Below, piece after piece: positions 1 through 64,000 of a stretch of 64,000 bases of DNA. Where the stretch lies: positions 42,776 through 106,775 of IMG/VR virus record IMGVR_UViG_3300035696_000018; one strand, 5' to 3'. This stretch comes from a virus. Below the pieces are notes generated by a model, which was not told the origin of the DNA, made no database searches, and saw nothing but the letters and a program-made list of their open reading frames with translations. How positions within the stretch are numbered: the stretch's first letter is position 1; every line of letters starts with the position of its first letter. Position numbers and translations under genes: made by a program.

Positions 1-2
1 GA

Positions 3-2294
3 ACCGATGCTACGAGTTCATTTGCCATTCTGAATGGAACTGCATCCGATGGCTTGTTTACCGTCAACAATTTCACAGGAAGCATTTCCAGTGGTTCCAC
101 TATTTGTCTCTACGGAACCGCCTCGGGCGTGGACACTCGAACGGAGAACTCACGTCAGTACATAAACCAAGCCTACATTGACCGTGCGTTGATTCAATTC
201 GACATCACAGCCATTTCCAACTCGATTGCAGATGGCACGATTACAAGTGCCTCATTCTTCTTGAAGGTGAAGATTTGCAATGAATACCAACTCCCTATTG
301 ACTACACAATCTACGCCTATCCAGTCTCCGAGAGTTGGGTAATGGGCAACGGATACATGTCAGACGGAGGCTCCGACGAAGGAGCAAGTTGGGTCTATCG
401 TGATTTCAATGGAGGAACACCGTGGGCGGCATCAGGCAGCAGTATCGTCAGCAATGTTGTATGCACGCAAAGTTTCCATTACAAATCAGCCGATATTGAC
501 ATGGATGTTACTCCGATTGTCAACTACTGGCTGTCAAACCCAAACAAAAACTTCGGACTTATCCTCATTTCTTCGGGCGAACAACAAACAACAGGCTCGG
601 GATTCACACTCAAGTATTTCAGCGAAGATACCAACACGATTTACTCTCCATTGTTGGACGTAGGTTGGAGCGAGTGGTCGTTCAATACGGGAAGCTTCCT
701 AACGGCAAGCGTGACTATTACTCAAGCTTCGGGGTCCAACTCCACAGTTCAAACGGGGTCTTGGATTTCTGTTCCGAATGGAGTCTATGGAAACTTCATC
801 GGGTCCGCTCTGATATATGAGACAGCCAACTTTATCACGGCGAGCGATGAAATATTCACAAGTAGCTTTGTTCAACAGTTCACTGGAAGTTTCTCGGGGT
901 CATTCTACGGCATAGCAACTGCACAAGGGTACTACACGGGTAGCGGAGGATTCTCTGCAAGCTTCACTGGCTCCATTGACGGAACGGGGTCAATCGAACT
1001 CACAAGCAGTGCTGTTTCGGGCACAAGCGTTGAAGGATACATCGTAGGAGACGTTTCCATGCCATCATTCTTGGGAACCTTCTCTGGCAGTTTGGCGGGA
1101 CTGGCATTATGTCTTGCGGGAACGGGGTCGGGAACGTGGCTAGACGAAACCTACGAGGCGTACAGTGGGTATATCTCTGCCTCGGGAATCTCGGGGGACA
1201 TTGTGAATGACCCGATTTTCGGGAATGCACAAGGCATCATGACTTTGAATTCGTTCCAAGTCGTATTGCCAGCGGACCTTCATTATCTATATCCGACATC
1301 TCCAAACGAAGCCCCTTACCAAAACATATTGGCTCAAAATCCGCAGTTTGCGACCAACTATCAGTTTTTGAGTCCTTACAACCCACTCGAAGAACTTTGG
1401 TATGTATGGGGTGGAGACGAAGCGGGATGGACAACAGAACTTCCACTTTACACCCCGAACGTATTCACTTGTTCTTGTGGGGTGTCTCACAGCGTTCAAG
1501 TAATGTCGGGGTCGTTCACGGATGGTGTTTTCAGTGGAAGCACATTCATAGCTTACTACGAAAACTACAGCATTATCTATGCGTCTATGACGGGTTCTTG
1601 GAATCCTACCGCACTATACGGAAGCAACTTCCTTATTCCGCTCCCGCAAGTGACGTATCCACATGTGACGGCGTACATCAATGGACCGTTCGTTACGGGC
1701 AGAGCCTTGGGATTATACACCAACTCGGCATCCATTTCTGCATCGGTGACACAGAGCATTACCAGTGCAAGCTTTTTCGGTCAAATTGTGGACGGGCCGT
1801 TCGTCGGTGGAATCGTATCACTGCAATTGTCGGGAAGCACTGCGGGACAAACGAGTCCTTATGCCTTCACGAGCAGCGTCCAGATGACTTCAAGTTTCCT
1901 TGACCCGCTCGATACGGGACGCCAGTTCAGCATCAATTTGACGACGCTCCAGCCGACATACAAAGCAGGAGACATCATCAAAATCAATGTCTTTGCCAGA
2001 CCAAAGTACCCGATTAAGGACTTCGGTATCTTGACCCAGCAGCAGGCATATCTTGTTCCTGAATTCTTGCCAACTTCGTCCTATTGGGCGTTGAAAGACA
2101 ATCAGACCGACGAAATTGTAGTCAATTTCGATAGTTATACTCAGATAAGCTGTCAGTATCCCGAGGGGAATTTCTTCCTCGTGGACACCACCAGCTTACC
2201 TCAAGAGCGTTACTATCGCATTTTGATTCGTGTTGACGACGGAGTGCAGGTTAGCACGATTGACACTGGCAAGACATTCAAGATAACAAGGTAA
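3..2294 (+). CDS. Virion structural (baseplate/tail) protein, DNRLRE-like N-terminal region; 5'-partial
   Basis: Frame open from base 3; RALIQFD...AYPVSESWVMGNG...GASW pattern; S/T/G-rich; at the head of the structural cluster. Confidence 0.6.
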   Translation, partial: TDATSSFAILNGTASDGLFTVNNFTGSISSGSTICLYGTASGVDTRTENSRQYINQAYIDRALIQFDITAISNSIADGTITSASFFLKVKICNEYQLPIDYTIYAYPVSESWVMGNGYMSDGGSDEGASWVYRDFNGGTPWAASGSSIVSNVVCTQSFHYKSADIDMDVTPIVNYWLSNPNKNFGLILISSGEQQTTGSGFTLKYFSEDTNTIYSPLLDVGWSEWSFNTGSFLTASVTITQASGSNSTVQTGSWISVPNGVYGNFIGSALIYETANFITASDEIFTSSFVQQFTGSFSGSFYGIATAQGYYTGSGGFSASFTGSIDGTGSIELTSSAVSGTSVEGYIVGDVSMPSFLGTFSGSLAGLALCLAGTGSGTWLDETYEAYSGYISASGISGDIVNDPIFGNAQGIMTLNSFQVVLPADLHYLYPTSPNEAPYQNILAQNPQFATNYQFLSPYNPLEELWYVWGGDEAGWTTELPLYTPNVFTCSCGVSHSVQVMSGSFTDGVFSGSTFIAYYENYSIIYASMTGSWNPTALYGSNFLIPLPQVTYPHVTAYINGPFVTGRALGLYTNSASISASVTQSITSASFFGQIVDGPFVGGIVSLQLSGSTAGQTSPYAFTSSVQMTSSFLDPLDTGRQFSINLTTLQPTYKAGDIIKINVFARPKYPIKDFGILTQQQAYLVPEFLPTSSYWALKDNQTDEIVVNFDSYTQISCQYPEGNFFLVDTTSLPQERYYRILIRVDDGVQVSTIDTGKTFKITR

Positions 2295-2295
2295 T

Positions 2296-2763
2296 ATGGC
2301 CGATTTCTCAACCAACATTCAGCAATTCCAGCAGAATGGGACTTATGAATATGAGTTCGATGATGTTGGGAACCTGATTTTTAACAGTTCCTCGGCTGAC
2401 TTTTCACAAGTCTATCTGTCCCTGCCTCTGACCAACGTGGGATATAATAACGTCAAAATCGCTTCGTTTTATACGCCCGACTTCGAAGAATTCATCCCGA
2501 CTACGGCTTCGGCGTCTCCTACATCGAGCGTAGATGATTTGAACAATCAACTGAGCACTTTGCAGCAAGAGAATCAGCAGTTACAAGGTCAGTTGAACGA
2601 CATGATTGCTCAAAGTACAACGAGTAACCCCGCCGCCGATTCGCAGGCCAGCAAGCAAGTCATTTTGGACCTTCGAAAGGCGTTGGGGCAAGGAAGAGTA
2701 GATTCCGACTTTTCGGATACTTTCCCTTACACTCCGATAACGAAACCAGCACCATCAACATAA
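2296..2763 (+). CDS. Hypothetical virion protein with coiled coil
   Basis: 155-aa ORF tightly packed between structural genes; LNNQLSTLQQENQQLQGQLND coiled coil. Confidence 0.6.
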   Translation: MADFSTNIQQFQQNGTYEYEFDDVGNLIFNSSSADFSQVYLSLPLTNVGYNNVKIASFYTPDFEEFIPTTASASPTSSVDDLNNQLSTLQQENQQLQGQLNDMIAQSTTSNPAADSQASKQVILDLRKALGQGRVDSDFSDTFPYTPITKPAPST

Positions 2764-2764
2764 C

Positions 2765-5700
2765 ATGGACTACACGTCATACCAAATCGTATCCGAGAAC
2801 TCTCAGAGTTTGAATACGGGTTCATACTTGAACTCGACGGAGTACTCCATGTTCGTGAATGGTTTCTATTCGGACTTGTGGTATGGTCTGTCCGAGAAAG
2901 ACGTTATCGAAATTGGGCTGTGGGACCGCAATCAGAATCTCATTGGATGGAATACTCTTGACCAGTCTAAGAGCTATGACATGGTAACGGTCTCCTATTT
3001 CAATACACTGAACAATGTCATCAGCTATTCCTATCAGGAACTCGAACCCGATTTCATTCTCAATAGCACCAAGAACATTTTGGTTGACCCCGCAGACCAA
3101 GTTTCTCAATCTTTTGCTATCCCAAGCGGAAGCTACATCCTCACGTACAATTTGACTCGTGAGATGGCGGGTGGGCCATCAGCCCCATTGGTCATCAAGG
3201 ATATTTCTCCTTCCAAAAAGGAACTCAAGCTTGTTCCCCAAACCACGTTTGATGATACTTACACGGCATTTTGCCAACACCAGTTCTTAATGAACACGGT
3301 GTCGCCTCTCTATCTACAAGCCGTCAAGAATTGTCAATACGGAAACATCTACAATCAAGTAGCCCCATTTTATCCGAATCAGATTGCGACCATAAAGTCG
3401 TTGTTCTTCATTCCATCCGATGGGCAGATGCTTACCTTCTTCAAGAACCTCTACGAGGACTTGCTGATGTATTCTTCGACGCCGGTGGTCACGACTCAAG
3501 GAGTCAACATCGTTAGCCAGAACTTCATCCGAATCCAAGGCATTAGCACTTATTTCAACAACTATCTGTTGTCGAATTCGACTGCGAGCGTGGATTTCGA
3601 TACCCTTGACTCCCACTTCCATGCGTTCGTATCGGCATCAATCGAGAGGAAGTTTTCCGCCGTAGGCCCGAACCCGCAAGAACAATACGTCCAAGCCAAA
3701 GCGTTCGTGTATGACTTCTTCACAAAGTATTTCTATGACCCAATTAGCCAAACGCTGGCACAGGCATATGAAGACAAATACTTTGGATACTTCAAGAACG
3801 CCCTGAACGTCGGGAACAACCGACTGCTTCCAATCCTCAACTTTGGAATGCTCGACGAGCGGGTAAATCCGACAGACCCACTCACTTTGTTGGTCAAGTT
3901 GAAGGATGAGTTGCCGAACGATTTGGCGGCTCAAACACAATGTTGGGTCTCCAACGTTTCACTCGTTCCTTTCGTCATCAGTGCAATTATCAAGACGAAT
4001 CCAGAACTCATCGTTCACACGATTGGACCACCAAACTTCTCTATCCCAATTCCAAACGCAAGCCTGACGAACACCAACATATCGTACACGGCGAATGATT
4101 TGAAGAATGATGACGAGACGGAACGACAGCTTACAGTAAGCCGAAACATAGCTGATTTGACCGTAGATTACAGCGATTTCAACAACTTCGTTGTCTTTTC
4201 TTCGGCGGAAATGCGTCTCAAGATTTTCAAGAACAAGATGATTAACCTCTGTGGCCTTACGGCCTCGGTATCAACTCTTGAAAATAACGCCAGCCAGTGG
4301 ATGGTTGCCATCGGCAGTGTCTATCCTTACTATGACCGAGAGTATTGCTCCCTTCAAGGGAAGATGAACGACATAATCAAGACGTTTGATGGTTATGAGT
4401 CCTATCTGTACCGCCAAGGATACTATACCTATGTCAGCGGAGCATTTGTCAGTGCAAGCTATGTTACTTCCCAAGATTCAGCAGCCGTTGCTTATGACCA
4501 AACGAATCGTGACAGCCTGATTAACACCTGCCCCGAGCATATCCTGACCAATCCAGACAACGACGACTACATTGTCTTTTTGGCGATGGTGGGTCACTTC
4601 TTCGATACGCTGTACGTTTACATCGCCAATCTCCCAGCAGAAAAAGTGATTGGCCAAGACGCAACCTCGGCCTTTACTCGCCGAGTTGTAGATTACATGC
4701 TTGAAACTTTCGGATGGAATCTCGACGACTCCCTTGAGCAATCCGATTTGCTTAACAACTATTTGACAAACGAGCAAGTTGCTGGTCTCAACAGCATGTC
4801 AGCCGAAGACCGATTGAAAGTGATACGAAATCGTATCTTAAGCACTTTGCCTCAGATTTACAAGACCAAGGGAACAGAAGAAGCCGTACGCCTCATTTTG
4901 GCGTGCTACGGCATACCTAACGTACTTCTAAGCGTCCGAGAATACGGCGGGGTGGTCTATGATGACCCGAAAGCTTCCTACACCCTCTACGAGCGTGTCT
5001 ATATGCGACAATGGGATACGTCGTCTCGATATGACTCGTACGATTTGAACCTCCCGACGAGTTCTTATACTTACCTCTTCAAAGTAAGCATTGATGACTC
5101 GACTCCCTATACTTACGGAGTTGAACAAACCCTCTTTGGTAGTGTTCAGACCAACGTCCGAAATTCCATAAGTGCTTCTGGAGAATGGGGAGTTGGATTT
5201 GTCCGCATTCCCAAGAAAAACACTGGACAAATCTTCTTCCGTATTGGCTACCAAGGAGCCGAGACATTCAAGATGTATAGCCAAGAGTTCCCGCTCTTTG
5301 ATGGGAACATTTACTCGGTTATGCTCCGTCGTAACTATCCTGACCCAGGTTACGAGTACAATCCAAACTACGATTCAATCCCCGCCGAATATGATTTGTA
5401 TGTCAAGCGGAATGAGTTTGGAAACCAGTTGGTCAATCTGTCTTCCAGTGCCATTTGTTACTTGACAGCCTCCAATATGCAGTTTGGGGCGGGAGGATTG
5501 CTCAAGATTGGTGGATGGTTCGCCGATGTCAACGGGCAAGGATTTACGGGAGCATTCGATAAGTTCCAAGTTTGGAGGGCACCTGTGCCCGACGCCAACG
5601 TGGAAGATTACACGAACAATTTCAGTGCTTACAGTTTCCAAGGGTCTGGGTCCGTGCCATATGAGGCTTTGATGTTTCGTATGCATACGGACTACCCGTT

Positions 5701-7936
5701 CAATCAGCTTGAAACGGGAATGTGGGTCAATGGGAACCCTTATCTCGCAGTATCGTCTTCGTGGAAACTCGATGCCCTTTACTCCGACCCAACCAATGTT
5801 GACTACATGGTTAGCACCAATGCTTGGTCTGGTTCTACCAACATCGTGGATGGTCCGTGCGGACCAGTATCACAGTCGGTATATCCATATCAATTCACGG
5901 TGTTCAACTATCCAAGCACTTGGGGTATTTCTCAATACGGCCCGAACAAATTCCGCAACGAAAAGACTCGCTACGTGTCACAGTCTGTCGAAGCCCGCTT
6001 CGACAACCTTGACCGTTCAACGTACGTTGACCCGAATGCCACGGCTCCAGACTCCAACCAAGTCGGGTTCTTCGTGGACCCGCAGGATTTCAAAAACCGT
6101 GACATCGTTCGCTACTTCGGTAACTTCAACTTCATGGATGTCATCGGAGACCCTGGCTATGAATACTCTCAAAGCTATGACCAGTTGAGGCTTTACAGAA
6201 ACGAGTATGCCACAGACCGTAATCAGTACAGCGGAAGCCGAACTCTTTTCAACGAGTTGCAGACAGTTTACAAGTTGTATTTCAACCGCTCGATTTTCGA
6301 TAGCATAAAGAACGTCATTCCAGCAAGAGTCAATGCTCTTCTTGGAGTCGTGATTGAGCCAACGATTCTTGAACGTCCGAAGTATCAACTCAAGCCAGTT
6401 ACCACTCATTGCCATTATGCATTGAGTTCTTCGGTGGGACATTACGCTGGGGATTCGGGGTCTTTGGTCAGAATCAGCAGCAGTATCGTTCCAAGCGGGT
6501 CTCTTTACCTTGACCTGACCGACCTCTCCACCCCAACACGGGATTATCCAGTGAACTATGGGGGCAACTACATTCGTGACCTAGCAGACAACTTTGAACT
6601 CGGGCATTTTGCCTCGGGAGTTCCAGCACGCACCGTTGACTTTGTGGGAGTACCGTTGTTTGGATATGCTCCGTTGGGAGTCCATTTCACGAACCTATCG
6701 TTCGGTCCAACGTCTTACATATGGGATTTTGGGGATGGCACCACGAGTACGGATGCCAACCCAATACACATTTACCAGGACGCTGGAGTTTATACGGTCA
6801 TTCTGTATGGTTATTACGGGGCATTCCAGTTGACAAGGAAGAAGCTCCAGTACGTCACGGCGATTCAGTACAATCTTTCGGCAGATTTCACGGCAGACCA
6901 CGTTTATGGGCAAGAGCCTCAGACCATCCATTTCACGAACAAGAGCGTGGGCGGTCAGACATATTTGTGGAGTTTCGGGTCTCAATCCATTACCTCGACG
7001 GATGTCAACCCAACCTTCACTTACACTCACGCAGGGTTCTATACGGTTGTTTTGACAGCGTATGCTTCAATCATAAACCCAGGAGACCCACCAAACAACT
7101 ATGCCTCACAGCACACAAGCACGAGCTATATTAGCATCAGTGCTCCACCGCTGCCAGCGGCAACTTGCTATGGTCCATACGAAAACTATCAGTATGGCGA
7201 CAATGGAAATGGAACATTGGCCTTTACTTGGCTTAACCCATTGGGCACTGGAACGGGTGACGTAACCTTCCAGTGGAGTGACAATAATGACCCAGTTTGG
7301 TATCGTGTGGTCCTTAATAACAACATCGTCTTTGATTCAGGATGGCTCTGCACGGATGTCTCTCCATCCAAACAGACGGCATTGCAGGCTGCTTTGACCG
7401 CTTACCCGACGCATCCATTGTTCTTGAATAACACGACGATTCACTCTGGATTTGCGTCTCAATCAGTGTGGACTAAGACTGACACGAATGCTTATGCCAC
7501 AGTCTTTGCATATGCCCCGATGCAGGCTCGCTTCGACTACACACAAAGCTGCCCAGTTTACATCCCACCAGCACTTCCTTGCGGTGGTGCTGTAACCGAG
7601 ACGGGTGGAGTAGTTCCATATCCGTACTACAAAGATTACTATGTCCAGCTTGGAAACGGGGCGGGAAGTGTAACACTCGACTTCAATATGTACGATGTTC
7701 CCGACAAAGCACAAGTCATTATTGATGGCGTACTTGTTCTGGATACTGGTTGGAGAGGCGACACATCATATAAAAGCAATCTTGAAGCTTTGGGGTTCAC
7801 TGACCCAATTACATCTCCAGGAGCAGGTTCATTGACGTTTACCAAGGCAGTATCAGTAAGCCCAGTGGCAACCGTCAGAATGTGGTCGCCGCTCGGAGGA
7901 ACTGCATGGACATTCACTTTGAACTGCCCAGTGTAA
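2765..7936 (+). CDS. Large baseplate/tail structural protein with two PKD domains
   Basis: 1723 aa; baseplate-wedge-like IYKTKGTEEAVRLILACYGIP; PKD motifs YIWDFGDG...NPIHIY and YLWSFGS...NPTFTY. Confidence 0.7.
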   Translation: MDYTSYQIVSENSQSLNTGSYLNSTEYSMFVNGFYSDLWYGLSEKDVIEIGLWDRNQNLIGWNTLDQSKSYDMVTVSYFNTLNNVISYSYQELEPDFILNSTKNILVDPADQVSQSFAIPSGSYILTYNLTREMAGGPSAPLVIKDISPSKKELKLVPQTTFDDTYTAFCQHQFLMNTVSPLYLQAVKNCQYGNIYNQVAPFYPNQIATIKSLFFIPSDGQMLTFFKNLYEDLLMYSSTPVVTTQGVNIVSQNFIRIQGISTYFNNYLLSNSTASVDFDTLDSHFHAFVSASIERKFSAVGPNPQEQYVQAKAFVYDFFTKYFYDPISQTLAQAYEDKYFGYFKNALNVGNNRLLPILNFGMLDERVNPTDPLTLLVKLKDELPNDLAAQTQCWVSNVSLVPFVISAIIKTNPELIVHTIGPPNFSIPIPNASLTNTNISYTANDLKNDDETERQLTVSRNIADLTVDYSDFNNFVVFSSAEMRLKIFKNKMINLCGLTASVSTLENNASQWMVAIGSVYPYYDREYCSLQGKMNDIIKTFDGYESYLYRQGYYTYVSGAFVSASYVTSQDSAAVAYDQTNRDSLINTCPEHILTNPDNDDYIVFLAMVGHFFDTLYVYIANLPAEKVIGQDATSAFTRRVVDYMLETFGWNLDDSLEQSDLLNNYLTNEQVAGLNSMSAEDRLKVIRNRILSTLPQIYKTKGTEEAVRLILACYGIPNVLLSVREYGGVVYDDPKASYTLYERVYMRQWDTSSRYDSYDLNLPTSSYTYLFKVSIDDSTPYTYGVEQTLFGSVQTNVRNSISASGEWGVGFVRIPKKNTGQIFFRIGYQGAETFKMYSQEFPLFDGNIYSVMLRRNYPDPGYEYNPNYDSIPAEYDLYVKRNEFGNQLVNLSSSAICYLTASNMQFGAGGLLKIGGWFADVNGQGFTGAFDKFQVWRAPVPDANVEDYTNNFSAYSFQGSGSVPYEALMFRMHTDYPFNQLETGMWVNGNPYLAVSSSWKLDALYSDPTNVDYMVSTNAWSGSTNIVDGPCGPVSQSVYPYQFTVFNYPSTWGISQYGPNKFRNEKTRYVSQSVEARFDNLDRSTYVDPNATAPDSNQVGFFVDPQDFKNRDIVRYFGNFNFMDVIGDPGYEYSQSYDQLRLYRNEYATDRNQYSGSRTLFNELQTVYKLYFNRSIFDSIKNVIPARVNALLGVVIEPTILERPKYQLKPVTTHCHYALSSSVGHYAGDSGSLVRISSSIVPSGSLYLDLTDLSTPTRDYPVNYGGNYIRDLADNFELGHFASGVPARTVDFVGVPLFGYAPLGVHFTNLSFGPTSYIWDFGDGTTSTDANPIHIYQDAGVYTVILYGYYGAFQLTRKKLQYVTAIQYNLSADFTADHVYGQEPQTIHFTNKSVGGQTYLWSFGSQSITSTDVNPTFTYTHAGFYTVVLTAYASIINPGDPPNNYASQHTSTSYISISAPPLPAATCYGPYENYQYGDNGNGTLAFTWLNPLGTGTGDVTFQWSDNNDPVWYRVVLNNNIVFDSGWLCTDVSPSKQTALQAALTAYPTHPLFLNNTTIHSGFASQSVWTKTDTNAYATVFAYAPMQARFDYTQSCPVYIPPALPCGGAVTETGGVVPYPYYKDYYVQLGNGAGSVTLDFNMYDVPDKAQVIIDGVLVLDTGWRGDTSYKSNLEALGFTDPITSPGAGSLTFTKAVSVSPVATVRMWSPLGGTAWTFTLNCPV

Positions 7937-7950
7937 GCTATTTATAACGT

Positions 7951-8703
7951 ATGAGCCTCAATGGTGAAATCTACTTTGACATGACCCGAGACGCCCACCG
8001 TATGTACGGGCAATCAAGGTTCATGCTCAAGCGATGGCGAAAATTTGACATTTTCACCAAGACGGGTTCGTTTGTCCGTTCGGAGAACCCCGCCGCCAAT
8101 ACGTATGCCAGCACGTCAGTCTATTTGTATGACTATGTGGTGGTGAACGATACGTGGTTCTTCAACAACGTGGTGACTGCCTCGTACGTTTCTCCAGTTC
8201 CATCGAACGATTGGGATTATGCTGGTGGAAACATGTGGAATCACGGCATTAACACATGGGCCAACAGTCCAAACGCCATCACAAACAACTACATTTTGAG
8301 GCCGAACCAACCGGCGTCCTCCTTCATTGGGCATCAAGTTTCGGGGTCTCTACCGGGGTATTATCCAAACCCAGTTCCATCTCCATTCAACGGGTTGACC
8401 ACGCAGCAGTATCTCACGTTGATGGCTACTCCGATTTACCGAGACGACGGAACGTACTTTGAAATCGTCCGTGGGTATCCCCGAAACCATTACACCCACA
8501 AACGAAGCATTTTCACGCTGGAAAGGTTTACCAGTTACGGCATTGCCAATGGCAGCGTTACGACTCAAGTGTATCAGAAGGGAAGAAACACGTCGCAAAC
8601 GACCATTGGATTGACTGGACTCAACGATGGAAGCGACCCCGTTCAAACGACGCAGGTCACGAACATTGACATTATCCAGTCGGACAACGTAATTTACCAC
8701 TAA
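7951..8703 (+). CDS. Hypothetical virion protein
   Basis: 250-aa ORF with TATTTATA 4 nt upstream of ATG; structural context. Confidence 0.6.
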   Translation: MSLNGEIYFDMTRDAHRMYGQSRFMLKRWRKFDIFTKTGSFVRSENPAANTYASTSVYLYDYVVVNDTWFFNNVVTASYVSPVPSNDWDYAGGNMWNHGINTWANSPNAITNNYILRPNQPASSFIGHQVSGSLPGYYPNPVPSPFNGLTTQQYLTLMATPIYRDDGTYFEIVRGYPRNHYTHKRSIFTLERFTSYGIANGSVTTQVYQKGRNTSQTTIGLTGLNDGSDPVQTTQVTNIDIIQSDNVIYH

Positions 8704-8755
8704 AAAACCAAGGACTCGTTGATACTTATAGATGAGTACCTTTTTATAACAGCAT

Positions 8756-9400
8756 ATGGCCTACATAGACAATCAAACCATCACCGTGGATGCAGTTCTC
8801 ACCCAAAAGGGTCGTCAACTTTTGGCACAGAATGGCAATCTCAACATTACCAGCTTCGCACTGGCCGATGACGAGATTGACTACACGCTGTACAACCCGA
8901 ACCATCCAAACGGCAGTGCTTTCTACGACATCGCACTCCGCAACACTCCAATTTTCGAGCCACTGACGGATGAGACCCAAGTGATGAAGTACAAGCTTGT
9001 CACCCTCAATCAGGGTGTCACGTCTATTCCGGTTATCACCATCACCCAAGACAAGATTCTCGTGACGAAGGATTACACGGGCGACATCGTTATTTCTCCG
9101 TCCACCAACCCCGCTTACAACTTGCAGGCTGGTTATACGGCCATTCTTGGCAACAAGAACGTCGGTATTCTGATTGTTCAGCAAACAAATGCTGTCAACT
9201 CGGTTTCCAACACAGTTCCAACCTTCGCAGGAGACATTAACATTGCCAGTGCCCAAGTCGTGGTCGGCAACGTTTTCCGTTTCGTTCCGAACAGCGGTCT
9301 TGGAACAACGACTACCACGAACCTGACAATCATCGGCAACGAATCGGGCGGTAGCACTTCCATTGAAGTCACTGTCACGGTCCCGCCAGTATCCTCGTAA
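8756..9400 (+). CDS. Virion (baseplate-region) protein
   Basis: MAYIDNQTITVDAVLTQKGRQLLA...FALADDEIDY N-terminus typical of large-phage baseplate/tail proteins. Confidence 0.65.
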   Translation: MAYIDNQTITVDAVLTQKGRQLLAQNGNLNITSFALADDEIDYTLYNPNHPNGSAFYDIALRNTPIFEPLTDETQVMKYKLVTLNQGVTSIPVITITQDKILVTKDYTGDIVISPSTNPAYNLQAGYTAILGNKNVGILIVQQTNAVNSVSNTVPTFAGDINIASAQVVVGNVFRFVPNSGLGTTTTTNLTIIGNESGGSTSIEVTVTVPPVSS

Positions 9401-9406
9401 ACGATT

Positions 9407-10561
9407 ATGATATTCAACACGTTTGACCCCAATCAAGACATTGTAGCTGGCCGTGTAACACGGGTGGCAAGTGGATTCTGGCCCGATGGAACTCCCGATT
9501 GGGACCAAGGCAATTTCCAAGACGATTTTTTCCGCCTGACGGGTTCAGGTACTCCGTCGCCATCAGTCGGCACGTCGAACTATGACGTTCGCCGCACGAT
9601 GTATTACCTCAACGTATTCCCCGATGCGTCGTCTTACGTGAACTATGACCCGTACTTCTCGATTGCATACGGAAACTTCTACGGTGAATATGGAAGTGGC
9701 TCCTTCACCCAAGAGTCGGCAAGTATTATGGCGTCCCCAACCAAGGCCATCTATACTCAGTACAAGAACGTTCTTCTCGCCAACTCTGACGCCAATGCGA
9801 CTTCCGATGGAATGTTTTCAATGGTTAGTGCAAGCACCACGGTTGAAGCTCAAGACATTTGGGTTGTCAACTTCTCGGCTTACAAGATGAAAGACCGCAT
9901 TGACGAAGGTCTTCTTCAACTCAATTTCAGCGGTTCCTCGGGGTCAATCAGTCTCATTGACGACTCCATCTATACGACTCAGAACCAATCGGTATATCAA
10001 TTGGTTCAAGGAACCATTGCTGCCCCACCGGGAAGCCCAACCTACCAAGGATTTGGATTGTTCTACCCACAAGCGGGAATTGTCGTTTTGAACGCCACTT
10101 TGCTTGCAGCCCAACTTGGAATTACCAGTGGGTCTGGTGTAGGGGCTGGAACGGGTGGTCCGTGCCCAGATGGTTCATGGCCATATGTCAGCGGCTCCCT
10201 CGGGAACATTGGATACACTTACAACCACAAGACTCTATTCGAGTCCATGAACATTTGTCAAGGTATCATGATGAATGTTCGTCGCACTGAATACGTGCCA
10301 TCAATTCACTACTTCGTGCGTGTGATGAACCGTGACTTCAACTACAGCAACAACCCGACGTACGTCTATGACGGAACGGACGGAGTTCACCCGAAGGGTC
10401 AAATTTACAACTCAGACTTCATTACTGACCCGAGGACGTACATTACCACGGTAGGATTGTATGACAATAGCAACAATCTCATAGCCGTAGCAAAATTGAG
10501 CCGACCTGCCGTCAAGTCTTTTGACGAAGAGTTGCTCATCAAGGTCAGACTCGATTTCTAA
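9407..10561 (+). CDS. Virion structural protein
   Basis: C-terminal TYITTVGLY...LIAVAKLSRP...IKVRLDF domain, shared with 17907..20348. Confidence 0.7.
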   Translation: MIFNTFDPNQDIVAGRVTRVASGFWPDGTPDWDQGNFQDDFFRLTGSGTPSPSVGTSNYDVRRTMYYLNVFPDASSYVNYDPYFSIAYGNFYGEYGSGSFTQESASIMASPTKAIYTQYKNVLLANSDANATSDGMFSMVSASTTVEAQDIWVVNFSAYKMKDRIDEGLLQLNFSGSSGSISLIDDSIYTTQNQSVYQLVQGTIAAPPGSPTYQGFGLFYPQAGIVVLNATLLAAQLGITSGSGVGAGTGGPCPDGSWPYVSGSLGNIGYTYNHKTLFESMNICQGIMMNVRRTEYVPSIHYFVRVMNRDFNYSNNPTYVYDGTDGVHPKGQIYNSDFITDPRTYITTVGLYDNSNNLIAVAKLSRPAVKSFDEELLIKVRLDF

Positions 10562-10575
10562 TACGTCCTGAATGA

Positions 10576-11751
10576 ATGATAAAGCACATCAATCACCAGA
10601 ATGTCTCGACGACGCCGTTCGTTGCGGCTAAGTCTCGTGCTTTATCTAACATTCAGAATGCGGATACTGTAATTCTCGAACCATCTGGCTATCCAGATGG
10701 AACCAATGTATCGCTCGACTACATTGATTACAATTCGGGAGACCCCATCATCAACCGAGAGTGCGACATTGCTCTTGAGCAGCAAGACCTCGACTCACTT
10801 GGTTATGAAGAGGGCATCACTGGTTCTGCGAAGTTCAATCCCGACACGGACCCCCAAAACACTGATGGAACGTACAAAAGCCTCGTCCATCGAACGATTA
10901 AGAATGCTTTCTACAACGATTACCGGAACCCCACGGAAATCTTCGGTATTGAGCATATTGACTTCCCATTAAGTAAAACTCTCCGAAACCTTTCCGACAA
11001 GTTCAGGATGTTCAGCATTCCTCAACTTGTGTTTGGCGACAAAATCAAGCCCCAAAGCGTACAGTTTTACGATAACCTCCTTGATGACAATGTTGTCATT
11101 ACGGATGATGGGTATCAAAATCTAGTCGCTGGCACCAACCTCTTCTCGAAGGTCCAAGAGGTCAGATTTTATCCATCGGGAGGAAACTATGTCATCACGG
11201 GGTCGGTCACTTCAAGTTACATTTGCCCGACGTACACGGATACCAAATCGGTCTCGGATGGGGATGCTGGCTATATGTTTGTCGGATTTTGCAGTGGAAG
11301 CATATTCGATACCACTGTCTTTGTTTTTCAATCTCAATCTGTACAAGCAAACATTGCATTCCAATATGGAAGCCTTGCTAATGGAGTAGCAAAGACCGAG
11401 TATCCGGTAATGAATCTGTCATTTTTGAGTGGTTCATTGCTTAATGCCATCGTTTCTTCGTCGTACCCACCAGAGTCAGCTTCATTTAGTATGGGATTCT
11501 TGAGCGGTTCTATCTTCGATACCCTTATTTATATCAATGGAGGTAGTGATACCGGGTCAATGGCGAGCATTGGATTCTTGAGCGGGTCCATTTTTGACAC
11601 TTTGATTGCCGTTTCTGGAAGCAACGAAACCTCGTCTTTCGTAATGACTTTCTTAAGCGGTTCAGTATTTACTGGACTGGTAATAGCCCCGTCTCAATAC
11701 GAAAGCAGCGGGACGCTACAAATCGGATTTAACAGCGGTTACATTACGTAA
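10576..11751 (+). CDS. Virion protein with C-terminal approx. 26-aa repeats; paralog of 13157..13873
   Basis: N-terminal approx. 200 aa align by eye with the 13157 ORF (DYIDY, NRxCxIALEQQD, YEEG, FRMFxIP, LFSKxQEVR). Confidence 0.65.
   Translation: MIKHINHQNVSTTPFVAAKSRALSNIQNADTVILEPSGYPDGTNVSLDYIDYNSGDPIINRECDIALEQQDLDSLGYEEGITGSAKFNPDTDPQNTDGTYKSLVHRTIKNAFYNDYRNPTEIFGIEHIDFPLSKTLRNLSDKFRMFSIPQLVFGDKIKPQSVQFYDNLLDDNVVITDDGYQNLVAGTNLFSKVQEVRFYPSGGNYVITGSVTSSYICPTYTDTKSVSDGDAGYMFVGFCSGSIFDTTVFVFQSQSVQANIAFQYGSLANGVAKTEYPVMNLSFLSGSLLNAIVSSSYPPESASFSMGFLSGSIFDTLIYINGGSDTGSMASIGFLSGSIFDTLIAVSGSNETSSFVMTFLSGSVFTGLVIAPSQYESSGTLQIGFNSGYIT
11275..11748 (+). repeat. 6-7 imperfect protein repeats, core GFLSGSIFDTLI
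   Basis: GFCSGSIFDTTV, AFQYGSLANGV, SFLSGSLLNAIV, GFLSGSIFDTLI x2, TFLSGSVFTGLV, GFNSGYIT. Confidence 0.8.
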
Positions 11752-11771
11752 TCACAAATAGGAGATGACAC

Positions 11772-13148
11772 ATGAATAACGAAACGTACAATCTTGGAGG
11801 AATGCACCACCAACTGGAAGGAGCCTTTAAGGTTTCGGTGGTTGACGCCAAGACAAATGAAATCGTCTGGTCGCAGCCAGATTGGCATAAGAATTTGATT
11901 CTTAACACAGGCATGAACCAAATCGTGGGCACAACCTACGCTGGAATGTTTTCGGCGGGTATTGTCGGAACAGGTACGAGAACAAACTCGGCCCCCGGGA
12001 ATAATGCTGTCATTTCTCAAACGGGAACGACAGTCACGCTTACATCCGACCCAACATTTTTGGCGTTTACCCAATCCCTCGGTGGATACACCCAAACCCT
12101 CGAAATAGGAGACGTGATTGTATTCGCTACGGGGTCGGGAGGAACGACCAACGTGTTGGTCACGGGAGGAATCAGTGGAACATCTTGTACCGTCAACAAA
12201 AGCGTGTCTCTGACGAACAACAATTTCACAATCTGGAAGACCTCTGCCCCAGGACTACAAACCGAAGTCAAACGAGCCGATGGATATAACATCGCAAACA
12301 CCGCTGTTATTGGTGGTCAAGGAAACTGTGGAACCACGATTGTCGGAAACATCATTTCCATGCAAAAGACGTGGGACTTCGCTCCAGAAGTTTCATTGGT
12401 CAACTATACCGAAGTCGGAATTGGATGGTCTTATCTTGTAGGATACCCAGGTTCCACGTTTAGCCGTCTTCTTCTCCCATTTGCAGTTCCAGTTGGAAGT
12501 GGGCAAAAGATTCGTTTGGCCTATCAGCTTCAAGTGTCTATTTACCCAACGGCATCTATTGCACGCCCAGATGCAACTATTACGGGATGGACGCAGGTAA
12601 GCCCAAGTGGAAGTACTACACAAGGCTCGGAATCCCTTCAAACGGTTCTTTCGGGTGGACCAAACGGAAGTGGGCAGTTTACCTACGCTATGATTCAGTA
12701 TCTCGATTACAACGGAGCCGTACAAGGATACGCCTCTCTTGACCCAGCATCCACCAGCAACTATTGTTCGTTTTTCATTGCGACGAACTCTCAATCCTTG
12801 CAGCCGTTCAACAGTGCCATTGACCGAACGGGGACGGGAATCAACACAACATCTGGATTCGCTGGAATGTACAGTGACCAAGGAACATTGCCATATCAAA
12901 ATGCCTATGTTGCCAACTCGTTCACCGTCAATAAAACGGCAACGTTTGGGCTTTACACAATGTCCGGAAACAGCAACATCCGTTCGATGGGATTTGGATA
13001 TAGCTATCAGAACGTTGGATACAACTATTCCACCCAACCTGGGACTCAAGCGTTTTGTTTCGTGTTTGACCACAACCAATACAAAGCGAGTACTCAGACG
13101 CTCACGCTCTCGTACACATGGACGTGGGATAGAACCTACGTGGCATAA
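11772..13148 (+). CDS. Tail/tail-fibre-associated structural protein
   Basis: 458 aa, T/G/S-rich; NLILNTG and YTEVGIG motifs typical of phage tail proteins. Confidence 0.55.
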   Translation: MNNETYNLGGMHHQLEGAFKVSVVDAKTNEIVWSQPDWHKNLILNTGMNQIVGTTYAGMFSAGIVGTGTRTNSAPGNNAVISQTGTTVTLTSDPTFLAFTQSLGGYTQTLEIGDVIVFATGSGGTTNVLVTGGISGTSCTVNKSVSLTNNNFTIWKTSAPGLQTEVKRADGYNIANTAVIGGQGNCGTTIVGNIISMQKTWDFAPEVSLVNYTEVGIGWSYLVGYPGSTFSRLLLPFAVPVGSGQKIRLAYQLQVSIYPTASIARPDATITGWTQVSPSGSTTQGSESLQTVLSGGPNGSGQFTYAMIQYLDYNGAVQGYASLDPASTSNYCSFFIATNSQSLQPFNSAIDRTGTGINTTSGFAGMYSDQGTLPYQNAYVANSFTVNKTATFGLYTMSGNSNIRSMGFGYSYQNVGYNYSTQPGTQAFCFVFDHNQYKASTQTLTLSYTWTWDRTYVA

Positions 13149-13156
13149 GATGAGTC

Positions 13157-13873
13157 ATGATTAAGCAACTCAAAAAGACGGACGTAATGGTTTCGCCTTT
13201 CCGTGCCAACAAGGCACGGGAGTTGTTTAATGTACAGAACTCGTCGTGCCCCATTCTTGAAGAGTTATCTTCGAGCGTAGAGATTCCCGACACCCAAATC
13301 GCTCTCGACTACATTGACTACATCACGGGGGAGCCATTGCTCAACCGTGATTGCAATATCGCCCTTGAGCAACAGGACGAAGACATAGCCGTTTACGAGG
13401 AAGGAGTGAGCGGCAGCTTGAAACCGTATAACCCCTCTGTGGATTCCTTCAACATCACTGGCACGTCAAAATTGCTTCTCTACAATCAGATGCGGCAGGC
13501 TTTTTATAACGGTTATCAAAACCCGACCGAACTGTTTGGAATGGAGAATATTGACCTTCAACTGTCGAAAACGAATCGTTTTTTGGCAGATGATTTCCGA
13601 ATGTTTACGATTCCCCGTCTCACGATGGGAGACCGAATTCAGCCAGGAAGTGTCCAGTTTCAGGATACGGCGTTCGATGACAATGTTCGGATTCAAGATG
13701 ATTCCAACGGCAACCTGATTGCGGGGGATTACCTATTCTCGAAGATTCAAGAGGTCCGACTTATTGGAAATCAAATCTTGCAAGGTTCGGCTTCTTACAG
13801 TTGTTCTGTCTATTATGAGGGGCCACCAATGTTCATACCTAAAATCACTGCAAGCTATACGCTTCCCCCATAA
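13157..13873 (+). CDS. Virion protein, paralog of 10576..11751
   Basis: Shared N-terminal domain; TAATG stop/start overlap with the next gene. Confidence 0.65.
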   Translation: MIKQLKKTDVMVSPFRANKARELFNVQNSSCPILEELSSSVEIPDTQIALDYIDYITGEPLLNRDCNIALEQQDEDIAVYEEGVSGSLKPYNPSVDSFNITGTSKLLLYNQMRQAFYNGYQNPTELFGMENIDLQLSKTNRFLADDFRMFTIPRLTMGDRIQPGSVQFQDTAFDDNVRIQDDSNGNLIAGDYLFSKIQEVRLIGNQILQGSASYSCSVYYEGPPMFIPKITASYTLPP

Positions 13874-15606
13874 TGAATGCATCGGTATTAGTGAACTGGA
13901 CGTACCAAGGAACCGATGATACCGGCTTTCTGTTGGAACGCTCCACCGACTCGGGGTCTTCATATCCCCTCGAATGGGGGTTCGATAAGAATACCCTGAC
14001 GTACACTGATACGGATGTTGTTGTCAATGGAACGTATTGGTATCGAGTCGCTGCTAGAAACACAAATGGACTTGGCGGTTTCAGCAATTTGGCAGTCGTT
14101 TTCATTTCTCCACCTGCCTTTGACCAGACTCTCCTTACAGCGTCTCAATACAACTACGAACTGCAAGTCAACTTGAGTTGGAGTTACTCTGGGTCAAGTC
14201 AAGGAAATACAGATTTCTTCTTGGTCGAAAAGTCAAGTGATTTGGGAGCAACGTATCCAGTTTCGTGGTCGGTGACGGCCCCAGCATCAACTTGGAGTGA
14301 TAATCTCCCGATGACTTACAGCAGTTACTATGATTATCGGGTCACTCCACATATTGACTTGAACCTTTACGGCCCTCCGAGCAACGTTTCTCGCTCGTTC
14401 ATGCAAGCCCCGATTGGAACCGTGTACACTTGGCAAACGGGGTCATCCGCAATAGCTTTTTGGAACTATCTAGGAACGTATTCAATGTCGCTTTCTCGTT
14501 CGGCGGATGGTGGAGTGACATGGCCATTGACGACGGTCATTACTCCTTCATCATCGTCAACTTACTATTTCATTGATAACTCCACGTCTGCTGGAACGAC
14601 CTATACGTATAGGATTCAAGAAATCGCTCGTCCAAATCAGCCAAATAGCACAGGTCCAGAAAAAACCATTCTCCAATATTCGACAACGACGAGTCTAGCA
14701 TACGCAAGCGACCCTGGATATGACTATTCGAATGTCGGCGACCTGATTACATGGGAACTTCACACCGCCTCGTTGCTTCAAGCAAATGACTCGGCCCGTG
14801 GCCAGTTTAGTATCAGCCGATTTTTGTTGGGTGGGGATGAGGGGCACGTCAACTGGCATGGTGGGTATCAGTTTTTGACCTTCCAATTGCTTGGTCCAAC
14901 CGAGAGTATTTGGCCAACCTTTGGAAATCACGACCAAGCTGATATGGGTGGTGGTGCGGCATTCATTCACTATTTCGGATTGAGAACCGTCAACTACACT
15001 TGGAAAGAAGGATGCGTTCAAGGTTTTGTCATTCAAACCGTCTCCGAGACCGATACGACAATGACAAGTGGAAGTGCCCCGTGGCTATTTTTGAGTCGTT
15101 CGCTGTCATCTTCATTGAATGACCCGAGTGTAGCGTGGAGAATTGCGATGATTCACTCTTCTCCAATCTGTTCTCCGTTTTTGCATCCGCCAAACCCATT
15201 GGCATCCGCTATTCCGTGGCAACAATGGGGAGTAAATATAGTGTTTTCGGGGCATAATCACATTGCAGAACGACTTGAATCTGGCTCAGTTCTTCATGTG
15301 ATGAATGGAACATTTGCCAATTCCAAGACGAATTACTATCTGCGTGGGTCTCCCCATCCATATAGCAAAAACATATTCTCCAATGCAAATGACGGAAACG
15401 GCCCATATTTCAAAGGATACCTTTGGAACAACATTCTGGCGACTCCGCAGTACTTGTCCATGTCCTTTTACAGCGGTTCGACGAAAGTTCCCGACACGTC
15501 ATCAACGTCAATCCCAGGTGCCCATATGGATGGAGGAAGTTTCATTTGGCAACATCTCCCGCCGCTTGCAACTCCATCGTTAACTTCCAGCACATTGTCC
15601 GTTTAA
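13873..15606 (+). CDS. FN3-repeat protein fused to a calcineurin-like (purple acid phosphatase-type) metallophosphoesterase
   Basis: FN3 motifs (NWTY..FLLERS..YWYRVAA); MPE motifs ASDPG, GGD, GNHD, IHSSP, SGHNH. Confidence 0.75.
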   Translation: MNASVLVNWTYQGTDDTGFLLERSTDSGSSYPLEWGFDKNTLTYTDTDVVVNGTYWYRVAARNTNGLGGFSNLAVVFISPPAFDQTLLTASQYNYELQVNLSWSYSGSSQGNTDFFLVEKSSDLGATYPVSWSVTAPASTWSDNLPMTYSSYYDYRVTPHIDLNLYGPPSNVSRSFMQAPIGTVYTWQTGSSAIAFWNYLGTYSMSLSRSADGGVTWPLTTVITPSSSSTYYFIDNSTSAGTTYTYRIQEIARPNQPNSTGPEKTILQYSTTTSLAYASDPGYDYSNVGDLITWELHTASLLQANDSARGQFSISRFLLGGDEGHVNWHGGYQFLTFQLLGPTESIWPTFGNHDQADMGGGAAFIHYFGLRTVNYTWKEGCVQGFVIQTVSETDTTMTSGSAPWLFLSRSLSSSLNDPSVAWRIAMIHSSPICSPFLHPPNPLASAIPWQQWGVNIVFSGHNHIAERLESGSVLHVMNGTFANSKTNYYLRGSPHPYSKNIFSNANDGNGPYFKGYLWNNILATPQYLSMSFYSGSTKVPDTSSTSIPGAHMDGGSFIWQHLPPLATPSLTSSTLSV

Positions 15607-15621
15607 CCGATATTTATATCT

Positions 15622-16200
15622 ATGGCATACGCCGCACTCATAACTTGGAATTACGTCCTCTCCGATGAAACGGGATTTTTGTTGCAACGTTCAACAAACT
15701 CTGGTTCGACGTGGACGTTGAATCTTCCGCAACCTGTGACCACTTCTTATGTGGATGCAGCCGTTGTGACGTACGGTACGTACTGGTATCGAATTGCCGC
15801 AACCAACCAATATGGAACGGGGTCATTTAGTAACACGGGCAGTGTTTTCATTCCTGTCCTTCCACCAAATCCTCCAAGCAACCTGATGCTCGCAAGTGGG
15901 TCGGTTAGTGCGTCATGGCAATCTGGGTCAGTAGATTCCAATCATGGACCAACTGATTACTACACCTTTCAGAAATCTTTCGATGGCATCAACTTTTCGG
16001 AACTTCGTGTGACTCTCATTGAATCCACGATTGATACGAATGTTACGGCAAGTGTGGGTACAGGAAGTACTTACTGGTATGACGTTGCCGCAGTTAATAC
16101 CGCTGGAACTTCAAGTTTCACTCCAACGGCAAGCATTTCATTTACGTATAATCCAATTCCGCAGGCCGTTCCAAGATTGACTGCGAGTATCGTACCTTAA
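15622..16200 (+). CDS. Two-FN3-domain virion protein
   Basis: ITWNY..ETGFLLQRS..YWYRIAA and PPNPPSNL..YWYDVAAVN; TATTTATA 3 nt upstream of ATG. Confidence 0.7.
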   Translation: MAYAALITWNYVLSDETGFLLQRSTNSGSTWTLNLPQPVTTSYVDAAVVTYGTYWYRIAATNQYGTGSFSNTGSVFIPVLPPNPPSNLMLASGSVSASWQSGSVDSNHGPTDYYTFQKSFDGINFSELRVTLIESTIDTNVTASVGTGSTYWYDVAAVNTAGTSSFTPTASISFTYNPIPQAVPRLTASIVP

Positions 16201-16213
16201 CCACTAGAAACAT

Positions 16214-17872
16214 ATGGCAGGCGTAGCATCATCAATCAAATTGTTTACGGTTCCTCAAGCTGGTGGTACACTTACCGCCAGTTTTGCATCGGCTCAATCT
16301 ATTTCACTAGGAGGCACTTCGACAGCTTTATCGGCATCAGGATTTTCTGCGACCATTCACGTCACGGCGAGCACTATAACTGCTGGTGGATATACCTTTA
16401 ATGGATGGTATAACGGTGCTTCTCTGTTATCATCAAACGTTACTTATTCGTTCACAATAACAACTGGACAAAACGTATATTCAGCAAGTTTCTCGGGGGG
16501 CGGTGGACCGACAAACTATTCGGTGTCTCTCGCTGATAGCCCGAGTGGAAATTCCGTTCTCAGTGGAAGTGGTGTTTTTGCTTCGGGGAGTACCGTAACC
16601 GCCGCCGTGGGTCCGAACTATGGATATACCTTTTTGCAATGGACAACTGGTTCGGTCACTGCAAGTCTTTCTCCGACCTATTCATTTTCCATTGCCAACA
16701 ACACTCAGCTTACAGCAAGCTTGGGGACAGCACCATTTTCAGTATCATTGGTCGCAAGTCCATCAGGAGATGCTACCCTAAGCGGCAGCGGAATCTTCCT
16801 TTCAGGGAGCACCGTGAGTGTTTCCGCAGGGCCAAACTATGGCTATACATTTTTGAACTGGACCTCGGCGTCAGTCAATGTCAGCACAAGTCCAACTTAT
16901 TCGTTTGCCATTGGCAATACTCAACAACTTACAGCAAGCCTCGGGAATGCGAGTTTCACGGCTTCCATCGCTGTAACCCCTTCTGGGTCTGCCTCTCTCA
17001 GCGGCAGTGGAATATACGTGTCGGGCAGCTTGGTGACAATTACGGCGACTCCTATTTTTGGATACGCCTTCAATGTTTGGACAACTGGCTCGGTAACGGC
17101 AAGTTCTTCTCCATCCTATACATTTGCCCTCGGAGAAAACGATTATTACACCGCCAGCGTTTACCCCGTGTACTATACGGTCTATACCGTAGATAACCCA
17201 TTGGGAAGCACTGTCCTCAGTGGAAGCGGAACGTTTTTGTCGGGGAGCACTATTAGCGTCACTGCCACGGCGAATGCGGGATTCACCCCAGGAAGTTGGC
17301 TGACTGGCTCGACTACGGCAAGTGCATTGCCAACTTATACGTTTGTTCTTGGAAGTGATACCTACCTTACTGCAAGCACAGACCCGATTTTCTACACGAT
17401 AAATGCCGTCGCCATACCAGTTGGAAATGGAACAGCCACAGGCAGTGGAGTGTATCCGTACAATGGCACCGTGACATTGACCGAGAATACAAACTCTCGT
17501 TGTATTTTCGTTTCGTGGCTTGACGAAGGTGGGTCTCAACTAAGTACAAGCCAAAGTTACACTTTTACGGCAACTCGCAATGCGGTGATTACTGCTTCTT
17601 TCTACCACATACCATCGGTATCGTTGAACTGGGCGTACGACCTCACGGACGAAACGGTGTTTATGCTCCAACGTTCTAGCGATGGTCAAATAACATGGCC
17701 AGTTACAATATTCACCACGTCCACGCAGTCGGTAGATTACGACATAGCATACGACATCGAGTTGGGGGCACAATATTGGTATCAGGTTGCAGCAGTCAAT
17801 AGTTATGGAACGGGGTCTTTCAGCAACGTGGCGTACGTGAATATACCAGGGTTAATCCCGCCGCCCGTCTAA
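16214..17872 (+). CDS. Fibre/adhesin-like protein with approx. 6 InlB-B/bacterial-repeat domains plus C-terminal FN3
   Basis: Approx. 73-aa repeats SGSG..SGSTV..P.YGYTF..W..PTYSF..QLTAS; terminal FN3 YWYQVAAVN. Confidence 0.7.
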   Translation: MAGVASSIKLFTVPQAGGTLTASFASAQSISLGGTSTALSASGFSATIHVTASTITAGGYTFNGWYNGASLLSSNVTYSFTITTGQNVYSASFSGGGGPTNYSVSLADSPSGNSVLSGSGVFASGSTVTAAVGPNYGYTFLQWTTGSVTASLSPTYSFSIANNTQLTASLGTAPFSVSLVASPSGDATLSGSGIFLSGSTVSVSAGPNYGYTFLNWTSASVNVSTSPTYSFAIGNTQQLTASLGNASFTASIAVTPSGSASLSGSGIYVSGSLVTITATPIFGYAFNVWTTGSVTASSSPSYTFALGENDYYTASVYPVYYTVYTVDNPLGSTVLSGSGTFLSGSTISVTATANAGFTPGSWLTGSTTASALPTYTFVLGSDTYLTASTDPIFYTINAVAIPVGNGTATGSGVYPYNGTVTLTENTNSRCIFVSWLDEGGSQLSTSQSYTFTATRNAVITASFYHIPSVSLNWAYDLTDETVFMLQRSSDGQITWPVTIFTTSTQSVDYDIAYDIELGAQYWYQVAAVNSYGTGSFSNVAYVNIPGLIPPPV

Positions 17873-17906
17873 AATGACCTCGAAGAGATATGTATAAAGC
17901 AGAGTT

Positions 17907-20348
17907 ATGTACGTCAATGTTCTAAACAACAACTACGGCTACGCAGTGGCGACTTACGGCAACTACGTTGTCGTCTCCAACCCTGACCTTCTCCGATGGA
18001 ATTCCGCAACTGCTTCGTTGCAGCATTCGGGGACCGTGGATGTGTTTTTATACAACCGTGCCAAAGACGAGCACGATTACGTAGGAACGCTTTATCAGGT
18101 GTGGCGTCCGATGGATGTTCTCATGACTTCGGAAGTCGTTTCTGCCTCGTGGCATATCACGACCGAAAACAACAATTGGTATCCCGATTATCAGATTTCG
18201 ATTGACAAAGACCTCTACACGTCTTCCCTCGAAAACTCTTTTGGCAAATCTCTCGACATGTATGAGAATCTGGTGGTCGTCGGCACGCCTTATCTCACAC
18301 AGGTATCTCAAACGACTGCCAGCTTTCTAACTGCATCTTACGCAATGGCAGAGGTTTATGACCTGAACGCACTCAAATGGACTGCCAATAGTCATAGTGC
18401 CGCCACGTTCACGATTGACGACCCAGACCTGTACATTGACCCCAATGCCGTGACAGGCTCGTTCGGGTGGTCGGTCTCAATCAGCAAAGATTGGCTCGCC
18501 GTGGGGTCTCCATTTTACAGTGCCTCCAACGGAGCGGTGTATATCTACAAAAATGTGAGTGCGGGGAACAATTACTCATGGTCGTTGTTCCAAAAAATCA
18601 CCAGCCCAGAAACTTTCGACCAAGCACAATTCGGCTTTAGCATGAAATTGAACAAGGCCGATAGCCAATACTCTTGGAGTTTGGTGGTAGGAAATGGGAA
18701 CCCATCTGCTATTGAAGCATACCTGTACGAATACAGCGGAAGTGCGTGGTCACAATCCTATGTATTCCACCCCGATTACACCAACATGCCGTTGACGTTC
18801 AATCCGAAGTATTACGCACCACCAGGACAATTTCAGACCGTGTATGGCCCCGTGGACTTCCTTACGATGAACACCACCAATGGATTCGGATATTCGGTGG
18901 GGTGCTACGATGATTCCGTCATCATCGGAGAACCATATGACCGTATGTTCTACGAGTTCAGCGGGTCAACGCTTTATCAACAGGGTTCAGCATACATATT
19001 CGAGCGTTGCACAGATTACCCACACGGCTTCCAACAAGTTCTTAAGACCTATGGAACTCCTACCACCCTCTACAACAACCGCATGGGATGGTCCGTGGAT
19101 ATGTGGGGAACTAACGCCGTAGTAGGCATTCCAAAGCTTGATGTTGAGAGCATGACTTCGTGCTACATTGCGGGAACATTGAACCAACTTCACTATTGCA
19201 ACGCCGACCTTCAAACACTTTTGACTGGTCAAGCTATGCTTGTTCAGAAAAATACTGGGTCTGGTCAATGGGGCATCACCAACGTCTATCAGAAGAAGAA
19301 GAAATACCTCAGCCCATATCGTGATTTCGGGTATGACGTTGCCGTAGCCGATGAATCAATGGTTGTAGGTTCCCCGATGTATCTATGGGATAGCAATCGT
19401 GAAATCAACATTGTCGTTACCCAGAGTGCTGATACTAACCTCGACGACCTTACGGGAAAAGCATACATTTACAATCTGCACAACCTCCGTGACCAGTTCC
19501 ACGTTGGAAACGTATTCTATCGAAACGGAAAGATTGTCATCATGACTTCTGGCTCGGTGTTTGATGGGTTGTTCTACGCCCCAATCAATACCTACACTTA
19601 CGAATACGATTTGGAGTTCGAGAGTCAGCACACCATCCTTGAGAAACAAATCATTTGCACCGTGGACCCAGGCGAATTCAACGTAAGCACCAACCCATCC
19701 TCGGTTACGAAACAAGCCTCGATTTTGGACATCAACAACAACGGGGTGTTCGATTTCCAAGACGTGGACGTGATTCTTCGTTACATGCAGTACAAGAATA
19801 CGCAGATTCTCGGCCTTCCAACCTCGTTCAATTGGAGTTCGTCCATTGTTACGACAGACGACGAGATAAGTTTACTGAACTACTATCAGGCCAACACTGA
19901 TAGCAGCACGACGTTGTTCTATTTGAGTCAGAGTTTCAATACTTGGGAGAACGTGGATACTTCCATGCAAACCACCTTGGATTTGAACCAAGATAATCGC
20001 ATTGATATTCGGGACATGAATATCATGTGGAAGTACTTCTCCAATCGTTTGACTCAAGAGAACTATGCCACTTTCATTACCCCAGCGTGTAACCGTCGTT
20101 TGTTTAGCGACGTAATAGATTACCTCAACGGTTTGAGCAGGAAGTTCGCTCTGCCGACGATTCAAGCCCAATTCACGGATTACGAGCGTCTTTCGACGTT
20201 CGACAAGACAGGCTCGTATTTAGCCCCAATGGCCACTACAATCGGTTTGTACGATGGGTTAAGCCTTGTGGCCGTGGCCAAGCTTGGCACGCCAATCAAG
20301 ATAACACCCGAATTGCCCATAAATTTCGTGGTGAAAATGGACTTCTAA
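17907..20348 (+). CDS. FG-GAP beta-propeller virion protein with EF-hand/dockerin-like loops
   Basis: FGxSV..VVGxP repeats; DINNNGVFDFQD and DLNQDNRIDIRD; C-terminal LVAVAKLGTP...VVKMDF. Confidence 0.7.
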   Translation: MYVNVLNNNYGYAVATYGNYVVVSNPDLLRWNSATASLQHSGTVDVFLYNRAKDEHDYVGTLYQVWRPMDVLMTSEVVSASWHITTENNNWYPDYQISIDKDLYTSSLENSFGKSLDMYENLVVVGTPYLTQVSQTTASFLTASYAMAEVYDLNALKWTANSHSAATFTIDDPDLYIDPNAVTGSFGWSVSISKDWLAVGSPFYSASNGAVYIYKNVSAGNNYSWSLFQKITSPETFDQAQFGFSMKLNKADSQYSWSLVVGNGNPSAIEAYLYEYSGSAWSQSYVFHPDYTNMPLTFNPKYYAPPGQFQTVYGPVDFLTMNTTNGFGYSVGCYDDSVIIGEPYDRMFYEFSGSTLYQQGSAYIFERCTDYPHGFQQVLKTYGTPTTLYNNRMGWSVDMWGTNAVVGIPKLDVESMTSCYIAGTLNQLHYCNADLQTLLTGQAMLVQKNTGSGQWGITNVYQKKKKYLSPYRDFGYDVAVADESMVVGSPMYLWDSNREINIVVTQSADTNLDDLTGKAYIYNLHNLRDQFHVGNVFYRNGKIVIMTSGSVFDGLFYAPINTYTYEYDLEFESQHTILEKQIICTVDPGEFNVSTNPSSVTKQASILDINNNGVFDFQDVDVILRYMQYKNTQILGLPTSFNWSSSIVTTDDEISLLNYYQANTDSSTTLFYLSQSFNTWENVDTSMQTTLDLNQDNRIDIRDMNIMWKYFSNRLTQENYATFITPACNRRLFSDVIDYLNGLSRKFALPTIQAQFTDYERLSTFDKTGSYLAPMATTIGLYDGLSLVAVAKLGTPIKITPELPINFVVKMDF

Positions 20349-20380
20349 CGATATTTATAACTGTAAGGAAATAGACGACT

Positions 20381-20680
20381 ATGCCAACTCCAGTAACCAG
20401 ACCATCATTGACGACCACCCTCGACGTTCGCTATGCACAGCAACATGCAGGTGGTGCATTCGACGTGAAACAAGTTCTCGGTAATCCGGGCACGGAACCC
20501 GCCGTTGGCGAAGTCATTGACGCCGCCAGCCAGCAAGGTGTCAACAACCAGAACCCGAACGGATTTCAAGTGAAAATGATGCCGCAGGTATCGCAACTCA
20601 AGGTTGTTCAACAGGGTGGTGCCGGAAACAACTATTCGACCTACGTGAAGGGACTCGACACCACGAAGTACCATCCGTAA
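20381..20680 (+). CDS. Small hypothetical late protein
   Basis: 99-aa ORF with upstream TATTTATA and AAGGA. Confidence 0.6.
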   Translation: MPTPVTRPSLTTTLDVRYAQQHAGGAFDVKQVLGNPGTEPAVGEVIDAASQQGVNNQNPNGFQVKMMPQVSQLKVVQQGGAGNNYSTYVKGLDTTKYHP

Positions 20681-20709
20681 ACAACCCATCTATAAAAACT
20701 CTTTCAACG

Positions 20710-20739
20710 AAGTCCTCCCGATAGTTATAGGGAGGACTT
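20710..20739 (+). promoter_or_regulatory. RBS-sequestering hairpin with a late-promoter-like motif in its loop
   Basis: AAGTCCTCCC-gaTAGTTATA-GGGAGGACTT; 3' arm contains GGGAGG upstream of ATG 20746. Confidence 0.7.
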
Positions 20740-20745
20740 TTTGTT

Positions 20746-21303
20746 ATGAACCAGAATAAACACCGAAATAAACTGTTGGGTAAACGCTTTGGAAAACTCA
20801 TCGTAGAAAAAATTGTAGGAGCCGATAAACGCCACAATTCTATATGCCAGTGTCTTTGCGACTGTGGAAATAGAAAAAACGTTTTGTCATACAGGCTAAA
20901 AATTAAGCATACCAAAAGTTGCGGATGCGAAAAGAACAAGCGGAGTCTTCGACCATATGAATGGCTATACCACCTACTTAAAATTTCGGCAAAGAGGACG
21001 GGTCGAAACGTTGATATGACGTTCCAAGAATTTTTGTCTTTTACTACGGTAAAAAACTGTCAATATTGTGGGGCGGAAATTGAATGGCCCCAATTCAATA
21101 AGAAGGGTGAAAATAAGTCTTATTACTTGGACCGAAAAGATAATGATGATGGATATACAAAAAACAATTGTGTTGTTTGTTGTCGGCGGTGCAATTGGAT
21201 AAAGGGAAATGAATTTACTTATAGTGAGATGCTCAAATTGGGGGAATCTGTCAGAGAAATATTGAATTCTCGCATCAAAACTAGGAATGGCTCCTATGTA
21301 TAG
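20746..21303 (+). CDS. HNH homing endonuclease
   Basis: GKRFGKL..CLCDCG..KSCGC N-terminus; CQYCG..LDRKDN..GYTKNNCVVCCRRCN; AT-rich. Confidence 0.8.
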   Translation: MNQNKHRNKLLGKRFGKLIVEKIVGADKRHNSICQCLCDCGNRKNVLSYRLKIKHTKSCGCEKNKRSLRPYEWLYHLLKISAKRTGRNVDMTFQEFLSFTTVKNCQYCGAEIEWPQFNKKGENKSYYLDRKDNDDGYTKNNCVVCCRRCNWIKGNEFTYSEMLKLGESVREILNSRIKTRNGSYV

Positions 21304-21377
21304 CAGACGGCAACGAAGGGGTTTTCGTTGTACAACTCGTCACTAACGTTTGTTATGGAAAAAGGAAGTAACGAAAT

Positions 21378-21974
21378 ATGTCACTACAAGAAGTCAAAGT
21401 TTCACGAGAGGACGTACTGCAAATAGTACGTGATAACAAAGATAAACATGATGGTCTGCTTAAAACAGCCATCGAAGGTTACTGGATTGATGCGGAAGCC
21501 TTTTTGAAGAAATTCGAGAAGGAAGAGGTTGAAAAATACAACAAATCTCACAAGCAGCAACTCAAACAACTCCGAAAGAATCGCAAGGAGTATCTAAAGT
21601 CCCTCAAAACGAAAGTCAAGGAAGACCTTGACCGTGTTAAGGACCGACCCCGAACCAAAGGGTTCAACTACTGGCGAGGCAATTTCCCAGAAGACCACGG
21701 GGATGACTACGTGGGCACAATCCGCCGATTGGAGTTGTCGGTGGAACCAGAACTCAAACTGGACACGCATGAATTTGATTCCTACATCTTGAACAGATGG
21801 ACGTGGAAACAATCTTTCATCGCTTCCAATACGTCTTACATTAGCTCGTGGGCGACTGCTTCCTACAGCATGTCACCATGCTCCTTCGCAGTCAGTTCAT
21901 CGTGGAGTAGTGGGTCGTGCATTGCTCCTAGCTATTACGGCACAGGCTCCGCAGTAATGCTGGCCAACTTCTAA
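21378..21974 (+). CDS. Hypothetical protein with charged core and Ser-rich tail
   Basis: 198-aa ORF; TATGTATA at 21295 and AAGGA upstream. Confidence 0.6.
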   Translation: MSLQEVKVSREDVLQIVRDNKDKHDGLLKTAIEGYWIDAEAFLKKFEKEEVEKYNKSHKQQLKQLRKNRKEYLKSLKTKVKEDLDRVKDRPRTKGFNYWRGNFPEDHGDDYVGTIRRLELSVEPELKLDTHEFDSYILNRWTWKQSFIASNTSYISSWATASYSMSPCSFAVSSSWSSGSCIAPSYYGTGSAVMLANF

Positions 21975-21980
21975 GCATTT

Positions 21981-22481
21981 ATGGTCCTTGGCTTCGATGC
22001 ATCAACAACATGTTGTGGGTGGGCCTACTGGAATGGTACGGTGATAGTAGATGCCGGGTTTATTGACTTGTCTAGGCTTGAAACGAACAAAGAAAAGGCT
22101 TTACACGTCATCTCCGTTCTGGAAAGCAATCCCAACATGCCGGTTACATCAACCATTAACCTTGAGGCTGCGTTGTCCGGGTTCATGGGAGGACGCACGA
22201 GCCAACAGACCATAATCAAGCTGGCGAGGTTCAATGCGGTGTTCGAATACATAATGTCCGAACACTGGAAGATTCCAGTCAACCTCGTTAGCGTTACAAC
22301 TGCCCGCAAAAAAGTTTTCGGAAAGGCCAGAGTCAAAGGGTTTACAGGGAAAGAATACGTCCGTCAACAGATAGATTCTCGCTTCAATTACATCCACAAA
22401 TTCGACAAGCTTAATACCCGAGGGGCGTGGGATGCTCACAATGAGGACGTTTACGACGCCGTGGTAATCGCAATGGCCTAA
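21981..22481 (+). CDS. RuvC-like Holliday junction resolvase
   Basis: LGFDASTTCCGW, NLE and EDVYDAVVIA acidic motifs. Confidence 0.8.
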   Translation: MVLGFDASTTCCGWAYWNGTVIVDAGFIDLSRLETNKEKALHVISVLESNPNMPVTSTINLEAALSGFMGGRTSQQTIIKLARFNAVFEYIMSEHWKIPVNLVSVTTARKKVFGKARVKGFTGKEYVRQQIDSRFNYIHKFDKLNTRGAWDAHNEDVYDAVVIAMA

Positions 22482-22483
22482 CT

Positions 22484-22999
22484 ATGCCTTATAAAAATCC
22501 AGAAGACAAGCAGGAGTGCAAGCGACGATACTACGCTCGCAATAAGCATAAAATTCTGTTCCATGCTCAAACCTACTACAAACAGAATAAAGAAGAAATT
22601 AAAGCGAGACAACGTAAGTACAACTTCACTGCCAAGGCCAAAATTTCGGAGAGGAATAGCCTGTTCCGAAAACATCATCCGTTCAAGGAGTTAATGAGGG
22701 CGGTGAATGCCAACTCGAAAAAACGTGGGCATCCCGAACGCATAGGCTATATGGATTTGTATAGGTTAGCCAAAAAACAGAAATGCCGGTGTGCTCTGAC
22801 GGGTGATAAGCTGACCAGAGACAACATTTCTGTGGACCACATTACCCCACTTTCTAAGGGCGGAAATAACGTAGTGGAAAATCTCCGACTTGTCACGTAC
22901 GACGTGAATATTGTGAAAAATTCCTTGAGTGATTTAGAGTTCCTGACGATATGTAAGAATGTAGTGAGACACAATGAAAACCATACGGATAACCTGTGA
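22484..22999 (+). CDS. HNH homing endonuclease
   Basis: CALTG..SVDHITPLSKGG.N...NLRLV...N..K. Confidence 0.8.
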   Translation: MPYKNPEDKQECKRRYYARNKHKILFHAQTYYKQNKEEIKARQRKYNFTAKAKISERNSLFRKHHPFKELMRAVNANSKKRGHPERIGYMDLYRLAKKQKCRCALTGDKLTRDNISVDHITPLSKGGNNVVENLRLVTYDVNIVKNSLSDLEFLTICKNVVRHNENHTDNL

Positions 23000-23213
23000 C
23001 CGATGCGGTCAAGAAGTCGAGGGCGTGCTCGACCAGTGTAAGTCCACAGGAGTTATTGTCACAGGTGGTTACTACATCGTAGCCGAGGGGAATTGGCAAG
23101 AGTTTCAACGGGATGATGAGGAATACGTTTGCGATGATTGTATGCACTCCGACCCCAAATACATTGCCATCTACGGCGACTTGAAAGCCAAGCGGGTTGA
23201 CTCTCCAAAGTGA
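22974..23213 (+). CDS. Small zinc-finger hypothetical protein
   Basis: CDRC ... CDDC; overlapping operon packing. Confidence 0.5.
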   Translation: MKTIRITCDRCGQEVEGVLDQCKSTGVIVTGGYYIVAEGNWQEFQRDDEEYVCDDCMHSDPKYIAIYGDLKAKRVDSPK

Positions 23214-23590
23214 AACCAGGGTTTCTATACATTGTTACGAACGAAGCCTTCCCTGGATGGGTAAAAGTGGGAACCACTTGGAATCTCGTTGACCGTCTCC
23301 ACACTTACCAAACAGGAGACCCCTTCCGCCGTTATCGCCTCGTTTATTGGCTTCAACACCCAGAGTTCCGTCAAGCCGAGAAGAAAATCAAAGAGGTCAT
23401 GAAGCATTTCGCCTTGTCCATCAAGGGGGAATGGTATGAAATTGACCTTGACATGGCTAAAAGCCGCCTTGACGAGCAGCTTGAGGATTACAACAGTTTC
23501 ATGCCTCCGTTAAAAAAAGTTGAGTTTGACCCCGATTTAAGTTATGCTATCGGGGATGATGGTACAATCCGAACTGGTAGCAATCTTTAA
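23210..23590 (+). CDS. T5orf172 / GIY-YIG domain protein
   Basis: GFLYIVTN..FPGWVKVG.T...RL..YQTGDP...AE...GEWY. Confidence 0.8.
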   Translation: MKPGFLYIVTNEAFPGWVKVGTTWNLVDRLHTYQTGDPFRRYRLVYWLQHPEFRQAEKKIKEVMKHFALSIKGEWYEIDLDMAKSRLDEQLEDYNSFMPPLKKVEFDPDLSYAIGDDGTIRTGSNL

Positions 23591-24509
23591 CGAGTTGCTT
23601 GGGCAGCAAGCCCGTCTCCGCAAGGGAGGCATTCAGGCCACGTACCATTGCCCGTTTTGTGCGGACAAGAATCTTGTAACTCATAAGTTGGAACTCGCCT
23701 TGGGAGGTCCACGTATTGGCTCATATCACTGTTGGCGATGCGACACGAAAGGAGCTACGTTTGGGAGTTTGTTAAAGAAACTCCAAGCCCCGCAAGGTTA
23801 CAGAGAAGCGATTTTCAAACTGACTGGTGACATTCGACTCGCCCGATACCAAAAGTCTTCCGACCAATCCTACCTCAGCTTGCCATCGGAGTTCCACCCG
23901 ATGCACAAGCCCAAGAGCACCCCAGAATATAAGAATGCATTGGCATACTTAAAAAAACGTGGAATCACCCGTGAGGACATACTTAGGTACAATATCGGGT
24001 ACTGCGAAGGCGGCGAGTACGACCAGCACGTTATCGTACCATCATACGATGCGAAGGGTGCTCTCAACTTTTTCATTGGCCGACGTTACTACGTTGATGA
24101 CCCAGGAATACCACACAAAAAGCCCGATGTCTCAATGGATATTGTCGGATTTGAAAGTTTTGTCAACTACCATGAACCGCTTAATCTCTGTGAGGGCGTC
24201 TTTGACGCAATGGCAATTCGCAACAATGCCATCCCTCTGTTTGGCAAATATCCATCACCAACTCTCAGAGCCAACATGAACCTGTTCCACGTTCGGCGTG
24301 TTAACGTCGTTCTGGATTGGGATGCCGAAGCAGATTCAATAAAGATGTACAAACGATTGCGTAGAGAAGTTCCATCCGTCGAGATTCATATCGTGAAACT
24401 TGATGGCAAAGACCCCTCCAAGCTAGGGTTCATCCATACGCATACACTCATTCGAAATTCCCCCGAGTTTGACGAAAGCGACCTTTTGAGATACGAATTG
24501 CAACTATGA
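23556..24509 (+). CDS. DNA primase (Zn-binding domain + TOPRIM)
   Basis: CPFC...HCWRC; YLKKRGI; CEGVFDA; LDWDA; KDPS. Confidence 0.85.
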   Translation: MMVQSELVAIFNELLGQQARLRKGGIQATYHCPFCADKNLVTHKLELALGGPRIGSYHCWRCDTKGATFGSLLKKLQAPQGYREAIFKLTGDIRLARYQKSSDQSYLSLPSEFHPMHKPKSTPEYKNALAYLKKRGITREDILRYNIGYCEGGEYDQHVIVPSYDAKGALNFFIGRRYYVDDPGIPHKKPDVSMDIVGFESFVNYHEPLNLCEGVFDAMAIRNNAIPLFGKYPSPTLRANMNLFHVRRVNVVLDWDAEADSIKMYKRLRREVPSVEIHIVKLDGKDPSKLGFIHTHTLIRNSPEFDESDLLRYELQL

Positions 24510-27500
24510 TAAACATCATCAAAACCAAGATTGAGAAGTTCACTCACGTTCTGCAAATTGCAGACATCCACATTCGACTGACGAAGCGGCACGACGAGTT
24601 CAAGGAAGTTTTTGCCAACCTGTACGAAGAAATCAAGAAGACCCCCGAGACTACGGCAGTCGTCCTTGTCGGAGACGTATTCCACTCCAAGAGTGACTTG
24701 ACGCCCGAGTGCGTTCAAATGGCCTCCGACCTATTCAGCGGAATCGCTGCCATTCGTCCGTTAGTCCTCGTTGCTGGAAACCACGATGCCACACTGTCGA
24801 ACAAGAGTCGTCTGGACAGTCTAACTCCCATTGTGGATGCTATCAACAACCCCAATATTCACTATCTCAAGACCACGGGTCTTTATGGGATGGCGAATAT
24901 CTTGTTCAACAACATGGGGGTGTTTGATGCCCCCGAACATTACATTCGTGGGGACACCATCCCAGAAATCTATCGTAACCAATACGAACACATAATTGCT
25001 CTATTCCACGGGGCAGTTGACCGTGCGGCATTGGATACGGGGTATTCGATTAGCAACCCCGCCATCATGAATCCGTTGTTCGATTACAATGACATGGCGA
25101 TGCTTGGGGACATTCACAAGCGTCAAGACATGCAGGACTACGATGAAATGACTCATAAGCCTTGCATTCACTATGTCGGTTCGATGATTCAACAGAACCA
25201 CGGCGAGGATTTGGATGGGCATGGCTACTCTCTGTGGGACTTGAAAACACGCAAGTATGAGTTCCACGAGTTGAAGAATGACTTCGGGTACTTCACCATT
25301 GATATTCAGAAAGGGCAACTCACAACCGATTTGGCGAAGCTTCCCAAGAAGGTGCGTCTCCGCATGAAGTGCTACGAGAGCATTGCCTCGGAAGTCAAAA
25401 AGGTCTTGGCGGAAATCAAGATGAAGACGCAAGTCGTCGAGACTGCTTATGTCCGAATGGACCAAGAGCGGGACAAAAAGGACATCATTCCTCTCTGCAA
25501 AGACATTGTTCTGTCTGACTTGACGAGCATTGACTATCAAGAAAAGTTGCTGATTGAGTTTCTGACCAAGAAACTTGACATCACAGACCAGACGAAGATT
25601 GATTCCATTCTCAAGATTAACAAGGCGACGAACCAACTCATTAAGCGAGACGAGTTTGCTCGCAATTTGAGATGGAAGCCCATCCGATTTGAGTGGGACA
25701 ATATGTTCACGTATGGTGAAGGCAATGTCATTGACTTCTCCAATATGGCGGGAGTTTATGGCATCTTCGGGCCGAATAGGTGTGGTAAGTCGAGCATCTT
25801 ATCCGCTCTTATCTTCTGCTTATTCGACAAGTTCGACCGTGGGTATAAGGGGCTTCATGTTCTCAATGTTCAGAAATCCACTTTCCGATGCAAACTCGAA
25901 TTTGAGATTTCGGGCGTTCGATATTTCATCGAACGCAACGGGAACACGACTCGTTCAGGCAACGTCAAAGTGGACGTGAGGTTCTGGAAGGTCGTCAATG
26001 GGGTTGAGGAAGACCTTCAAGGTTCGGCACGACGAGATACCAATGACATCATTCGTGACTATATTGGTTCGTATGAAGACTTCATCATCACGGCTGCATC
26101 ATTCCAGAGTGCCAAGAACCTCAGCAACTTCATTGACATGGGAAATAGTGAGCGTAAGGACTTGCTCGTGCAGTTCATTGGCCTGAACGTCTTTGACCGT
26201 TTGGATGAATCTGGTCGTGAGCGTAGCCGAGAGTTGGCTGCGGTTCTCAAGACGCACAAGGATAAGAACTATCAACTCGAAATCGAGCAAAACAAGAATG
26301 CGTTGGCACACGCCGAATCCATGTTTGCTTCCGCCAATGACCAAGCGGAAAGTTTGAAGTCTCAAATCGTAGCGGTCAACGAGCAAATCATCGCCGAGAG
26401 TGCGAATCTTATCAAGCTAGACACCAGCGTCCCCACGGACTTGCAGACGTTGCAGACCCGAAGGGAAACCGCCGAGAAGACCATCGAAGCCAAGCACAAG
26501 ACCATAACGGAAACCCGTGAAGCAAACGCCGCTCGGGAAAAGAAACTGGCCGAGATTGAGGAAGAAATCGTCAAGTTGGAGAAGCAAGACCTTGTGGAAT
26601 CTCACAAAAAGTATAAGGAAATCTCCGACAAGATTTCCGCCATGAAGCAGAAGATTGAACTCAAAAAAGTAGAAGTCAAAGGAAAGATTGAGAAGGTGGA
26701 CCGACTCAAAACCCATAAATTCGACCCCAACTGCCGATTCTGTGTTGAGAACCAGTTTGTCAAGGACGCCTACAAAGCCAAGGATGAACTCGTTGCGGAC
26801 AAGAAAGAGACCGATGGTCTGATGGCGGGTCTTATTGACCTTCGTAAAGACCTTGACGTTTACAAGTGGGTCGAGACCGCTTATGAAAAATACACCAAGC
26901 TTCTGACTGACCGTGGAAATCTCCGAGAGGAATGCCAGAAAGGCAGCAAGCAAATCATCATCATTACCAACGAACTTGAACGTTTGGATTCCGCCTTTAA
27001 GGATGTCGTGTCGAAAATTGACATCTACCACCGCAACGAAGTGGCCGTAGAGAACAATGCCAAAGTTCAATCGAAAATCAATGCGTTCAAGGTTGCTCTT
27101 GGGAAATTGGACGTTGCTCTCCAGAAGCAAAATCAAGTGCTTATGGACATTTCTGGAAAGAAAGAACTGTTCCGCAGCACCGTAGAGACGGTCACAAAGA
27201 CTCTCAACGAAGTCACGGCGATGGAAGACGAGTTGGATTCCTATACACAATACCTTGCCGCCGTGGGACGTGATGGTATCCCTTATCAAGTCATCTGCAA
27301 CACCGTTCCCGAGATTGAAAAGGAAGTCAATTCCATCCTCAGCCAAGTGGTGGACTACACCATCCAATTCGAGACCGATGGCAAGAACGTTGTGCCCTAT
27401 GTGGCATATGAGCATGGCCGATGGCCGATTGAATTGACCTCTGGGTTTGAGCGATTCGTGGCAAGCGTAGCCATTCGAGTGGCTTTGACAAACATTTCCA

Positions 27501-27712
27501 ATCTCCCGAAGTGTAGTTTTCTTGCAATTGATGAAGGTTGGGCGACGTTGGACGCCGAAAATCTGGCATCTATGTCAACCCTATTCTCGGCGTTGAAAAA
27601 CAATTACGACTTCGTGCTCGTCATAAGTCATATTGACAGCATCAAGGATATGGTGGATAAGACTATAGAAATCACTCATGATGGGGCGATTGCAAAAGTG
27701 GTGTTTGAGTAA
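24506..27712 (+). CDS. Mre11/SbcD(gp47)-Rad50/SbcC(gp46) fusion recombination exonuclease
   Basis: Nuclease motifs ADIH, GDVFH, GNHD, GDIH; Walker A GPNRCGKS; zinc hook CRFC; signature SGFE; Walker B AIDEG; ISH. Confidence 0.9.
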   Translation: MINIIKTKIEKFTHVLQIADIHIRLTKRHDEFKEVFANLYEEIKKTPETTAVVLVGDVFHSKSDLTPECVQMASDLFSGIAAIRPLVLVAGNHDATLSNKSRLDSLTPIVDAINNPNIHYLKTTGLYGMANILFNNMGVFDAPEHYIRGDTIPEIYRNQYEHIIALFHGAVDRAALDTGYSISNPAIMNPLFDYNDMAMLGDIHKRQDMQDYDEMTHKPCIHYVGSMIQQNHGEDLDGHGYSLWDLKTRKYEFHELKNDFGYFTIDIQKGQLTTDLAKLPKKVRLRMKCYESIASEVKKVLAEIKMKTQVVETAYVRMDQERDKKDIIPLCKDIVLSDLTSIDYQEKLLIEFLTKKLDITDQTKIDSILKINKATNQLIKRDEFARNLRWKPIRFEWDNMFTYGEGNVIDFSNMAGVYGIFGPNRCGKSSILSALIFCLFDKFDRGYKGLHVLNVQKSTFRCKLEFEISGVRYFIERNGNTTRSGNVKVDVRFWKVVNGVEEDLQGSARRDTNDIIRDYIGSYEDFIITAASFQSAKNLSNFIDMGNSERKDLLVQFIGLNVFDRLDESGRERSRELAAVLKTHKDKNYQLEIEQNKNALAHAESMFASANDQAESLKSQIVAVNEQIIAESANLIKLDTSVPTDLQTLQTRRETAEKTIEAKHKTITETREANAAREKKLAEIEEEIVKLEKQDLVESHKKYKEISDKISAMKQKIELKKVEVKGKIEKVDRLKTHKFDPNCRFCVENQFVKDAYKAKDELVADKKETDGLMAGLIDLRKDLDVYKWVETAYEKYTKLLTDRGNLREECQKGSKQIIIITNELERLDSAFKDVVSKIDIYHRNEVAVENNAKVQSKINAFKVALGKLDVALQKQNQVLMDISGKKELFRSTVETVTKTLNEVTAMEDELDSYTQYLAAVGRDGIPYQVICNTVPEIEKEVNSILSQVVDYTIQFETDGKNVVPYVAYEHGRWPIELTSGFERFVASVAIRVALTNISNLPKCSFLAIDEGWATLDAENLASMSTLFSALKNNYDFVLVISHIDSIKDMVDKTIEITHDGAIAKVVFE

Positions 27713-27762
27713 AATATTCTCACTTTTATGTTATTACATCTATATTTATAGGAGGACCACTT

Positions 27763-27921
27763 ATGGGTCGAAAACGAAAATACTTTACCGAGGAAGAAAT
27801 AGATGAATGCAACCGAGCAAAAGCCAGACGTTATTACGAGCGGCACAGGAAAGAAATCCTGCGGAAACGAATGCGAAAGTACTGGGAGTCGGTGGACAAA
27901 GGAGTGTCCAAGATGCCATAG
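27763..27921 (+). CDS. 52-aa basic protein (not in the ORF track)
   Basis: MGRKRKYFTEEEIDECNRAKARRYYERHRKEILRKRMRKYWESVDKGVSKMP; preceded by TATTTATA and GGAGG. Confidence 0.6.
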   Translation: MGRKRKYFTEEEIDECNRAKARRYYERHRKEILRKRMRKYWESVDKGVSKMP

Positions 27922-28675
27922 GATACAGACATATTCCAACAAATGGAAACTCCAACGTGCCGTCGAATCCAATACTAAATGCTTCAAGTGTTGCAACGCC
28001 ATAGTTCTCGACCAAGAGTTTTATTATAGGAATTGTCCTCAATGTGGTCGTCAGATAAAACTCAAAGACAAATTTCGATTTTACGAGGGGCAACGGAAAA
28101 ACTTGAAGTGCCCAAGATGCCGTCATCTTGGGATAAAAATGCCAGAGTCAGCGAAGAAAAGACTTTCCGAGTTGGCATTACAGCGTGGTGGACATCCGCA
28201 CACCGATGCCCATAAAACGAAAATTCGTGGTAGTGGAAACCCCATGTATGGGGTCCATAGATATGACAATCTCAATCCCTTCTATGGCAAGCGACACAAC
28301 GAAGACGCCCGCCGACGAATGCGTGTCGCAGCGTGCTTGCGAGTTATCGCACTACAGCGGAGCAACAACGGGAGGGTCAACAATGTCGGGAAGCGAGAGG
28401 GTGCCTATTTCTCGCAGTTGGAGCAGGAAATGGGCTGGAACGGAGTGTACTTCGCCAAATGCGGCAGTCAGCACTTCGTTGACCACGTAGGATATTTCGT
28501 TGACTACTACGAGCCGTACTACAACATCGTGGTGGAATACGACGAACCACGACATTACAAGAATGGTATGCTTAAAGAGCGAGATATTCGGAGGATGGAG
28601 CAAATCCACGAGCATATGGACTGCCAGTTTTTTCGGTACAATGCCTACGGGAAAGAGTTAACCAGATTTTTTTAA
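27803..28675 (+). CDS. Putative homing endonuclease: Zn ribbons + NUMOD3 + Vsr/DUF559-like nuclease
   Basis: CPRC/CFKC/CPQC/CPRC; GNPMYG..NPFYGKRH; FVDYY..NIVVEYDE..H; true start uncertain. Confidence 0.7.
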   Translation: MNATEQKPDVITSGTGKKSCGNECESTGSRWTKECPRCHRIQTYSNKWKLQRAVESNTKCFKCCNAIVLDQEFYYRNCPQCGRQIKLKDKFRFYEGQRKNLKCPRCRHLGIKMPESAKKRLSELALQRGGHPHTDAHKTKIRGSGNPMYGVHRYDNLNPFYGKRHNEDARRRMRVAACLRVIALQRSNNGRVNNVGKREGAYFSQLEQEMGWNGVYFAKCGSQHFVDHVGYFVDYYEPYYNIVVEYDEPRHYKNGMLKERDIRRMEQIHEHMDCQFFRYNAYGKELTRFF

Positions 28676-28682
28676 TGGGGAC

Positions 28683-28711
28683 TTGACACGGAGCGGGGTG
28701 CGTGGTAATAT
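28683..28711 (+). promoter_or_regulatory. sigma70-like promoter
   Basis: TTGACA-17-TAATAT with TGn extension, 6 nt before ATG 28718. Confidence 0.65.
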
Positions 28712-28717
28712 GCCATC

Positions 28718-29218
28718 ATGAAAAAGACCAAATTCTGTAATCGTTGTGGGCTGGAAAAGCCCGAAACTCATTTTAGCCCCAACCGTCACTGCTTATCGGG
28801 CGTTACCAGACGTGCCTATTGCATGGACTGCGAATCAAAAAAGATTCCTGTCAACAAATCCCAACTCACGTTGTTTGAAGTGACATTTCCGAGACCAGAC
28901 TACGGAGAGTTGTTTTCGTGCCCGCTTTGCCTTCTTGCCCGACCCAAACGCAATCCCACGGACGTTTGCCTTGACCATAGCCCTCTTAACGGAAACGTTC
29001 GGGGATGGTTGTGCAATACCTGCAACACCAATAACGGAAAGTGGTCGCAGGACCAAATGATTCGGGCGATTGCCTATGGGATTCTCCACGAGAAGAAGAA
29101 CTCGCCGTGGACCGCCGAAGGGTGTAACCAGTTGGGAAACCTCAATCGCCTTTCATCATTACTTTCCGATTCTATTAACACTGCCGTAACATCATACCTC
29201 AATCCTACTCCTGCCTAA
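28718..29218 (+). CDS. Hpy99I-like / EndoVII-family HNH endonuclease
   Basis: CNRC..F..N..RR..CMDC..P..G..F.CPLC..LDH...G.VRGWLCNTCNT..G. Confidence 0.7.
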   Translation: MKKTKFCNRCGLEKPETHFSPNRHCLSGVTRRAYCMDCESKKIPVNKSQLTLFEVTFPRPDYGELFSCPLCLLARPKRNPTDVCLDHSPLNGNVRGWLCNTCNTNNGKWSQDQMIRAIAYGILHEKKNSPWTAEGCNQLGNLNRLSSLLSDSINTAVTSYLNPTPA

Positions 29219-29219
29219 T

Positions 29220-30182
29220 ATGGCAACCAAACTCAAACTGAATACGGTTTATAACGAGGACTGTTTGCAGACAATGGACCGCATGGAGGATGACTCCGTG
29301 GATTTGACGGTCACATCCCCGCCGTATGATGATAGACGGTCATACGATGCCTTAATCAAGGGATTGAAACCAGAGTTTAATGGGTATTCGTTTCCGTTTG
29401 AGAAAATTGCGAAAGAACTCTATCGGGTCACAAAACCCGGTGGAGTTGTTGTGTGGATTGTCGCCGACGCCACGGTTGGAGGGAGCGAGACAGGGAATTC
29501 GTTTCGTCAGGCTCTATTCTTCAAGGAATGTGGATTCTGTCTTCACGATACGATGGTATATCAGAAGCCTCCCCGAGGGGCACAAGGAAATAACCACGGG
29601 TATTGGCAGGTGTGGGAGTATATGTTTGTCCTCAGTAAAGGACGCCCGAAGACTATTAACCTAATTAAAGACCGAAAGAATCGGGAGGCAAGAATGGGTG
29701 ATAACGGGACAAAACGATTGCGTAATGGAGAATTGCAGAAGACAAAACGAGGCGGATATGACGAGTTTGGTCGGAGGACCAACGTATGGTATTACATAAC
29801 TGGGAAGGGGCATTCGGCAAGCGATGATATAGCATCCAAACACCCAGCACCATTTCCCGAGAAATTGGCACAGGACCACATTCTGTCATGGTCCAATGAA
29901 GGAGATTTGGTTTATGACCCGTTTATGGGAGGGGGCACAACAGCAAAGATGTGCATTCTGACGGGTAGAAAATGGGTGGGAAGCGAACTGATGGAAAAAT
30001 TCTACAAGGTTTCCCAAGAGCGAGTAGCAGAAGGTTTGAAGGTTGCTAAAGCGAATGAAGCCAACAAAAAGAAATTGGCGGTGATTGAGCATAGTAACGA
30101 GGAAAATGGATTTGCTGATATGGGAGACGAGCGTCCCGTGGATGACGACGAAACGTGGGATATAGCCGCAATGGCAAAGTAA
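29220..30182 (+). CDS. N4-cytosine/N6-adenine DNA methyltransferase (beta class)
   Basis: TSPPY catalytic motif, HPAPFP, DPFMGGGTT SAM-binding motif. Confidence 0.9.
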   Translation: MATKLKLNTVYNEDCLQTMDRMEDDSVDLTVTSPPYDDRRSYDALIKGLKPEFNGYSFPFEKIAKELYRVTKPGGVVVWIVADATVGGSETGNSFRQALFFKECGFCLHDTMVYQKPPRGAQGNNHGYWQVWEYMFVLSKGRPKTINLIKDRKNREARMGDNGTKRLRNGELQKTKRGGYDEFGRRTNVWYYITGKGHSASDDIASKHPAPFPEKLAQDHILSWSNEGDLVYDPFMGGGTTAKMCILTGRKWVGSELMEKFYKVSQERVAEGLKVAKANEANKKKLAVIEHSNEENGFADMGDERPVDDDETWDIAAMAK

Positions 30183-30191
30183 CTTCAATCT

Positions 30192-30217
30192 GGCGGGACT
30201 TCGGTCCCGCCTTTTTT
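30192..30217 (+). terminator. Intrinsic terminator
   Basis: GGCGGGAC-TTCG-GTCCCGCC-TTTTTT. Confidence 0.85.
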
Positions 30218-30223
30218 CTGTAC

Positions 30224-30313
30224 ATCTCACATCTTGACGTACTCAAGGACGCCGTGGATAAGACCATTGAAATCAAGAAGGAAGGCAACTTCTCGTTCGT
30301 AAACTACGAATAA
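30224..30313 (+). pseudogene. Orphaned C-terminal fragment of Rad50/gp46
   Basis: ISHLDVLKDAVDKTIEIKKEGNFSFVNYE* versus the gene end ISHIDSIKDMVDKTIEITHDGAIAKVVFE*; no start codon. Confidence 0.8.
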
Positions 30314-30348
30314 GGCTATATGTATAGGGGAGGCGTCGAGCCTCCCTT

Positions 30349-32991
30349 ATGGCAAAGCAATTACTCTCAAGTTTCGGTAAAAAAGGAGACAGCAGCTACA
30401 CCACGACTGGTGTATCCCAAGGGCTTGACCAGATTCAAGTGGATATTGAGGATACTGCTCACCTTTCTCGCTATTTCCAAGTCGTTGAGTTTGACCCCGC
30501 ATTCACAGCGGGTAAGAATTGTATATCATTCAACGGCTCCAGCTTTCTTCAAGACGGTTCCGAAATCAAAGTCGAAGTTCTCGACAATGACGGAAACTCC
30601 CTCTATCTTGCTTCCCCTCCCCGTGGAACCAACTACGTGGACATCGCCAACTTCACTGTGGCGATTTATGTCTATCAGGAGACCGTCAGCGGTGCTGGAA
30701 AAGTCATCCTCGTAGGCACCACGACAAAAGGTGAAGTTGTCCGATGGACAGGCAACATCAGCATCAATACCACGTACCAAAACGTCTCCCGTGTGCGTTT
30801 TTACCACGCCCCGTACATGGAAGTTCAGCCTTTGCTTTACCCCGTCATTGAGAATCTCACTGGTTCTACATTGACGCAAGATGTTACGATGTCGGGGTCT
30901 TTCTACTTACGAGTTGACAATGCGAATGGATTTTACACTCCAGGCAGTGCCAACTACGGATACACGCTTCCTTTCAACGCCCGAATAGTTCTGTGGTCTG
31001 CACAACCAGGAAATCCAACCGTTCTGGTGGATTCATTCACTGCCGACATGATTGGGCAACCAATCATACTTCACTATGATTATGCTAGTGCCGTGGTTCC
31101 AGGCAGTCCTCCCGTTTACCGATATACTCACGCCGATGTAACAGCCAACATAACATCGGTCAACAGTACTACGGAGATTGTTGTAGATTCAATACCAGTA
31201 GGACCGCTGGCCATGCTATCTTCTTCGGGACAGTTTACTTGTAGTTTTGCCGAGACGGATTACATTCAACAAGCCGTTACTCAACCGATGTATGCTCCCC
31301 TCGTCAACAAAACATTGACCAACCCAGGATTCATGGAAGTAACAGTCTCGACAAATACGTTTACTTCCTCGCTTGTTGGCCAGCAAGTAACATTGACCTA
31401 TGGGTCAATCTATTTGCTCGGGGCCAATCTTCCTCCATTCAATCCTGCCGTTATTTCGAGCCGAAACCAACATCCCGTCACGGCAAGTACATTTACAGTT
31501 CGAGCGGTCACAGGAAGTCAAGTCATTCATACCGACCCGTTTACTTACACAATATACCACGGCAGCGGGTTTTCTACGGTTGCCACGAGTTATACGGCAT
31601 CCAGAGTTACAGGAAGCATAACGGTCCTGAGTGCGTCCAATCCATACCAAGGATATGTTAACGCCGCAGGGTCAGCTTCTTTGATGAAGAAGTCCTATGT
31701 GGACATCATTTACCGAAATATTGATACCTTTACGGGATATGTTGCCCGCCATAAGCTGTACGCCAAAAGCAACATTTACCCTGGCAACTTCACGCTGATT
31801 GATGATACTGTTCTCGGACCAAGTGAACTGCTAGTGGACCCGATTACAGTCAACAAGAACTTCTCGACGATTGGAACATTTATCAACCAAGACTTCATCA
31901 ATCAGTATTGGTTTGCGTCTTCGGCGTCTCTCAACTTGATTTATACGGATAAACCCACGCTGCGTTCGATGATTATCCACCCCACGACTGGATACTCAGG
32001 GTCGGATGGAAATTCCTATGTCATTGTCAAGGCTCAAGCCATTGGAACTGCCAATGATGCCAATTACTATCCTTATGACGAGGCGGCATTTGACCAGTTC
32101 TCTGGAACTGGGTACACGTCCAACTTCATTTTCCTACAAGAGGGAACTCTCTACAGGCTACAAGCCAGTATGAGTATCAACAAGAATCTAACTGATACGG
32201 CCACGGTCATGTTTTTCTTTACGAGTTCCATCCCGAGTATATCAAACGAAACGTCTTACAATCCGCAGTTTGGGTGGAAGCTTGGCGAGATTGTTGTTGG
32301 CGATAAAGTGACTAGCAGAATATTCCCGTCCCCTCAACAACTCTTCTTCACTCCATTGAATGACTACTATGGGACGCTTGTCATCGTTCCTATAGGGTGT
32401 GAAGTCATAATCTCTGCCGTTTCGTTACAGAACTACGGGGATTATGGATTCTCTCCGCAATCAGCCGTAGTTCAGATTCCATTCCCCGTCAACATCGCTA
32501 ACGAAAAGTGGACGCTCAAGGCCGAACTTTTCGACAGCAACTACAATTTGGTCTATACACTGTCACCAGTGGTGCAATCTTTCGACCCATCGGGGGCGAG
32601 CCTTTATGGTAACAGCATCATTGGGACTGGCACGAGCACGGGCGGGAATAGCACGGTAAACTCGTTGACCATAACCAACAACCTCTACTTACCAAACATC
32701 GGGGAGGCTTTAACGCCGCACCGATTGTTGGGGTATAACATCCCAACCCATAATCCTCCGCTCTCTGGCGAAGGCTCCCTTGGATATACAGATGTCTCCG
32801 ACCTGTCTCTAATCCCCACCAACAACAACGGAGTGGTTACATCCAAGGACTACATTAACGTCAATACGGTTGAAAGCGGAACCCCATTTTCTGGCCGTTC
32901 CATCGCCGTCAGATATAGTGGAAGTGCCCCAAATCCCTATGGCAGGAGGGTTTATGTGGATACAACGGGCACAAAATACACGTATTCTTAA
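30349..32991 (+). CDS. Virion structural protein
   Basis: 880 aa, T/S-rich; FTAGKN...GS..L..GSEIKVEVLD N-terminus; TATGTATA upstream. Confidence 0.65.
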   Translation: MAKQLLSSFGKKGDSSYTTTGVSQGLDQIQVDIEDTAHLSRYFQVVEFDPAFTAGKNCISFNGSSFLQDGSEIKVEVLDNDGNSLYLASPPRGTNYVDIANFTVAIYVYQETVSGAGKVILVGTTTKGEVVRWTGNISINTTYQNVSRVRFYHAPYMEVQPLLYPVIENLTGSTLTQDVTMSGSFYLRVDNANGFYTPGSANYGYTLPFNARIVLWSAQPGNPTVLVDSFTADMIGQPIILHYDYASAVVPGSPPVYRYTHADVTANITSVNSTTEIVVDSIPVGPLAMLSSSGQFTCSFAETDYIQQAVTQPMYAPLVNKTLTNPGFMEVTVSTNTFTSSLVGQQVTLTYGSIYLLGANLPPFNPAVISSRNQHPVTASTFTVRAVTGSQVIHTDPFTYTIYHGSGFSTVATSYTASRVTGSITVLSASNPYQGYVNAAGSASLMKKSYVDIIYRNIDTFTGYVARHKLYAKSNIYPGNFTLIDDTVLGPSELLVDPITVNKNFSTIGTFINQDFINQYWFASSASLNLIYTDKPTLRSMIIHPTTGYSGSDGNSYVIVKAQAIGTANDANYYPYDEAAFDQFSGTGYTSNFIFLQEGTLYRLQASMSINKNLTDTATVMFFFTSSIPSISNETSYNPQFGWKLGEIVVGDKVTSRIFPSPQQLFFTPLNDYYGTLVIVPIGCEVIISAVSLQNYGDYGFSPQSAVVQIPFPVNIANEKWTLKAELFDSNYNLVYTLSPVVQSFDPSGASLYGNSIIGTGTSTGGNSTVNSLTITNNLYLPNIGEALTPHRLLGYNIPTHNPPLSGEGSLGYTDVSDLSLIPTNNNGVVTSKDYINVNTVESGTPFSGRSIAVRYSGSAPNPYGRRVYVDTTGTKYTYS

Positions 32992-33022
32992 GGTTTTGAG
33001 TTTGATGTAGATATTTATCTAT

Positions 33023-33685
33023 GTGAACGAATGGTCAAAAACAGGAGTCTATCTTATAAAAAATGTCATAAATGGACATTGCTATGTAGGAAGTACTTCT
33101 TCTCGGTGGGGAATAAATCACAGGGTAAGTAATCATATAAGTGATTTGAAAAAAGGAATACATCATTCTCAAATACTCCAACGAGCGTGGAATAAGTATG
33201 GAGAAAGCAGTTTTTCCACAGAAATTTTGGAAGAGTGTTCACCAGAAGATTGTCTTGAGCGAGAACAACACTATCTTGATACTTTAAGACCATACTACAA
33301 TATCCACAAAGTTGCAGGAAGTCCCCGAGGAAGAGTTGTATCCGAGGAAACGAAATCAAAAATATCGGCTGCGTTGACGGGGAGAAAACTTTCTCCAGAC
33401 CATAAGAAAAAAATCTCTGAGTCTTTGAGAGGGAAGCCCTTAACAAAAGAACATATAGAGAAAGTTAACGCATCGTTGATAGGGAAGCGTAAAACTGGAA
33501 GGGAAAATGGAAGATTTACCGGGTGTTTCGTGTTTGAAAATACAGAAACCTTGGAAAAGTTCATAGGAGGGAAATTTGAACTGGCGAAAACCTATGGATT
33601 GGATTTATCGGGCATATCAAAAATATGCCTTGGAAAAAGAAAATCCTATAGAAAATGGATTTGTTTAGGAAAGGACCAAATATGA
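33023..33685 (+). CDS. GIY-YIG homing endonuclease with NUMOD3 repeats
   Basis: GVYLIKN..CYVGS..R...H..L...H..LQRAWNKYG..EREQ; SEETKSKIS; AT-rich. Confidence 0.85.
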   Translation: MNEWSKTGVYLIKNVINGHCYVGSTSSRWGINHRVSNHISDLKKGIHHSQILQRAWNKYGESSFSTEILEECSPEDCLEREQHYLDTLRPYYNIHKVAGSPRGRVVSEETKSKISAALTGRKLSPDHKKKISESLRGKPLTKEHIEKVNASLIGKRKTGRENGRFTGCFVFENTETLEKFIGGKFELAKTYGLDLSGISKICLGKRKSYRKWICLGKDQI

Positions 33686-34344
33686 AGAATAACATAGAGA
33701 TAATCAAAGATTATTTGGCGGGCGAACGTCCCGTGAGTGTGTTTGGTTATACTGGCAAGAAATACGCCCCACGGGCCGTAGGAGAGCATTGGACAGACCC
33801 CAAGGGTCAAGAGTGGGAACAATTAGCCAGCGGCCCTCGTAAGGTCAACAGAGTGGCAAATATCGTCCGTGAGGCGATAGGCGTCCAGAAATGCCGATGT
33901 GGGCAGGACATCAAGTGGGGAAATAAACGAGACCGTCTTTTTTATAACAAGACTGGACTTTGTGAGGGATGCCTCATTGATTACGAGACCAAGTTGCATG
34001 TTTTGGGCATCTACCCCGACTATGAGAAGTACAAGTTGGCTTCGAACGAGTTGGGAGCCACGAAGGATTTGAAGGAAAAGATTAAGGAAACCATCAAATA
34101 CTTCACTGGAAATGATACAGACGTAACCATGCTATGCAACTCGGAAGGGTTCATGGAACGGTGGAAGACCACCAATAAGGACCAAATTCTGTCTGATGCC
34201 AAAAAAGATTTGAAGGAGGCTCGTCGCCGCATTGAAGCGTTGACGAAAATCCGTGACGAGTTCAAGAAAAAATACGAATCAGCCGCAGCCAAATTCAATC
34301 TGGAAATTCTATGTCAGACGGAAAAGTCAGCTATCAAGAGCTAA
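33682..34344 (+). CDS. Hypothetical protein upstream of terminase (possible small terminase/packaging factor)
   Basis: CRC..CEGC motif; overlaps the terL start. Confidence 0.55.
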   Translation: MKNNIEIIKDYLAGERPVSVFGYTGKKYAPRAVGEHWTDPKGQEWEQLASGPRKVNRVANIVREAIGVQKCRCGQDIKWGNKRDRLFYNKTGLCEGCLIDYETKLHVLGIYPDYEKYKLASNELGATKDLKEKIKETIKYFTGNDTDVTMLCNSEGFMERWKTTNKDQILSDAKKDLKEARRRIEALTKIRDEFKKKYESAAAKFNLEILCQTEKSAIKS

Positions 34345-35957
34345 TCAAAGAAGAATATCGTAAGTGCTTGGAGTCCCCCGTGTACTTCATGAAGCACTAC
34401 GTCAAGATTAAGCACCCAATTCGTGGAACCATTCTCTTCGACCTATTCAAGTTCCAAGAGGAAACCCTCCAAGCGTTCCACGATTACAAGTTCAACATCA
34501 TCCTCAAGTCTCGACAGATGGGTATTTCAACCCTTGTCGCCGCTTATTCCCTATGGACAATGTTGTTCTTTCCCGACAAAAACGTTCTCCTGATTTCATT
34601 GAAACAGGACGATGCCAAGGACGTTCTTACCAAGGTTCGTGATGCTTATGCTACTCTTCCAAACTGGCTCAAAATCAAGATGGTTGAAGACAATCGTCTG
34701 TCCATCCGATTCGCCAACGGCTCTTCTATCAAGGCCGCATCCACGACCAAGAAGTCGGGTGTTGGTCAAGCACTTTCCCTCCTAATCATTGACGAAGCCG
34801 CACTCATTGAAGATGCCGAAGACCTTTGGACTTCGGCTCAACCAACTCTGTCAACGGGTGGTAACGGCATTGTGCTTTCAACTCCCCGTGGTGTTGGTAA
34901 CTGGTTTCACAAAATGTGGGTCGGTGCTGAGACTGACAACCCCGATAACAAGACGGGAAAGAATGGATTCCATCCTATTACTTTGCCGTGGCATCTTCAC
35001 CCCGAACGTGATGAAGAGTGGCGTCGGGTTGAGGGCGAAAAACAAGGCAACCCCAAGAAAGCCGCACAGGAGTATGATTGCAACTTCCTCGCCAGCGGTG
35101 ATAACGTGGTTGACTTGAACATCATTGAGTTCTACAAGAAGAACAAAGCCTGTGACCCACAAGAAACCCGTGGATTTGATAAGAATCTATGGATTTGGGA
35201 ATACCCCGATAGGACTCACGTTTACGTAGTTGCTGCTGACGTGGCCCGTGGCGATGGTCTTGACTATTCGGCCTGCCATGTTCTCGACATCAGTAGAGAA
35301 AAACCCGTTCAAGTAGCCGAATACAAAGGCAAGATTGGAACAAAGGATTTCGGAGATTTCCTCGTTGCCCTTGCCACAGAGTACAACAGTGCTTTGCTTG
35401 TAATCGAGCGTGAAAACGTGGGATGGGGCACAATCCAAGAGGTTCTTGACCGTGGATATTCTCATACTTTCTACAGTTCTGCTGACTTGAAGTACGTTGA
35501 CGTTCAGCGTCAACTCAACAACAACTGGGCGTCCGAAGAAAAGAAACTCGTCCCAGGATTCAGCACGAACATCAAGACTCGCCCGCTCGTAGTGGACAAC
35601 ATGGAACACTACATGAGGTTTATGGCAGTGGAGATTCGCTCGAAGCGAACACTGGCCGAGTTAGAGACTTTCATCTGGAAGAATGGTAAAGCAATCGCAA
35701 TGGAAGGATACAACGACGACTTAACAATGGCGTTGTGTATCGGCCTTTGGGTGCGTGACACCGCACTGCGTCTGCGTCAAGAAGGCATTGAATTGACGAA
35801 GATTGCGGTGGGTGCTATTGGTGCCAATCGGATGGACCAAACTCCCTTCTATAAGGTCAAGCAGGCTCAAGTTGGACGTAATTCGTGGACCATGAACCTC
35901 GGTCGTGTGGGGCATGGAAAACAAAATACGGAAGATTTGAAGTGGCTATTGGGCTAA
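34311..35957 (+). CDS. terL: Terminase large subunit (gp17-like)
   Basis: LKSRQMGIS Walker A, LIIDEAA Walker B, STPRG, QEYDCNF, nuclease ADVARG..DYS, NDDL. Confidence 0.95.
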   Translation: MSDGKVSYQELIKEEYRKCLESPVYFMKHYVKIKHPIRGTILFDLFKFQEETLQAFHDYKFNIILKSRQMGISTLVAAYSLWTMLFFPDKNVLLISLKQDDAKDVLTKVRDAYATLPNWLKIKMVEDNRLSIRFANGSSIKAASTTKKSGVGQALSLLIIDEAALIEDAEDLWTSAQPTLSTGGNGIVLSTPRGVGNWFHKMWVGAETDNPDNKTGKNGFHPITLPWHLHPERDEEWRRVEGEKQGNPKKAAQEYDCNFLASGDNVVDLNIIEFYKKNKACDPQETRGFDKNLWIWEYPDRTHVYVVAADVARGDGLDYSACHVLDISREKPVQVAEYKGKIGTKDFGDFLVALATEYNSALLVIERENVGWGTIQEVLDRGYSHTFYSSADLKYVDVQRQLNNNWASEEKKLVPGFSTNIKTRPLVVDNMEHYMRFMAVEIRSKRTLAELETFIWKNGKAIAMEGYNDDLTMALCIGLWVRDTALRLRQEGIELTKIAVGAIGANRMDQTPFYKVKQAQVGRNSWTMNLGRVGHGKQNTEDLKWLLG

Positions 35958-36034
35958 GTCGGGAATATTTATAAGAAGACGAATGCCCGCAGGAGGGGTG
36001 TTCATACACATACACACAACAAAAAAGGAAGCAT

Positions 36035-39000
36035 ATGCCAACAACTCCAAACAATCCATCTACTCTAAAGCCGTTTGACGACGAGATTCTTGACGTAAAG
36101 AAGCAGTCGTTGTACGCACGCTTGAAGAGACTGTTCTCCACAGACGTTATTGTACGTAACGTCGGAGGAAAACAGCTTAAGATAAAAGATACGGATAGTA
36201 TCATGTACGCCACGGATAGGAACTCCCTCCGTGACCGATACAATCGCATCCGTTCAACAGCGTATAACGCTTACACCCGTGACTTTGCATTGTCATACCA
36301 AGCGGCCCGTATGGACCTCTTTCGTGACTATGATTGCGTAGGACCAGATACCATTATTCCATTACCCGATGGGTCTCGTCCCACCATAGCAGAACTTGCC
36401 GAGAAATATAAAAACCGACCCCAAGAGAGGTTTTTGGTGTTTTCATATGACCACGAAACCAATTCCGTAAAACTTGGAAAAGCATATCATCCTCGTAAAA
36501 AAGACGGAGGAACACGGAAAGCGTGGAAAGTCATCTTTGATAATGGACAACATGTCGTTGGAAGTGCGGGGCATCCATTCTTGATGCGAAATGGGGAATA
36601 TAAGAAACTTGAAGATTTAACGGTGGGAGAGTCGGTAATGCCGTTCTATCAAAAAGATTTCTACAATAATGGATACCGCTCTATTTACAACTTTTCCAAA
36701 GGATGGCAGTCGGAACATGTTATTGTTGCCGAACAATTCGTGCGTTCTCTAAAATCGAGTGAAGTGGTTCACCACAAAGATTTTAACAAGACGAATAATC
36801 TTCCATCAAACCTTCAAATCATGTCTGAGGCAGACCATAAGGCATTTCATATGCATCTCAATAATGCAATCATATGGTCTCCTGAAAACAAACAAAAGAC
36901 CATCGAAAAGGTTCAATCATCCGAAGGTTATAAAAACAGAAAGTGTCACAAATGGAATGGAGAACGAGTTGGAAAAAATAATCCATTCTACGGAAAATAT
37001 CATTCCAAGGAATCCAATACATTGAGAAGTAAATCTCTCAAAACTGTGTTTGAAACACGAAATCAATTAGGAAGTAACAACCCGAATTATTGTGAATTGA
37101 CATATAATGAATTACAGAATGTTTGTAAAAGTTATTACCTGATGTTTGGAAACTTGAGTGTTCATCGTATTGCTAAGTTTATGCACTATGATTACTCAAC
37201 AGTTCAACGCAGAATAAAAGAACAAGGGATGGATTGGAGAACGTTCAAGCAAAATACTATTGCGTCTATAAACCACAAAATAACCGCCATTGAATACGTG
37301 GGGGAAATGGAAGTTTACGATGTTACAGTGGAGAAGTATAAAAACTTTGCTACTGATAGTTGTTTCGTTCACAACACAATGGACATGGACCCCATTCTTT
37401 CCTCGGCACTGGACATCTATGCCGATGAATGTCTTACCTACAACGAAGTGGGTAAGATGATTACGGTTCACTCCAATAACAACAACGTGAAGCGTATTCT
37501 TGAGAACCTCTTCGATGAGATTCTCAATGTTCGTTTCAACTTGTGGTCGTGGACTCGTAACATGTGCAAGTACGGAGATTTCTATCTCAAACTGTACATC
37601 ACCCCTGAATACGGCATCTACATGGTTGAGCCAATCTCGGCTTACAACGTAGAACGTATCGAGAACTCAGACCCTTCCAACAAACGCTATGTCAAGTTCC
37701 AACTCCGACCTACCGATACATCGCAGGCGGAAATCCTTGAGAACTATGAAGTAGCACACTTCCGACTCATTTCAGACAGCAACTTCCTTCCGTATGGTAA
37801 ATCCATGATTGAAGGTGCTCGCCGTGTCTGGAAGCAGCTTTCACTGATGGAGGACGCAATGTTGATTAGTCGTATCATGCGTGCTCCCGAGCGTCGTATT
37901 TTCTACACTGACATTGGTAACATCCCACCAAACGAAGTGGACGCCTACATGCAGAAAATGATGGATAAGATGAAGAAGGTTCCATACATTGACGAGCAGA
38001 CGGGCGAATACAACCTTCGCTTCAATCTCCAGAACATGATTGAAGATTACTACATCCCAGTTCGTGGTGGTGATAGCGGAACTAAGATTGATACCCTAGC
38101 GGGTATGGAATGGACGGGCATTGACGACCTTGAGTACATCAAGACGAAGATGATGGCCGCACTCAAGATTCCAAAAGCATTCTTAGGCTATGAGGAAGGC
38201 ATCTCTGGCAAGGCAACATTGGCGTCGGAGGACGTACGCTTTGCCCGTACCATCCAACGTTTACAGCGTATTATCGCATCCGAACTCAGCAAGATTGCTA
38301 TCGTTCACTTGTATGCCCAAGGCTACCGTGACGAGTCTCTTGTTGACTTCGAGATTGAGTTGACCAACCCATCAACCATTTTCGAACAGGAAAAGGTTGA
38401 AATCTGGCAGGACAAAATCAGCGTGGCCATTGACATGGTTGAGAACAAGTTCTTCTCCTACGCTTGGGTGTACAAGAACATCTTTAACATGTCCGAAGAC
38501 GACATCAAGGAAGTCAAAGAACAGGTCGTTGACGATGCCAAGCAGAAGTACCGCCTTACCAAGATTGAAGAGGATGGTGATGACCCAGCCAAGCCGTTCA
38601 AGAAGATTGGTAAAGGAAAGGGTGAAGACGACGACGATGAAGGAGGTCTTGGAGACCTTGACATCGGTGGTGGACATGGTGGAGGCGGCGGCGGTGGTTC
38701 ATTGCCCGACCTCGACGACCTCGGAGACGAGGAAGGACCAGAAGGAGATAAGGATAAGGAAGGTGAAGAGGGAGAAGAGGATAAGGACGAAGAAATTCCA
38801 GACCTCAAGAAAATCAAGGAGTCAACGGAAGAGCCTCGGGTGGATGACAGGGACCGAAGTGATAGGGACCAGTCTGACCGAGACCAAGAGGGTGAGAAAA
38901 AGACGCCCGCTATTCCCGAAGACCCAATTGGAAAACTCGCTCGAACCGAGACTCCAAAGAAGAAGAGTGAAGGCAAGCCAGTCAGTGCCATTTCTCACAA

Positions 39001-39190
39001 TTACGAAGGCGGTTCCCCGCTCCGAATCAAGGAAGTTCACAAAGAGAAACCAGTCATGGACAAAGGGATGATTGGCGGATTGGCTGAATTCCTGACCAAA
39101 ACACACGGAGATACCAAAAAGGAACTCCTTGCCGAAGCCCAGATAACTGGAAGCAAGTCAATGTTGGACCCATCCAACATTTTAGAATAA
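36035..39190 (+). CDS. gp20: Portal protein (gp20-like) with intein and long acidic C-terminal tail
   Basis: MDMDPILSSALDIYADE; LMEDAML..RIMRAPERRIF..D.GN; EDYYIPVRG; ALKIPK. Confidence 0.92.
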   Translation: MPTTPNNPSTLKPFDDEILDVKKQSLYARLKRLFSTDVIVRNVGGKQLKIKDTDSIMYATDRNSLRDRYNRIRSTAYNAYTRDFALSYQAARMDLFRDYDCVGPDTIIPLPDGSRPTIAELAEKYKNRPQERFLVFSYDHETNSVKLGKAYHPRKKDGGTRKAWKVIFDNGQHVVGSAGHPFLMRNGEYKKLEDLTVGESVMPFYQKDFYNNGYRSIYNFSKGWQSEHVIVAEQFVRSLKSSEVVHHKDFNKTNNLPSNLQIMSEADHKAFHMHLNNAIIWSPENKQKTIEKVQSSEGYKNRKCHKWNGERVGKNNPFYGKYHSKESNTLRSKSLKTVFETRNQLGSNNPNYCELTYNELQNVCKSYYLMFGNLSVHRIAKFMHYDYSTVQRRIKEQGMDWRTFKQNTIASINHKITAIEYVGEMEVYDVTVEKYKNFATDSCFVHNTMDMDPILSSALDIYADECLTYNEVGKMITVHSNNNNVKRILENLFDEILNVRFNLWSWTRNMCKYGDFYLKLYITPEYGIYMVEPISAYNVERIENSDPSNKRYVKFQLRPTDTSQAEILENYEVAHFRLISDSNFLPYGKSMIEGARRVWKQLSLMEDAMLISRIMRAPERRIFYTDIGNIPPNEVDAYMQKMMDKMKKVPYIDEQTGEYNLRFNLQNMIEDYYIPVRGGDSGTKIDTLAGMEWTGIDDLEYIKTKMMAALKIPKAFLGYEEGISGKATLASEDVRFARTIQRLQRIIASELSKIAIVHLYAQGYRDESLVDFEIELTNPSTIFEQEKVEIWQDKISVAIDMVENKFFSYAWVYKNIFNMSEDDIKEVKEQVVDDAKQKYRLTKIEEDGDDPAKPFKKIGKGKGEDDDDEGGLGDLDIGGGHGGGGGGGSLPDLDDLGDEEGPEGDKDKEGEEGEEDKDEEIPDLKKIKESTEEPRVDDRDRSDRDQSDRDQEGEKKTPAIPEDPIGKLARTETPKKKSEGKPVSAISHNYEGGSPLRIKEVHKEKPVMDKGMIGGLAEFLTKTHGDTKKELLAEAQITGSKSMLDPSNILE
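36335..37375 (+). mobile_element. 347-aa intein with HNH endonuclease in the portal
   Basis: Starts C after DYD; block B HPF; block F VYDVTVE; ends FVHN before T; internal EH..VVHHKDFNKTNN..NL; AT-rich. Confidence 0.9.
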
Positions 39191-39272
39191 GTCGTACGTA
39201 TCTCTATACAAACTTGGAAGTTTAGCCTCGTTTGTCTATATTTATAATCGTTGAAGAGAAACGTCAAATACT

Positions 39273-40169
39273 ATGCAGAAAAGAATGCGTCATTCCAAAT
39301 TCCGTAATACCGGCATCCTGTTTGAGCTACTCACCAAGCAGGTAACTGCCGATATTATTTCGGGTAAGGAGTCATCGCCAGCCCAACAATTGCTCCGTAA
39401 GTACTTCCGTGAGAGCAGCGAGTTGGGGAGGGAATGGCAACTCTACAACACGCTCTTGACCGAGCGGATAAAGGACGAGCCACATGCCGAGCGATTTTTC
39501 TCCGTGATTTTGGAAGCCCGCAAGAAATTGAATAGTCGAAAACTCTCTCTTCTCAAGTACGATTTAATCAAGGAAGTCAAGGAAGCATATCCCATCGAAG
39601 AAATGCTGAAAGCACCCGTCAAAAACTATCGGGTCTTGGCTTCCATATACAAAGTTTTTGAAGACGTGGTGTCCTCGGAAAAGAAGTTTGATGTCAAAGA
39701 AGTGTATCAGGCGAAAAACTGCATAGTCGAACACATCGTTGATAAAAGACCAGTTACGCATTCCGAAGACGAACTCATCAACTATTATCAGACTCAGACT
39801 GAGGACATCCGTCTTCTCACTTACAAGCTTCTGTGTGAGAAATTCAATGAGAAGTATGCCAGCACATTGGATGAAGACCAGAAAGCAGTTTTGCGTGAAT
39901 ACATCTGCAACGTCGCCAACACGAATAACTTCGATGTATTCGTTAAGCAAAAGGTTGCCCAGATTAAGAAGTCCCTGACCGAAGCGATTGATAGAATCAA
40001 GGACTCGGATGTGATGAAAATCAAGATTCGTGAGGTTGTCAACCAGCTTGATAAAATCAACCCCGGCAAAATCGTTAAGGACAATCACGTCATGGTATTG
40101 ATGCTCTCCTACGAGTTGCTGAAAGAAGTCAAGAAGCAATTGGAAGGAAAGCACCATGATAGTAGATAA
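39273..40169 (+). CDS. Head-region hypothetical protein
   Basis: RHSKFRNTGILFELL N-terminus; follows the portal; TATTTATA upstream. Confidence 0.7.
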   Translation: MQKRMRHSKFRNTGILFELLTKQVTADIISGKESSPAQQLLRKYFRESSELGREWQLYNTLLTERIKDEPHAERFFSVILEARKKLNSRKLSLLKYDLIKEVKEAYPIEEMLKAPVKNYRVLASIYKVFEDVVSSEKKFDVKEVYQAKNCIVEHIVDKRPVTHSEDELINYYQTQTEDIRLLTYKLLCEKFNEKYASTLDEDQKAVLREYICNVANTNNFDVFVKQKVAQIKKSLTEAIDRIKDSDVMKIKIREVVNQLDKINPGKIVKDNHVMVLMLSYELLKEVKKQLEGKHHDSR

Positions 40170-42030
40170 GGCCATCCTCAATAGATTGATTAAGCGTTTC
40201 GGGGTATCTCCTATCTCCGACGCCGACCCCAAACTCCAGCAGTTACTCCAAAGTGGAGAGCACTTCATCAAAGCCCCTGCCGGTTTCGAACCAGCTATCA
40301 CAGGTGGTGGATATGAATGGGATGACTCCATAAACGGGTATCGTCTCGGACAAAACCAGAAGATTTTCCTCCTACCCAATGGAGTTGCTCTATGGGTTTT
40401 CAAGGACATCTTGATTCGAGCCATTCCTCCCCAAAGTATTCAGAAGTGGGTATCCGCCGACGATGAGTACCCAATGGGAAAGGCAAATGCCTTCTTTATC
40501 ATTTACGGCAAGTTGACTGGCCAAGAGTTGGGTCAGAACGAAACCGCTGGCGATGACGTTCCAGACGGTGAAACCGAACCTGGGGATGGTGGTGGATTGG
40601 CTACTGCCGATGACGAGAACCAACCACATTACTCCAAACAAGACATTCAGAAGATGTTGAAGGGTGAGTTTCCTTCTGACGTTCAACAGCATGGTCCGTC
40701 AATGGCAAGTTCTATCCCTGTAGCTGGTGGAGAAGAAGAGCCTGAATCTGAGGTTCCTATCAGTGGAAAGCCATCCAAGCCATCTGGTGCTATGCCTGAC
40801 CGCTCCAAAGTCGGGAACAAGCCCGAAGGCCAGAGCGAGGCAGACAATATCATTCAGACACTTTATAAGCAGGCCAAAGTCAATCCAAAGTTGAAATTGA
40901 GCAAGCAAAATCCAATCCGTTTGGACTCGGATGCGATTATTGATTTGTACAATCGTGCCAAGACGCTTCCTCCCGAAGACAAAGAGAAGCTTATTGCGTT
41001 TCTCAAGAGTGGAGCCGTCAAACCATTGGAAGAGGGACACATTACCAAAGCCACTCTCGAAGCCCTGATGGAACATATCGTCAACGGCATCATGCAAGAA
41101 GTGGACAACGCTAAAAAAAAGTCCCGAGAAAAGAAGAAACCAGCTTCGAAGCCAGCTTCAAAACCGTCTAAACCCGAGCATTCCCAAATGGATTGGGAGC
41201 CAGGGCAAGAGCAAGGATTTGGTCCTCAAAGAACCGATTACGAGAAGTGGGTCATAGCAGTTGCCAATAAGCTTTGGAAAGACCCCGAAGACATCGGAAA
41301 GGGTCGTCCATCGTGGCAAATCATGAAAGTGGTAAAGCACCCATCGGGTGATTACTACTTCCTCGGCAAAGAAAAGACAGTTCATCTTCGTCGAGCCATC
41401 AAGAGAGCAGACAATAAGTGGTACTATCTGGACCCAGATGCCAAGAACCGTGTTGCTGGTCGTGCGTGGATTGAACTTGGAAGGCAACATCCTTCGGACG
41501 AGCCATCCATTGAGCAAGAACAGAGTGCCGCTGGAGCCGCAGGTCCAACCTCGGGTCCGATGACGGTCAAGGACAAAGAAAATCCACTTGAAGAAATGAC
41601 CACGAGCAGCGGTGGTGGTGGAAGTTCGGCTGGCACCACGGGCTATATGGTTCCAGGTGCTTTCTCGAATGCGGGTGGAAGTGAGGCGGGAGTTGCGGGG
41701 TCCGAAAAGTTGGGATACAAACTTACACCTATCGGCAAGCAGGAAATGAGACGGAAGGCCGATAAACTGTACGAATCCGTCAAACACAACTTGAAAATGT
41801 TGAAGGAAATGGCTTCGGGTCTCGGTCCAGATTTTGATAGGGCACAGAGACAATACGATGCTCAAATGCCTCCAGAGTCCGATGACCTTGAATGTCCAAA
41901 CTGCGGTGGTGAAAGTGGGTTTTACACGGACAAAGGTAATCGAGCGGGTGCTTTTTGGTGGAATGCTGAATGCCCCGATTGTGGTCATACGTGGGGAGAT
42001 GACAACTTCGACTCACTAAACGATAGGTAA
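40156..42030 (+). CDS. Putative internal head protein (multi-module)
   Basis: 624 aa; low-complexity linkers; LEE/MQE/LYE/LKE sites; C-terminal CPNC..CPDC. Confidence 0.55.
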   Translation: MIVDKAILNRLIKRFGVSPISDADPKLQQLLQSGEHFIKAPAGFEPAITGGGYEWDDSINGYRLGQNQKIFLLPNGVALWVFKDILIRAIPPQSIQKWVSADDEYPMGKANAFFIIYGKLTGQELGQNETAGDDVPDGETEPGDGGGLATADDENQPHYSKQDIQKMLKGEFPSDVQQHGPSMASSIPVAGGEEEPESEVPISGKPSKPSGAMPDRSKVGNKPEGQSEADNIIQTLYKQAKVNPKLKLSKQNPIRLDSDAIIDLYNRAKTLPPEDKEKLIAFLKSGAVKPLEEGHITKATLEALMEHIVNGIMQEVDNAKKKSREKKKPASKPASKPSKPEHSQMDWEPGQEQGFGPQRTDYEKWVIAVANKLWKDPEDIGKGRPSWQIMKVVKHPSGDYYFLGKEKTVHLRRAIKRADNKWYYLDPDAKNRVAGRAWIELGRQHPSDEPSIEQEQSAAGAAGPTSGPMTVKDKENPLEEMTTSSGGGGSSAGTTGYMVPGAFSNAGGSEAGVAGSEKLGYKLTPIGKQEMRRKADKLYESVKHNLKMLKEMASGLGPDFDRAQRQYDAQMPPESDDLECPNCGGESGFYTDKGNRAGAFWWNAECPDCGHTWGDDNFDSLNDR

Positions 42031-42034
42031 ACAT

Positions 42035-42361
42035 ATGGCAAAGTTTCAACGCATAAACGAGAACGTTTTCAAGCTGATGCCCGAGGCTCAAGCAGCAATG
42101 TCAGCCGAGGAAGTAGCTGCAACGTGGAAAGACGACGAGAATGGTGAATACATCTGTGTTCTTCCAGACGAGAATCGTGCCTATTACTGTGCCCATCGCA
42201 AAGTAATGGAAGAGATTCCAGTTCGCTATGGAAACATCTGGTCGGGCATCAACGTTTGGATGGACGCTCACGGTTTCTACCCAAACATTTGGAGTGCTAA
42301 CGACCACGGAAATTTGACACTTTGGAACCGACGTGGGAAACCGCTCGGCGGATTGGTATAA
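42035..42361 (+). CDS. Hypothetical protein (possible internal head protein)
   Basis: 108-aa ORF in the head cluster, N-terminal INE motif. Confidence 0.5.
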   Translation: MAKFQRINENVFKLMPEAQAAMSAEEVAATWKDDENGEYICVLPDENRAYYCAHRKVMEEIPVRYGNIWSGINVWMDAHGFYPNIWSANDHGNLTLWNRRGKPLGGLV

Positions 42362-43245
42362 TGATTAAGCTAACGAGAATCGTAGAGTCTTATGGTGCCG
42401 AAGGTCAGCTTTATGACCTCGGGCAGGACTTTGCTGCTTTTCGTCGCATGATTGATGGTGCCGACCAACAGATTCGTCAACAGTACGAGAAGCAAATCGC
42501 AGCCAAATTGGTGGGAAAGCGAGTGCGTGCCCGTGCGTCCCGTGGGTACAAACAATACGTCAAGGACTATGAGTTCGATGTCACCAAGATTACCCTCGAC
42601 GATTACTATGACAATTTCGTGGTGGTAGCCTATGATAGCTCGACTCCAAAGCCAAAAGAGTATTTCCTCAAGTCCGGGTTCAAGATTCAGATTCTCGGAC
42701 CTGCTACTGGTAAACCGTCTCCGCAAAAAGGAGGCGACCCACGATTTGAGAAGCCAAAACAGGCCGGACCTATGCCAATCCAGCCAAAGCAGAACCAGGA
42801 TTTGGCCCAATCTCAACCTATGGCTTTAGCTCCCGCAACTCCCGCCGCTTCCGCACCGGCGTTGGATGAAGATGGTAGGAACCAAGGAGAAGGACTTTAT
42901 GATGCCTATGGAGTGGAAGACATCTCCAACGACATCAAGACGTGGTTGCCAAAGCTTCTGTTGAAGCCTGGAACCTCTATGCGTGACTTTGTTAAGGGAT
43001 TGGGTTGGGTGAAAGACCTTGGGCGTGGAACGGTGGTTGCCATGTATGATTTGAGGCTTCCTGGTAACATGATGAAACCAAACGTTAATCAGACTACGAT
43101 ACAGAATTTGCTCGCTCAAGCGAGTGTTTCCCCGCCACCGGGACAAAGCATTGGAACACGCTATGAAGTGGTCAAACTTGAACCCGACCAGCAAAAAGGT
43201 GAGTGGACACTTCGCATAAAGAAGGTAATGTCAAATGAACAATAA
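42361..43245 (+). CDS. Hypothetical protein (possible internal head protein)
   Basis: ATG overlaps the previous stop; MIKLTRIVE N-terminus. Confidence 0.6.
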   Translation: MIKLTRIVESYGAEGQLYDLGQDFAAFRRMIDGADQQIRQQYEKQIAAKLVGKRVRARASRGYKQYVKDYEFDVTKITLDDYYDNFVVVAYDSSTPKPKEYFLKSGFKIQILGPATGKPSPQKGGDPRFEKPKQAGPMPIQPKQNQDLAQSQPMALAPATPAASAPALDEDGRNQGEGLYDAYGVEDISNDIKTWLPKLLLKPGTSMRDFVKGLGWVKDLGRGTVVAMYDLRLPGNMMKPNVNQTTIQNLLAQASVSPPPGQSIGTRYEVVKLEPDQQKGEWTLRIKKVMSNEQ

Positions 43246-43861
43246 TGATAAGAAACTCTTAATGGAGTGCATCACTTTCCAAGCAGACGAAAGAATGCTT
43301 CGAGAGTCAACAGAGCATCCTAATCGTCCATTTACGGTGCGGGGAGTCCTGCAACGCAAAGGCAAGAAGAATCAGAACGGGCGTATTTACCCCGACGACA
43401 TTCTTATCCGTGAGGCGAACAAGTATGCTTCAACATTTATTGCAGACCGACGTGCTATGGGCGAATTGGACCATCCCGAATCCTCGGTGGTGAACCTGAA
43501 AAACGTCTCACATACGGTTACGGAAATGCACTGGGAGGGTGATGACCTTGTTGGTACGGTTGAAGTATTAACCACACCAAATGGCAACATTCTCCGTGAA
43601 CTTTTCCGAAATGGAATCAAGCTTGGTATCTCAAGCCGTGGTCTCGGAACCCTCAAAAAGGTCTCGGAAAACGTGGCAATGGTCGGCGACGACTTTGAAT
43701 TGATTGCCTTCGACTTTGTGTCCAATCCATCAACGCAAGGTGCTTTCATGGCCCCAACGGGTGCCATTCCTCTCGCCGAAGGCATTGTCAAAGACCCAAT
43801 CTCAAGCCGATGGGTCCGCACCGACGACATCGTTCGCAACATTCTTTCCGAAATTGGATAA
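43235..43861 (+). CDS. gp21: Prohead core protease (gp21-like)
   Basis: NQNGRIYP, GELDHP, VSH, GISSRGLG, DFVSNPS. Confidence 0.93.
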   Translation: MNNNDKKLLMECITFQADERMLRESTEHPNRPFTVRGVLQRKGKKNQNGRIYPDDILIREANKYASTFIADRRAMGELDHPESSVVNLKNVSHTVTEMHWEGDDLVGTVEVLTTPNGNILRELFRNGIKLGISSRGLGTLKKVSENVAMVGDDFELIAFDFVSNPSTQGAFMAPTGAIPLAEGIVKDPISSRWVRTDDIVRNILSEIG

Positions 43862-45189
43862 TGAAAAACCTCACGTCATTCTTAAAGCAATGCATCGCTG
43901 AGGTAATCGTCGAACCACGCCCTCAGCCGCCTCGCAAGATGAAGGGCTTACGCTCTTTGGTCAAGCATTGTGTCGCCGAGGTCATCGTCGAACCTGGAAT
44001 AACAGCCGAACGCCTGCGTGAACGAGTCAAAAAGGTTCTCAACAAACGGGTTCACATTGTTGGAAATCCGAAGAAGTTCGACATGAACAAACTTATCAAA
44101 GAATGCACTCTTGAAGTTCTCAAGGAGAGAGTGCTTTCTGAGAACTTTGACCCATTGTCTCAAGGACCAAACATTCCACAAGATAATCCATACCCCGCTT
44201 GGAATGCCAAAATGGCTAAACTCGAAGAGGAAGGCGATTCTTGGGATAGGTATCAAAAAGGATACCAAGCTGGTAAAGCCGACAAAGCTGCCAAAGCCAA
44301 GCCCAAGACGGGAATGGAAAATGTATTCTCGGTAGGATACAACGATGGGTACAGTGGTAAGAAATCTTCTACACCAGACATGGTTCGTAAGACAATCCGT
44401 GAGACTCATCCTCATGGTCGTTATGCTCAACAGGCGGGGGCTACCCCATTCGAGACACCACAAGACTATGAGGAAATCAAAACCTTCCAAGAAATCCGAG
44501 ACAGGGAAGACCCGAAAGGTCTCAACCACAATCTCACTCTGGAATGCGTTCATTGCGGGAGCGTCCACACATGCCGTTGTTCAGCACCCAAAAGGCGTTT
44601 CAAAGGCATATGCGAAACCTGTGCGAAAGTCCCGCTCAAAGAGTGGGGGACGGAAGAAGACACCATCGCCAAAGTCAAAAAGGAAGTCTATTCGGCGTTG
44701 AGGTCACAAGGATTCCAAAAACTCGGGGACGAACCACGAGACTACATGGAATACTATTTGAATGGATTCGTAACTGTTTCCATCTACATCAGTTTCGATG
44801 ACCGAAAAGCCCACGTTGAACGCTATTACGATAGCGAAATGGTGGACAATATTCCTGGTCATCACATTGACACTGCCATTCCAATTCCGCCTCAATATGA
44901 CCCGACTTTCTCAAAGAAACTCGTCGCCGTTTGCGTCAAGTTGAAACAAGCTGCCGCTGGTGATGAATCCCTCTTTGGAGGCATTGATGACATAGAAGAA
45001 CGTGTTCCAGCAATGGAATGGAAATGTCCTCATTGCAAAAAGAAAGCAGGCATCATTCTCGAAGTTGAATCTCCCGCCGATTATGTGGCATTTGCAGACT
45101 GCAACCACTGCGGCAAAGAAATCAGTGACCCCAAGCTGGATAAGGCGATTTACGAGGTCGTACTTCGTCATTACAAAGTTCTGCATTAA
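43861..45189 (+). CDS. Putative multi-module internal head protein
   Basis: Three N-terminal repeats LKQCIAEVIVE/VKHCVAEVIVE/IKECTLEVLKE; two Zn fingers. Confidence 0.55.
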   Translation: MKNLTSFLKQCIAEVIVEPRPQPPRKMKGLRSLVKHCVAEVIVEPGITAERLRERVKKVLNKRVHIVGNPKKFDMNKLIKECTLEVLKERVLSENFDPLSQGPNIPQDNPYPAWNAKMAKLEEEGDSWDRYQKGYQAGKADKAAKAKPKTGMENVFSVGYNDGYSGKKSSTPDMVRKTIRETHPHGRYAQQAGATPFETPQDYEEIKTFQEIRDREDPKGLNHNLTLECVHCGSVHTCRCSAPKRRFKGICETCAKVPLKEWGTEEDTIAKVKKEVYSALRSQGFQKLGDEPRDYMEYYLNGFVTVSIYISFDDRKAHVERYYDSEMVDNIPGHHIDTAIPIPPQYDPTFSKKLVAVCVKLKQAAAGDESLFGGIDDIEERVPAMEWKCPHCKKKAGIILEVESPADYVAFADCNHCGKEISDPKLDKAIYEVVLRHYKVLH

Positions 45190-45195
45190 AATAAG

Positions 45196-45225
45196 TTGCG
45201 GGGCTTCTTCATTCGTTGCTATAAT
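45196..45225 (+). promoter_or_regulatory. sigma70-like promoter at the start of the accessory island
   Basis: TTGCGG-18-TATAAT with TGc extended -10. Confidence 0.55.
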
Positions 45226-45236
45226 ACCCATGTATT

Positions 45237-46187
45237 ATGCAACCATTCCTATTTTCATACGACGATATTTGCCTTCGTCCGAAGCATTCTATCCTGAAAT
45301 CTCGGGATGATGCCGATACGTCGGTAAGTTTTGGTGGATTCAGGTTTGGATTGCCCATCATACCCGCCAATATGGTGGACGTTATCTCGCTCGAACGAGC
45401 ACGGGAGTTGGCCAAAGACGGATACATGTACATCATGCATCGGTTTGGTAACGCTACACAGGAAGCAGTTGACAGCGACCTTGATGGCACCCTCTTAAGC
45501 ATCAGTATCGGCGTCAAGGATGACGACAAACGGTTCCTCGATAAACTGTTTTTGACTCCTGCCTTCATCACTATTGACGTGGCTCATGCGGACCATCAAA
45601 ACGTGGCAGATATGCTTACCCATCTCCACAACATATTTGCATGTGGCGGGTGGGCCATGCGTCCGAAATTCATTGCGGGGAACGTAGCTACGGCTGACGG
45701 ATTCAAGTTTCTTGCCGATGCTGGTGCCGATGTTGTCAAGGTGGGTATCGGAGGCGGGTCCATCTGTACAACCCGCTACAAGACGGGTTTCCACGTCCCT
45801 ACGGCCTATTCTGTATGGGAATGCCGACAAGAGGAAAAGTATCAAGACGTGCCGATTATTGCCGATGGCGGATTGAAGCATTTCGGAGACATCGCCAAGG
45901 CATTAACCCTTGGGGCAGATATGGTTATGTCGGGGAAGTGGTTCGCAGAATGCATTGATTCCCCCGCCAAAATCGAGCATGGAAAGAAGATTTATCGTGG
46001 CTCAACCTCTTACGAGGCAAAGGGTAACAACAATCATGTCGAGGGACAGACGCTTGAAATCGAGCGGGCGTGTACGTATAAAGAACGGCTGGTGGAAATC
46101 AAGCAAGCCCTCCAGAGCAGCATATCGTACGCTGGCGGGAAAGACCTTTCGGCATTCAACACAGTAAAGTGGTATTTATGGCATTAA
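45237..46187 (+). CDS. guaC: GMP reductase (IMPDH/GMPR family)
   Basis: [47 protein letters not shown]; no CBS domains. Confidence 0.85.
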
Positions 46188-46486
46188 CACGACGCACATT
46201 TCTTCGAAGCCTTGGTGCCTTTGCGGGTGCCATCGGCATTGGACTGACCGTGACCAGACCCCAACAGGGGTTCCGCACAGACTACTATTCCACTTTCACC
46301 GTCAAGGGGCCAGACAACTCCTATTTGATGGGATACAGGGGTTCCCAGTTCCTTGAAACGGGGTTCGTTTACGCCCCGTACATTCCTCTCTACCGAACTC
46401 CCGCAATACACGCTTACGTTCCGCCCAAGTTCATGGAGAAGTATGCGAACTTGACAAGGGGCAAAAATCTGTTACAATTGGCTTGA
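46178..46486 (+). CDS. Twin-arginine-signal mini-protein carrying a major-capsid-protein fragment
   Basis: [23 protein letters not shown]; LMGYRGSQFLETGFVYAPYIPLYRTP is 19/26 identical to the gp23 segment at 61670..61747. Confidence 0.75.
   Translation: MALTRRTFLRSLGAFAGAIGIGLTVTRPQQGFRTDYYSTFTVKGPDNSYLMGYRGSQFLETGFVYAPYIPLYRTPAIHAYVPPKFMEKYANLTRGKNLLQLA
46451..46478 (+). promoter_or_regulatory. sigma70-like promoter
   Basis: TTGACA-16-TACAAT, 9 nt before ATG 46488. Confidence 0.6.
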
Positions 46487-46487
46487 A

Positions 46488-47015
46488 ATGAAAAAGCCTG
46501 AGCGGATGAAGCAAGAAGCCGAGCGAATTCTTGCGAAGTTGGAGTTTGTCGCTCGCCACATACGAAATGTGGAAGACAATACCCTGCTTTTGGGCAAAAA
46601 ACTCATTGAGCGGGGAGATATTGCTTTGGGCCATAAGCTGATTGCCAATGGTCAGGTTCACGATGCCAGCAAGTTTCACGGCATTGAGTTCGAATATCTA
46701 TCTCTCAACAATCCCACAGATGAGAATAAGCAGTTGAAACTCAAGTTGGCGGTACATCATCACAATACCACCAACCCGCATCACCCCGAATACTGGTCGG
46801 GCGGCATCAAAGAAATGCCGAGTGTGTACGTGGCCGAAATGGTCGCCGATTGGAAGGCCCGTTCAGAAGAATTTGGTTCATCGCTCCGAGATTGGATTGA
46901 CGAGCACGCAACTAAACGCTTTGGCTTCACTAAGGAAGACAAAGTGTACGAAGAAATAATGGAGTATGTCAACTTGTTGTGCCAGACTCCGTTTACAGCA
47001 GTTACAAACACATGA
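46488..47015 (+). CDS. DUF5662-like HD-motif protein
   Basis: HI..V, HDASKF, HHH..NPHHPEYW, EMVADW. Confidence 0.7.
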   Translation: MKKPERMKQEAERILAKLEFVARHIRNVEDNTLLLGKKLIERGDIALGHKLIANGQVHDASKFHGIEFEYLSLNNPTDENKQLKLKLAVHHHNTTNPHHPEYWSGGIKEMPSVYVAEMVADWKARSEEFGSSLRDWIDEHATKRFGFTKEDKVYEEIMEYVNLLCQTPFTAVTNT

Positions 47016-47413
47016 CACCCAAATCAATAAACCAAGCAGTGGCAGAGCAAGTTGAAAAGCTTGGCTCTGCGAAAGTTGTTGAGTCCGTTGTCGAGAAACT
47101 CGTCAATGTGGAACTCACGAAACGGGCCGACGCCCTCGCAGCGGCCATCAAGTTGGCCGAAGACACTTTGCGGGAACAACGCAAGGCTTCCAAAGCCGAC
47201 CAAGTTGCCGTCACCACCACAGGGGAACGGGTCGAGACCTTCTCGCCCAAAGCATATGAAGCCCTCAAGAAGCTGAACGAGAAACTCGCCAAAATCGAGA
47301 AGGTCGTTCAGAATGCCACGGAAAACGGCGACTGGGGCAAGCTGTATGAACTCGTGAAAAACGGCGGTCAGCAACCCGCAGCCGAGTCCAATGACAGCAA
47401 CGCAACTGCTTAA
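47012..47413 (+). CDS. Hypothetical coiled-coil protein
   Basis: ATGA overlap with the previous gene; K/E/A-rich. Confidence 0.6.
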   Translation: MTPKSINQAVAEQVEKLGSAKVVESVVEKLVNVELTKRADALAAAIKLAEDTLREQRKASKADQVAVTTTGERVETFSPKAYEALKKLNEKLAKIEKVVQNATENGDWGKLYELVKNGGQQPAAESNDSNATA

Positions 47414-47729
47414 GGAAGTCAAGGCAAGGGCAGACGCTCGCATGGATGAAACCGTCGAGCGTCTGCTTCCTCTTGTACGGAATTATCATGCTCACCAAGC
47501 ATGGCGTGGCGAGTGCCTTTGCCAGTACTGCCAGTTCATCCGACATGAGTATGTTCCCTACAAGATGCAGATGCACAAACTCAAAAAGCGTATCCGCTAT
47601 TTGGAGTGGGCGAACAATGATGTAGATATTCATATCGCATGGGCCAATGACCAACGGCTTCTGGAAATGACCCTCGAATTGCTTAAGATTAAGCATCACA
47701 AAAAGCAACTCAAATCTGGGAATGATTGA
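47391..47729 (+). CDS. Hypothetical protein
   Basis: 112 aa with CLCQYC; operon packing. Confidence 0.5.
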   Translation: MTATQLLKEVKARADARMDETVERLLPLVRNYHAHQAWRGECLCQYCQFIRHEYVPYKMQMHKLKKRIRYLEWANNDVDIHIAWANDQRLLEMTLELLKIKHHKKQLKSGND

Positions 47730-47985
47730 CTGGACTCAGACTCCGAAGGAAACCATAGAACGAGGCGAGGAATGGATTCGGGGAGAGGACATTGAGTCCA
47801 CGACACCCATTCACACTCACCCGCCTCGCACTTGGCGTTACTACCTTGCTTGGGGCATCATGTTTGCCTTACTTATCACTTTTCTCACGGGCACAGGGTT
47901 TGTCATCCTACACAAAGGTCAGAATGTCATTCAACGATACATCGAAAAAATCGGTTATGGACTTGACAACCCCGATGGGAAGTGA
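47722..47985 (+). CDS. Hypothetical membrane protein
   Basis: Single hydrophobic segment YYLAWGIMFALLITFLTGTGFVIL. Confidence 0.5.
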   Translation: MIDWTQTPKETIERGEEWIRGEDIESTTPIHTHPPRTWRYYLAWGIMFALLITFLTGTGFVILHKGQNVIQRYIEKIGYGLDNPDGK

Positions 47986-47991
47986 TATATT
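47963..47991 (+). promoter_or_regulatory. sigma70-like promoter
   Basis: TTGACA-17-TATATT, 9 nt before ATG 48001. Confidence 0.6.
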
Positions 47992-48000
47992 CCTTCAACT

Positions 48001-49185
48001 ATGATGGATTGGCTCGAAAAAAACACAGTTTATGTAACGCTTGGGGGTTCCCAGGCTTACGGACTTGCCAACGAACTTTCGGACGTTGACGTTAAAGGAA
48101 TCTGTGTGCCCCCGCCCGAAGTGGAGTATCACCTTTACCACCGCTTCGAGCAGGCACAAAACGTCAAGTGGCTCGAAGAGAAGTTGGCTCACGTCAAGAA
48201 CCCCAAGAACCCGAAGTTTGAGTCGGAACTCTACTCGCTTCGCAAGTTCTTCCTCTTGGCCGCAGAAGTCAACCCGAACATCATCGAGTTGCTTTTCACG
48301 GACCCGAAGGACCACTTCGTTTGCGAGCCTCTGATGCAGAAGCTTTTGGCCAACCGCCAACTGTTCCTCTCCAACAAGGCCCGCTATACGTTCGCTGGCT
48401 ACGCTTGCGACCAAGCCAAGAAAATCGAGAGGCACCGCAAGTGGATTGTCATGGGCGAAGTGAAGGAGCCGAATCGTGCCGATTTCGGTCTTCCCGCTGC
48501 CCCTCAAAAGGGCTTGGACGAAGTGTTTGGGCAAATCAAGGCTCAAGTCGAAGAGTGGAATCTCAATCAGTTCCCACTTGACGAACAAGAGCGTGCTGAA
48601 CTCAAGAACACACTTTGGGACGTGATGACGGAATTGGTCGGAACGGAAATCTCGGTGTCCAACTGGCCCGATAAGTACTCCGAAGCGGCCATCCACAAGA
48701 TGCAGCAGGACTTCAACCTCAGTGAGGATGTCGTTCGCTATATCTATGCGGAACGTCAGTTCGCCAAGGCCATGCAACTCTACAAGAGTTGGCTGTCTTG
48801 GAAGAAAGAACGCAATCCCGCTCGCCGTGCGTTGGAAGAGAAGAGTGGCTACGACACGAAGCACGCTTCTCACCTTGTCCGACTCATGAGAATGGGTTAC
48901 GAAATCATCACGACTGGCCAAGTCATTGTCAAGCGTCCAGACGCCGAAGAAATCGTCGCCATCAAAAATGGTGCATGGTCCTTTGAGAAAGTCATGGAGT
49001 TCAAGGCTGAAATGGAAGCGAAGCTTGAGGCGGAATACAACCGCCAGAAGGCTCTAATCGCCGAAGGCAAGCCTACACCACTTCCTCGTTCGTCAGACAA
49101 GGAAGTGCTGAACAAGCTGTATCACGACCTTTACAACGAGTACTGGTCGGACCACAAGCCACTTGACCTTGCGGAATATGGCTGA
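48001..49185 (+). CDS. Pol-beta-superfamily nucleotidyltransferase (YcgL/RlaP-like)
   Basis: GSQAYGL...SDVDVKG; NPNIIELLF; GYDTKHASHLVRL. Confidence 0.85.
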   Translation: MMDWLEKNTVYVTLGGSQAYGLANELSDVDVKGICVPPPEVEYHLYHRFEQAQNVKWLEEKLAHVKNPKNPKFESELYSLRKFFLLAAEVNPNIIELLFTDPKDHFVCEPLMQKLLANRQLFLSNKARYTFAGYACDQAKKIERHRKWIVMGEVKEPNRADFGLPAAPQKGLDEVFGQIKAQVEEWNLNQFPLDEQERAELKNTLWDVMTELVGTEISVSNWPDKYSEAAIHKMQQDFNLSEDVVRYIYAERQFAKAMQLYKSWLSWKKERNPARRALEEKSGYDTKHASHLVRLMRMGYEIITTGQVIVKRPDAEEIVAIKNGAWSFEKVMEFKAEMEAKLEAEYNRQKALIAEGKPTPLPRSSDKEVLNKLYHDLYNEYWSDHKPLDLAEYG

Positions 49186-49387
49186 GTATCAATATCGGAA
49201 AAATGACGGCAAATGGCGTCGGGTTGAGTCAATGGATGACTTAGCCGACGCCATCTATGATTTAGGCCCACGGGGCACCATAGAAATCAAACAGGTATGC
49301 GAACACGAAAAAACTTGGAATGACCACGGCATTCGTACCTGTGAAAATTGCGGACAACAACTCGAAGTAACCAGTTACAGAGACTAA
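49178..49387 (+). CDS. Small hypothetical protein
   Basis: CEH...CENC; operon packing. Confidence 0.45.
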   Translation: MAEYQYRKNDGKWRRVESMDDLADAIYDLGPRGTIEIKQVCEHEKTWNDHGIRTCENCGQQLEVTSYRD

Positions 49388-49388
49388 T

Positions 49389-50219
49389 ATGATTGGAGCA
49401 ATAATCGGCGACATCATTGGGTCTCCCTATGAAGGGGGATATAGGCGTTCCGTAACCACCAAGGAATTCCCCCTATTCAGCACGGACTCTCGCTTTACGG
49501 ATGACAGCGTACTGACGTGTGCAACCGCACAGGCGTTGATGCAGCCGTCGCTCTCACCCTATCCTCGACGCTTCGCCCAACAGTACAAACAATGGGCACT
49601 CCGTTATCCCGACCGAGGATATGGCAGCAAGTTCAAAGAGTGGGTTGCGAACCCCAAATTCATAGTGAACCACAGCTATGCCAATGGGTGTATGATGCGG
49701 TGCAGCCCGATTGCCATCTTCTACAATGACAGAGAAACTGCATTGAAGCGGGCGTTGCAGAGTATTCAATACACTCACTCTTCTCCCGAGTCGGCCCGTG
49801 GAGTTCTTTCCATTGTCGAAGCCATTTGGATGGCCAGACATGGGGCATCCAAAGAGGAAATCAAAGCCCGAGTTCAAGAGCAATATGGGCACATGCTCAA
49901 CCTTTCATTGAAAGAACTGCGTGCCAAGGCATCACGAGACATCCGTTGCAATCTAACGGCTCCCCAGGCATTGATATGCTTTATGGAGTCGAGAGATTAC
50001 GAGGAAGCGGTTCGTAACGCCGTTTACACGTTGGGAGATACTGATACTATTGCGGCAATTGCGGGAGCAATTGCTGAACAATACTACGGGGCTAACTCCA
50101 TCCCGTCTCGTATAACGTCTCCCGCCAAGATTCGCCTCAGTTCGGAAATGGACGAGGTAATCAACACATTCTACGCTAAATGTGGGCCTGATAAATTTGG
50201 TCAAACTGTTGGACTATGA
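49389..50219 (+). CDS. ADP-ribosylglycohydrolase (DraG/ARH family)
   Basis: GAIIGDIIGS.YE, TDDS, SYANGCMMR, THS, GDTDT.AAIAG. Confidence 0.9.
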   Translation: MIGAIIGDIIGSPYEGGYRRSVTTKEFPLFSTDSRFTDDSVLTCATAQALMQPSLSPYPRRFAQQYKQWALRYPDRGYGSKFKEWVANPKFIVNHSYANGCMMRCSPIAIFYNDRETALKRALQSIQYTHSSPESARGVLSIVEAIWMARHGASKEEIKARVQEQYGHMLNLSLKELRAKASRDIRCNLTAPQALICFMESRDYEEAVRNAVYTLGDTDTIAAIAGAIAEQYYGANSIPSRITSPAKIRLSSEMDEVINTFYAKCGPDKFGQTVGL

Positions 50220-50327
50220 ATAGCAAAGAAGACTTGGCAGCAATGTTCGAGGCACTTTTTCAGGAGAAAGAAGTGGTCAAAAAACCAGAGCCAGAACCAG
50301 CACCGGAGGAATGGGAAGAAACGGTGA

Positions 50328-51598
50328 GTCAAATACACACGACCCTAAAGGGTCGGTGCTTGCCTCTCACTGAGAGAGACGATTGGTGATTTGACTTTCA
50401 CCTGTCCATCAAGTGCGGAGCACGTAATGGAGTGTTTATTATACCGAAGTCCAATGTTGTTGGATGCGTTCAAGTCCGCATCCAAAACTTTTCCGTCAAT
50501 GGCATAATACCTACATCCTTTACGCTTTCCATTGTCAAGACCCCGATAGTCAAGTTGGCTGGTGTAGTGAGGACAAACGACTTCCACTCTCTTACCGAGA
50601 GCGAGTGCCTTGTAGGTCAATATGGTTTTAAGTTGGAAAAATGGGACTTGGGATAATCGGTTGTTGAACCTTTTACCTTTGTTCTGCTTTTTGATTTTGG
50701 ATAGGTCTTCCAATACCAATATGTTTGCGGAAGTTGTCAATAGGTCATTTACAATGTGATGTGTGTAGTTCTTTGAGAAATGATACTCTCTGCGTTTCAA
50801 CTTTTTGAGTTTAGTTCGGGCAGAGTGTGAAAGTTTGCCTTGAAGTTTGCGTTTGTTCCAACGTATCTTTCGCTTATGCTTATTGAAATCATTGCCTTTG
50901 ACGATGTTTCCTTCACTCGTGGCGATAAGACGTTTGAGACCTAAATCTATACCAATGGTCTTAGTTCCTTTGAGTGGTTTGGTGGTGTCATCAAAGACAA
51001 CCGATAGGAATACATTATCGTCTCTCACAAAGAGCGATGGGTCTTGGAGCGGGAACTTGTCAAATAGTTCATTGACCTTTTGATACTTGGAGAGTTTAGC
51101 AGTGATGCGTCCATCCATCGTAGTGAGTTTGATGGCGTCCTGTCCAATCCAAGTATAGATACGTTTATCAAGTTGGATGTTGAGGCGATTGGTTTTGACA
51201 GGTTCCTCAATCTTGTGATGATTAGCACGAATGGTCTTGTATTTGGAGATTACGTCCTGCTCTGCCTTGATTACGAACTGACTTGGAAGGGCGGGGAACT
51301 GCTTACGAACCAAGTCGTAGGAGCGTTGATGTAGTGGCATAATGCCATTACAGGTCTTCATTCCAAAGCGAATGGTGGATATAACGTTGAATACCTCCCG
51401 CTTCAAGGCGAGGGAGTTGATGAGGGACTGCTTATCCCCATCTTTCTCAAAAATCAACTTTATATTGTATGTTTTCATCTACTGACTAATATATATAGTG
51501 AGAAAGAAGAAATGTCAAAGAAAAAGTTATTATATTTTGATATGGCGTCGGTTCCTCCCCTACCCTAAAGGGATAGGGGTTTCCCCGCCGCACTGACT
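50328..51598 (-). mobile_element. IS200/IS605-family non-autonomous (tnpB-only) element
   Basis: Subterminal hairpins (CCCCTACCCTAAAGGGATAGGGG; CGACCCTAAAGGGTCG); inserted 3' of TCAT on the - strand; right end TTGAC; no target duplication. Confidence 0.85.
50345..51478 (-). CDS. tnpB: TnpB RNA-guided endonuclease
   Basis: RuvC motifs GIDLG, VLEDL, DADLNAS intact; zinc finger degenerate. Confidence 0.9.
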   Translation of the reverse strand: MKTYNIKLIFEKDGDKQSLINSLALKREVFNVISTIRFGMKTCNGIMPLHQRSYDLVRKQFPALPSQFVIKAEQDVISKYKTIRANHHKIEEPVKTNRLNIQLDKRIYTWIGQDAIKLTTMDGRITAKLSKYQKVNELFDKFPLQDPSLFVRDDNVFLSVVFDDTTKPLKGTKTIGIDLGLKRLIATSEGNIVKGNDFNKHKRKIRWNKRKLQGKLSHSARTKLKKLKRREYHFSKNYTHHIVNDLLTTSANILVLEDLSKIKKQNKGKRFNNRLSQVPFFQLKTILTYKALALGKRVEVVCPHYTSQLDYRGLDNGKRKGCRYYAIDGKVLDADLNASNNIGLRYNKHSITCSALDGQVKVKSPIVSLSERQAPTL

Positions 51599-51797
51599 AT
51601 GAAATCAACAATGCTCCCATCGGCACGAAGTTTCTGTTCCTCTACAAGCTGTTCAAGGAATCCGTCCGCTTCAAGTGGCACGACGAGATTTACCAAACTG
51701 ACGGAAGCCCCGTCGAAATAACAAACGTCGAGTATCTCGAACTTCTCGAAAAACTTCTCAAGCAGTTTGCCGAAAATGATGGGAAATTGAAGCCTAA

Positions 51798-52313
51798 ATG
51801 AGTGAGCACGTCAACATCGAGAACGACGAGATAACTGTCCCCTGGTATGCCATTCATGCTGACGGCAAGATATGCGGCTTCTTCGGTCCATTTCGTTTTC
51901 TGAGCAATTTCTACATGTTGGAGGATGGCGGTGTTTCTTTGGACGACGTTTACTATCCCTCGGTGGAACACGCTTATCAAGCTGCCAAATGGCCTCGCAA
52001 TTTGAGAGAGCAGTTCTTGGACATTACTCCTGGGAGAGCCAAGAAGCTTGGCAAAGAGGCTCCCAACTTCAATCAGAAGAAATGGGATAAAGCAAAAGTT
52101 TCGGTCATGTCCGCTCTATGCGGGCAGAAGTTTTGGAACAACTACAAAATGAAGCAAATGCTTCTGATGACCGAGGATGCTCACCTTGAGGAAAGGAACT
52201 CTTGGGGAGATACATTTTGGGGAGTGGATGTCAACGGAGTCGGGGAAAATAACCTCGGGAAAATTCTGATGCATATCCGCCACGACATAGCAACCAATCG
52301 AGAAACATTCTGA
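51798..52313 (+). CDS. NADAR (YbiA/DUF1768) family protein
   Basis: FLSNFY, YPSVEHAYQAAK, KF, LEE.N.WGD.FWG, GENNLGKILM. Confidence 0.9.
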   Translation: MSEHVNIENDEITVPWYAIHADGKICGFFGPFRFLSNFYMLEDGGVSLDDVYYPSVEHAYQAAKWPRNLREQFLDITPGRAKKLGKEAPNFNQKKWDKAKVSVMSALCGQKFWNNYKMKQMLLMTEDAHLEERNSWGDTFWGVDVNGVGENNLGKILMHIRHDIATNRETF

Positions 52314-52894
52314 TGAAACAATCACTGGAAATCACACTTGCCAAGCCTGACGTAACGGATAGGAACCTCTTTTTCTGCAAGACGGTCACGCCCGAAACAA
52401 TCGAAGACATCACCAAAGGAATCGTCAAAATCTGTGAAGAGGATACCCAAAATGAAAAGGTATATGCATTCCACGGATTTCCTTACAAACGACTTCCCAT
52501 CAAAATCTACATTGATTCCTACGGCGGAATGGTCTATCAGATGTTCGGTCTAATGTCAGTCATCGAAAAGAGTCCGACGCCTGTCCATACCATCGTCACG
52601 GGTGCCGCCATGAGTGCGGGATTCATGATTCTTATCTCGGGACACAGACGGTTTGCCTACGAGAATTCGACCCCAATGTATCACCAAGTCAGCGACTTGG
52701 CGTGGGGGAAAATAAACGAGTTGGAGAAACAAGTCATCGAGGGGAAACGTTTGCAGAAGATGATTGAGGACCATGTTCTGCGAAAGACAAGAATCACCAA
52801 GATGAAACTCGAAGAGATTTACAAGAGCCAAACGGATTGGTACATGACCGCCCGTGAAGCCAAGAAGATGGGTGTGGTGGACGAAATCATATGA
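52313..52894 (+). CDS. clpP: ClpP-like serine protease
   Basis: IYIDSYGG, AMSAG, MYHQ, DWYMTAREA..G.VD. Confidence 0.85.
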   Translation: MKQSLEITLAKPDVTDRNLFFCKTVTPETIEDITKGIVKICEEDTQNEKVYAFHGFPYKRLPIKIYIDSYGGMVYQMFGLMSVIEKSPTPVHTIVTGAAMSAGFMILISGHRRFAYENSTPMYHQVSDLAWGKINELEKQVIEGKRLQKMIEDHVLRKTRITKMKLEEIYKSQTDWYMTAREAKKMGVVDEII

Positions 52895-53244
52895 AGCTAC
52901 AAGTCAGAAGCAAATGTCGAGCACCGGGGGTTCCTAAGTGGGTTCCTCCCGAGAAAATCATGCGAAAATACCGCAAGAATGCGGTGGACCCGAAGAAGAT
53001 TCCATTCGTCAAATTCATGATTGTCGTCCCGACAGAAGACGACAAACGTCAACTTCAAGCGGGGTTTGAGTTCATTCATGATGGACCATTATTGGATGAT
53101 AACGATTTCATTGTCCTTAATCAAATCGCCCATTCCTATTTGGACCCCGAACGAGAATTGGGGTGTATGACCCCCATCGTAGTAAACCCAGAACTATACC
53201 AAACACTCTATGCCAAAGCAAATAAAGTTCTACAGAACAAATGA
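52891..53244 (+). CDS. Hypothetical protein
   Basis: 117-aa ORF, ATGA overlap. Confidence 0.5.
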   Translation: MKLQVRSKCRAPGVPKWVPPEKIMRKYRKNAVDPKKIPFVKFMIVVPTEDDKRQLQAGFEFIHDGPLLDDNDFIVLNQIAHSYLDPERELGCMTPIVVNPELYQTLYAKANKVLQNK

Positions 53245-53680
53245 AGTGCCCTACGGGCTTTTCAGCAACTTCGACACCAAGCACCCCATCACGATAGATG
53301 GAGTCAAATGGCCTACCACAGAGCACTATTTCCAAGCCCAAAAGTTTGCTGGAACTGGACACGTTGAAGCGGTGCGTCAAGCCCCCAAGCCCCGTGATGC
53401 GGCTGATATGGGCCGTGACCGTAGCCGACCCCTCCGTGCCGATTGGGAGCAAGTCAAAGACGATGTTATGCGGACTGCCGTTCGTGCCAAGTTCACTCAG
53501 CACGGGGATATGCTCGCCCTCTTGCTCAACACCGGCGATGCCGAACTAATCGAGCATACGACCAATGACAGTTATTGGGCGGATGGCGGCGATGGGTCAG
53601 GCAAGAATATGCTTGGCAAGATTTTGATGGAAATCCGTGAAGAACTCCGACCTGCTCCATGCGTAAACGCAACTTCCTAA
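53210..53680 (+). CDS. NADAR (YbiA) family protein, second copy
   Basis: FSNF, WPTTEHYFQAQKF, RADWE.VK, AKFTQH, LIEH..NDSYWADGGDGSGKNMLG. Confidence 0.92.
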   Translation: MPKQIKFYRTNEVPYGLFSNFDTKHPITIDGVKWPTTEHYFQAQKFAGTGHVEAVRQAPKPRDAADMGRDRSRPLRADWEQVKDDVMRTAVRAKFTQHGDMLALLLNTGDAELIEHTTNDSYWADGGDGSGKNMLGKILMEIREELRPAPCVNATS

Positions 53681-54264
53681 TAGCGGCGGTTCTTCATATC
53701 CTTATCATCTTCCCTCTTGTTTTCTTCGCATCCCGTGAAGGTATGCTTGGAAAGAAGATGCAGACGTTGACGGTGGTTTTGGTTCCAAAACCCAAGGTAG
53801 AAGAAGTCAAGCCTCGAACAGAACCTCCGAAGGTCGAAGTGCCAAAAGCGGCAATTCCGATGGAGCAACCCAAAGCTGTGCCTCAGACTGTACAAGCACC
53901 GTTGCCCGCTGCCGCTCCCGCCGTTGCCCCGCCGCCATCAGAAGTGCCCGCAATCAGTTTTTCTGACGGGGCTAAAGAAGTGCAATCAGTCACAGACCCG
54001 ATTCAGCTTTACAAAGCGTACATCGAATCGCATTTCAAGTCTCAATGGGAAACCCCTCAGTCTGATTACGAGACCATTGTCGAGATAAACATAACGCCCA
54101 AAGGCGAAGTATCCCCCGTGGGTATTGTATCCAATAACGGGGACAAAGAATGGACGAAATCGGTGACTGACGCATTGGCCAAGGTCAAAACCATGTCCAG
54201 ACCGCCGCCAAAAGGATTCCCAAATCACTTCCAAATAAGGTTTGACACAGCCGAAGGATTGTGA
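53659..54264 (+). CDS. TonB/TolA-like membrane-anchored protein
   Basis: N-terminal TM helix with His (AAVLHILII), Pro-rich linker, TonB-C-like W..P...I...G.V...W..SV..AL..PPP..F..RF. Confidence 0.7.
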   Translation: MRKRNFLIAAVLHILIIFPLVFFASREGMLGKKMQTLTVVLVPKPKVEEVKPRTEPPKVEVPKAAIPMEQPKAVPQTVQAPLPAAAPAVAPPPSEVPAISFSDGAKEVQSVTDPIQLYKAYIESHFKSQWETPQSDYETIVEINITPKGEVSPVGIVSNNGDKEWTKSVTDALAKVKTMSRPPPKGFPNHFQIRFDTAEGL

Positions 54265-54270
54265 TACCAT
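54242..54270 (+). promoter_or_regulatory. sigma70-like promoter
   Basis: TTGACA-17-TACCAT, 7 nt before ATG 54278. Confidence 0.55.
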
Positions 54271-54277
54271 ACTTACA

Positions 54278-54796
54278 ATGCAGACATTCCTACCATATCA
54301 AAACTTCCATCTGACCGCCGAAGTATTGGACCGAAAACGTCTTGGGAAGCAACGGGTAGAATGTCTCCAAATTCTTCGAGTGCTCAAGCAAGGCGAATGG
54401 ACTTGCCCGTCATGCCTCGGCCCCGTGACACACTTCAATAAGCATAAGACAGGATACCATTGCTATAACTGCGAGGCACCACTCAAACGCACGGCATGGT
54501 ATAACCATCCCGCTGTGCAGATGTGGAAAGGATATGAAACGGGTCTTATGATGTATCTCAACGAGATTTGCCAAGAATGGGTGCGTCTCGGTTACAAAGA
54601 TACCTGTTGGGAAAAGGCCATCGAAGTCGGATTCCGTCCACCCAATGTAGGCGAGACAACTCATTTGCCAGATTGGTTAGGCGACGAATCTTTCCACCTA
54701 TCTCACCAATCCAATCTACTCAGAAAATATCCAGAACACTACAGCCAATTCTTCATGGGCATTCCAAACGATTTGCCCTATGTATGGCCCAAATAA
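54278..54796 (+). CDS. Pyrimidine-dimer DNA glycosylase-like (DenV/MSMEG_6728 family) with Zn-ribbon insert
   Basis: MQTFLPY..LD.KRLGKQRVE..QIL; HPAV.MW.GY; P.WLG...H.SH.SNLLRK; LPYVWP. Confidence 0.8.
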   Translation: MQTFLPYQNFHLTAEVLDRKRLGKQRVECLQILRVLKQGEWTCPSCLGPVTHFNKHKTGYHCYNCEAPLKRTAWYNHPAVQMWKGYETGLMMYLNEICQEWVRLGYKDTCWEKAIEVGFRPPNVGETTHLPDWLGDESFHLSHQSNLLRKYPEHYSQFFMGIPNDLPYVWPK

Positions 54797-54798
54797 CT

Positions 54799-55176
54799 AT
54801 GGAAATCAAACACGTAAACGGAAAAAGCGTCGAAACAGATAAGCTTCCTGATGTGGATGCCATCTTGATGGAAGAAAGCCAAAAGCTGCACGCCATCTTC
54901 AAGAAATACAATCGCCAACTCTTCCTCGTCGGGGAAATGAAGAGCAGAGAGGATAGCAAAACCATCAATGGTTGCGTCTTTTTCCACGTTATGCCCGAAG
55001 ACCCCGAAGGGAAACCAGTGGACCCACAGGCGTACCAAAAGGCGTCGGGGTATTACTGGGGCCGTGTTGATGGCTACGTTCGTAGCATGACCAATCATCG
55101 CCTTGGTATCGGGGTTATCCCCCCGCCTCAAGTCGAGCCGTATCCTCCCGAGTATCAAAAACCAATAACCGAATGA
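54799..55176 (+). CDS. Hypothetical protein
   Basis: Start reassigned to the ATG just after the previous stop. Confidence 0.55.
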   Translation: MEIKHVNGKSVETDKLPDVDAILMEESQKLHAIFKKYNRQLFLVGEMKSREDSKTINGCVFFHVMPEDPEGKPVDPQAYQKASGYYWGRVDGYVRSMTNHRLGIGVIPPPQVEPYPPEYQKPITE

Positions 55177-55457
55177 CTTCTGCCGAAGCAATGCGACAGG
55201 CAAAGGACTCTATGTCCGATGCCGATTTGAAACGTTTCCGCCTAACGAGAGCGGAATGGGAAGAAGGTATTGATTGGCTTGCGGATTACTATGGCATCTA
55301 TCCTGATGCCGACCCAAGGAACAACGGAAAATATGAGTTACAGACCGATAACAGACATGTGGTTTTTGGCAAGGGCAAAATTGAAAGGTGGGAAAAAGTA
55401 TTACGGAGCGTACTTAGGGGGATTCCCCGAGCGTGCGAGAGCATTACTCGGATGTAA
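55173..55457 (+). CDS. Hypothetical protein (overlaps the next gene)
   Basis: ATGA overlap with the previous gene; 125-nt overlap with the MTase-like gene lowers confidence. Confidence 0.35.
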   Translation: MTSAEAMRQAKDSMSDADLKRFRLTRAEWEEGIDWLADYYGIYPDADPRNNGKYELQTDNRHVVFGKGKIERWEKVLRSVLRGIPRACESITRM

Positions 55458-55920
55458 GATTTCTGAACCAGTGCTTCATGTGTGCGGTGGGTGTGCCAAA
55501 GACTATCCTTATAAGCGAGCCTTCGGACCCAACGACAAGACGCTTGACCTTGACCCGGGAGTTCAACCGGATTTCCTCCAAGATGCACGAGAGGCTTTTC
55601 CGTGGTATAAACCATCACCGTTTAACGTTTTACAGGACGGAGTAGTATCGCCGTTGCCGGGAGAGCCGTGGTCAGGTATTCTTATTGACCCTCCGTACAC
55701 AGAGGCGGATGCGGCTCATTATGTACCGGGGATGGAAAAATATCCAAAACCCAATCAGTTGATTAAGAATGCGTTGGAAGTTCTTCCATCGGGAGGGCGT
55801 GTGGGACTTATACATTACATTCTTCCGAACCCGCAAGGTGCTATCTTCGTAGCAGCGGTGGGAATTCTATGCGGATTCAATAACCGCATCCGAGTGTATT
55901 CAGTTTTCGAGAAGCCCTAA
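55333..55920 (+). CDS. Small amino-methyltransferase-like protein
   Basis: VLHVCGG motif-I-like, DLDP..PD..DA, ILIDPPY motif IV. Confidence 0.65.
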   Translation: MSYRPITDMWFLARAKLKGGKKYYGAYLGGFPERARALLGCKISEPVLHVCGGCAKDYPYKRAFGPNDKTLDLDPGVQPDFLQDAREAFPWYKPSPFNVLQDGVVSPLPGEPWSGILIDPPYTEADAAHYVPGMEKYPKPNQLIKNALEVLPSGGRVGLIHYILPNPQGAIFVAAVGILCGFNNRIRVYSVFEKP

Positions 55921-56463
55921 TAGCTTCCATCCTCGAAGACCTTCGTAAACTCCTTTGGCTTTCTGACGCCTTCTGACGACAGAAAATAGATAGCCAAGCA
56001 GCTTCTTCTCGTCATCCGAAAGAATGGATATGTCAACACACTTTCCTCCGAAATTTTCGGGGAAAGGTTTGTTCACTTGCTTGTATATGCCCATTGCATG
56101 ACGCTTGCAAATGCCGTGGGACTTTCCAATTTGACGACCCCCGAGGATACCCTTGAATTCGTCTTGGCAATTAGCACACGGATTCATCATCGCTTGTTTG
56201 ATGATGTTTTTTCGGTCTTGCGGAAGAGACTTGAACTTTTGGATTACAGCCTGTTCTACACCGGGCTGTAGTTCGGCGGGTTTTGGCTTGGAAGCAAATT
56301 GCTTTTGGAGTTGAGCAACTCGCTCTGGGTCCATCGCTTCTTCCATCCAATCGCCCAGAACTTTGCCACATTGGGCACAGACTGCGTGAGGACCGCTTTG
56401 CTTGACGTTAACGTGGGTGCCACACTTGGAACAATATTCTTGTTCCCCTGTGCTCTCACTTAC
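55900..56463 (-). CDS. -1 frameshift extension of the upstream gene (or independent 148-aa ORF from 56346)
   Basis: Frame open 39 codons upstream of ATG 56346, encoding CSKC..CAQC; begins at the A-AAA-AAG slippery site. Confidence 0.6.
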   Translation of the reverse strand, partial: VSESTGEQEYCSKCGTHVNVKQSGPHAVCAQCGKVLGDWMEEAMDPERVAQLQKQFASKPKPAELQPGVEQAVIQKFKSLPQDRKNIIKQAMMNPCANCQDEFKGILGGRQIGKSHGICKRHAMGIYKQVNKPFPENFGGKCVDISILSDDEKKLLGYLFSVVRRRQKAKGVYEGLRGWKLLGLLEN

Positions 56464-57008
56464 TTTTTTTTTAAGAAGTCAACCTTTGGCATCATTGGCT
56501 TCGCCATCTTGCTCCCCGTCTTTTCAGAATCGGTTTCTTGGAGGGGTTGAGGACCGGGGACTTCTTTGAAGTCTTGGTTTGCACCTTTGTTGCCTTTGAG
56601 GTCGTAGTAACGTCCGAGGACGTGGCCGATGTCTTGGTAAGCTACACCAGCTTGTTGCATACGAGCGTATGTTTCCTTCACAATCTTCTGAAACTCGGAG
56701 ACACGCTTCTTGAGGTTCTGCATGTCTTTCTTCACGATTTCCTGTTGGAACCATTCTCCGCACTCATTGAGGGCGTAGGTTTCAGCAAGTTCGCACAGTT
56801 CCGTGATACCCTTGGCAGCGTTCATGAGGGCTTCCTCGTTCTTGAGGCACTCGCCAAAGTTCTCGTACATGGCTGATAGCTCCATCAGCTTTTTCTTTTG
56901 TTCGGAAGACATCTTTGGCGGTTGGGTGCCAAATCCGTCATTGGGGATGTCGGGCAACGCTTCCACTATGCGTTTCAAAGTGAGTTTTTGGGTCTTAGGT
57001 ACGCTCAT
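56460..57008 (-). CDS. Hypothetical late/head-associated protein
   Basis: TATTTATA 5 nt upstream of ATG on the - strand; KLTLKRIVE N-terminus; ..YQDIGHVLGRYYD. Confidence 0.7.
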   Translation of the reverse strand: MSVPKTQKLTLKRIVEALPDIPNDGFGTQPPKMSSEQKKKLMELSAMYENFGECLKNEEALMNAAKGITELCELAETYALNECGEWFQQEIVKKDMQNLKKRVSEFQKIVKETYARMQQAGVAYQDIGHVLGRYYDLKGNKGANQDFKEVPGPQPLQETDSEKTGSKMAKPMMPKVDFLKKK

Positions 57009-57041
57009 ACAGTTATAAATATAGTCCCGCAACGGGAAAGG

Positions 57042-57362
57042 TTAGATGTTTTTGTCAATGTCAGGCTGGGCATAGGTATCGAAAAAGTCAATAACTTCGT
57101 TGAAGTTTTTGAATCGCTTGACAGGCTTTTTTGGCTCTTCGATGTAGTAGTAGGTAGATTTCTTGCCCGAGGTCTCGTCGAGACTCTTCTTCTTGTAAAT
57201 CGTTATCTTGGGAGGCTTCTCCGTTTGAAGGTGGTGGTCGTCCTTGAACTTGAATCCCATCGTTACAAGATGGTCCACATCAGGCCAACGCCAATCATCA
57301 ATGTTGACAAGTCCGTCCTTGGCCTCTTGGTCAATGGTGTTTAACAGTTCGGTTAGCTTCAT
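57042..57362 (-). CDS. Hypothetical protein (possible internal head protein)
   Basis: MKLTELL N-terminus. Confidence 0.6.
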   Translation of the reverse strand: MKLTELLNTIDQEAKDGLVNIDDWRWPDVDHLVTMGFKFKDDHHLQTEKPPKITIYKKKSLDETSGKKSTYYYIEEPKKPVKRFKNFNEVIDFFDTYAQPDIDKNI

Positions 57363-57366
57363 ATGC

Positions 57367-58011
57367 TTATATATCAAGGGCGGCAACGAAATTCGATAGA
57401 ATGTCTGCACCCTGAGTCTCATCAACAAACGTCATTGACTTGGTGATTCGAATTGGGTCGTCCACTGTCATCTCGTCTTTGGAAGGGTCTTGCTCCTTCA
57501 AATCCTTCTCGCCTTCTTGACCCTTCGGTTTGCCTTCGTCTTCTGCACTCTCATGTTTGGTGAATGCGGTCCAACAGAACTGTCCACCTTCTCTCAGTTT
57601 TTTGATGACTGTGGTGTCGTTGTTTCCAAAGTCATCGGTGGTTTCATAGCGAACGAAAAATCTGTCTTGTTGTGTTGGGCGGGCTTCTCTGTAGTTTCCA
57701 ATGGCTTGGATTTCCTTCGGAGTCATTTCGATACCACGCTTCTGATTTACATAGCTATCGAAGTCGGCGTTAGTATCAAAAGTTTTGGCGATGACTTTTG
57801 GTTCGGTGTTATTGGCTACACCAGTTACACCTGTTCCAGTGAACTCGTCTTCGGCAACAAAGTTGTCGGGGTTTACGATGTCGGTTTCTCCACCGACATT
57901 ACCCGTATATTCTTCACGCATTTGGCGAAGTCCGATGAGAAGCTTCTGCTTCTGTTCTTCGCTCATTTTTGACTTAAGGGCTTTCAGACGATGGAATTGG
58001 TCAACGTTCAT
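57367..58011 (-). CDS. Hypothetical late protein
   Basis: TATTTATA 3 nt upstream on the - strand; MRE/LKE sites. Confidence 0.6.
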   Translation of the reverse strand: MNVDQFHRLKALKSKMSEEQKQKLLIGLRQMREEYTGNVGGETDIVNPDNFVAEDEFTGTGVTGVANNTEPKVIAKTFDTNADFDSYVNQKRGIEMTPKEIQAIGNYREARPTQQDRFFVRYETTDDFGNNDTTVIKKLREGGQFCWTAFTKHESAEDEGKPKGQEGEKDLKEQDPSKDEMTVDDPIRITKSMTFVDETQGADILSNFVAALDI

Positions 58012-58022
58012 GTGTATAAATA

Positions 58023-58376
58023 TTACCCCCGAAGGTAAAGAATGGCTTTTTCCAAGATAGCAGGGTCTTCAAAAAAGTGACCCAAACCTTTGTTGCAGTG
58101 ATGACAAAGCAACCCTCTCACTTTGTTTGTCTCATGGTCGTGGTCCACGGCAAGACTTCTTTTGAATTCCGATTGGTGTCTGTGGCATATTTTACAACAT
58201 CCGCCTTGTTCGGAAAACATTTGGTTGTAATGTTCAATCGTAATCCCATAGGTTTTAAGTAGAAAGTAGTTCTTCCTGTAATCTTTGTATCGGTCTCTGT
58301 TTTTTCTTGCCCACTCCGTCTGGTATCCTCTGTGGGATTCTCTCCACTTTCGCTGATATTCTTGGTGATTGTACAT
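58023..58376 (-). CDS. Endonuclease VII-family homing endonuclease
   Basis: YGIT...Q...CKIC...LAVDHDH..KVRGLLC..CN..LG. Confidence 0.88.
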   Translation of the reverse strand: MYNHQEYQRKWRESHRGYQTEWARKNRDRYKDYRKNYFLLKTYGITIEHYNQMFSEQGGCCKICHRHQSEFKRSLAVDHDHETNKVRGLLCHHCNKGLGHFFEDPAILEKAILYLRG

Positions 58377-58426
58377 GCCATTCTATAAATAGGCGACTTT
58401 TTTTGCATTTTTGAAAAAGAAGATAG

Positions 58427-58434
58427 TATTTATA
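58427..58434 (+). promoter_or_regulatory. Late-promoter-like TATTTATA (representative; divergent copy at 58384..58391)
   Basis: One of approx. 18 gene-oriented copies or variants upstream of structural and endonuclease genes. Confidence 0.7.
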
Positions 58435-58558
58435 TCTCAGAAATGCCGCATTTTCTATGCCGCCAATTGACCGATAAGGTCTCGTTCCACAAATAACCTT
58501 CATTGGACTTCTCAAAATAAGTTCAGGCAAAAAGCCAATACATAAGGAAACAACAACT

Positions 58559-60109
58559 ATGCCAATGGACAGCAATCTTTTCAAAGAGGCTATCGCTGAC
58601 GCCAAGGCAGTCCGTCAGACTGCACTTGCAAACGCCAAGGTAGCACTCGAAGAAGCATTCACTGAGCGATACAAGGCAATGTTTGCCGAGAAGCTCAAGG
58701 AAGAAGCAGAGATGGAGGAAGCTCCACATGCCGAAGAAGAAGAAGGTGCCCCACAAGCGGGAGCATCCGAGGAAAACGTTTCGGAACAAGAGATTGACGA
58801 ACTTATTCGTGAACTCGAAGCCGAAGTCGGTGGGGAGCAACAGCCTCCAGCCGAGCCAGATGGTGAAGCGGGAGCAGTTCCGCCTCCACCATCGGGAGCA
58901 GCCCCAATGGGAGCACCGCCAGTGCCAGGAGCACCACCACTCGGAGCACCACCAGTACCGGGAGCAGCCCCACTCGGAGCACCACCAGTACCAGGAATGC
59001 CGGGAGCAATGCCTCCAGTAGGAGCACCACCAATGGGAGCACCAATGGGTGGAGAAGTTCCGCAGATGCCACCGATGGGTGGACCAGCGGGAGCACCACC
59101 ACCAATGGGTGGAGAAGTCCCACCAGCCCCAGAGGGCGGTGAGGGAACCCCACCACCATCAGACGTTCCTCCAACGGGGAGCGAGGAAGACGAGGAATTC
59201 GATTTGAATGAACTTTTGGAGAGCCTCCGAGCCGAAATCGGCGAGGGTAAGGATGAAGAAGAGGAAGAGGGAAAGAAGCACGAAGAGGAAGAAGAGTGCA
59301 TCAAGGAACAAACCAAGTTGAAGTCGTCCGCAATCGGCGGCTCCAAGGCGGGTGGTTCACCAAACAAGATGCCTCAAGACGGTGCTCGTTCATCTTCCAA
59401 GGTTGAGTCTGCCGCACAGGACAAGGAAGGTTATCCTTCTCTTGACCAGCCAAAGACTGTTGCCAAGGAAGCGACTCAAGCGAGCCGCCCGAATAAGGCA
59501 ACTCACGCTACCAAGGACAATCTCTCGACCCCATCAATGGGAGCGGGAAATGGTTCTGGTGGACAAACCGAAGACGGTTATCCAAGCCTTGACCAACCAA
59601 AGTCAACGGCAAAGGAGCCAACTGAGGCCAAGCGTCCAAATCAGGCGAAGAACGCCACGAAGGACAATCTCTCAACTCCAGGTGGAATGTTGCAAGAGAA
59701 TCAGGCTCTCAAACGACAACTTAACGAAGCGGAAGAAGTTATCCGCTACGTCAAGGGACAACTTAATGAGGTCAATCTGTTGAACGCCAAACTGCTTTAC
59801 ACGAACAAGCTGTTTAAGGAATACAACATGAACAACGAGCAGAAAATGCGTATCGTTGAAATGTTCGACCTCGCCAAGAACGTTCGTGAAGTCAAGCTGA
59901 CCTACGCTAACATCGCTGAGTCATTGAATTTCGGTGGCTCTGACATCAAGAGAAAGGCCAAAACCTCATCTTCTGTTCAGGCAATCACCGAAGGTCTCGC
60001 ATCGGGGGCAGTCGCATCAACCAAGCCGAAGGCTATCATAACCGAAGGCAAGTTCGCAGCACGTATGAAACAACTCGCAGGCATTCGTGGCGAACCAGCA
60101 AAAAAGTAA
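58559..60109 (+). CDS. Prohead scaffold protein (gp22-like)
   Basis: LFKEAIADAKAVRQTALANAKVALEEAF; LNEVNLLNAKLLY.NK; RMKQLAGI; immediately upstream of the MCP. Confidence 0.8.
   Translation: MPMDSNLFKEAIADAKAVRQTALANAKVALEEAFTERYKAMFAEKLKEEAEMEEAPHAEEEEGAPQAGASEENVSEQEIDELIRELEAEVGGEQQPPAEPDGEAGAVPPPPSGAAPMGAPPVPGAPPLGAPPVPGAAPLGAPPVPGMPGAMPPVGAPPMGAPMGGEVPQMPPMGGPAGAPPPMGGEVPPAPEGGEGTPPPSDVPPTGSEEDEEFDLNELLESLRAEIGEGKDEEEEEGKKHEEEEECIKEQTKLKSSAIGGSKAGGSPNKMPQDGARSSSKVESAAQDKEGYPSLDQPKTVAKEATQASRPNKATHATKDNLSTPSMGAGNGSGGQTEDGYPSLDQPKSTAKEPTEAKRPNQAKNATKDNLSTPGGMLQENQALKRQLNEAEEVIRYVKGQLNEVNLLNAKLLYTNKLFKEYNMNNEQKMRIVEMFDLAKNVREVKLTYANIAESLNFGGSDIKRKAKTSSSVQAITEGLASGAVASTKPKAIITEGKFAARMKQLAGIRGEPAKK
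58895..58996 (+). repeat. 33-bp coding tandem repeat (GAxPxGAPPVP x3) within a Pro/Gly/Met-rich linker
   Basis: Visible in DNA and protein. Confidence 0.8.
59429..59680 (+). repeat. Two-copy direct repeat, 147-nt period (GYPSLDQPK...ATKDNLSTP)
   Basis: Copies at 59429..59533 and 59576..59680. Confidence 0.85.
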
Positions 60110-60142
60110 TTGAAGCGAGAAACTGAAAGAAAACCAATACAT

Positions 60143-61867
60143 ATGGAAAACGTAAAAGAACTGTTGACCAATGCATTGAACCCGCAAGCACGCCTTATGG
60201 CAGAGACTCGTGGTCTTGTTTCCAAGTGGGAAAAGACTGGGTTGCTTGAAGGGCTTCGCAATGACATTGAGAAGTCGAACATGTCGGTATTGCTTGAGAA
60301 CCAAGCAAAGCAACTGATTGAAGAGTCGTCCGTGACCGGAACTCAGAGCAACTCTGAGCAATGGGCTGGTGTGGCACTTCCATTGGTTCGCCGTGTGTTC
60401 GCCGAAATCGCTGCTAAGGAGTTCGTCTCCGTACAGCCAATGAACCTGCCATCGGGTCTGGTATTCTACCTCGACTTCAAGTATGGCACCAACCAAAACG
60501 TATTCTCCGCACAGCCTTCTTCGGAAGACTCGCTGTTCGGTGGAGTTTCTGGTTCAGGAGACCTTTACAACTCTTGGAAGCTTGGCTCGACCAACGCTCC
60601 AGTTGGTGGTCTTTATGGTCCGGGTCGCTATGCCTACACGATTAACGACACTGCTTCGGTAGTCGCCGTTGCCGTTGGCACCGCTTCCATCGCCGACATC
60701 AACTTCGATACGGGTAACAGCAACGACCCAGTGGCCGCAAGCCTCTCTGCCTCGTACGCTCTCGGCAACCTGTACACTCTGACGACTGTTGGTTTGACTT
60801 ACACGGCTTCTCTCGGTGGCTCATACCCCGACTTGAACGCTGTCCGTTCGTTCATGCCAATCAGTTCGGAAATCGTAACGTGGTTCCCGGGATTCAGCCG
60901 CTTTAACGGCCCCGAGGCTGTGTTTGTAGTCTCTGCTTCCGTTGCCAACATCGGACTCATTGACCACAGTGCCGCCGCAACCATGTCGCTCAACTATTCG
61001 TTGCAGCCAAAGGATACCTCTCGTGGTGACTTTGAAGACCGCCTTGGCAAGTCCTCGACGGCAACCGATACTGGCCTGAACAAGGACATCGGTATCCCAG
61101 AAGTCAACCTTGAGTTGAAGAGCGAACCAATCGTCGCCAAGACTCGTAAGTTGAAGGCAGTCTGGACTCCAGAACTCGCCCAAGACTTGAACGCATACCA
61201 CTCTGTTGACGCAGAGGCGGAACTTACCGCTCTTTTGAGCGAGTACGTCTCGATGGAAATTGACCTTGAAATCCTCGATATGCTTATCAACAACGCCCCA
61301 GCAATCAACAAGGAACGCTGGTCGGCACGTCTCAACCGTGAAATCATCAAGACGGGGCTTAACAGCTACCAGATTGTTGACCAAGTAACGGCTGGAGCAG
61401 GTGGATACTACACCAAGGCAACTTGGTATCAGACCCTTGGCAACAAGGTTCAAAAGGTGTCCAACAAGATTCACCAGTTGACCCTCCGTGGTGGTGCAAA
61501 CTTCATGGTCGTGGGACCAGATGTGGCAACCATCCTTGAGTCCATCCCAGGATTCGTGGTCAACACCGATGGTGATTCGGCCAAGTTCGCAATGGGTGTA
61601 AGCCGTGTCGGAAGCTTCGCTTCTCGATTCCAGGTTTACAAGAACCCGTACATGCAGGAAAACCTTATCCTTATGGGATTCCGAGGTAACAACTTCCTTG
61701 AAACGGGTGCAGTGTACTCGCCGTACATCCCGCTCATCCAGACTCCACTGGTCTATGACCCAGTGAACTTCACGCCACGACGTGGAGTTATGACTCGCTA
61801 CGCCAAGAAGATTGTGCGTCCCGAGTTCTACGGTCTAATCTACGTGTCCGACACGAACCAGGTATAA
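60143..61867 (+). CDS. gp23: Major capsid protein (gp23-like)
   Basis: LLENQ, LPLVRR, VQPM..PSGL.F, AKTRKLKAVWTPELAQDL.A.H, YSPYIPL, F.PR.G.MTRY. Confidence 0.96.
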   Translation: MENVKELLTNALNPQARLMAETRGLVSKWEKTGLLEGLRNDIEKSNMSVLLENQAKQLIEESSVTGTQSNSEQWAGVALPLVRRVFAEIAAKEFVSVQPMNLPSGLVFYLDFKYGTNQNVFSAQPSSEDSLFGGVSGSGDLYNSWKLGSTNAPVGGLYGPGRYAYTINDTASVVAVAVGTASIADINFDTGNSNDPVAASLSASYALGNLYTLTTVGLTYTASLGGSYPDLNAVRSFMPISSEIVTWFPGFSRFNGPEAVFVVSASVANIGLIDHSAAATMSLNYSLQPKDTSRGDFEDRLGKSSTATDTGLNKDIGIPEVNLELKSEPIVAKTRKLKAVWTPELAQDLNAYHSVDAEAELTALLSEYVSMEIDLEILDMLINNAPAINKERWSARLNREIIKTGLNSYQIVDQVTAGAGGYYTKATWYQTLGNKVQKVSNKIHQLTLRGGANFMVVGPDVATILESIPGFVVNTDGDSAKFAMGVSRVGSFASRFQVYKNPYMQENLILMGFRGNNFLETGAVYSPYIPLIQTPLVYDPVNFTPRRGVMTRYAKKIVRPEFYGLIYVSDTNQV

Positions 61868-61892
61868 GCGAAAGCTTATCTGTCGAATTCAA

Positions 61893-61922
61893 AAGGACCG
61901 CCTTCGGGCGGTCCTTCTTTTT
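61893..61922 (+). terminator. Intrinsic terminator after the MCP
   Basis: AAGGACCGCC-TTCG-GGCGGTCCTT-CTTTTT; small GAAA hairpin over the stop codon at 61864..61879. Confidence 0.85.
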
Positions 61923-61994
61923 GTACACATATCGTAAGGAGAAAGTATATTTATAACGAGCCAAGAGATATTTATACCCGAAAGGAACACTCTT

Positions 61995-62801
61995 ATGATT
62001 GAACGAAAATTAGGATGGAGAAAACAAAAGCCAGACGCACGAGACTTTCAGATTCACCACCTTCGAGCGGTGCGTCCTCTCGCCACGGCTATTCCCGCAA
62101 CCGCTAACCTTCGCCGATGGTGTTCGTATATCGAAGACCAAGGCCAGTTGGGAAGCTGCACCGCAAACGCTTGGGCTGGAATTCTGCAATTCGATGAAAA
62201 CAAGTACCCAGTCGCAGGACGAAAGTACGCTGACCTCAGCCGCCTCTTCATTTACTACAATGAACGTGTGTTGGACAACACTGTAAACCAAGACTCGGGT
62301 GCCGAACTTCGTGATGGTGCCAAAGTTCTTAATCAGTATGGTGTCTGCGTCGAGACTGAATGGCCTTACAACGTCAGTCAGTTCACCGTCAAGCCAACCG
62401 CCAAATGCTATACGGATGCACTTCCAAACGTAATCCATAGCTATTACGCTTTGGACGGAACAACCCCCGCAGCAACTCTCACCAATCTCAAAACTGCTAT
62501 CGCAAGTGGACAACCATTTGTATTCGGATTCAATGTCTATGACAGTTTCATGTCCGACCAAGTAGCCAACACGGGTGTCATGCCAATGCCAAACGTGAAA
62601 ACCGAGCAACTCCAAGGCGGTCATGCAGTAATGGGAGTTGGCTATAATGATGCCGAACAACGCTTCCTCATCCGCAACTCGTGGGGCACAAGCTGGGGAC
62701 TCCCAAGCCCAACGTACCGTGGATACTTCACTATGCCATACGCCTTCATCAGCGACCCAAATATGGCCAGTGACTTCTGGACCGTAGTGAAAGACGTGTA
62801 A
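61995..62801 (+). CDS. Papain-like C1A cysteine peptidase
   Basis: DQGQLGSCTA, LSRLFIYYNER, GGHAV..VGY, RNSWG..WG..GYF. Confidence 0.9.
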   Translation: MIERKLGWRKQKPDARDFQIHHLRAVRPLATAIPATANLRRWCSYIEDQGQLGSCTANAWAGILQFDENKYPVAGRKYADLSRLFIYYNERVLDNTVNQDSGAELRDGAKVLNQYGVCVETEWPYNVSQFTVKPTAKCYTDALPNVIHSYYALDGTTPAATLTNLKTAIASGQPFVFGFNVYDSFMSDQVANTGVMPMPNVKTEQLQGGHAVMGVGYNDAEQRFLIRNSWGTSWGLPSPTYRGYFTMPYAFISDPNMASDFWTVVKDV

Positions 62802-62822
62802 TTTCTTTCCCCGCAACGTCAC

Positions 62823-62848
62823 AAACCCCCGCTTCGGCGGGGGTTTAT
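62823..62848 (+). terminator. Intrinsic terminator (U-tract interrupted by the IS insertion)
   Basis: AAACCCCCGC-TTCG-GCGGGGGTTT-AT. Confidence 0.75.
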
Positions 62849-64000
62849 CTTGGGTGGGAGCAGAAAACCCATCTCCTTTAGGGGATGGGATGAATGCGAC
62901 CCATTAGGACAATGATAATATATTTACATTTTCATTGACTTTTTGTAAATCTGTGATATACTTATACACAATGAAGAGAATAACCAGAGGATATAAGTTT
63001 CCAGTTCTTCCTACCGAAGAACAGAAGACTTTCTTCGCCAAGTCATTTGGTTGCTCCCGCTTTGTCTTTAATCACTTTCTAAACAAGAGGAAAGAGTGTT
63101 TCCTTAATACAGGTAAGGGAATGAACTATTACAACACCGCTGAACTCCTTGTTAAACTCAAAGAGGATGAAGACACCGAATGGTTGAATGAGGTCAATAG
63201 TCAATCTCTCCAACAATCATTACGACAACTTGATGTTGCCTATACACGATTTTTTAAGAAGGTTTCCAAGTTCCCATCCTTTAAGTCCAAATACGATAGA
63301 CAATCGTTCTGCATTCCCCAACACTTTACTTTTGAGAATGGACTACTTACTATTCCAAAACTGAAATCCAAACTCAAAGTAAATCAACATAGACCATTCG
63401 GAGAGAACCACGAGATTTGTTTCCTCACCATTTCCAAGACCAAATCCAACAGGTATTTCGTGTCATTCATCGTTGAGGAAGATTTCACGCCCAAAGTCAA
63501 AAAGACAAATAATAGTGTAGGTATTGACTTGGGACTGATTGACCTGATGACCTTCTCCGACGGTAAAAAGATTTCCAACCCAAGAATAGCAAAGAAATAC
63601 CGAAAGAAACTGGAATACCAACAAAGACAGCATTCCAAGAAAACAAAGAAAGGTAAGAATAGAGAACGAGCAAGAGTTGAGTTAGCAAAAACATACGAAA
63701 AGATAACCAATGTAAAAATGGATTATGTTCATAAACTTACTAATGATATTGTCAAAAACCACGACACTATTGTAATGGAGGATTTGAGCATTTCCAATAT
63801 GATGAAAGACCATAGGAAAGCAAGGTCAATACAAGAAGTATCTTGGTATGAGATTGTTAGACAACTCAAATATAAGAGTGAGTGGAACGATAGGAAGTTC
63901 ATCCAAATAGATAGATGGTTTCCATCATCCAAGACCTGTAATGATTGTGGATACATACACAAATCATTGAAGTAAGGAGACAGAGAATGTGATTGTACTA
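62849..64000 (+). mobile_element. IS200/IS605-family tnpB element, 3'-truncated by the window
   Basis: Follows TTAT; left-end hairpin CCCATCTCCTTTAGGGGATGGG; AT-rich. Confidence 0.75.
62971..63975 (+). CDS. tnpB: TnpB (HTH_OrfB_IS605 + RuvC); premature stop in the zinc finger
   Basis: YKF...PTEEQ..F.K.FGCSRFVFN; GIDLG; VMEDL; FPSSKTCNDCG then TAA followed by in-frame GDREC. Confidence 0.85.
   Translation: MKRITRGYKFPVLPTEEQKTFFAKSFGCSRFVFNHFLNKRKECFLNTGKGMNYYNTAELLVKLKEDEDTEWLNEVNSQSLQQSLRQLDVAYTRFFKKVSKFPSFKSKYDRQSFCIPQHFTFENGLLTIPKLKSKLKVNQHRPFGENHEICFLTISKTKSNRYFVSFIVEEDFTPKVKKTNNSVGIDLGLIDLMTFSDGKKISNPRIAKKYRKKLEYQQRQHSKKTKKGKNRERARVELAKTYEKITNVKMDYVHKLTNDIVKNHDTIVMEDLSISNMMKDHRKARSIQEVSWYEIVRQLKYKSEWNDRKFIQIDRWFPSSKTCNDCGYIHKSLK

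Follow-up and report, generated by a model that had tools for sequence, protein, structure and literature searches.

Why would a phage encode, as a separate small gene, a twin-arginine (Tat) signal joined to a fragment of its own major capsid protein (MCP)? Capsid proteins are among the main triggers of abortive infection, as with Lit, CapRel, Pif, and CBASS. In no phage do we know of a separate gene, kept under selection, whose product is a homologous fragment of that phage's own capsid protein, nor of one with an export signal. The initial annotation of a 64,000-nucleotide stretch of viral DNA (the window) had pointed to an open reading frame of this kind. The observation as a whole proved real, and it extends to a widespread, selected family of about 75 clusters. 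The gene, here called the mini gene, and the features that bear on it are as follows.

45237..46187, plus strand: IMPDH/GMP-reductase-family gene, the upstream syntenic partner, whose stop overlaps the mini start
46178..46486 (stop included), plus strand: whole mini gene (P0001), Tat signal and MCP fragment, 102 amino acids; supported by 13 full-length homologues and dN/dS
46178..46207, plus strand: n-region and twin-arginine motif TRRTFLRS (amino acids 1–10); R5, R6, and F8 are invariant in 70 members
46208..46255, plus strand: h-region (amino acids 11–26), uncharged and rich in Gly, Ala, Ile, and Leu, with no A-x-A afterwards; from the AlphaFold2 (AF2) helix and residue composition
46256..46324, plus strand: variable linker (amino acids 27–49); other members have a second MCP piece here (RKLKAVWT..QDL or RFKVY)
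46325..46402, plus strand: conserved core (amino acids 50–75), homologous to MCP amino acids 521–546, that is, T4 gp23 about 436–458
46403..46483, plus strand: C-terminal tail (amino acids 76–102), a degenerate MCP return strand (..KF..KYA..) and the clade-specific ending GKNLLQL
46488..47015, plus strand: DUF5662 gene, the downstream syntenic partner
61625..61846, plus strand: MCP counterpart segment (amino acids 506–579 of 585), from BLASTP, Pfam, and hhalign

The mini ATG lies inside the last 10 nucleotides of the IMPDH/GMP-reductase-like gene, and a gap of 1 nucleotide separates the mini stop from the DUF5662 start. What had been annotated as an early island is an accessory island that follows the prohead protease gene (43235..43861) and precedes the scaffold and MCP genes (58559..61867); these all lie on the plus strand, and nothing indicates timing. 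The complete MCP of 585 amino acids is encoded in the window (60110..61867), and a split MCP or an intron artefact was rejected on this ground. The island is mosaic and carries two TnpB-like genes. Around the loci of the family, we found genes for NADAR, ADP-ribosylglycohydrolase, RlaP nucleotidyltransferase, SLOG, DUF4326, and R2K ATP-grasp proteins; these neighbours resemble typical conflict genes. A PADLOC search gave no matches. The sequencing runs containing this DNA are peat metagenomes (0.84 and 0.40 of the sampled words), with no RNA run among those listed.

The N-terminus had been described as a Tat motif followed by a hydrophobic region, and this description was supported. The translation opens with a Tat-type N-terminus followed by a 16-residue uncharged stretch, and its T-R-R-T-F-L-R fits the Tat consensus S/T-R-R-x-F-L-K. 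The protein scored 17.0 bits against TIGR01409 (cutoff 16.7), a model matched by 36 of 70 family members, and stayed below the cutoff of Pfam TAT_signal (PF10518; 13.3 versus 22.7 bits), which 16 of the 70 match. Across the family, the uncharged stretch has a median of 16 residues (range 8–24) and the best 12-residue Kyte-Doolittle mean has a median of 2.19, as in Tat signals, in which this region spans ∼12–20 residues and falls short of Sec signals and transmembrane helices in hydrophobicity. The n-region of the family is very short (a median of 2 residues ahead of RR), and members begin with the pattern M-x-RR-x-F-L/F. The nearest language-model clusters were Tat-signal proteins (the [Fe]-hydrogenase small subunit and a Rieske-type Tat domain), and the DNA pattern of the family also matched bacterial proteins with the same N-terminus, presumably sulfatase-like from the sulfatase-type CxPSR motif recognized in their sequence. 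An A-x-A signal-peptidase site is present in 15 of 70 members and absent from the window protein, which would fit an uncleaved anchor or non-canonical cleavage.

A functional Tat signal leads by default to export to the periplasm. The mini protein could accordingly function in the periplasm or envelope, either cleaved or with an anchor that leaves the C-terminus outside, and serve superinfection exclusion, lysis timing (like T4 RI), or envelope remodelling; we consider this rather unlikely, although it is the default reading of a Tat signal with invariant RR-x-F determinants. Such phage envelope proteins are typically small and fast-evolving, the linker that follows the h-region has a net positive charge in 39 of 70 members, resembling Sec-avoidance regions, and part of the family has what reads as a plausible signal-peptidase site (Ile/Val at −3, Ser at −1) ahead of a YDPV motif. 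On this reading, the capsid strand would have been exapted for binding, for instance of capsid contents that a superinfecting phage releases into the periplasm. A periplasmic role leaves unexplained the near-invariant capsid-type residues, the match to the MCP type of the same phage, and a sister gene with a different MCP piece, and no likeness to holin, antiholin, Imm, or Sp families was found in PHROGs.

The remainder of the protein is related to the capsid. The core (46325..46402) and its MCP counterpart (61670..61747) are identical at 19 of 26 amino acids, as first counted, and at 55 of 78 nucleotides (70%). The initial annotation had added that many of the identical residues use different codons, which is only partly right because 12 of the 19 share the codon and 7 differ. 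BLASTP of the mini protein against its own MCP gave 25 identities in 49 positions (E = 3e-13). With hhalign, the family profile aligned through residues 32–98 to MCP residues 506–579 (probability 99.5%, E = 3.6e-22), and EKYA was paired with TRYA, which bears out the earlier likening of MEKYA to MTRYA. The Pfam Gp23 model (PF07068) is matched by all 70 family members; the window protein scored 23.4 bits, just below the cutoff of 24.4, over model positions 295–332 of 376 only. Judged by these alignments, the likeness of mini and MCP is well beyond chance. We also considered the RR region as a remnant of the MCP N-arm motif LVRRVF and rejected it, since hhalign aligned family columns 32–98 only and nothing in columns 1–31.

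On gp23, the segment maps to about residues 436–478 of the T4 protein, the P-domain strand that runs up to the P loop. The core comprises the junction turn (GYKG..FLE.G), the outward strand (.VYAPYIPL), and the start of the P loop, to which the strand runs at the quasi-threefold capsomer contact. [quoted passage not shown] The Gly, Tyr, and Pro positions conserved in the minis are those conserved in MCPs, with YAPY in the minis at the place of YSPY in the MCP. Some members also retain the return strand or other P-domain strands, and many stop right after the strand, without the P loop. The capsid fragment is therefore not an arbitrary epitope; it is among the most conserved MCP strands.

The mini protein had been judged far too short for an HK97 fold, and the models agree: its 102 residues hold the C-terminal P-domain element only, and AF2 placed no domain past the signal helix. 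With 14 and then 70 sequences, the mean pLDDT was 50 and then 67, and only the N-terminal helix was confident (residues 5–26 at about 88; remainder 49–73). The capsid part is thus predicted to lack an autonomous fold. Such a passenger could suit a Tat-pathway blocker, in which a high-affinity signal with an unfoldable passenger jams or occupies TatBC, so that during infection the host can no longer export Tat substrates such as cell-wall amidases. In the clade of the window, conservation is higher in the signal than in the passenger, as a blocker might lead one to expect, but blocking would not explain why the passenger is a capsid strand, why residues in it are near-invariant, or why it matches the phage's own MCP, and we regard this reading as very unlikely.

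A role in head assembly draws on the same features. The Tat signal would hold the mini protein at the cytoplasmic face (at TatBC or in lipid), and the strand would be added to, or exchanged into, the P-domain sheet of the MCP from the same phage, thereby tethering or nucleating procapsids at the membrane or capping unassembled MCP; the tether would be stable because so giant a cargo cannot be translocated. In the window and in two further loci of the family (L107 and L109), the island lies directly 3' of the prohead protease gene and 5' of the scaffold and MCP genes, as would suit this role. The sharing of conserved residues with MCPs, the gp31-bypass position in a strand that leads into the P loop, by which capsomer contacts are controlled, the predicted lack of an independent fold, and the correspondence of the strand to the MCP type of the same phage also speak for it. 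In two other loci (L104 and L105), however, the mini gene lies among replication and accessory genes, and the many members that end before the P loop are also hard to reconcile with assembly. On balance, and with the evolutionary evidence below, we think an assembly factor improbable, though worth weighing.

A lack of homologues of the same architecture had been named as one refuting result, but such homologues exist in large numbers: 13 full-length homologues at 47–69% identity and ∼75 clusters by profile search. The search covered 1.84 billion representatives; about 60 small-protein clusters among the matches listed aligned from the N-terminus on, and a motif filter on all fetched proteins gave 75 clusters (at 50% identity). 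Members are 67–135 amino acids long, with Tat signal and capsid fragment. The order GMP-reductase-like gene, mini gene, DUF5662 gene occurs in 5 of 5 distinct related loci, and the pair of GMP-reductase-like and mini genes was also found in more distant phages.

The dN/dS of the mini gene is 0.04–0.31, well under 1 (neighbours, 0.06–0.12). Because same-architecture homologues are many and dN/dS is well below 1, selection has acted on the peptide, as had been proposed, and the gene is not a scar. A functionless, decaying remnant of MCP duplication or recombination is hence extremely unlikely: its short length, its place in a mosaic island with two TnpB-like genes, and its lack of an independent fold would suit a remnant, but the architecture is conserved across about 75 clusters, frames are intact, and gene order and start/stop coupling are kept. 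We regard the scar as refuted.

In 70 aligned members, R5, R6, F8, G62, and P67 are invariant, G52, G55, Y65, A66, Y68, and P70 are conserved in at least 90%, and the mean column identity is just 19%; RR-x-F and GYKGxxFLExGxVYAPYIPL are nearly invariant, and other positions vary freely. This pattern shows purifying selection that concentrates on RR-x-F and on the capsid strand, with fast change elsewhere. Between the window and contig G003, identity is 83% for the MCP, 80% for the protease, 66% for DUF5662, 61% for the GMP-reductase-like protein, and 39% for the mini, which is the fastest-evolving gene of its block. That the mini evolves far faster than the MCP argues against head assembly.

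Among 50,697 GenBank phage records we found no family member, and tblastn with three members gave MCP genes only; the DNA of the region had no match among GenBank phages. A pattern scan of 185,579 prokaryote genomes gave 0 matches, the mini was absent from 10 of 10 large contigs with related MCPs, and further scans of viral contigs yielded only L104–L109 in addition. PHROGs has no family of its own for the minis, which matched only the major head protein phrog_138 (43 of 70 members) and three families without assigned function; Pfam has no entry for the family, and no description of such Tat and capsid-fragment proteins was found in the literature. Since no cultured T4-type phage and none of the 10 related large contigs has the mini, it does not serve a core morphogenesis function, which again weakens the case for assembly. 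These results indicate that the mini is a real accessory gene of an undescribed family of uncultured T4-type phages, and the family is shown to be ancient and patchily distributed.

In three genomes with both genes, the mini strand was shown, as far as protein identity reveals, to follow the MCP type of the same phage. The G004 mini is identical to its own MCP at 11 of 13 positions over the core strand, versus 31% to the window-type MCP over a longer, 32-residue best alignment; for P0149, identity is 60% to one MCP type and 33% to the other (G004-type/window-type comparison). Occasional gene conversion could be an alternative source of the match. Recent duplication of or gene conversion from the resident MCP was rejected, given the 7 of 19 identical residues with other codons, the 70% DNA identity, and YSPY versus YAPY; moreover, the MCPs of the window and G003 differ over the segment by one Leu/Met, whereas their minis are only 39% identical.

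The Gol segment of gp23 presumably spans residues 93–122. A second Tat-tagged gene, the sister gene, lies upstream of the C-piece gene in L104 and L105 with a 4-nucleotide overlap, and carries an MCP N-terminal segment 58% identical to window MCP residues 92–124 (E = 3e-11). In gp23, the corresponding segment is the trigger of the Lit defence (PMC3014915).

Our tentative preference, held as a possibility, is that the mini is an accessory protein that the Tat signal directs to the inner membrane, where, as a mimic of a capsid strand of the same phage, it intercepts a host factor. The signal would bring the protein to the TatBC receptor or the inner membrane, probably as an uncleaved anchor, where the capsid strand, unable to fold alone, may act by mimicry. 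It might occupy a host factor that recognizes the conserved capsid segment, such as a membrane-associated capsid sensor, which would thus be kept from, or misled about, the real capsid protein. Fast evolution, patchy spread, conflict-type neighbours, the match to the own MCP, and the Gol-like sister gene appear to fit a mimic or decoy. The interpretation in the initial annotation is in part supported. However, a functional Tat signal would place the capsid-like part in the periplasm, away from the cytoplasmic MCP and the known capsid sensors, and we know of no sensor for this strand; the position of the gene among head-morphogenesis genes in the clade of the window fits an assembly role equally well. 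A more specific form of counter-defence seems to us quite improbable: that the two most conserved MCP segments (the C-terminal strand and, in one lineage, the Gol-like piece) are Tat-tagged to drag a capsid-pattern-sensing host immune protein to the Tat translocon, where it is held at the membrane or exported as a hitch-hiker, so that a cytoplasmic sensor leaves its compartment.

At about 100 residues, the protein is a well-defined object for testing. The family touches on the ways in which phages conceal or exploit the structural motifs they conserve most, on the use or abuse of the Tat pathway by lytic phages, and on the binding partner of the strongly conserved P-domain strand in T4-type capsids. 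Should the role turn out to be one in assembly or lysis control, the architecture is still new; neither Pfam, nor PHROGs, nor any cultured phage examined contains the family.

Compared with known systems, the mini shares with the T4-type MCP gp23 and vertex protein gp24 (PF07068, HK97 fold) the last ∼75 residues and the conserved Gly, Tyr, and Pro. It spans only about 40–75 of some 520–585 residues, is unable to form the fold or a capsomer because it lacks the N-arm, E-loop, spine helix, A domain, and insertion domain, and has an export signal, which no MCP has. It resembles Tat signals, including uncleaved anchors such as those of Rieske iron-sulfur proteins, in RR-x-F-L near the N-terminus, in an h-region of ∼16 residues that is moderately hydrophobic and followed by basic residues, and in the above-cutoff TIGR01409 score. 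In contrast to Tat proteins, its passenger is a 50–75-residue fragment of a cytoplasmic structural protein, lacks a cofactor site, and is not predicted to fold independently; its n-region is very short, and A-x-A is absent in most members.

The small T4 antiholin RI combines a signal-anchor-release domain at its N-terminus with a sensor domain in the periplasm. The mini is like it in its length of ∼100 amino acids, its Gly/Ala/Ser-rich, weakly hydrophobic N-terminal segment, and its fast evolution; the two differ in that PHROGs shows no sequence similarity between them and that RI has Sec-type targeting, no RR, and no capsid homology. In concept, the mini is like DSAD1, a phage accessory protein reported to occupy the site at which the DSR2 sensor binds a structural-protein trigger, in competition with the tail tube protein (PMC11087589). 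The mini differs as a true homologous fragment with a Tat signal, and is a candidate decoy. DSAD1 is cytoplasmic and, to our knowledge, not homologous to its structural trigger.

In the system of the Gol peptide and the Lit protease of prophage e14, Gol sits inside the full MCP and triggers defence, whereas the minis are separate genes with export signals; the window gene carries the C-terminal strand rather than the Gol region, and no Lit-like sensor was identified. The two are alike in that a short, very conserved MCP segment alone is the recognized element, and the segment homologous to Gol, from the N-terminal part of the MCP, is the one carried by the sister gene in L104 and L105.

The 102-residue ORF at 46178..46486 (hereafter the mini) begins with a Tat-type start followed by an uncharged Gly/Ala/Ile-rich stretch. 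Its ATG shares 10 nt with the 3' end of the upstream gene, and the downstream gene starts 1 base past its stop.

45237..46187, IMPDH/GMP-reductase family gene upstream of the mini (Pfam 3e-53)
46178..46486, plus strand, mini
46488..47015, DUF5662 gene
60110..61867, major capsid protein (MCP) of the window, 585 aa (Pfam Gp23, 3.6e-73)

The initial annotation described this ORF as a Tat-type N-terminus joined to an MCP-like segment, and both halves held. The mini scored 17.0 bits against the Tat signal model TIGR01409 (cutoff 16.7) and fell below the cutoff of Pfam TAT_signal. A 26-residue stretch was identical to MCP residues 521–546 at 19/26 positions in protein and 55/78 in DNA, with 7 of the 19 identical residues encoded by a different codon; BLASTP against the same MCP returned a longer match (25/49 identities, E 3e-13).

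Searching 5.8 billion proteins by word index recovered 13 full-length homologues of ~100 aa (47–69% identity, 97–100% coverage), all sharing the N-terminus, the capsid-like core and the C-terminal ending. DNA was obtained for five distinct related loci (L004/L085, L005/L084, L086, L089 and L094), and in every one the mini lay between the GMP-reductase-like and DUF5662 genes. By the Nei-Gojobori method, dN/dS was 0.04–0.31 for the mini and 0.06–0.12 for the two neighbor genes; in the unsaturated pair L089/L094, the mini gave dN 0.23 and dS 0.73. The earlier proposal of selection on the peptide would have been undermined by a lack of homologues of this architecture or by dN/dS near 1. Such homologues exist and dN/dS is not near 1, so that proposal stands, and we consider a scar extremely improbable. 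The mini belongs to a real, ancient and selected family in which a Tat-type signal is joined to pieces of the MCP P domain.

Mosaicism was seen among these loci. The DUF5662 genes of L005 and L086 are identical and their minis differ by 1 residue, but identity between their GMP-reductase-like genes is only 83%; L004 matches L086 in both mini and DUF5662 gene. Comparison of L004/L085 and L086 with L005/L084 thus points to recent recombination whose breakpoint falls close to or at the mini gene start. The closest homologue (P0002, 155 aa, 69% identity), from a 378-kb metagenome contig, has a 50-residue extension with a precomputed NADAR match (PF08719); it either is a fusion or arose by a deletion that brought a NADAR remnant up against the mini. 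In the window, the NADAR gene (51798-52313) is separate from the mini.

A 14-sequence family profile searched against 1.84 billion representatives gave 374 matches at E < 1e-3. The best 150 comprised ~60 small proteins (67–135 aa) matching from their first residues, the remainder being C termini of full MCPs. A motif filter on all proteins fetched yielded 75 small proteins of the Tat plus capsid-strand type, of which 70 were aligned. Mean column identity was only 19%; R5, R6, F8, G62 and P67 were nevertheless invariant, and G52, G55, Y65, A66, Y68 and P70 were conserved at ≥90%. From the N terminus, the consensus runs M-N-R-R-x-F-L, a stretch of uncharged residues (median 16), a ~21-residue linker, GYKGxxFLExGxVYAPYIPL and a short variable tail. 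Selection is concentrated on the TatC-recognition residues and the capsid strand. Five further metagenome proteins from the profile search (P0083, P0089, P0090, P0138 and P0158; 82–98 aa) carry the same MCP C-terminal strand behind non-RR N termini; they may represent additional, independent genes of a "mini-MCP" kind, or else gene calls that were truncated.

All 70 aligned members matched Pfam Gp23, and 36/70 matched TIGR01409. The nearest clusters among language-model neighbors were Tat-signal proteins. A DNA pattern for the N terminus also caught bacterial sulfatase-like proteins with the same N-terminal motif (recognized by a sulfatase-type CxPSR motif in their sequences), which we regard as a positive control, though not a planned one, for the Tat interpretation. 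With A-x-A in only 15/70 members, we doubt that the signal is cleaved and find an uncleaved anchor plausible. That the mini simply blocks Tat seems to us improbable.

Profile-profile comparison aligned family columns 32–98 with window MCP residues 506–579 (probability 99.5%, E 3.6e-22). Columns 1–31 did not align with the MCP, and the signal is therefore not detectably MCP-derived. When the window MCP was aligned with the solved T4 gp23, VGYKG corresponded to T4 residues 436–440 and YAPYVAL to 450–456, and T4 residues 455, 457, 460 and 461 were A, T, R and G, exactly the residues mutated by Fang et al. 2022 (PMC9546572). The substitutions T457A, R460C and G461S change the length of the T4 head; they map to the P loops, at the quasi-threefold axes that join three capsomers (PMC9546572). 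This numbering and these mutant positions identify the family core as the A/P-domain junction turn together with the outward-running P-domain strand. The window's protein and other longer members retain the P loop as well, along with a degenerate form of the return strand. In several members the linker is swapped for another P-domain piece, either RKLKAVWT..QDL (MCP 347–366, a strand plus the beginning of the spine helix) or RFKVY, the strand directly preceding the core; every capsid piece found belongs to, or directly adjoins, the P-domain sheet. AlphaFold2 with 70 sequences predicted a confident helix at residues 5–26 (pLDDT ~88) and a capsid-like part at pLDDT 49–73 without a sheet; the passenger probably needs a partner to fold.

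A Pfam Gp23 search of two related contigs (L104 and L105) revealed a second small match adjoining the family member.

L113:1501-1713 = L104:1973-2188, minus strand, 71-aa ORF (P0185), same gene in L105

This second Tat-tagged gene overlaps the start of the downstream family gene by 4 nt and has a closely similar N terminus (MNRRKFLGTL...), beyond which it copies the N-terminal segment of the MCP (19/33, 58%, identical to window MCP 92–124; E 3e-11). Three more homologues were found (P0186–P0188), and none in the window's whole contig. By the T4 alignment described above, the copied segment corresponds to gp23 ~99–131 and overlaps the Gol region (residues 93–122). The Gol region activates the Lit protease and has been reviewed as the most conserved part of gp23 (PMC3014915).

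The mini lies in an accessory island between head genes.

43235..43861, prohead protease (Peptidase_S77)
43810..58558, accessory island, 14.7 kb, holding the mini
48001-49185, RlaP-type nucleotidyltransferase, in the island
49389-50219, ADP-ribosylglycohydrolase, in the island
50345-51478, minus strand, TnpB/IS605 OrfB-like gene, in the island (Pfam OrfB_IS605 and Cas12f-like TNB domain)
51798-52894, plus strand, adjacent NADAR and ClpP-like protease genes, in the island
58559..61867, scaffold-like and MCP genes
62935-63975, plus strand, second TnpB/IS605 OrfB-like gene, past the MCP and C1-peptidase genes (assigned by reading the sequence)

Besides these, the island encodes the GMP-reductase-like and DUF5662 proteins. 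The NADAR, ClpP-like, ADP-ribosylglycohydrolase and RlaP-type set suggests ADP-ribose and RNA-repair counter-defense. Neighbors in L104/L105 are an R2K ATP-grasp, DUF4326, a 2H-phosphoesterase-like protein and a clamp loader, and in another related locus (L107) a SLOG protein; across these loci and the window, the neighbors are typical accessory or conflict genes.

Directly past the prohead protease, 43810-45189 (plus strand) encodes a 459-aa protein with three N-terminal C-x-AEVIVEP-like repeats, a zinc-ribbon-like C-terminal end and same-position homologues in L005, L094, L107 and L109; one possibility is an internal protein of the head or core that carries protease sites. Immediately 3' of the MCP gene is a papain-family (Peptidase_C1) cysteine protease gene (61995-62801, plus strand). 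Gene 24, encoding the vertex protein, takes this place in T4; the 106.8-kb contig showed no gp24-like paralogue.

The window contains 13 copies of the octamer TATAAATA/TATTTATA (~1 expected). TATTTATA, the reverse complement of the T4 late box (TATAAATA), reads in the sense of the downstream gene, e.g. at 7939, 15611, 20352, 27743, 39239, 61948 and 61969, and on the minus strand at 57014, 58015 and 58384. On the strand of the motif itself, approximately 10 of the 13 sites precede an ATG or gene start by 4–40 nt, two lie farther away and one is intragenic; the octamer is probably a late-promoter-like element. Scanning the window gave no site between 39246 and 57014, a weak hint that one transcript may cover the mini and the head genes upstream of it. 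Nothing points to the early expression that the initial annotation had assumed.

Between the window and a related contig (G003), identity was 83% for the MCP, 80% for the prohead protease, 66% for DUF5662, 61% for the GMP-reductase-like protein and 39% for the mini. The two MCPs match over the whole segment but for one Leu/Met; both MCPs read YSPY and both minis YAPY, which rules out recent gene conversion from the resident MCP. Mini types track MCP lineage, with the family matching the type of MCP that its own phage carries. The mini of a further contig (G004) is identical to its own MCP at 11/13 positions over the core strand (DAGYFYAPYIP type) vs 31% to window-type MCPs over a longer, 32-residue best alignment, and the mini P0149 is 60% identical to the G004 MCP type vs 33% to the window type.

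The distribution of the family is patchy. No member was found in 50,697 GenBank phage records, in 185,579 prokaryote genomes or in ten 74–115 kb contigs with closely related MCPs, and PHROGs holds no PHROG of its own for it. The window's phage comes from peat metagenomes; its contig (106.8 kb) is ~30% complete, so the genome is probably >300 kb. One mini homologue lies on a 378-kb contig.

We propose that the mini would be targeted to TatBC or the inner membrane and would act there by mimicry. Because of its fast evolution, patchy distribution, conflict-gene neighbors and Gol-like sister gene, we rank a host-directed mimic (decoy) first, as a tentative choice. An assembly tether or regulator is less likely, and on a level with it is a true periplasmic role, e.g. 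in superinfection or lysis control. Topology is the main weakness of every cytoplasmic model, since the passenger would be exported if the Tat signal works; two speculative ways around this are a complex that cannot be translocated and stays at TatBC, or export of the bound partner itself by the hitch-hiker route. Full-text literature searches found no description of proteins combining a Tat signal with a capsid fragment. No family in Pfam, PHROG, NCBIfam or PADLOC covers the mini except through its two component motifs, and we rate the architecture as new in kind.
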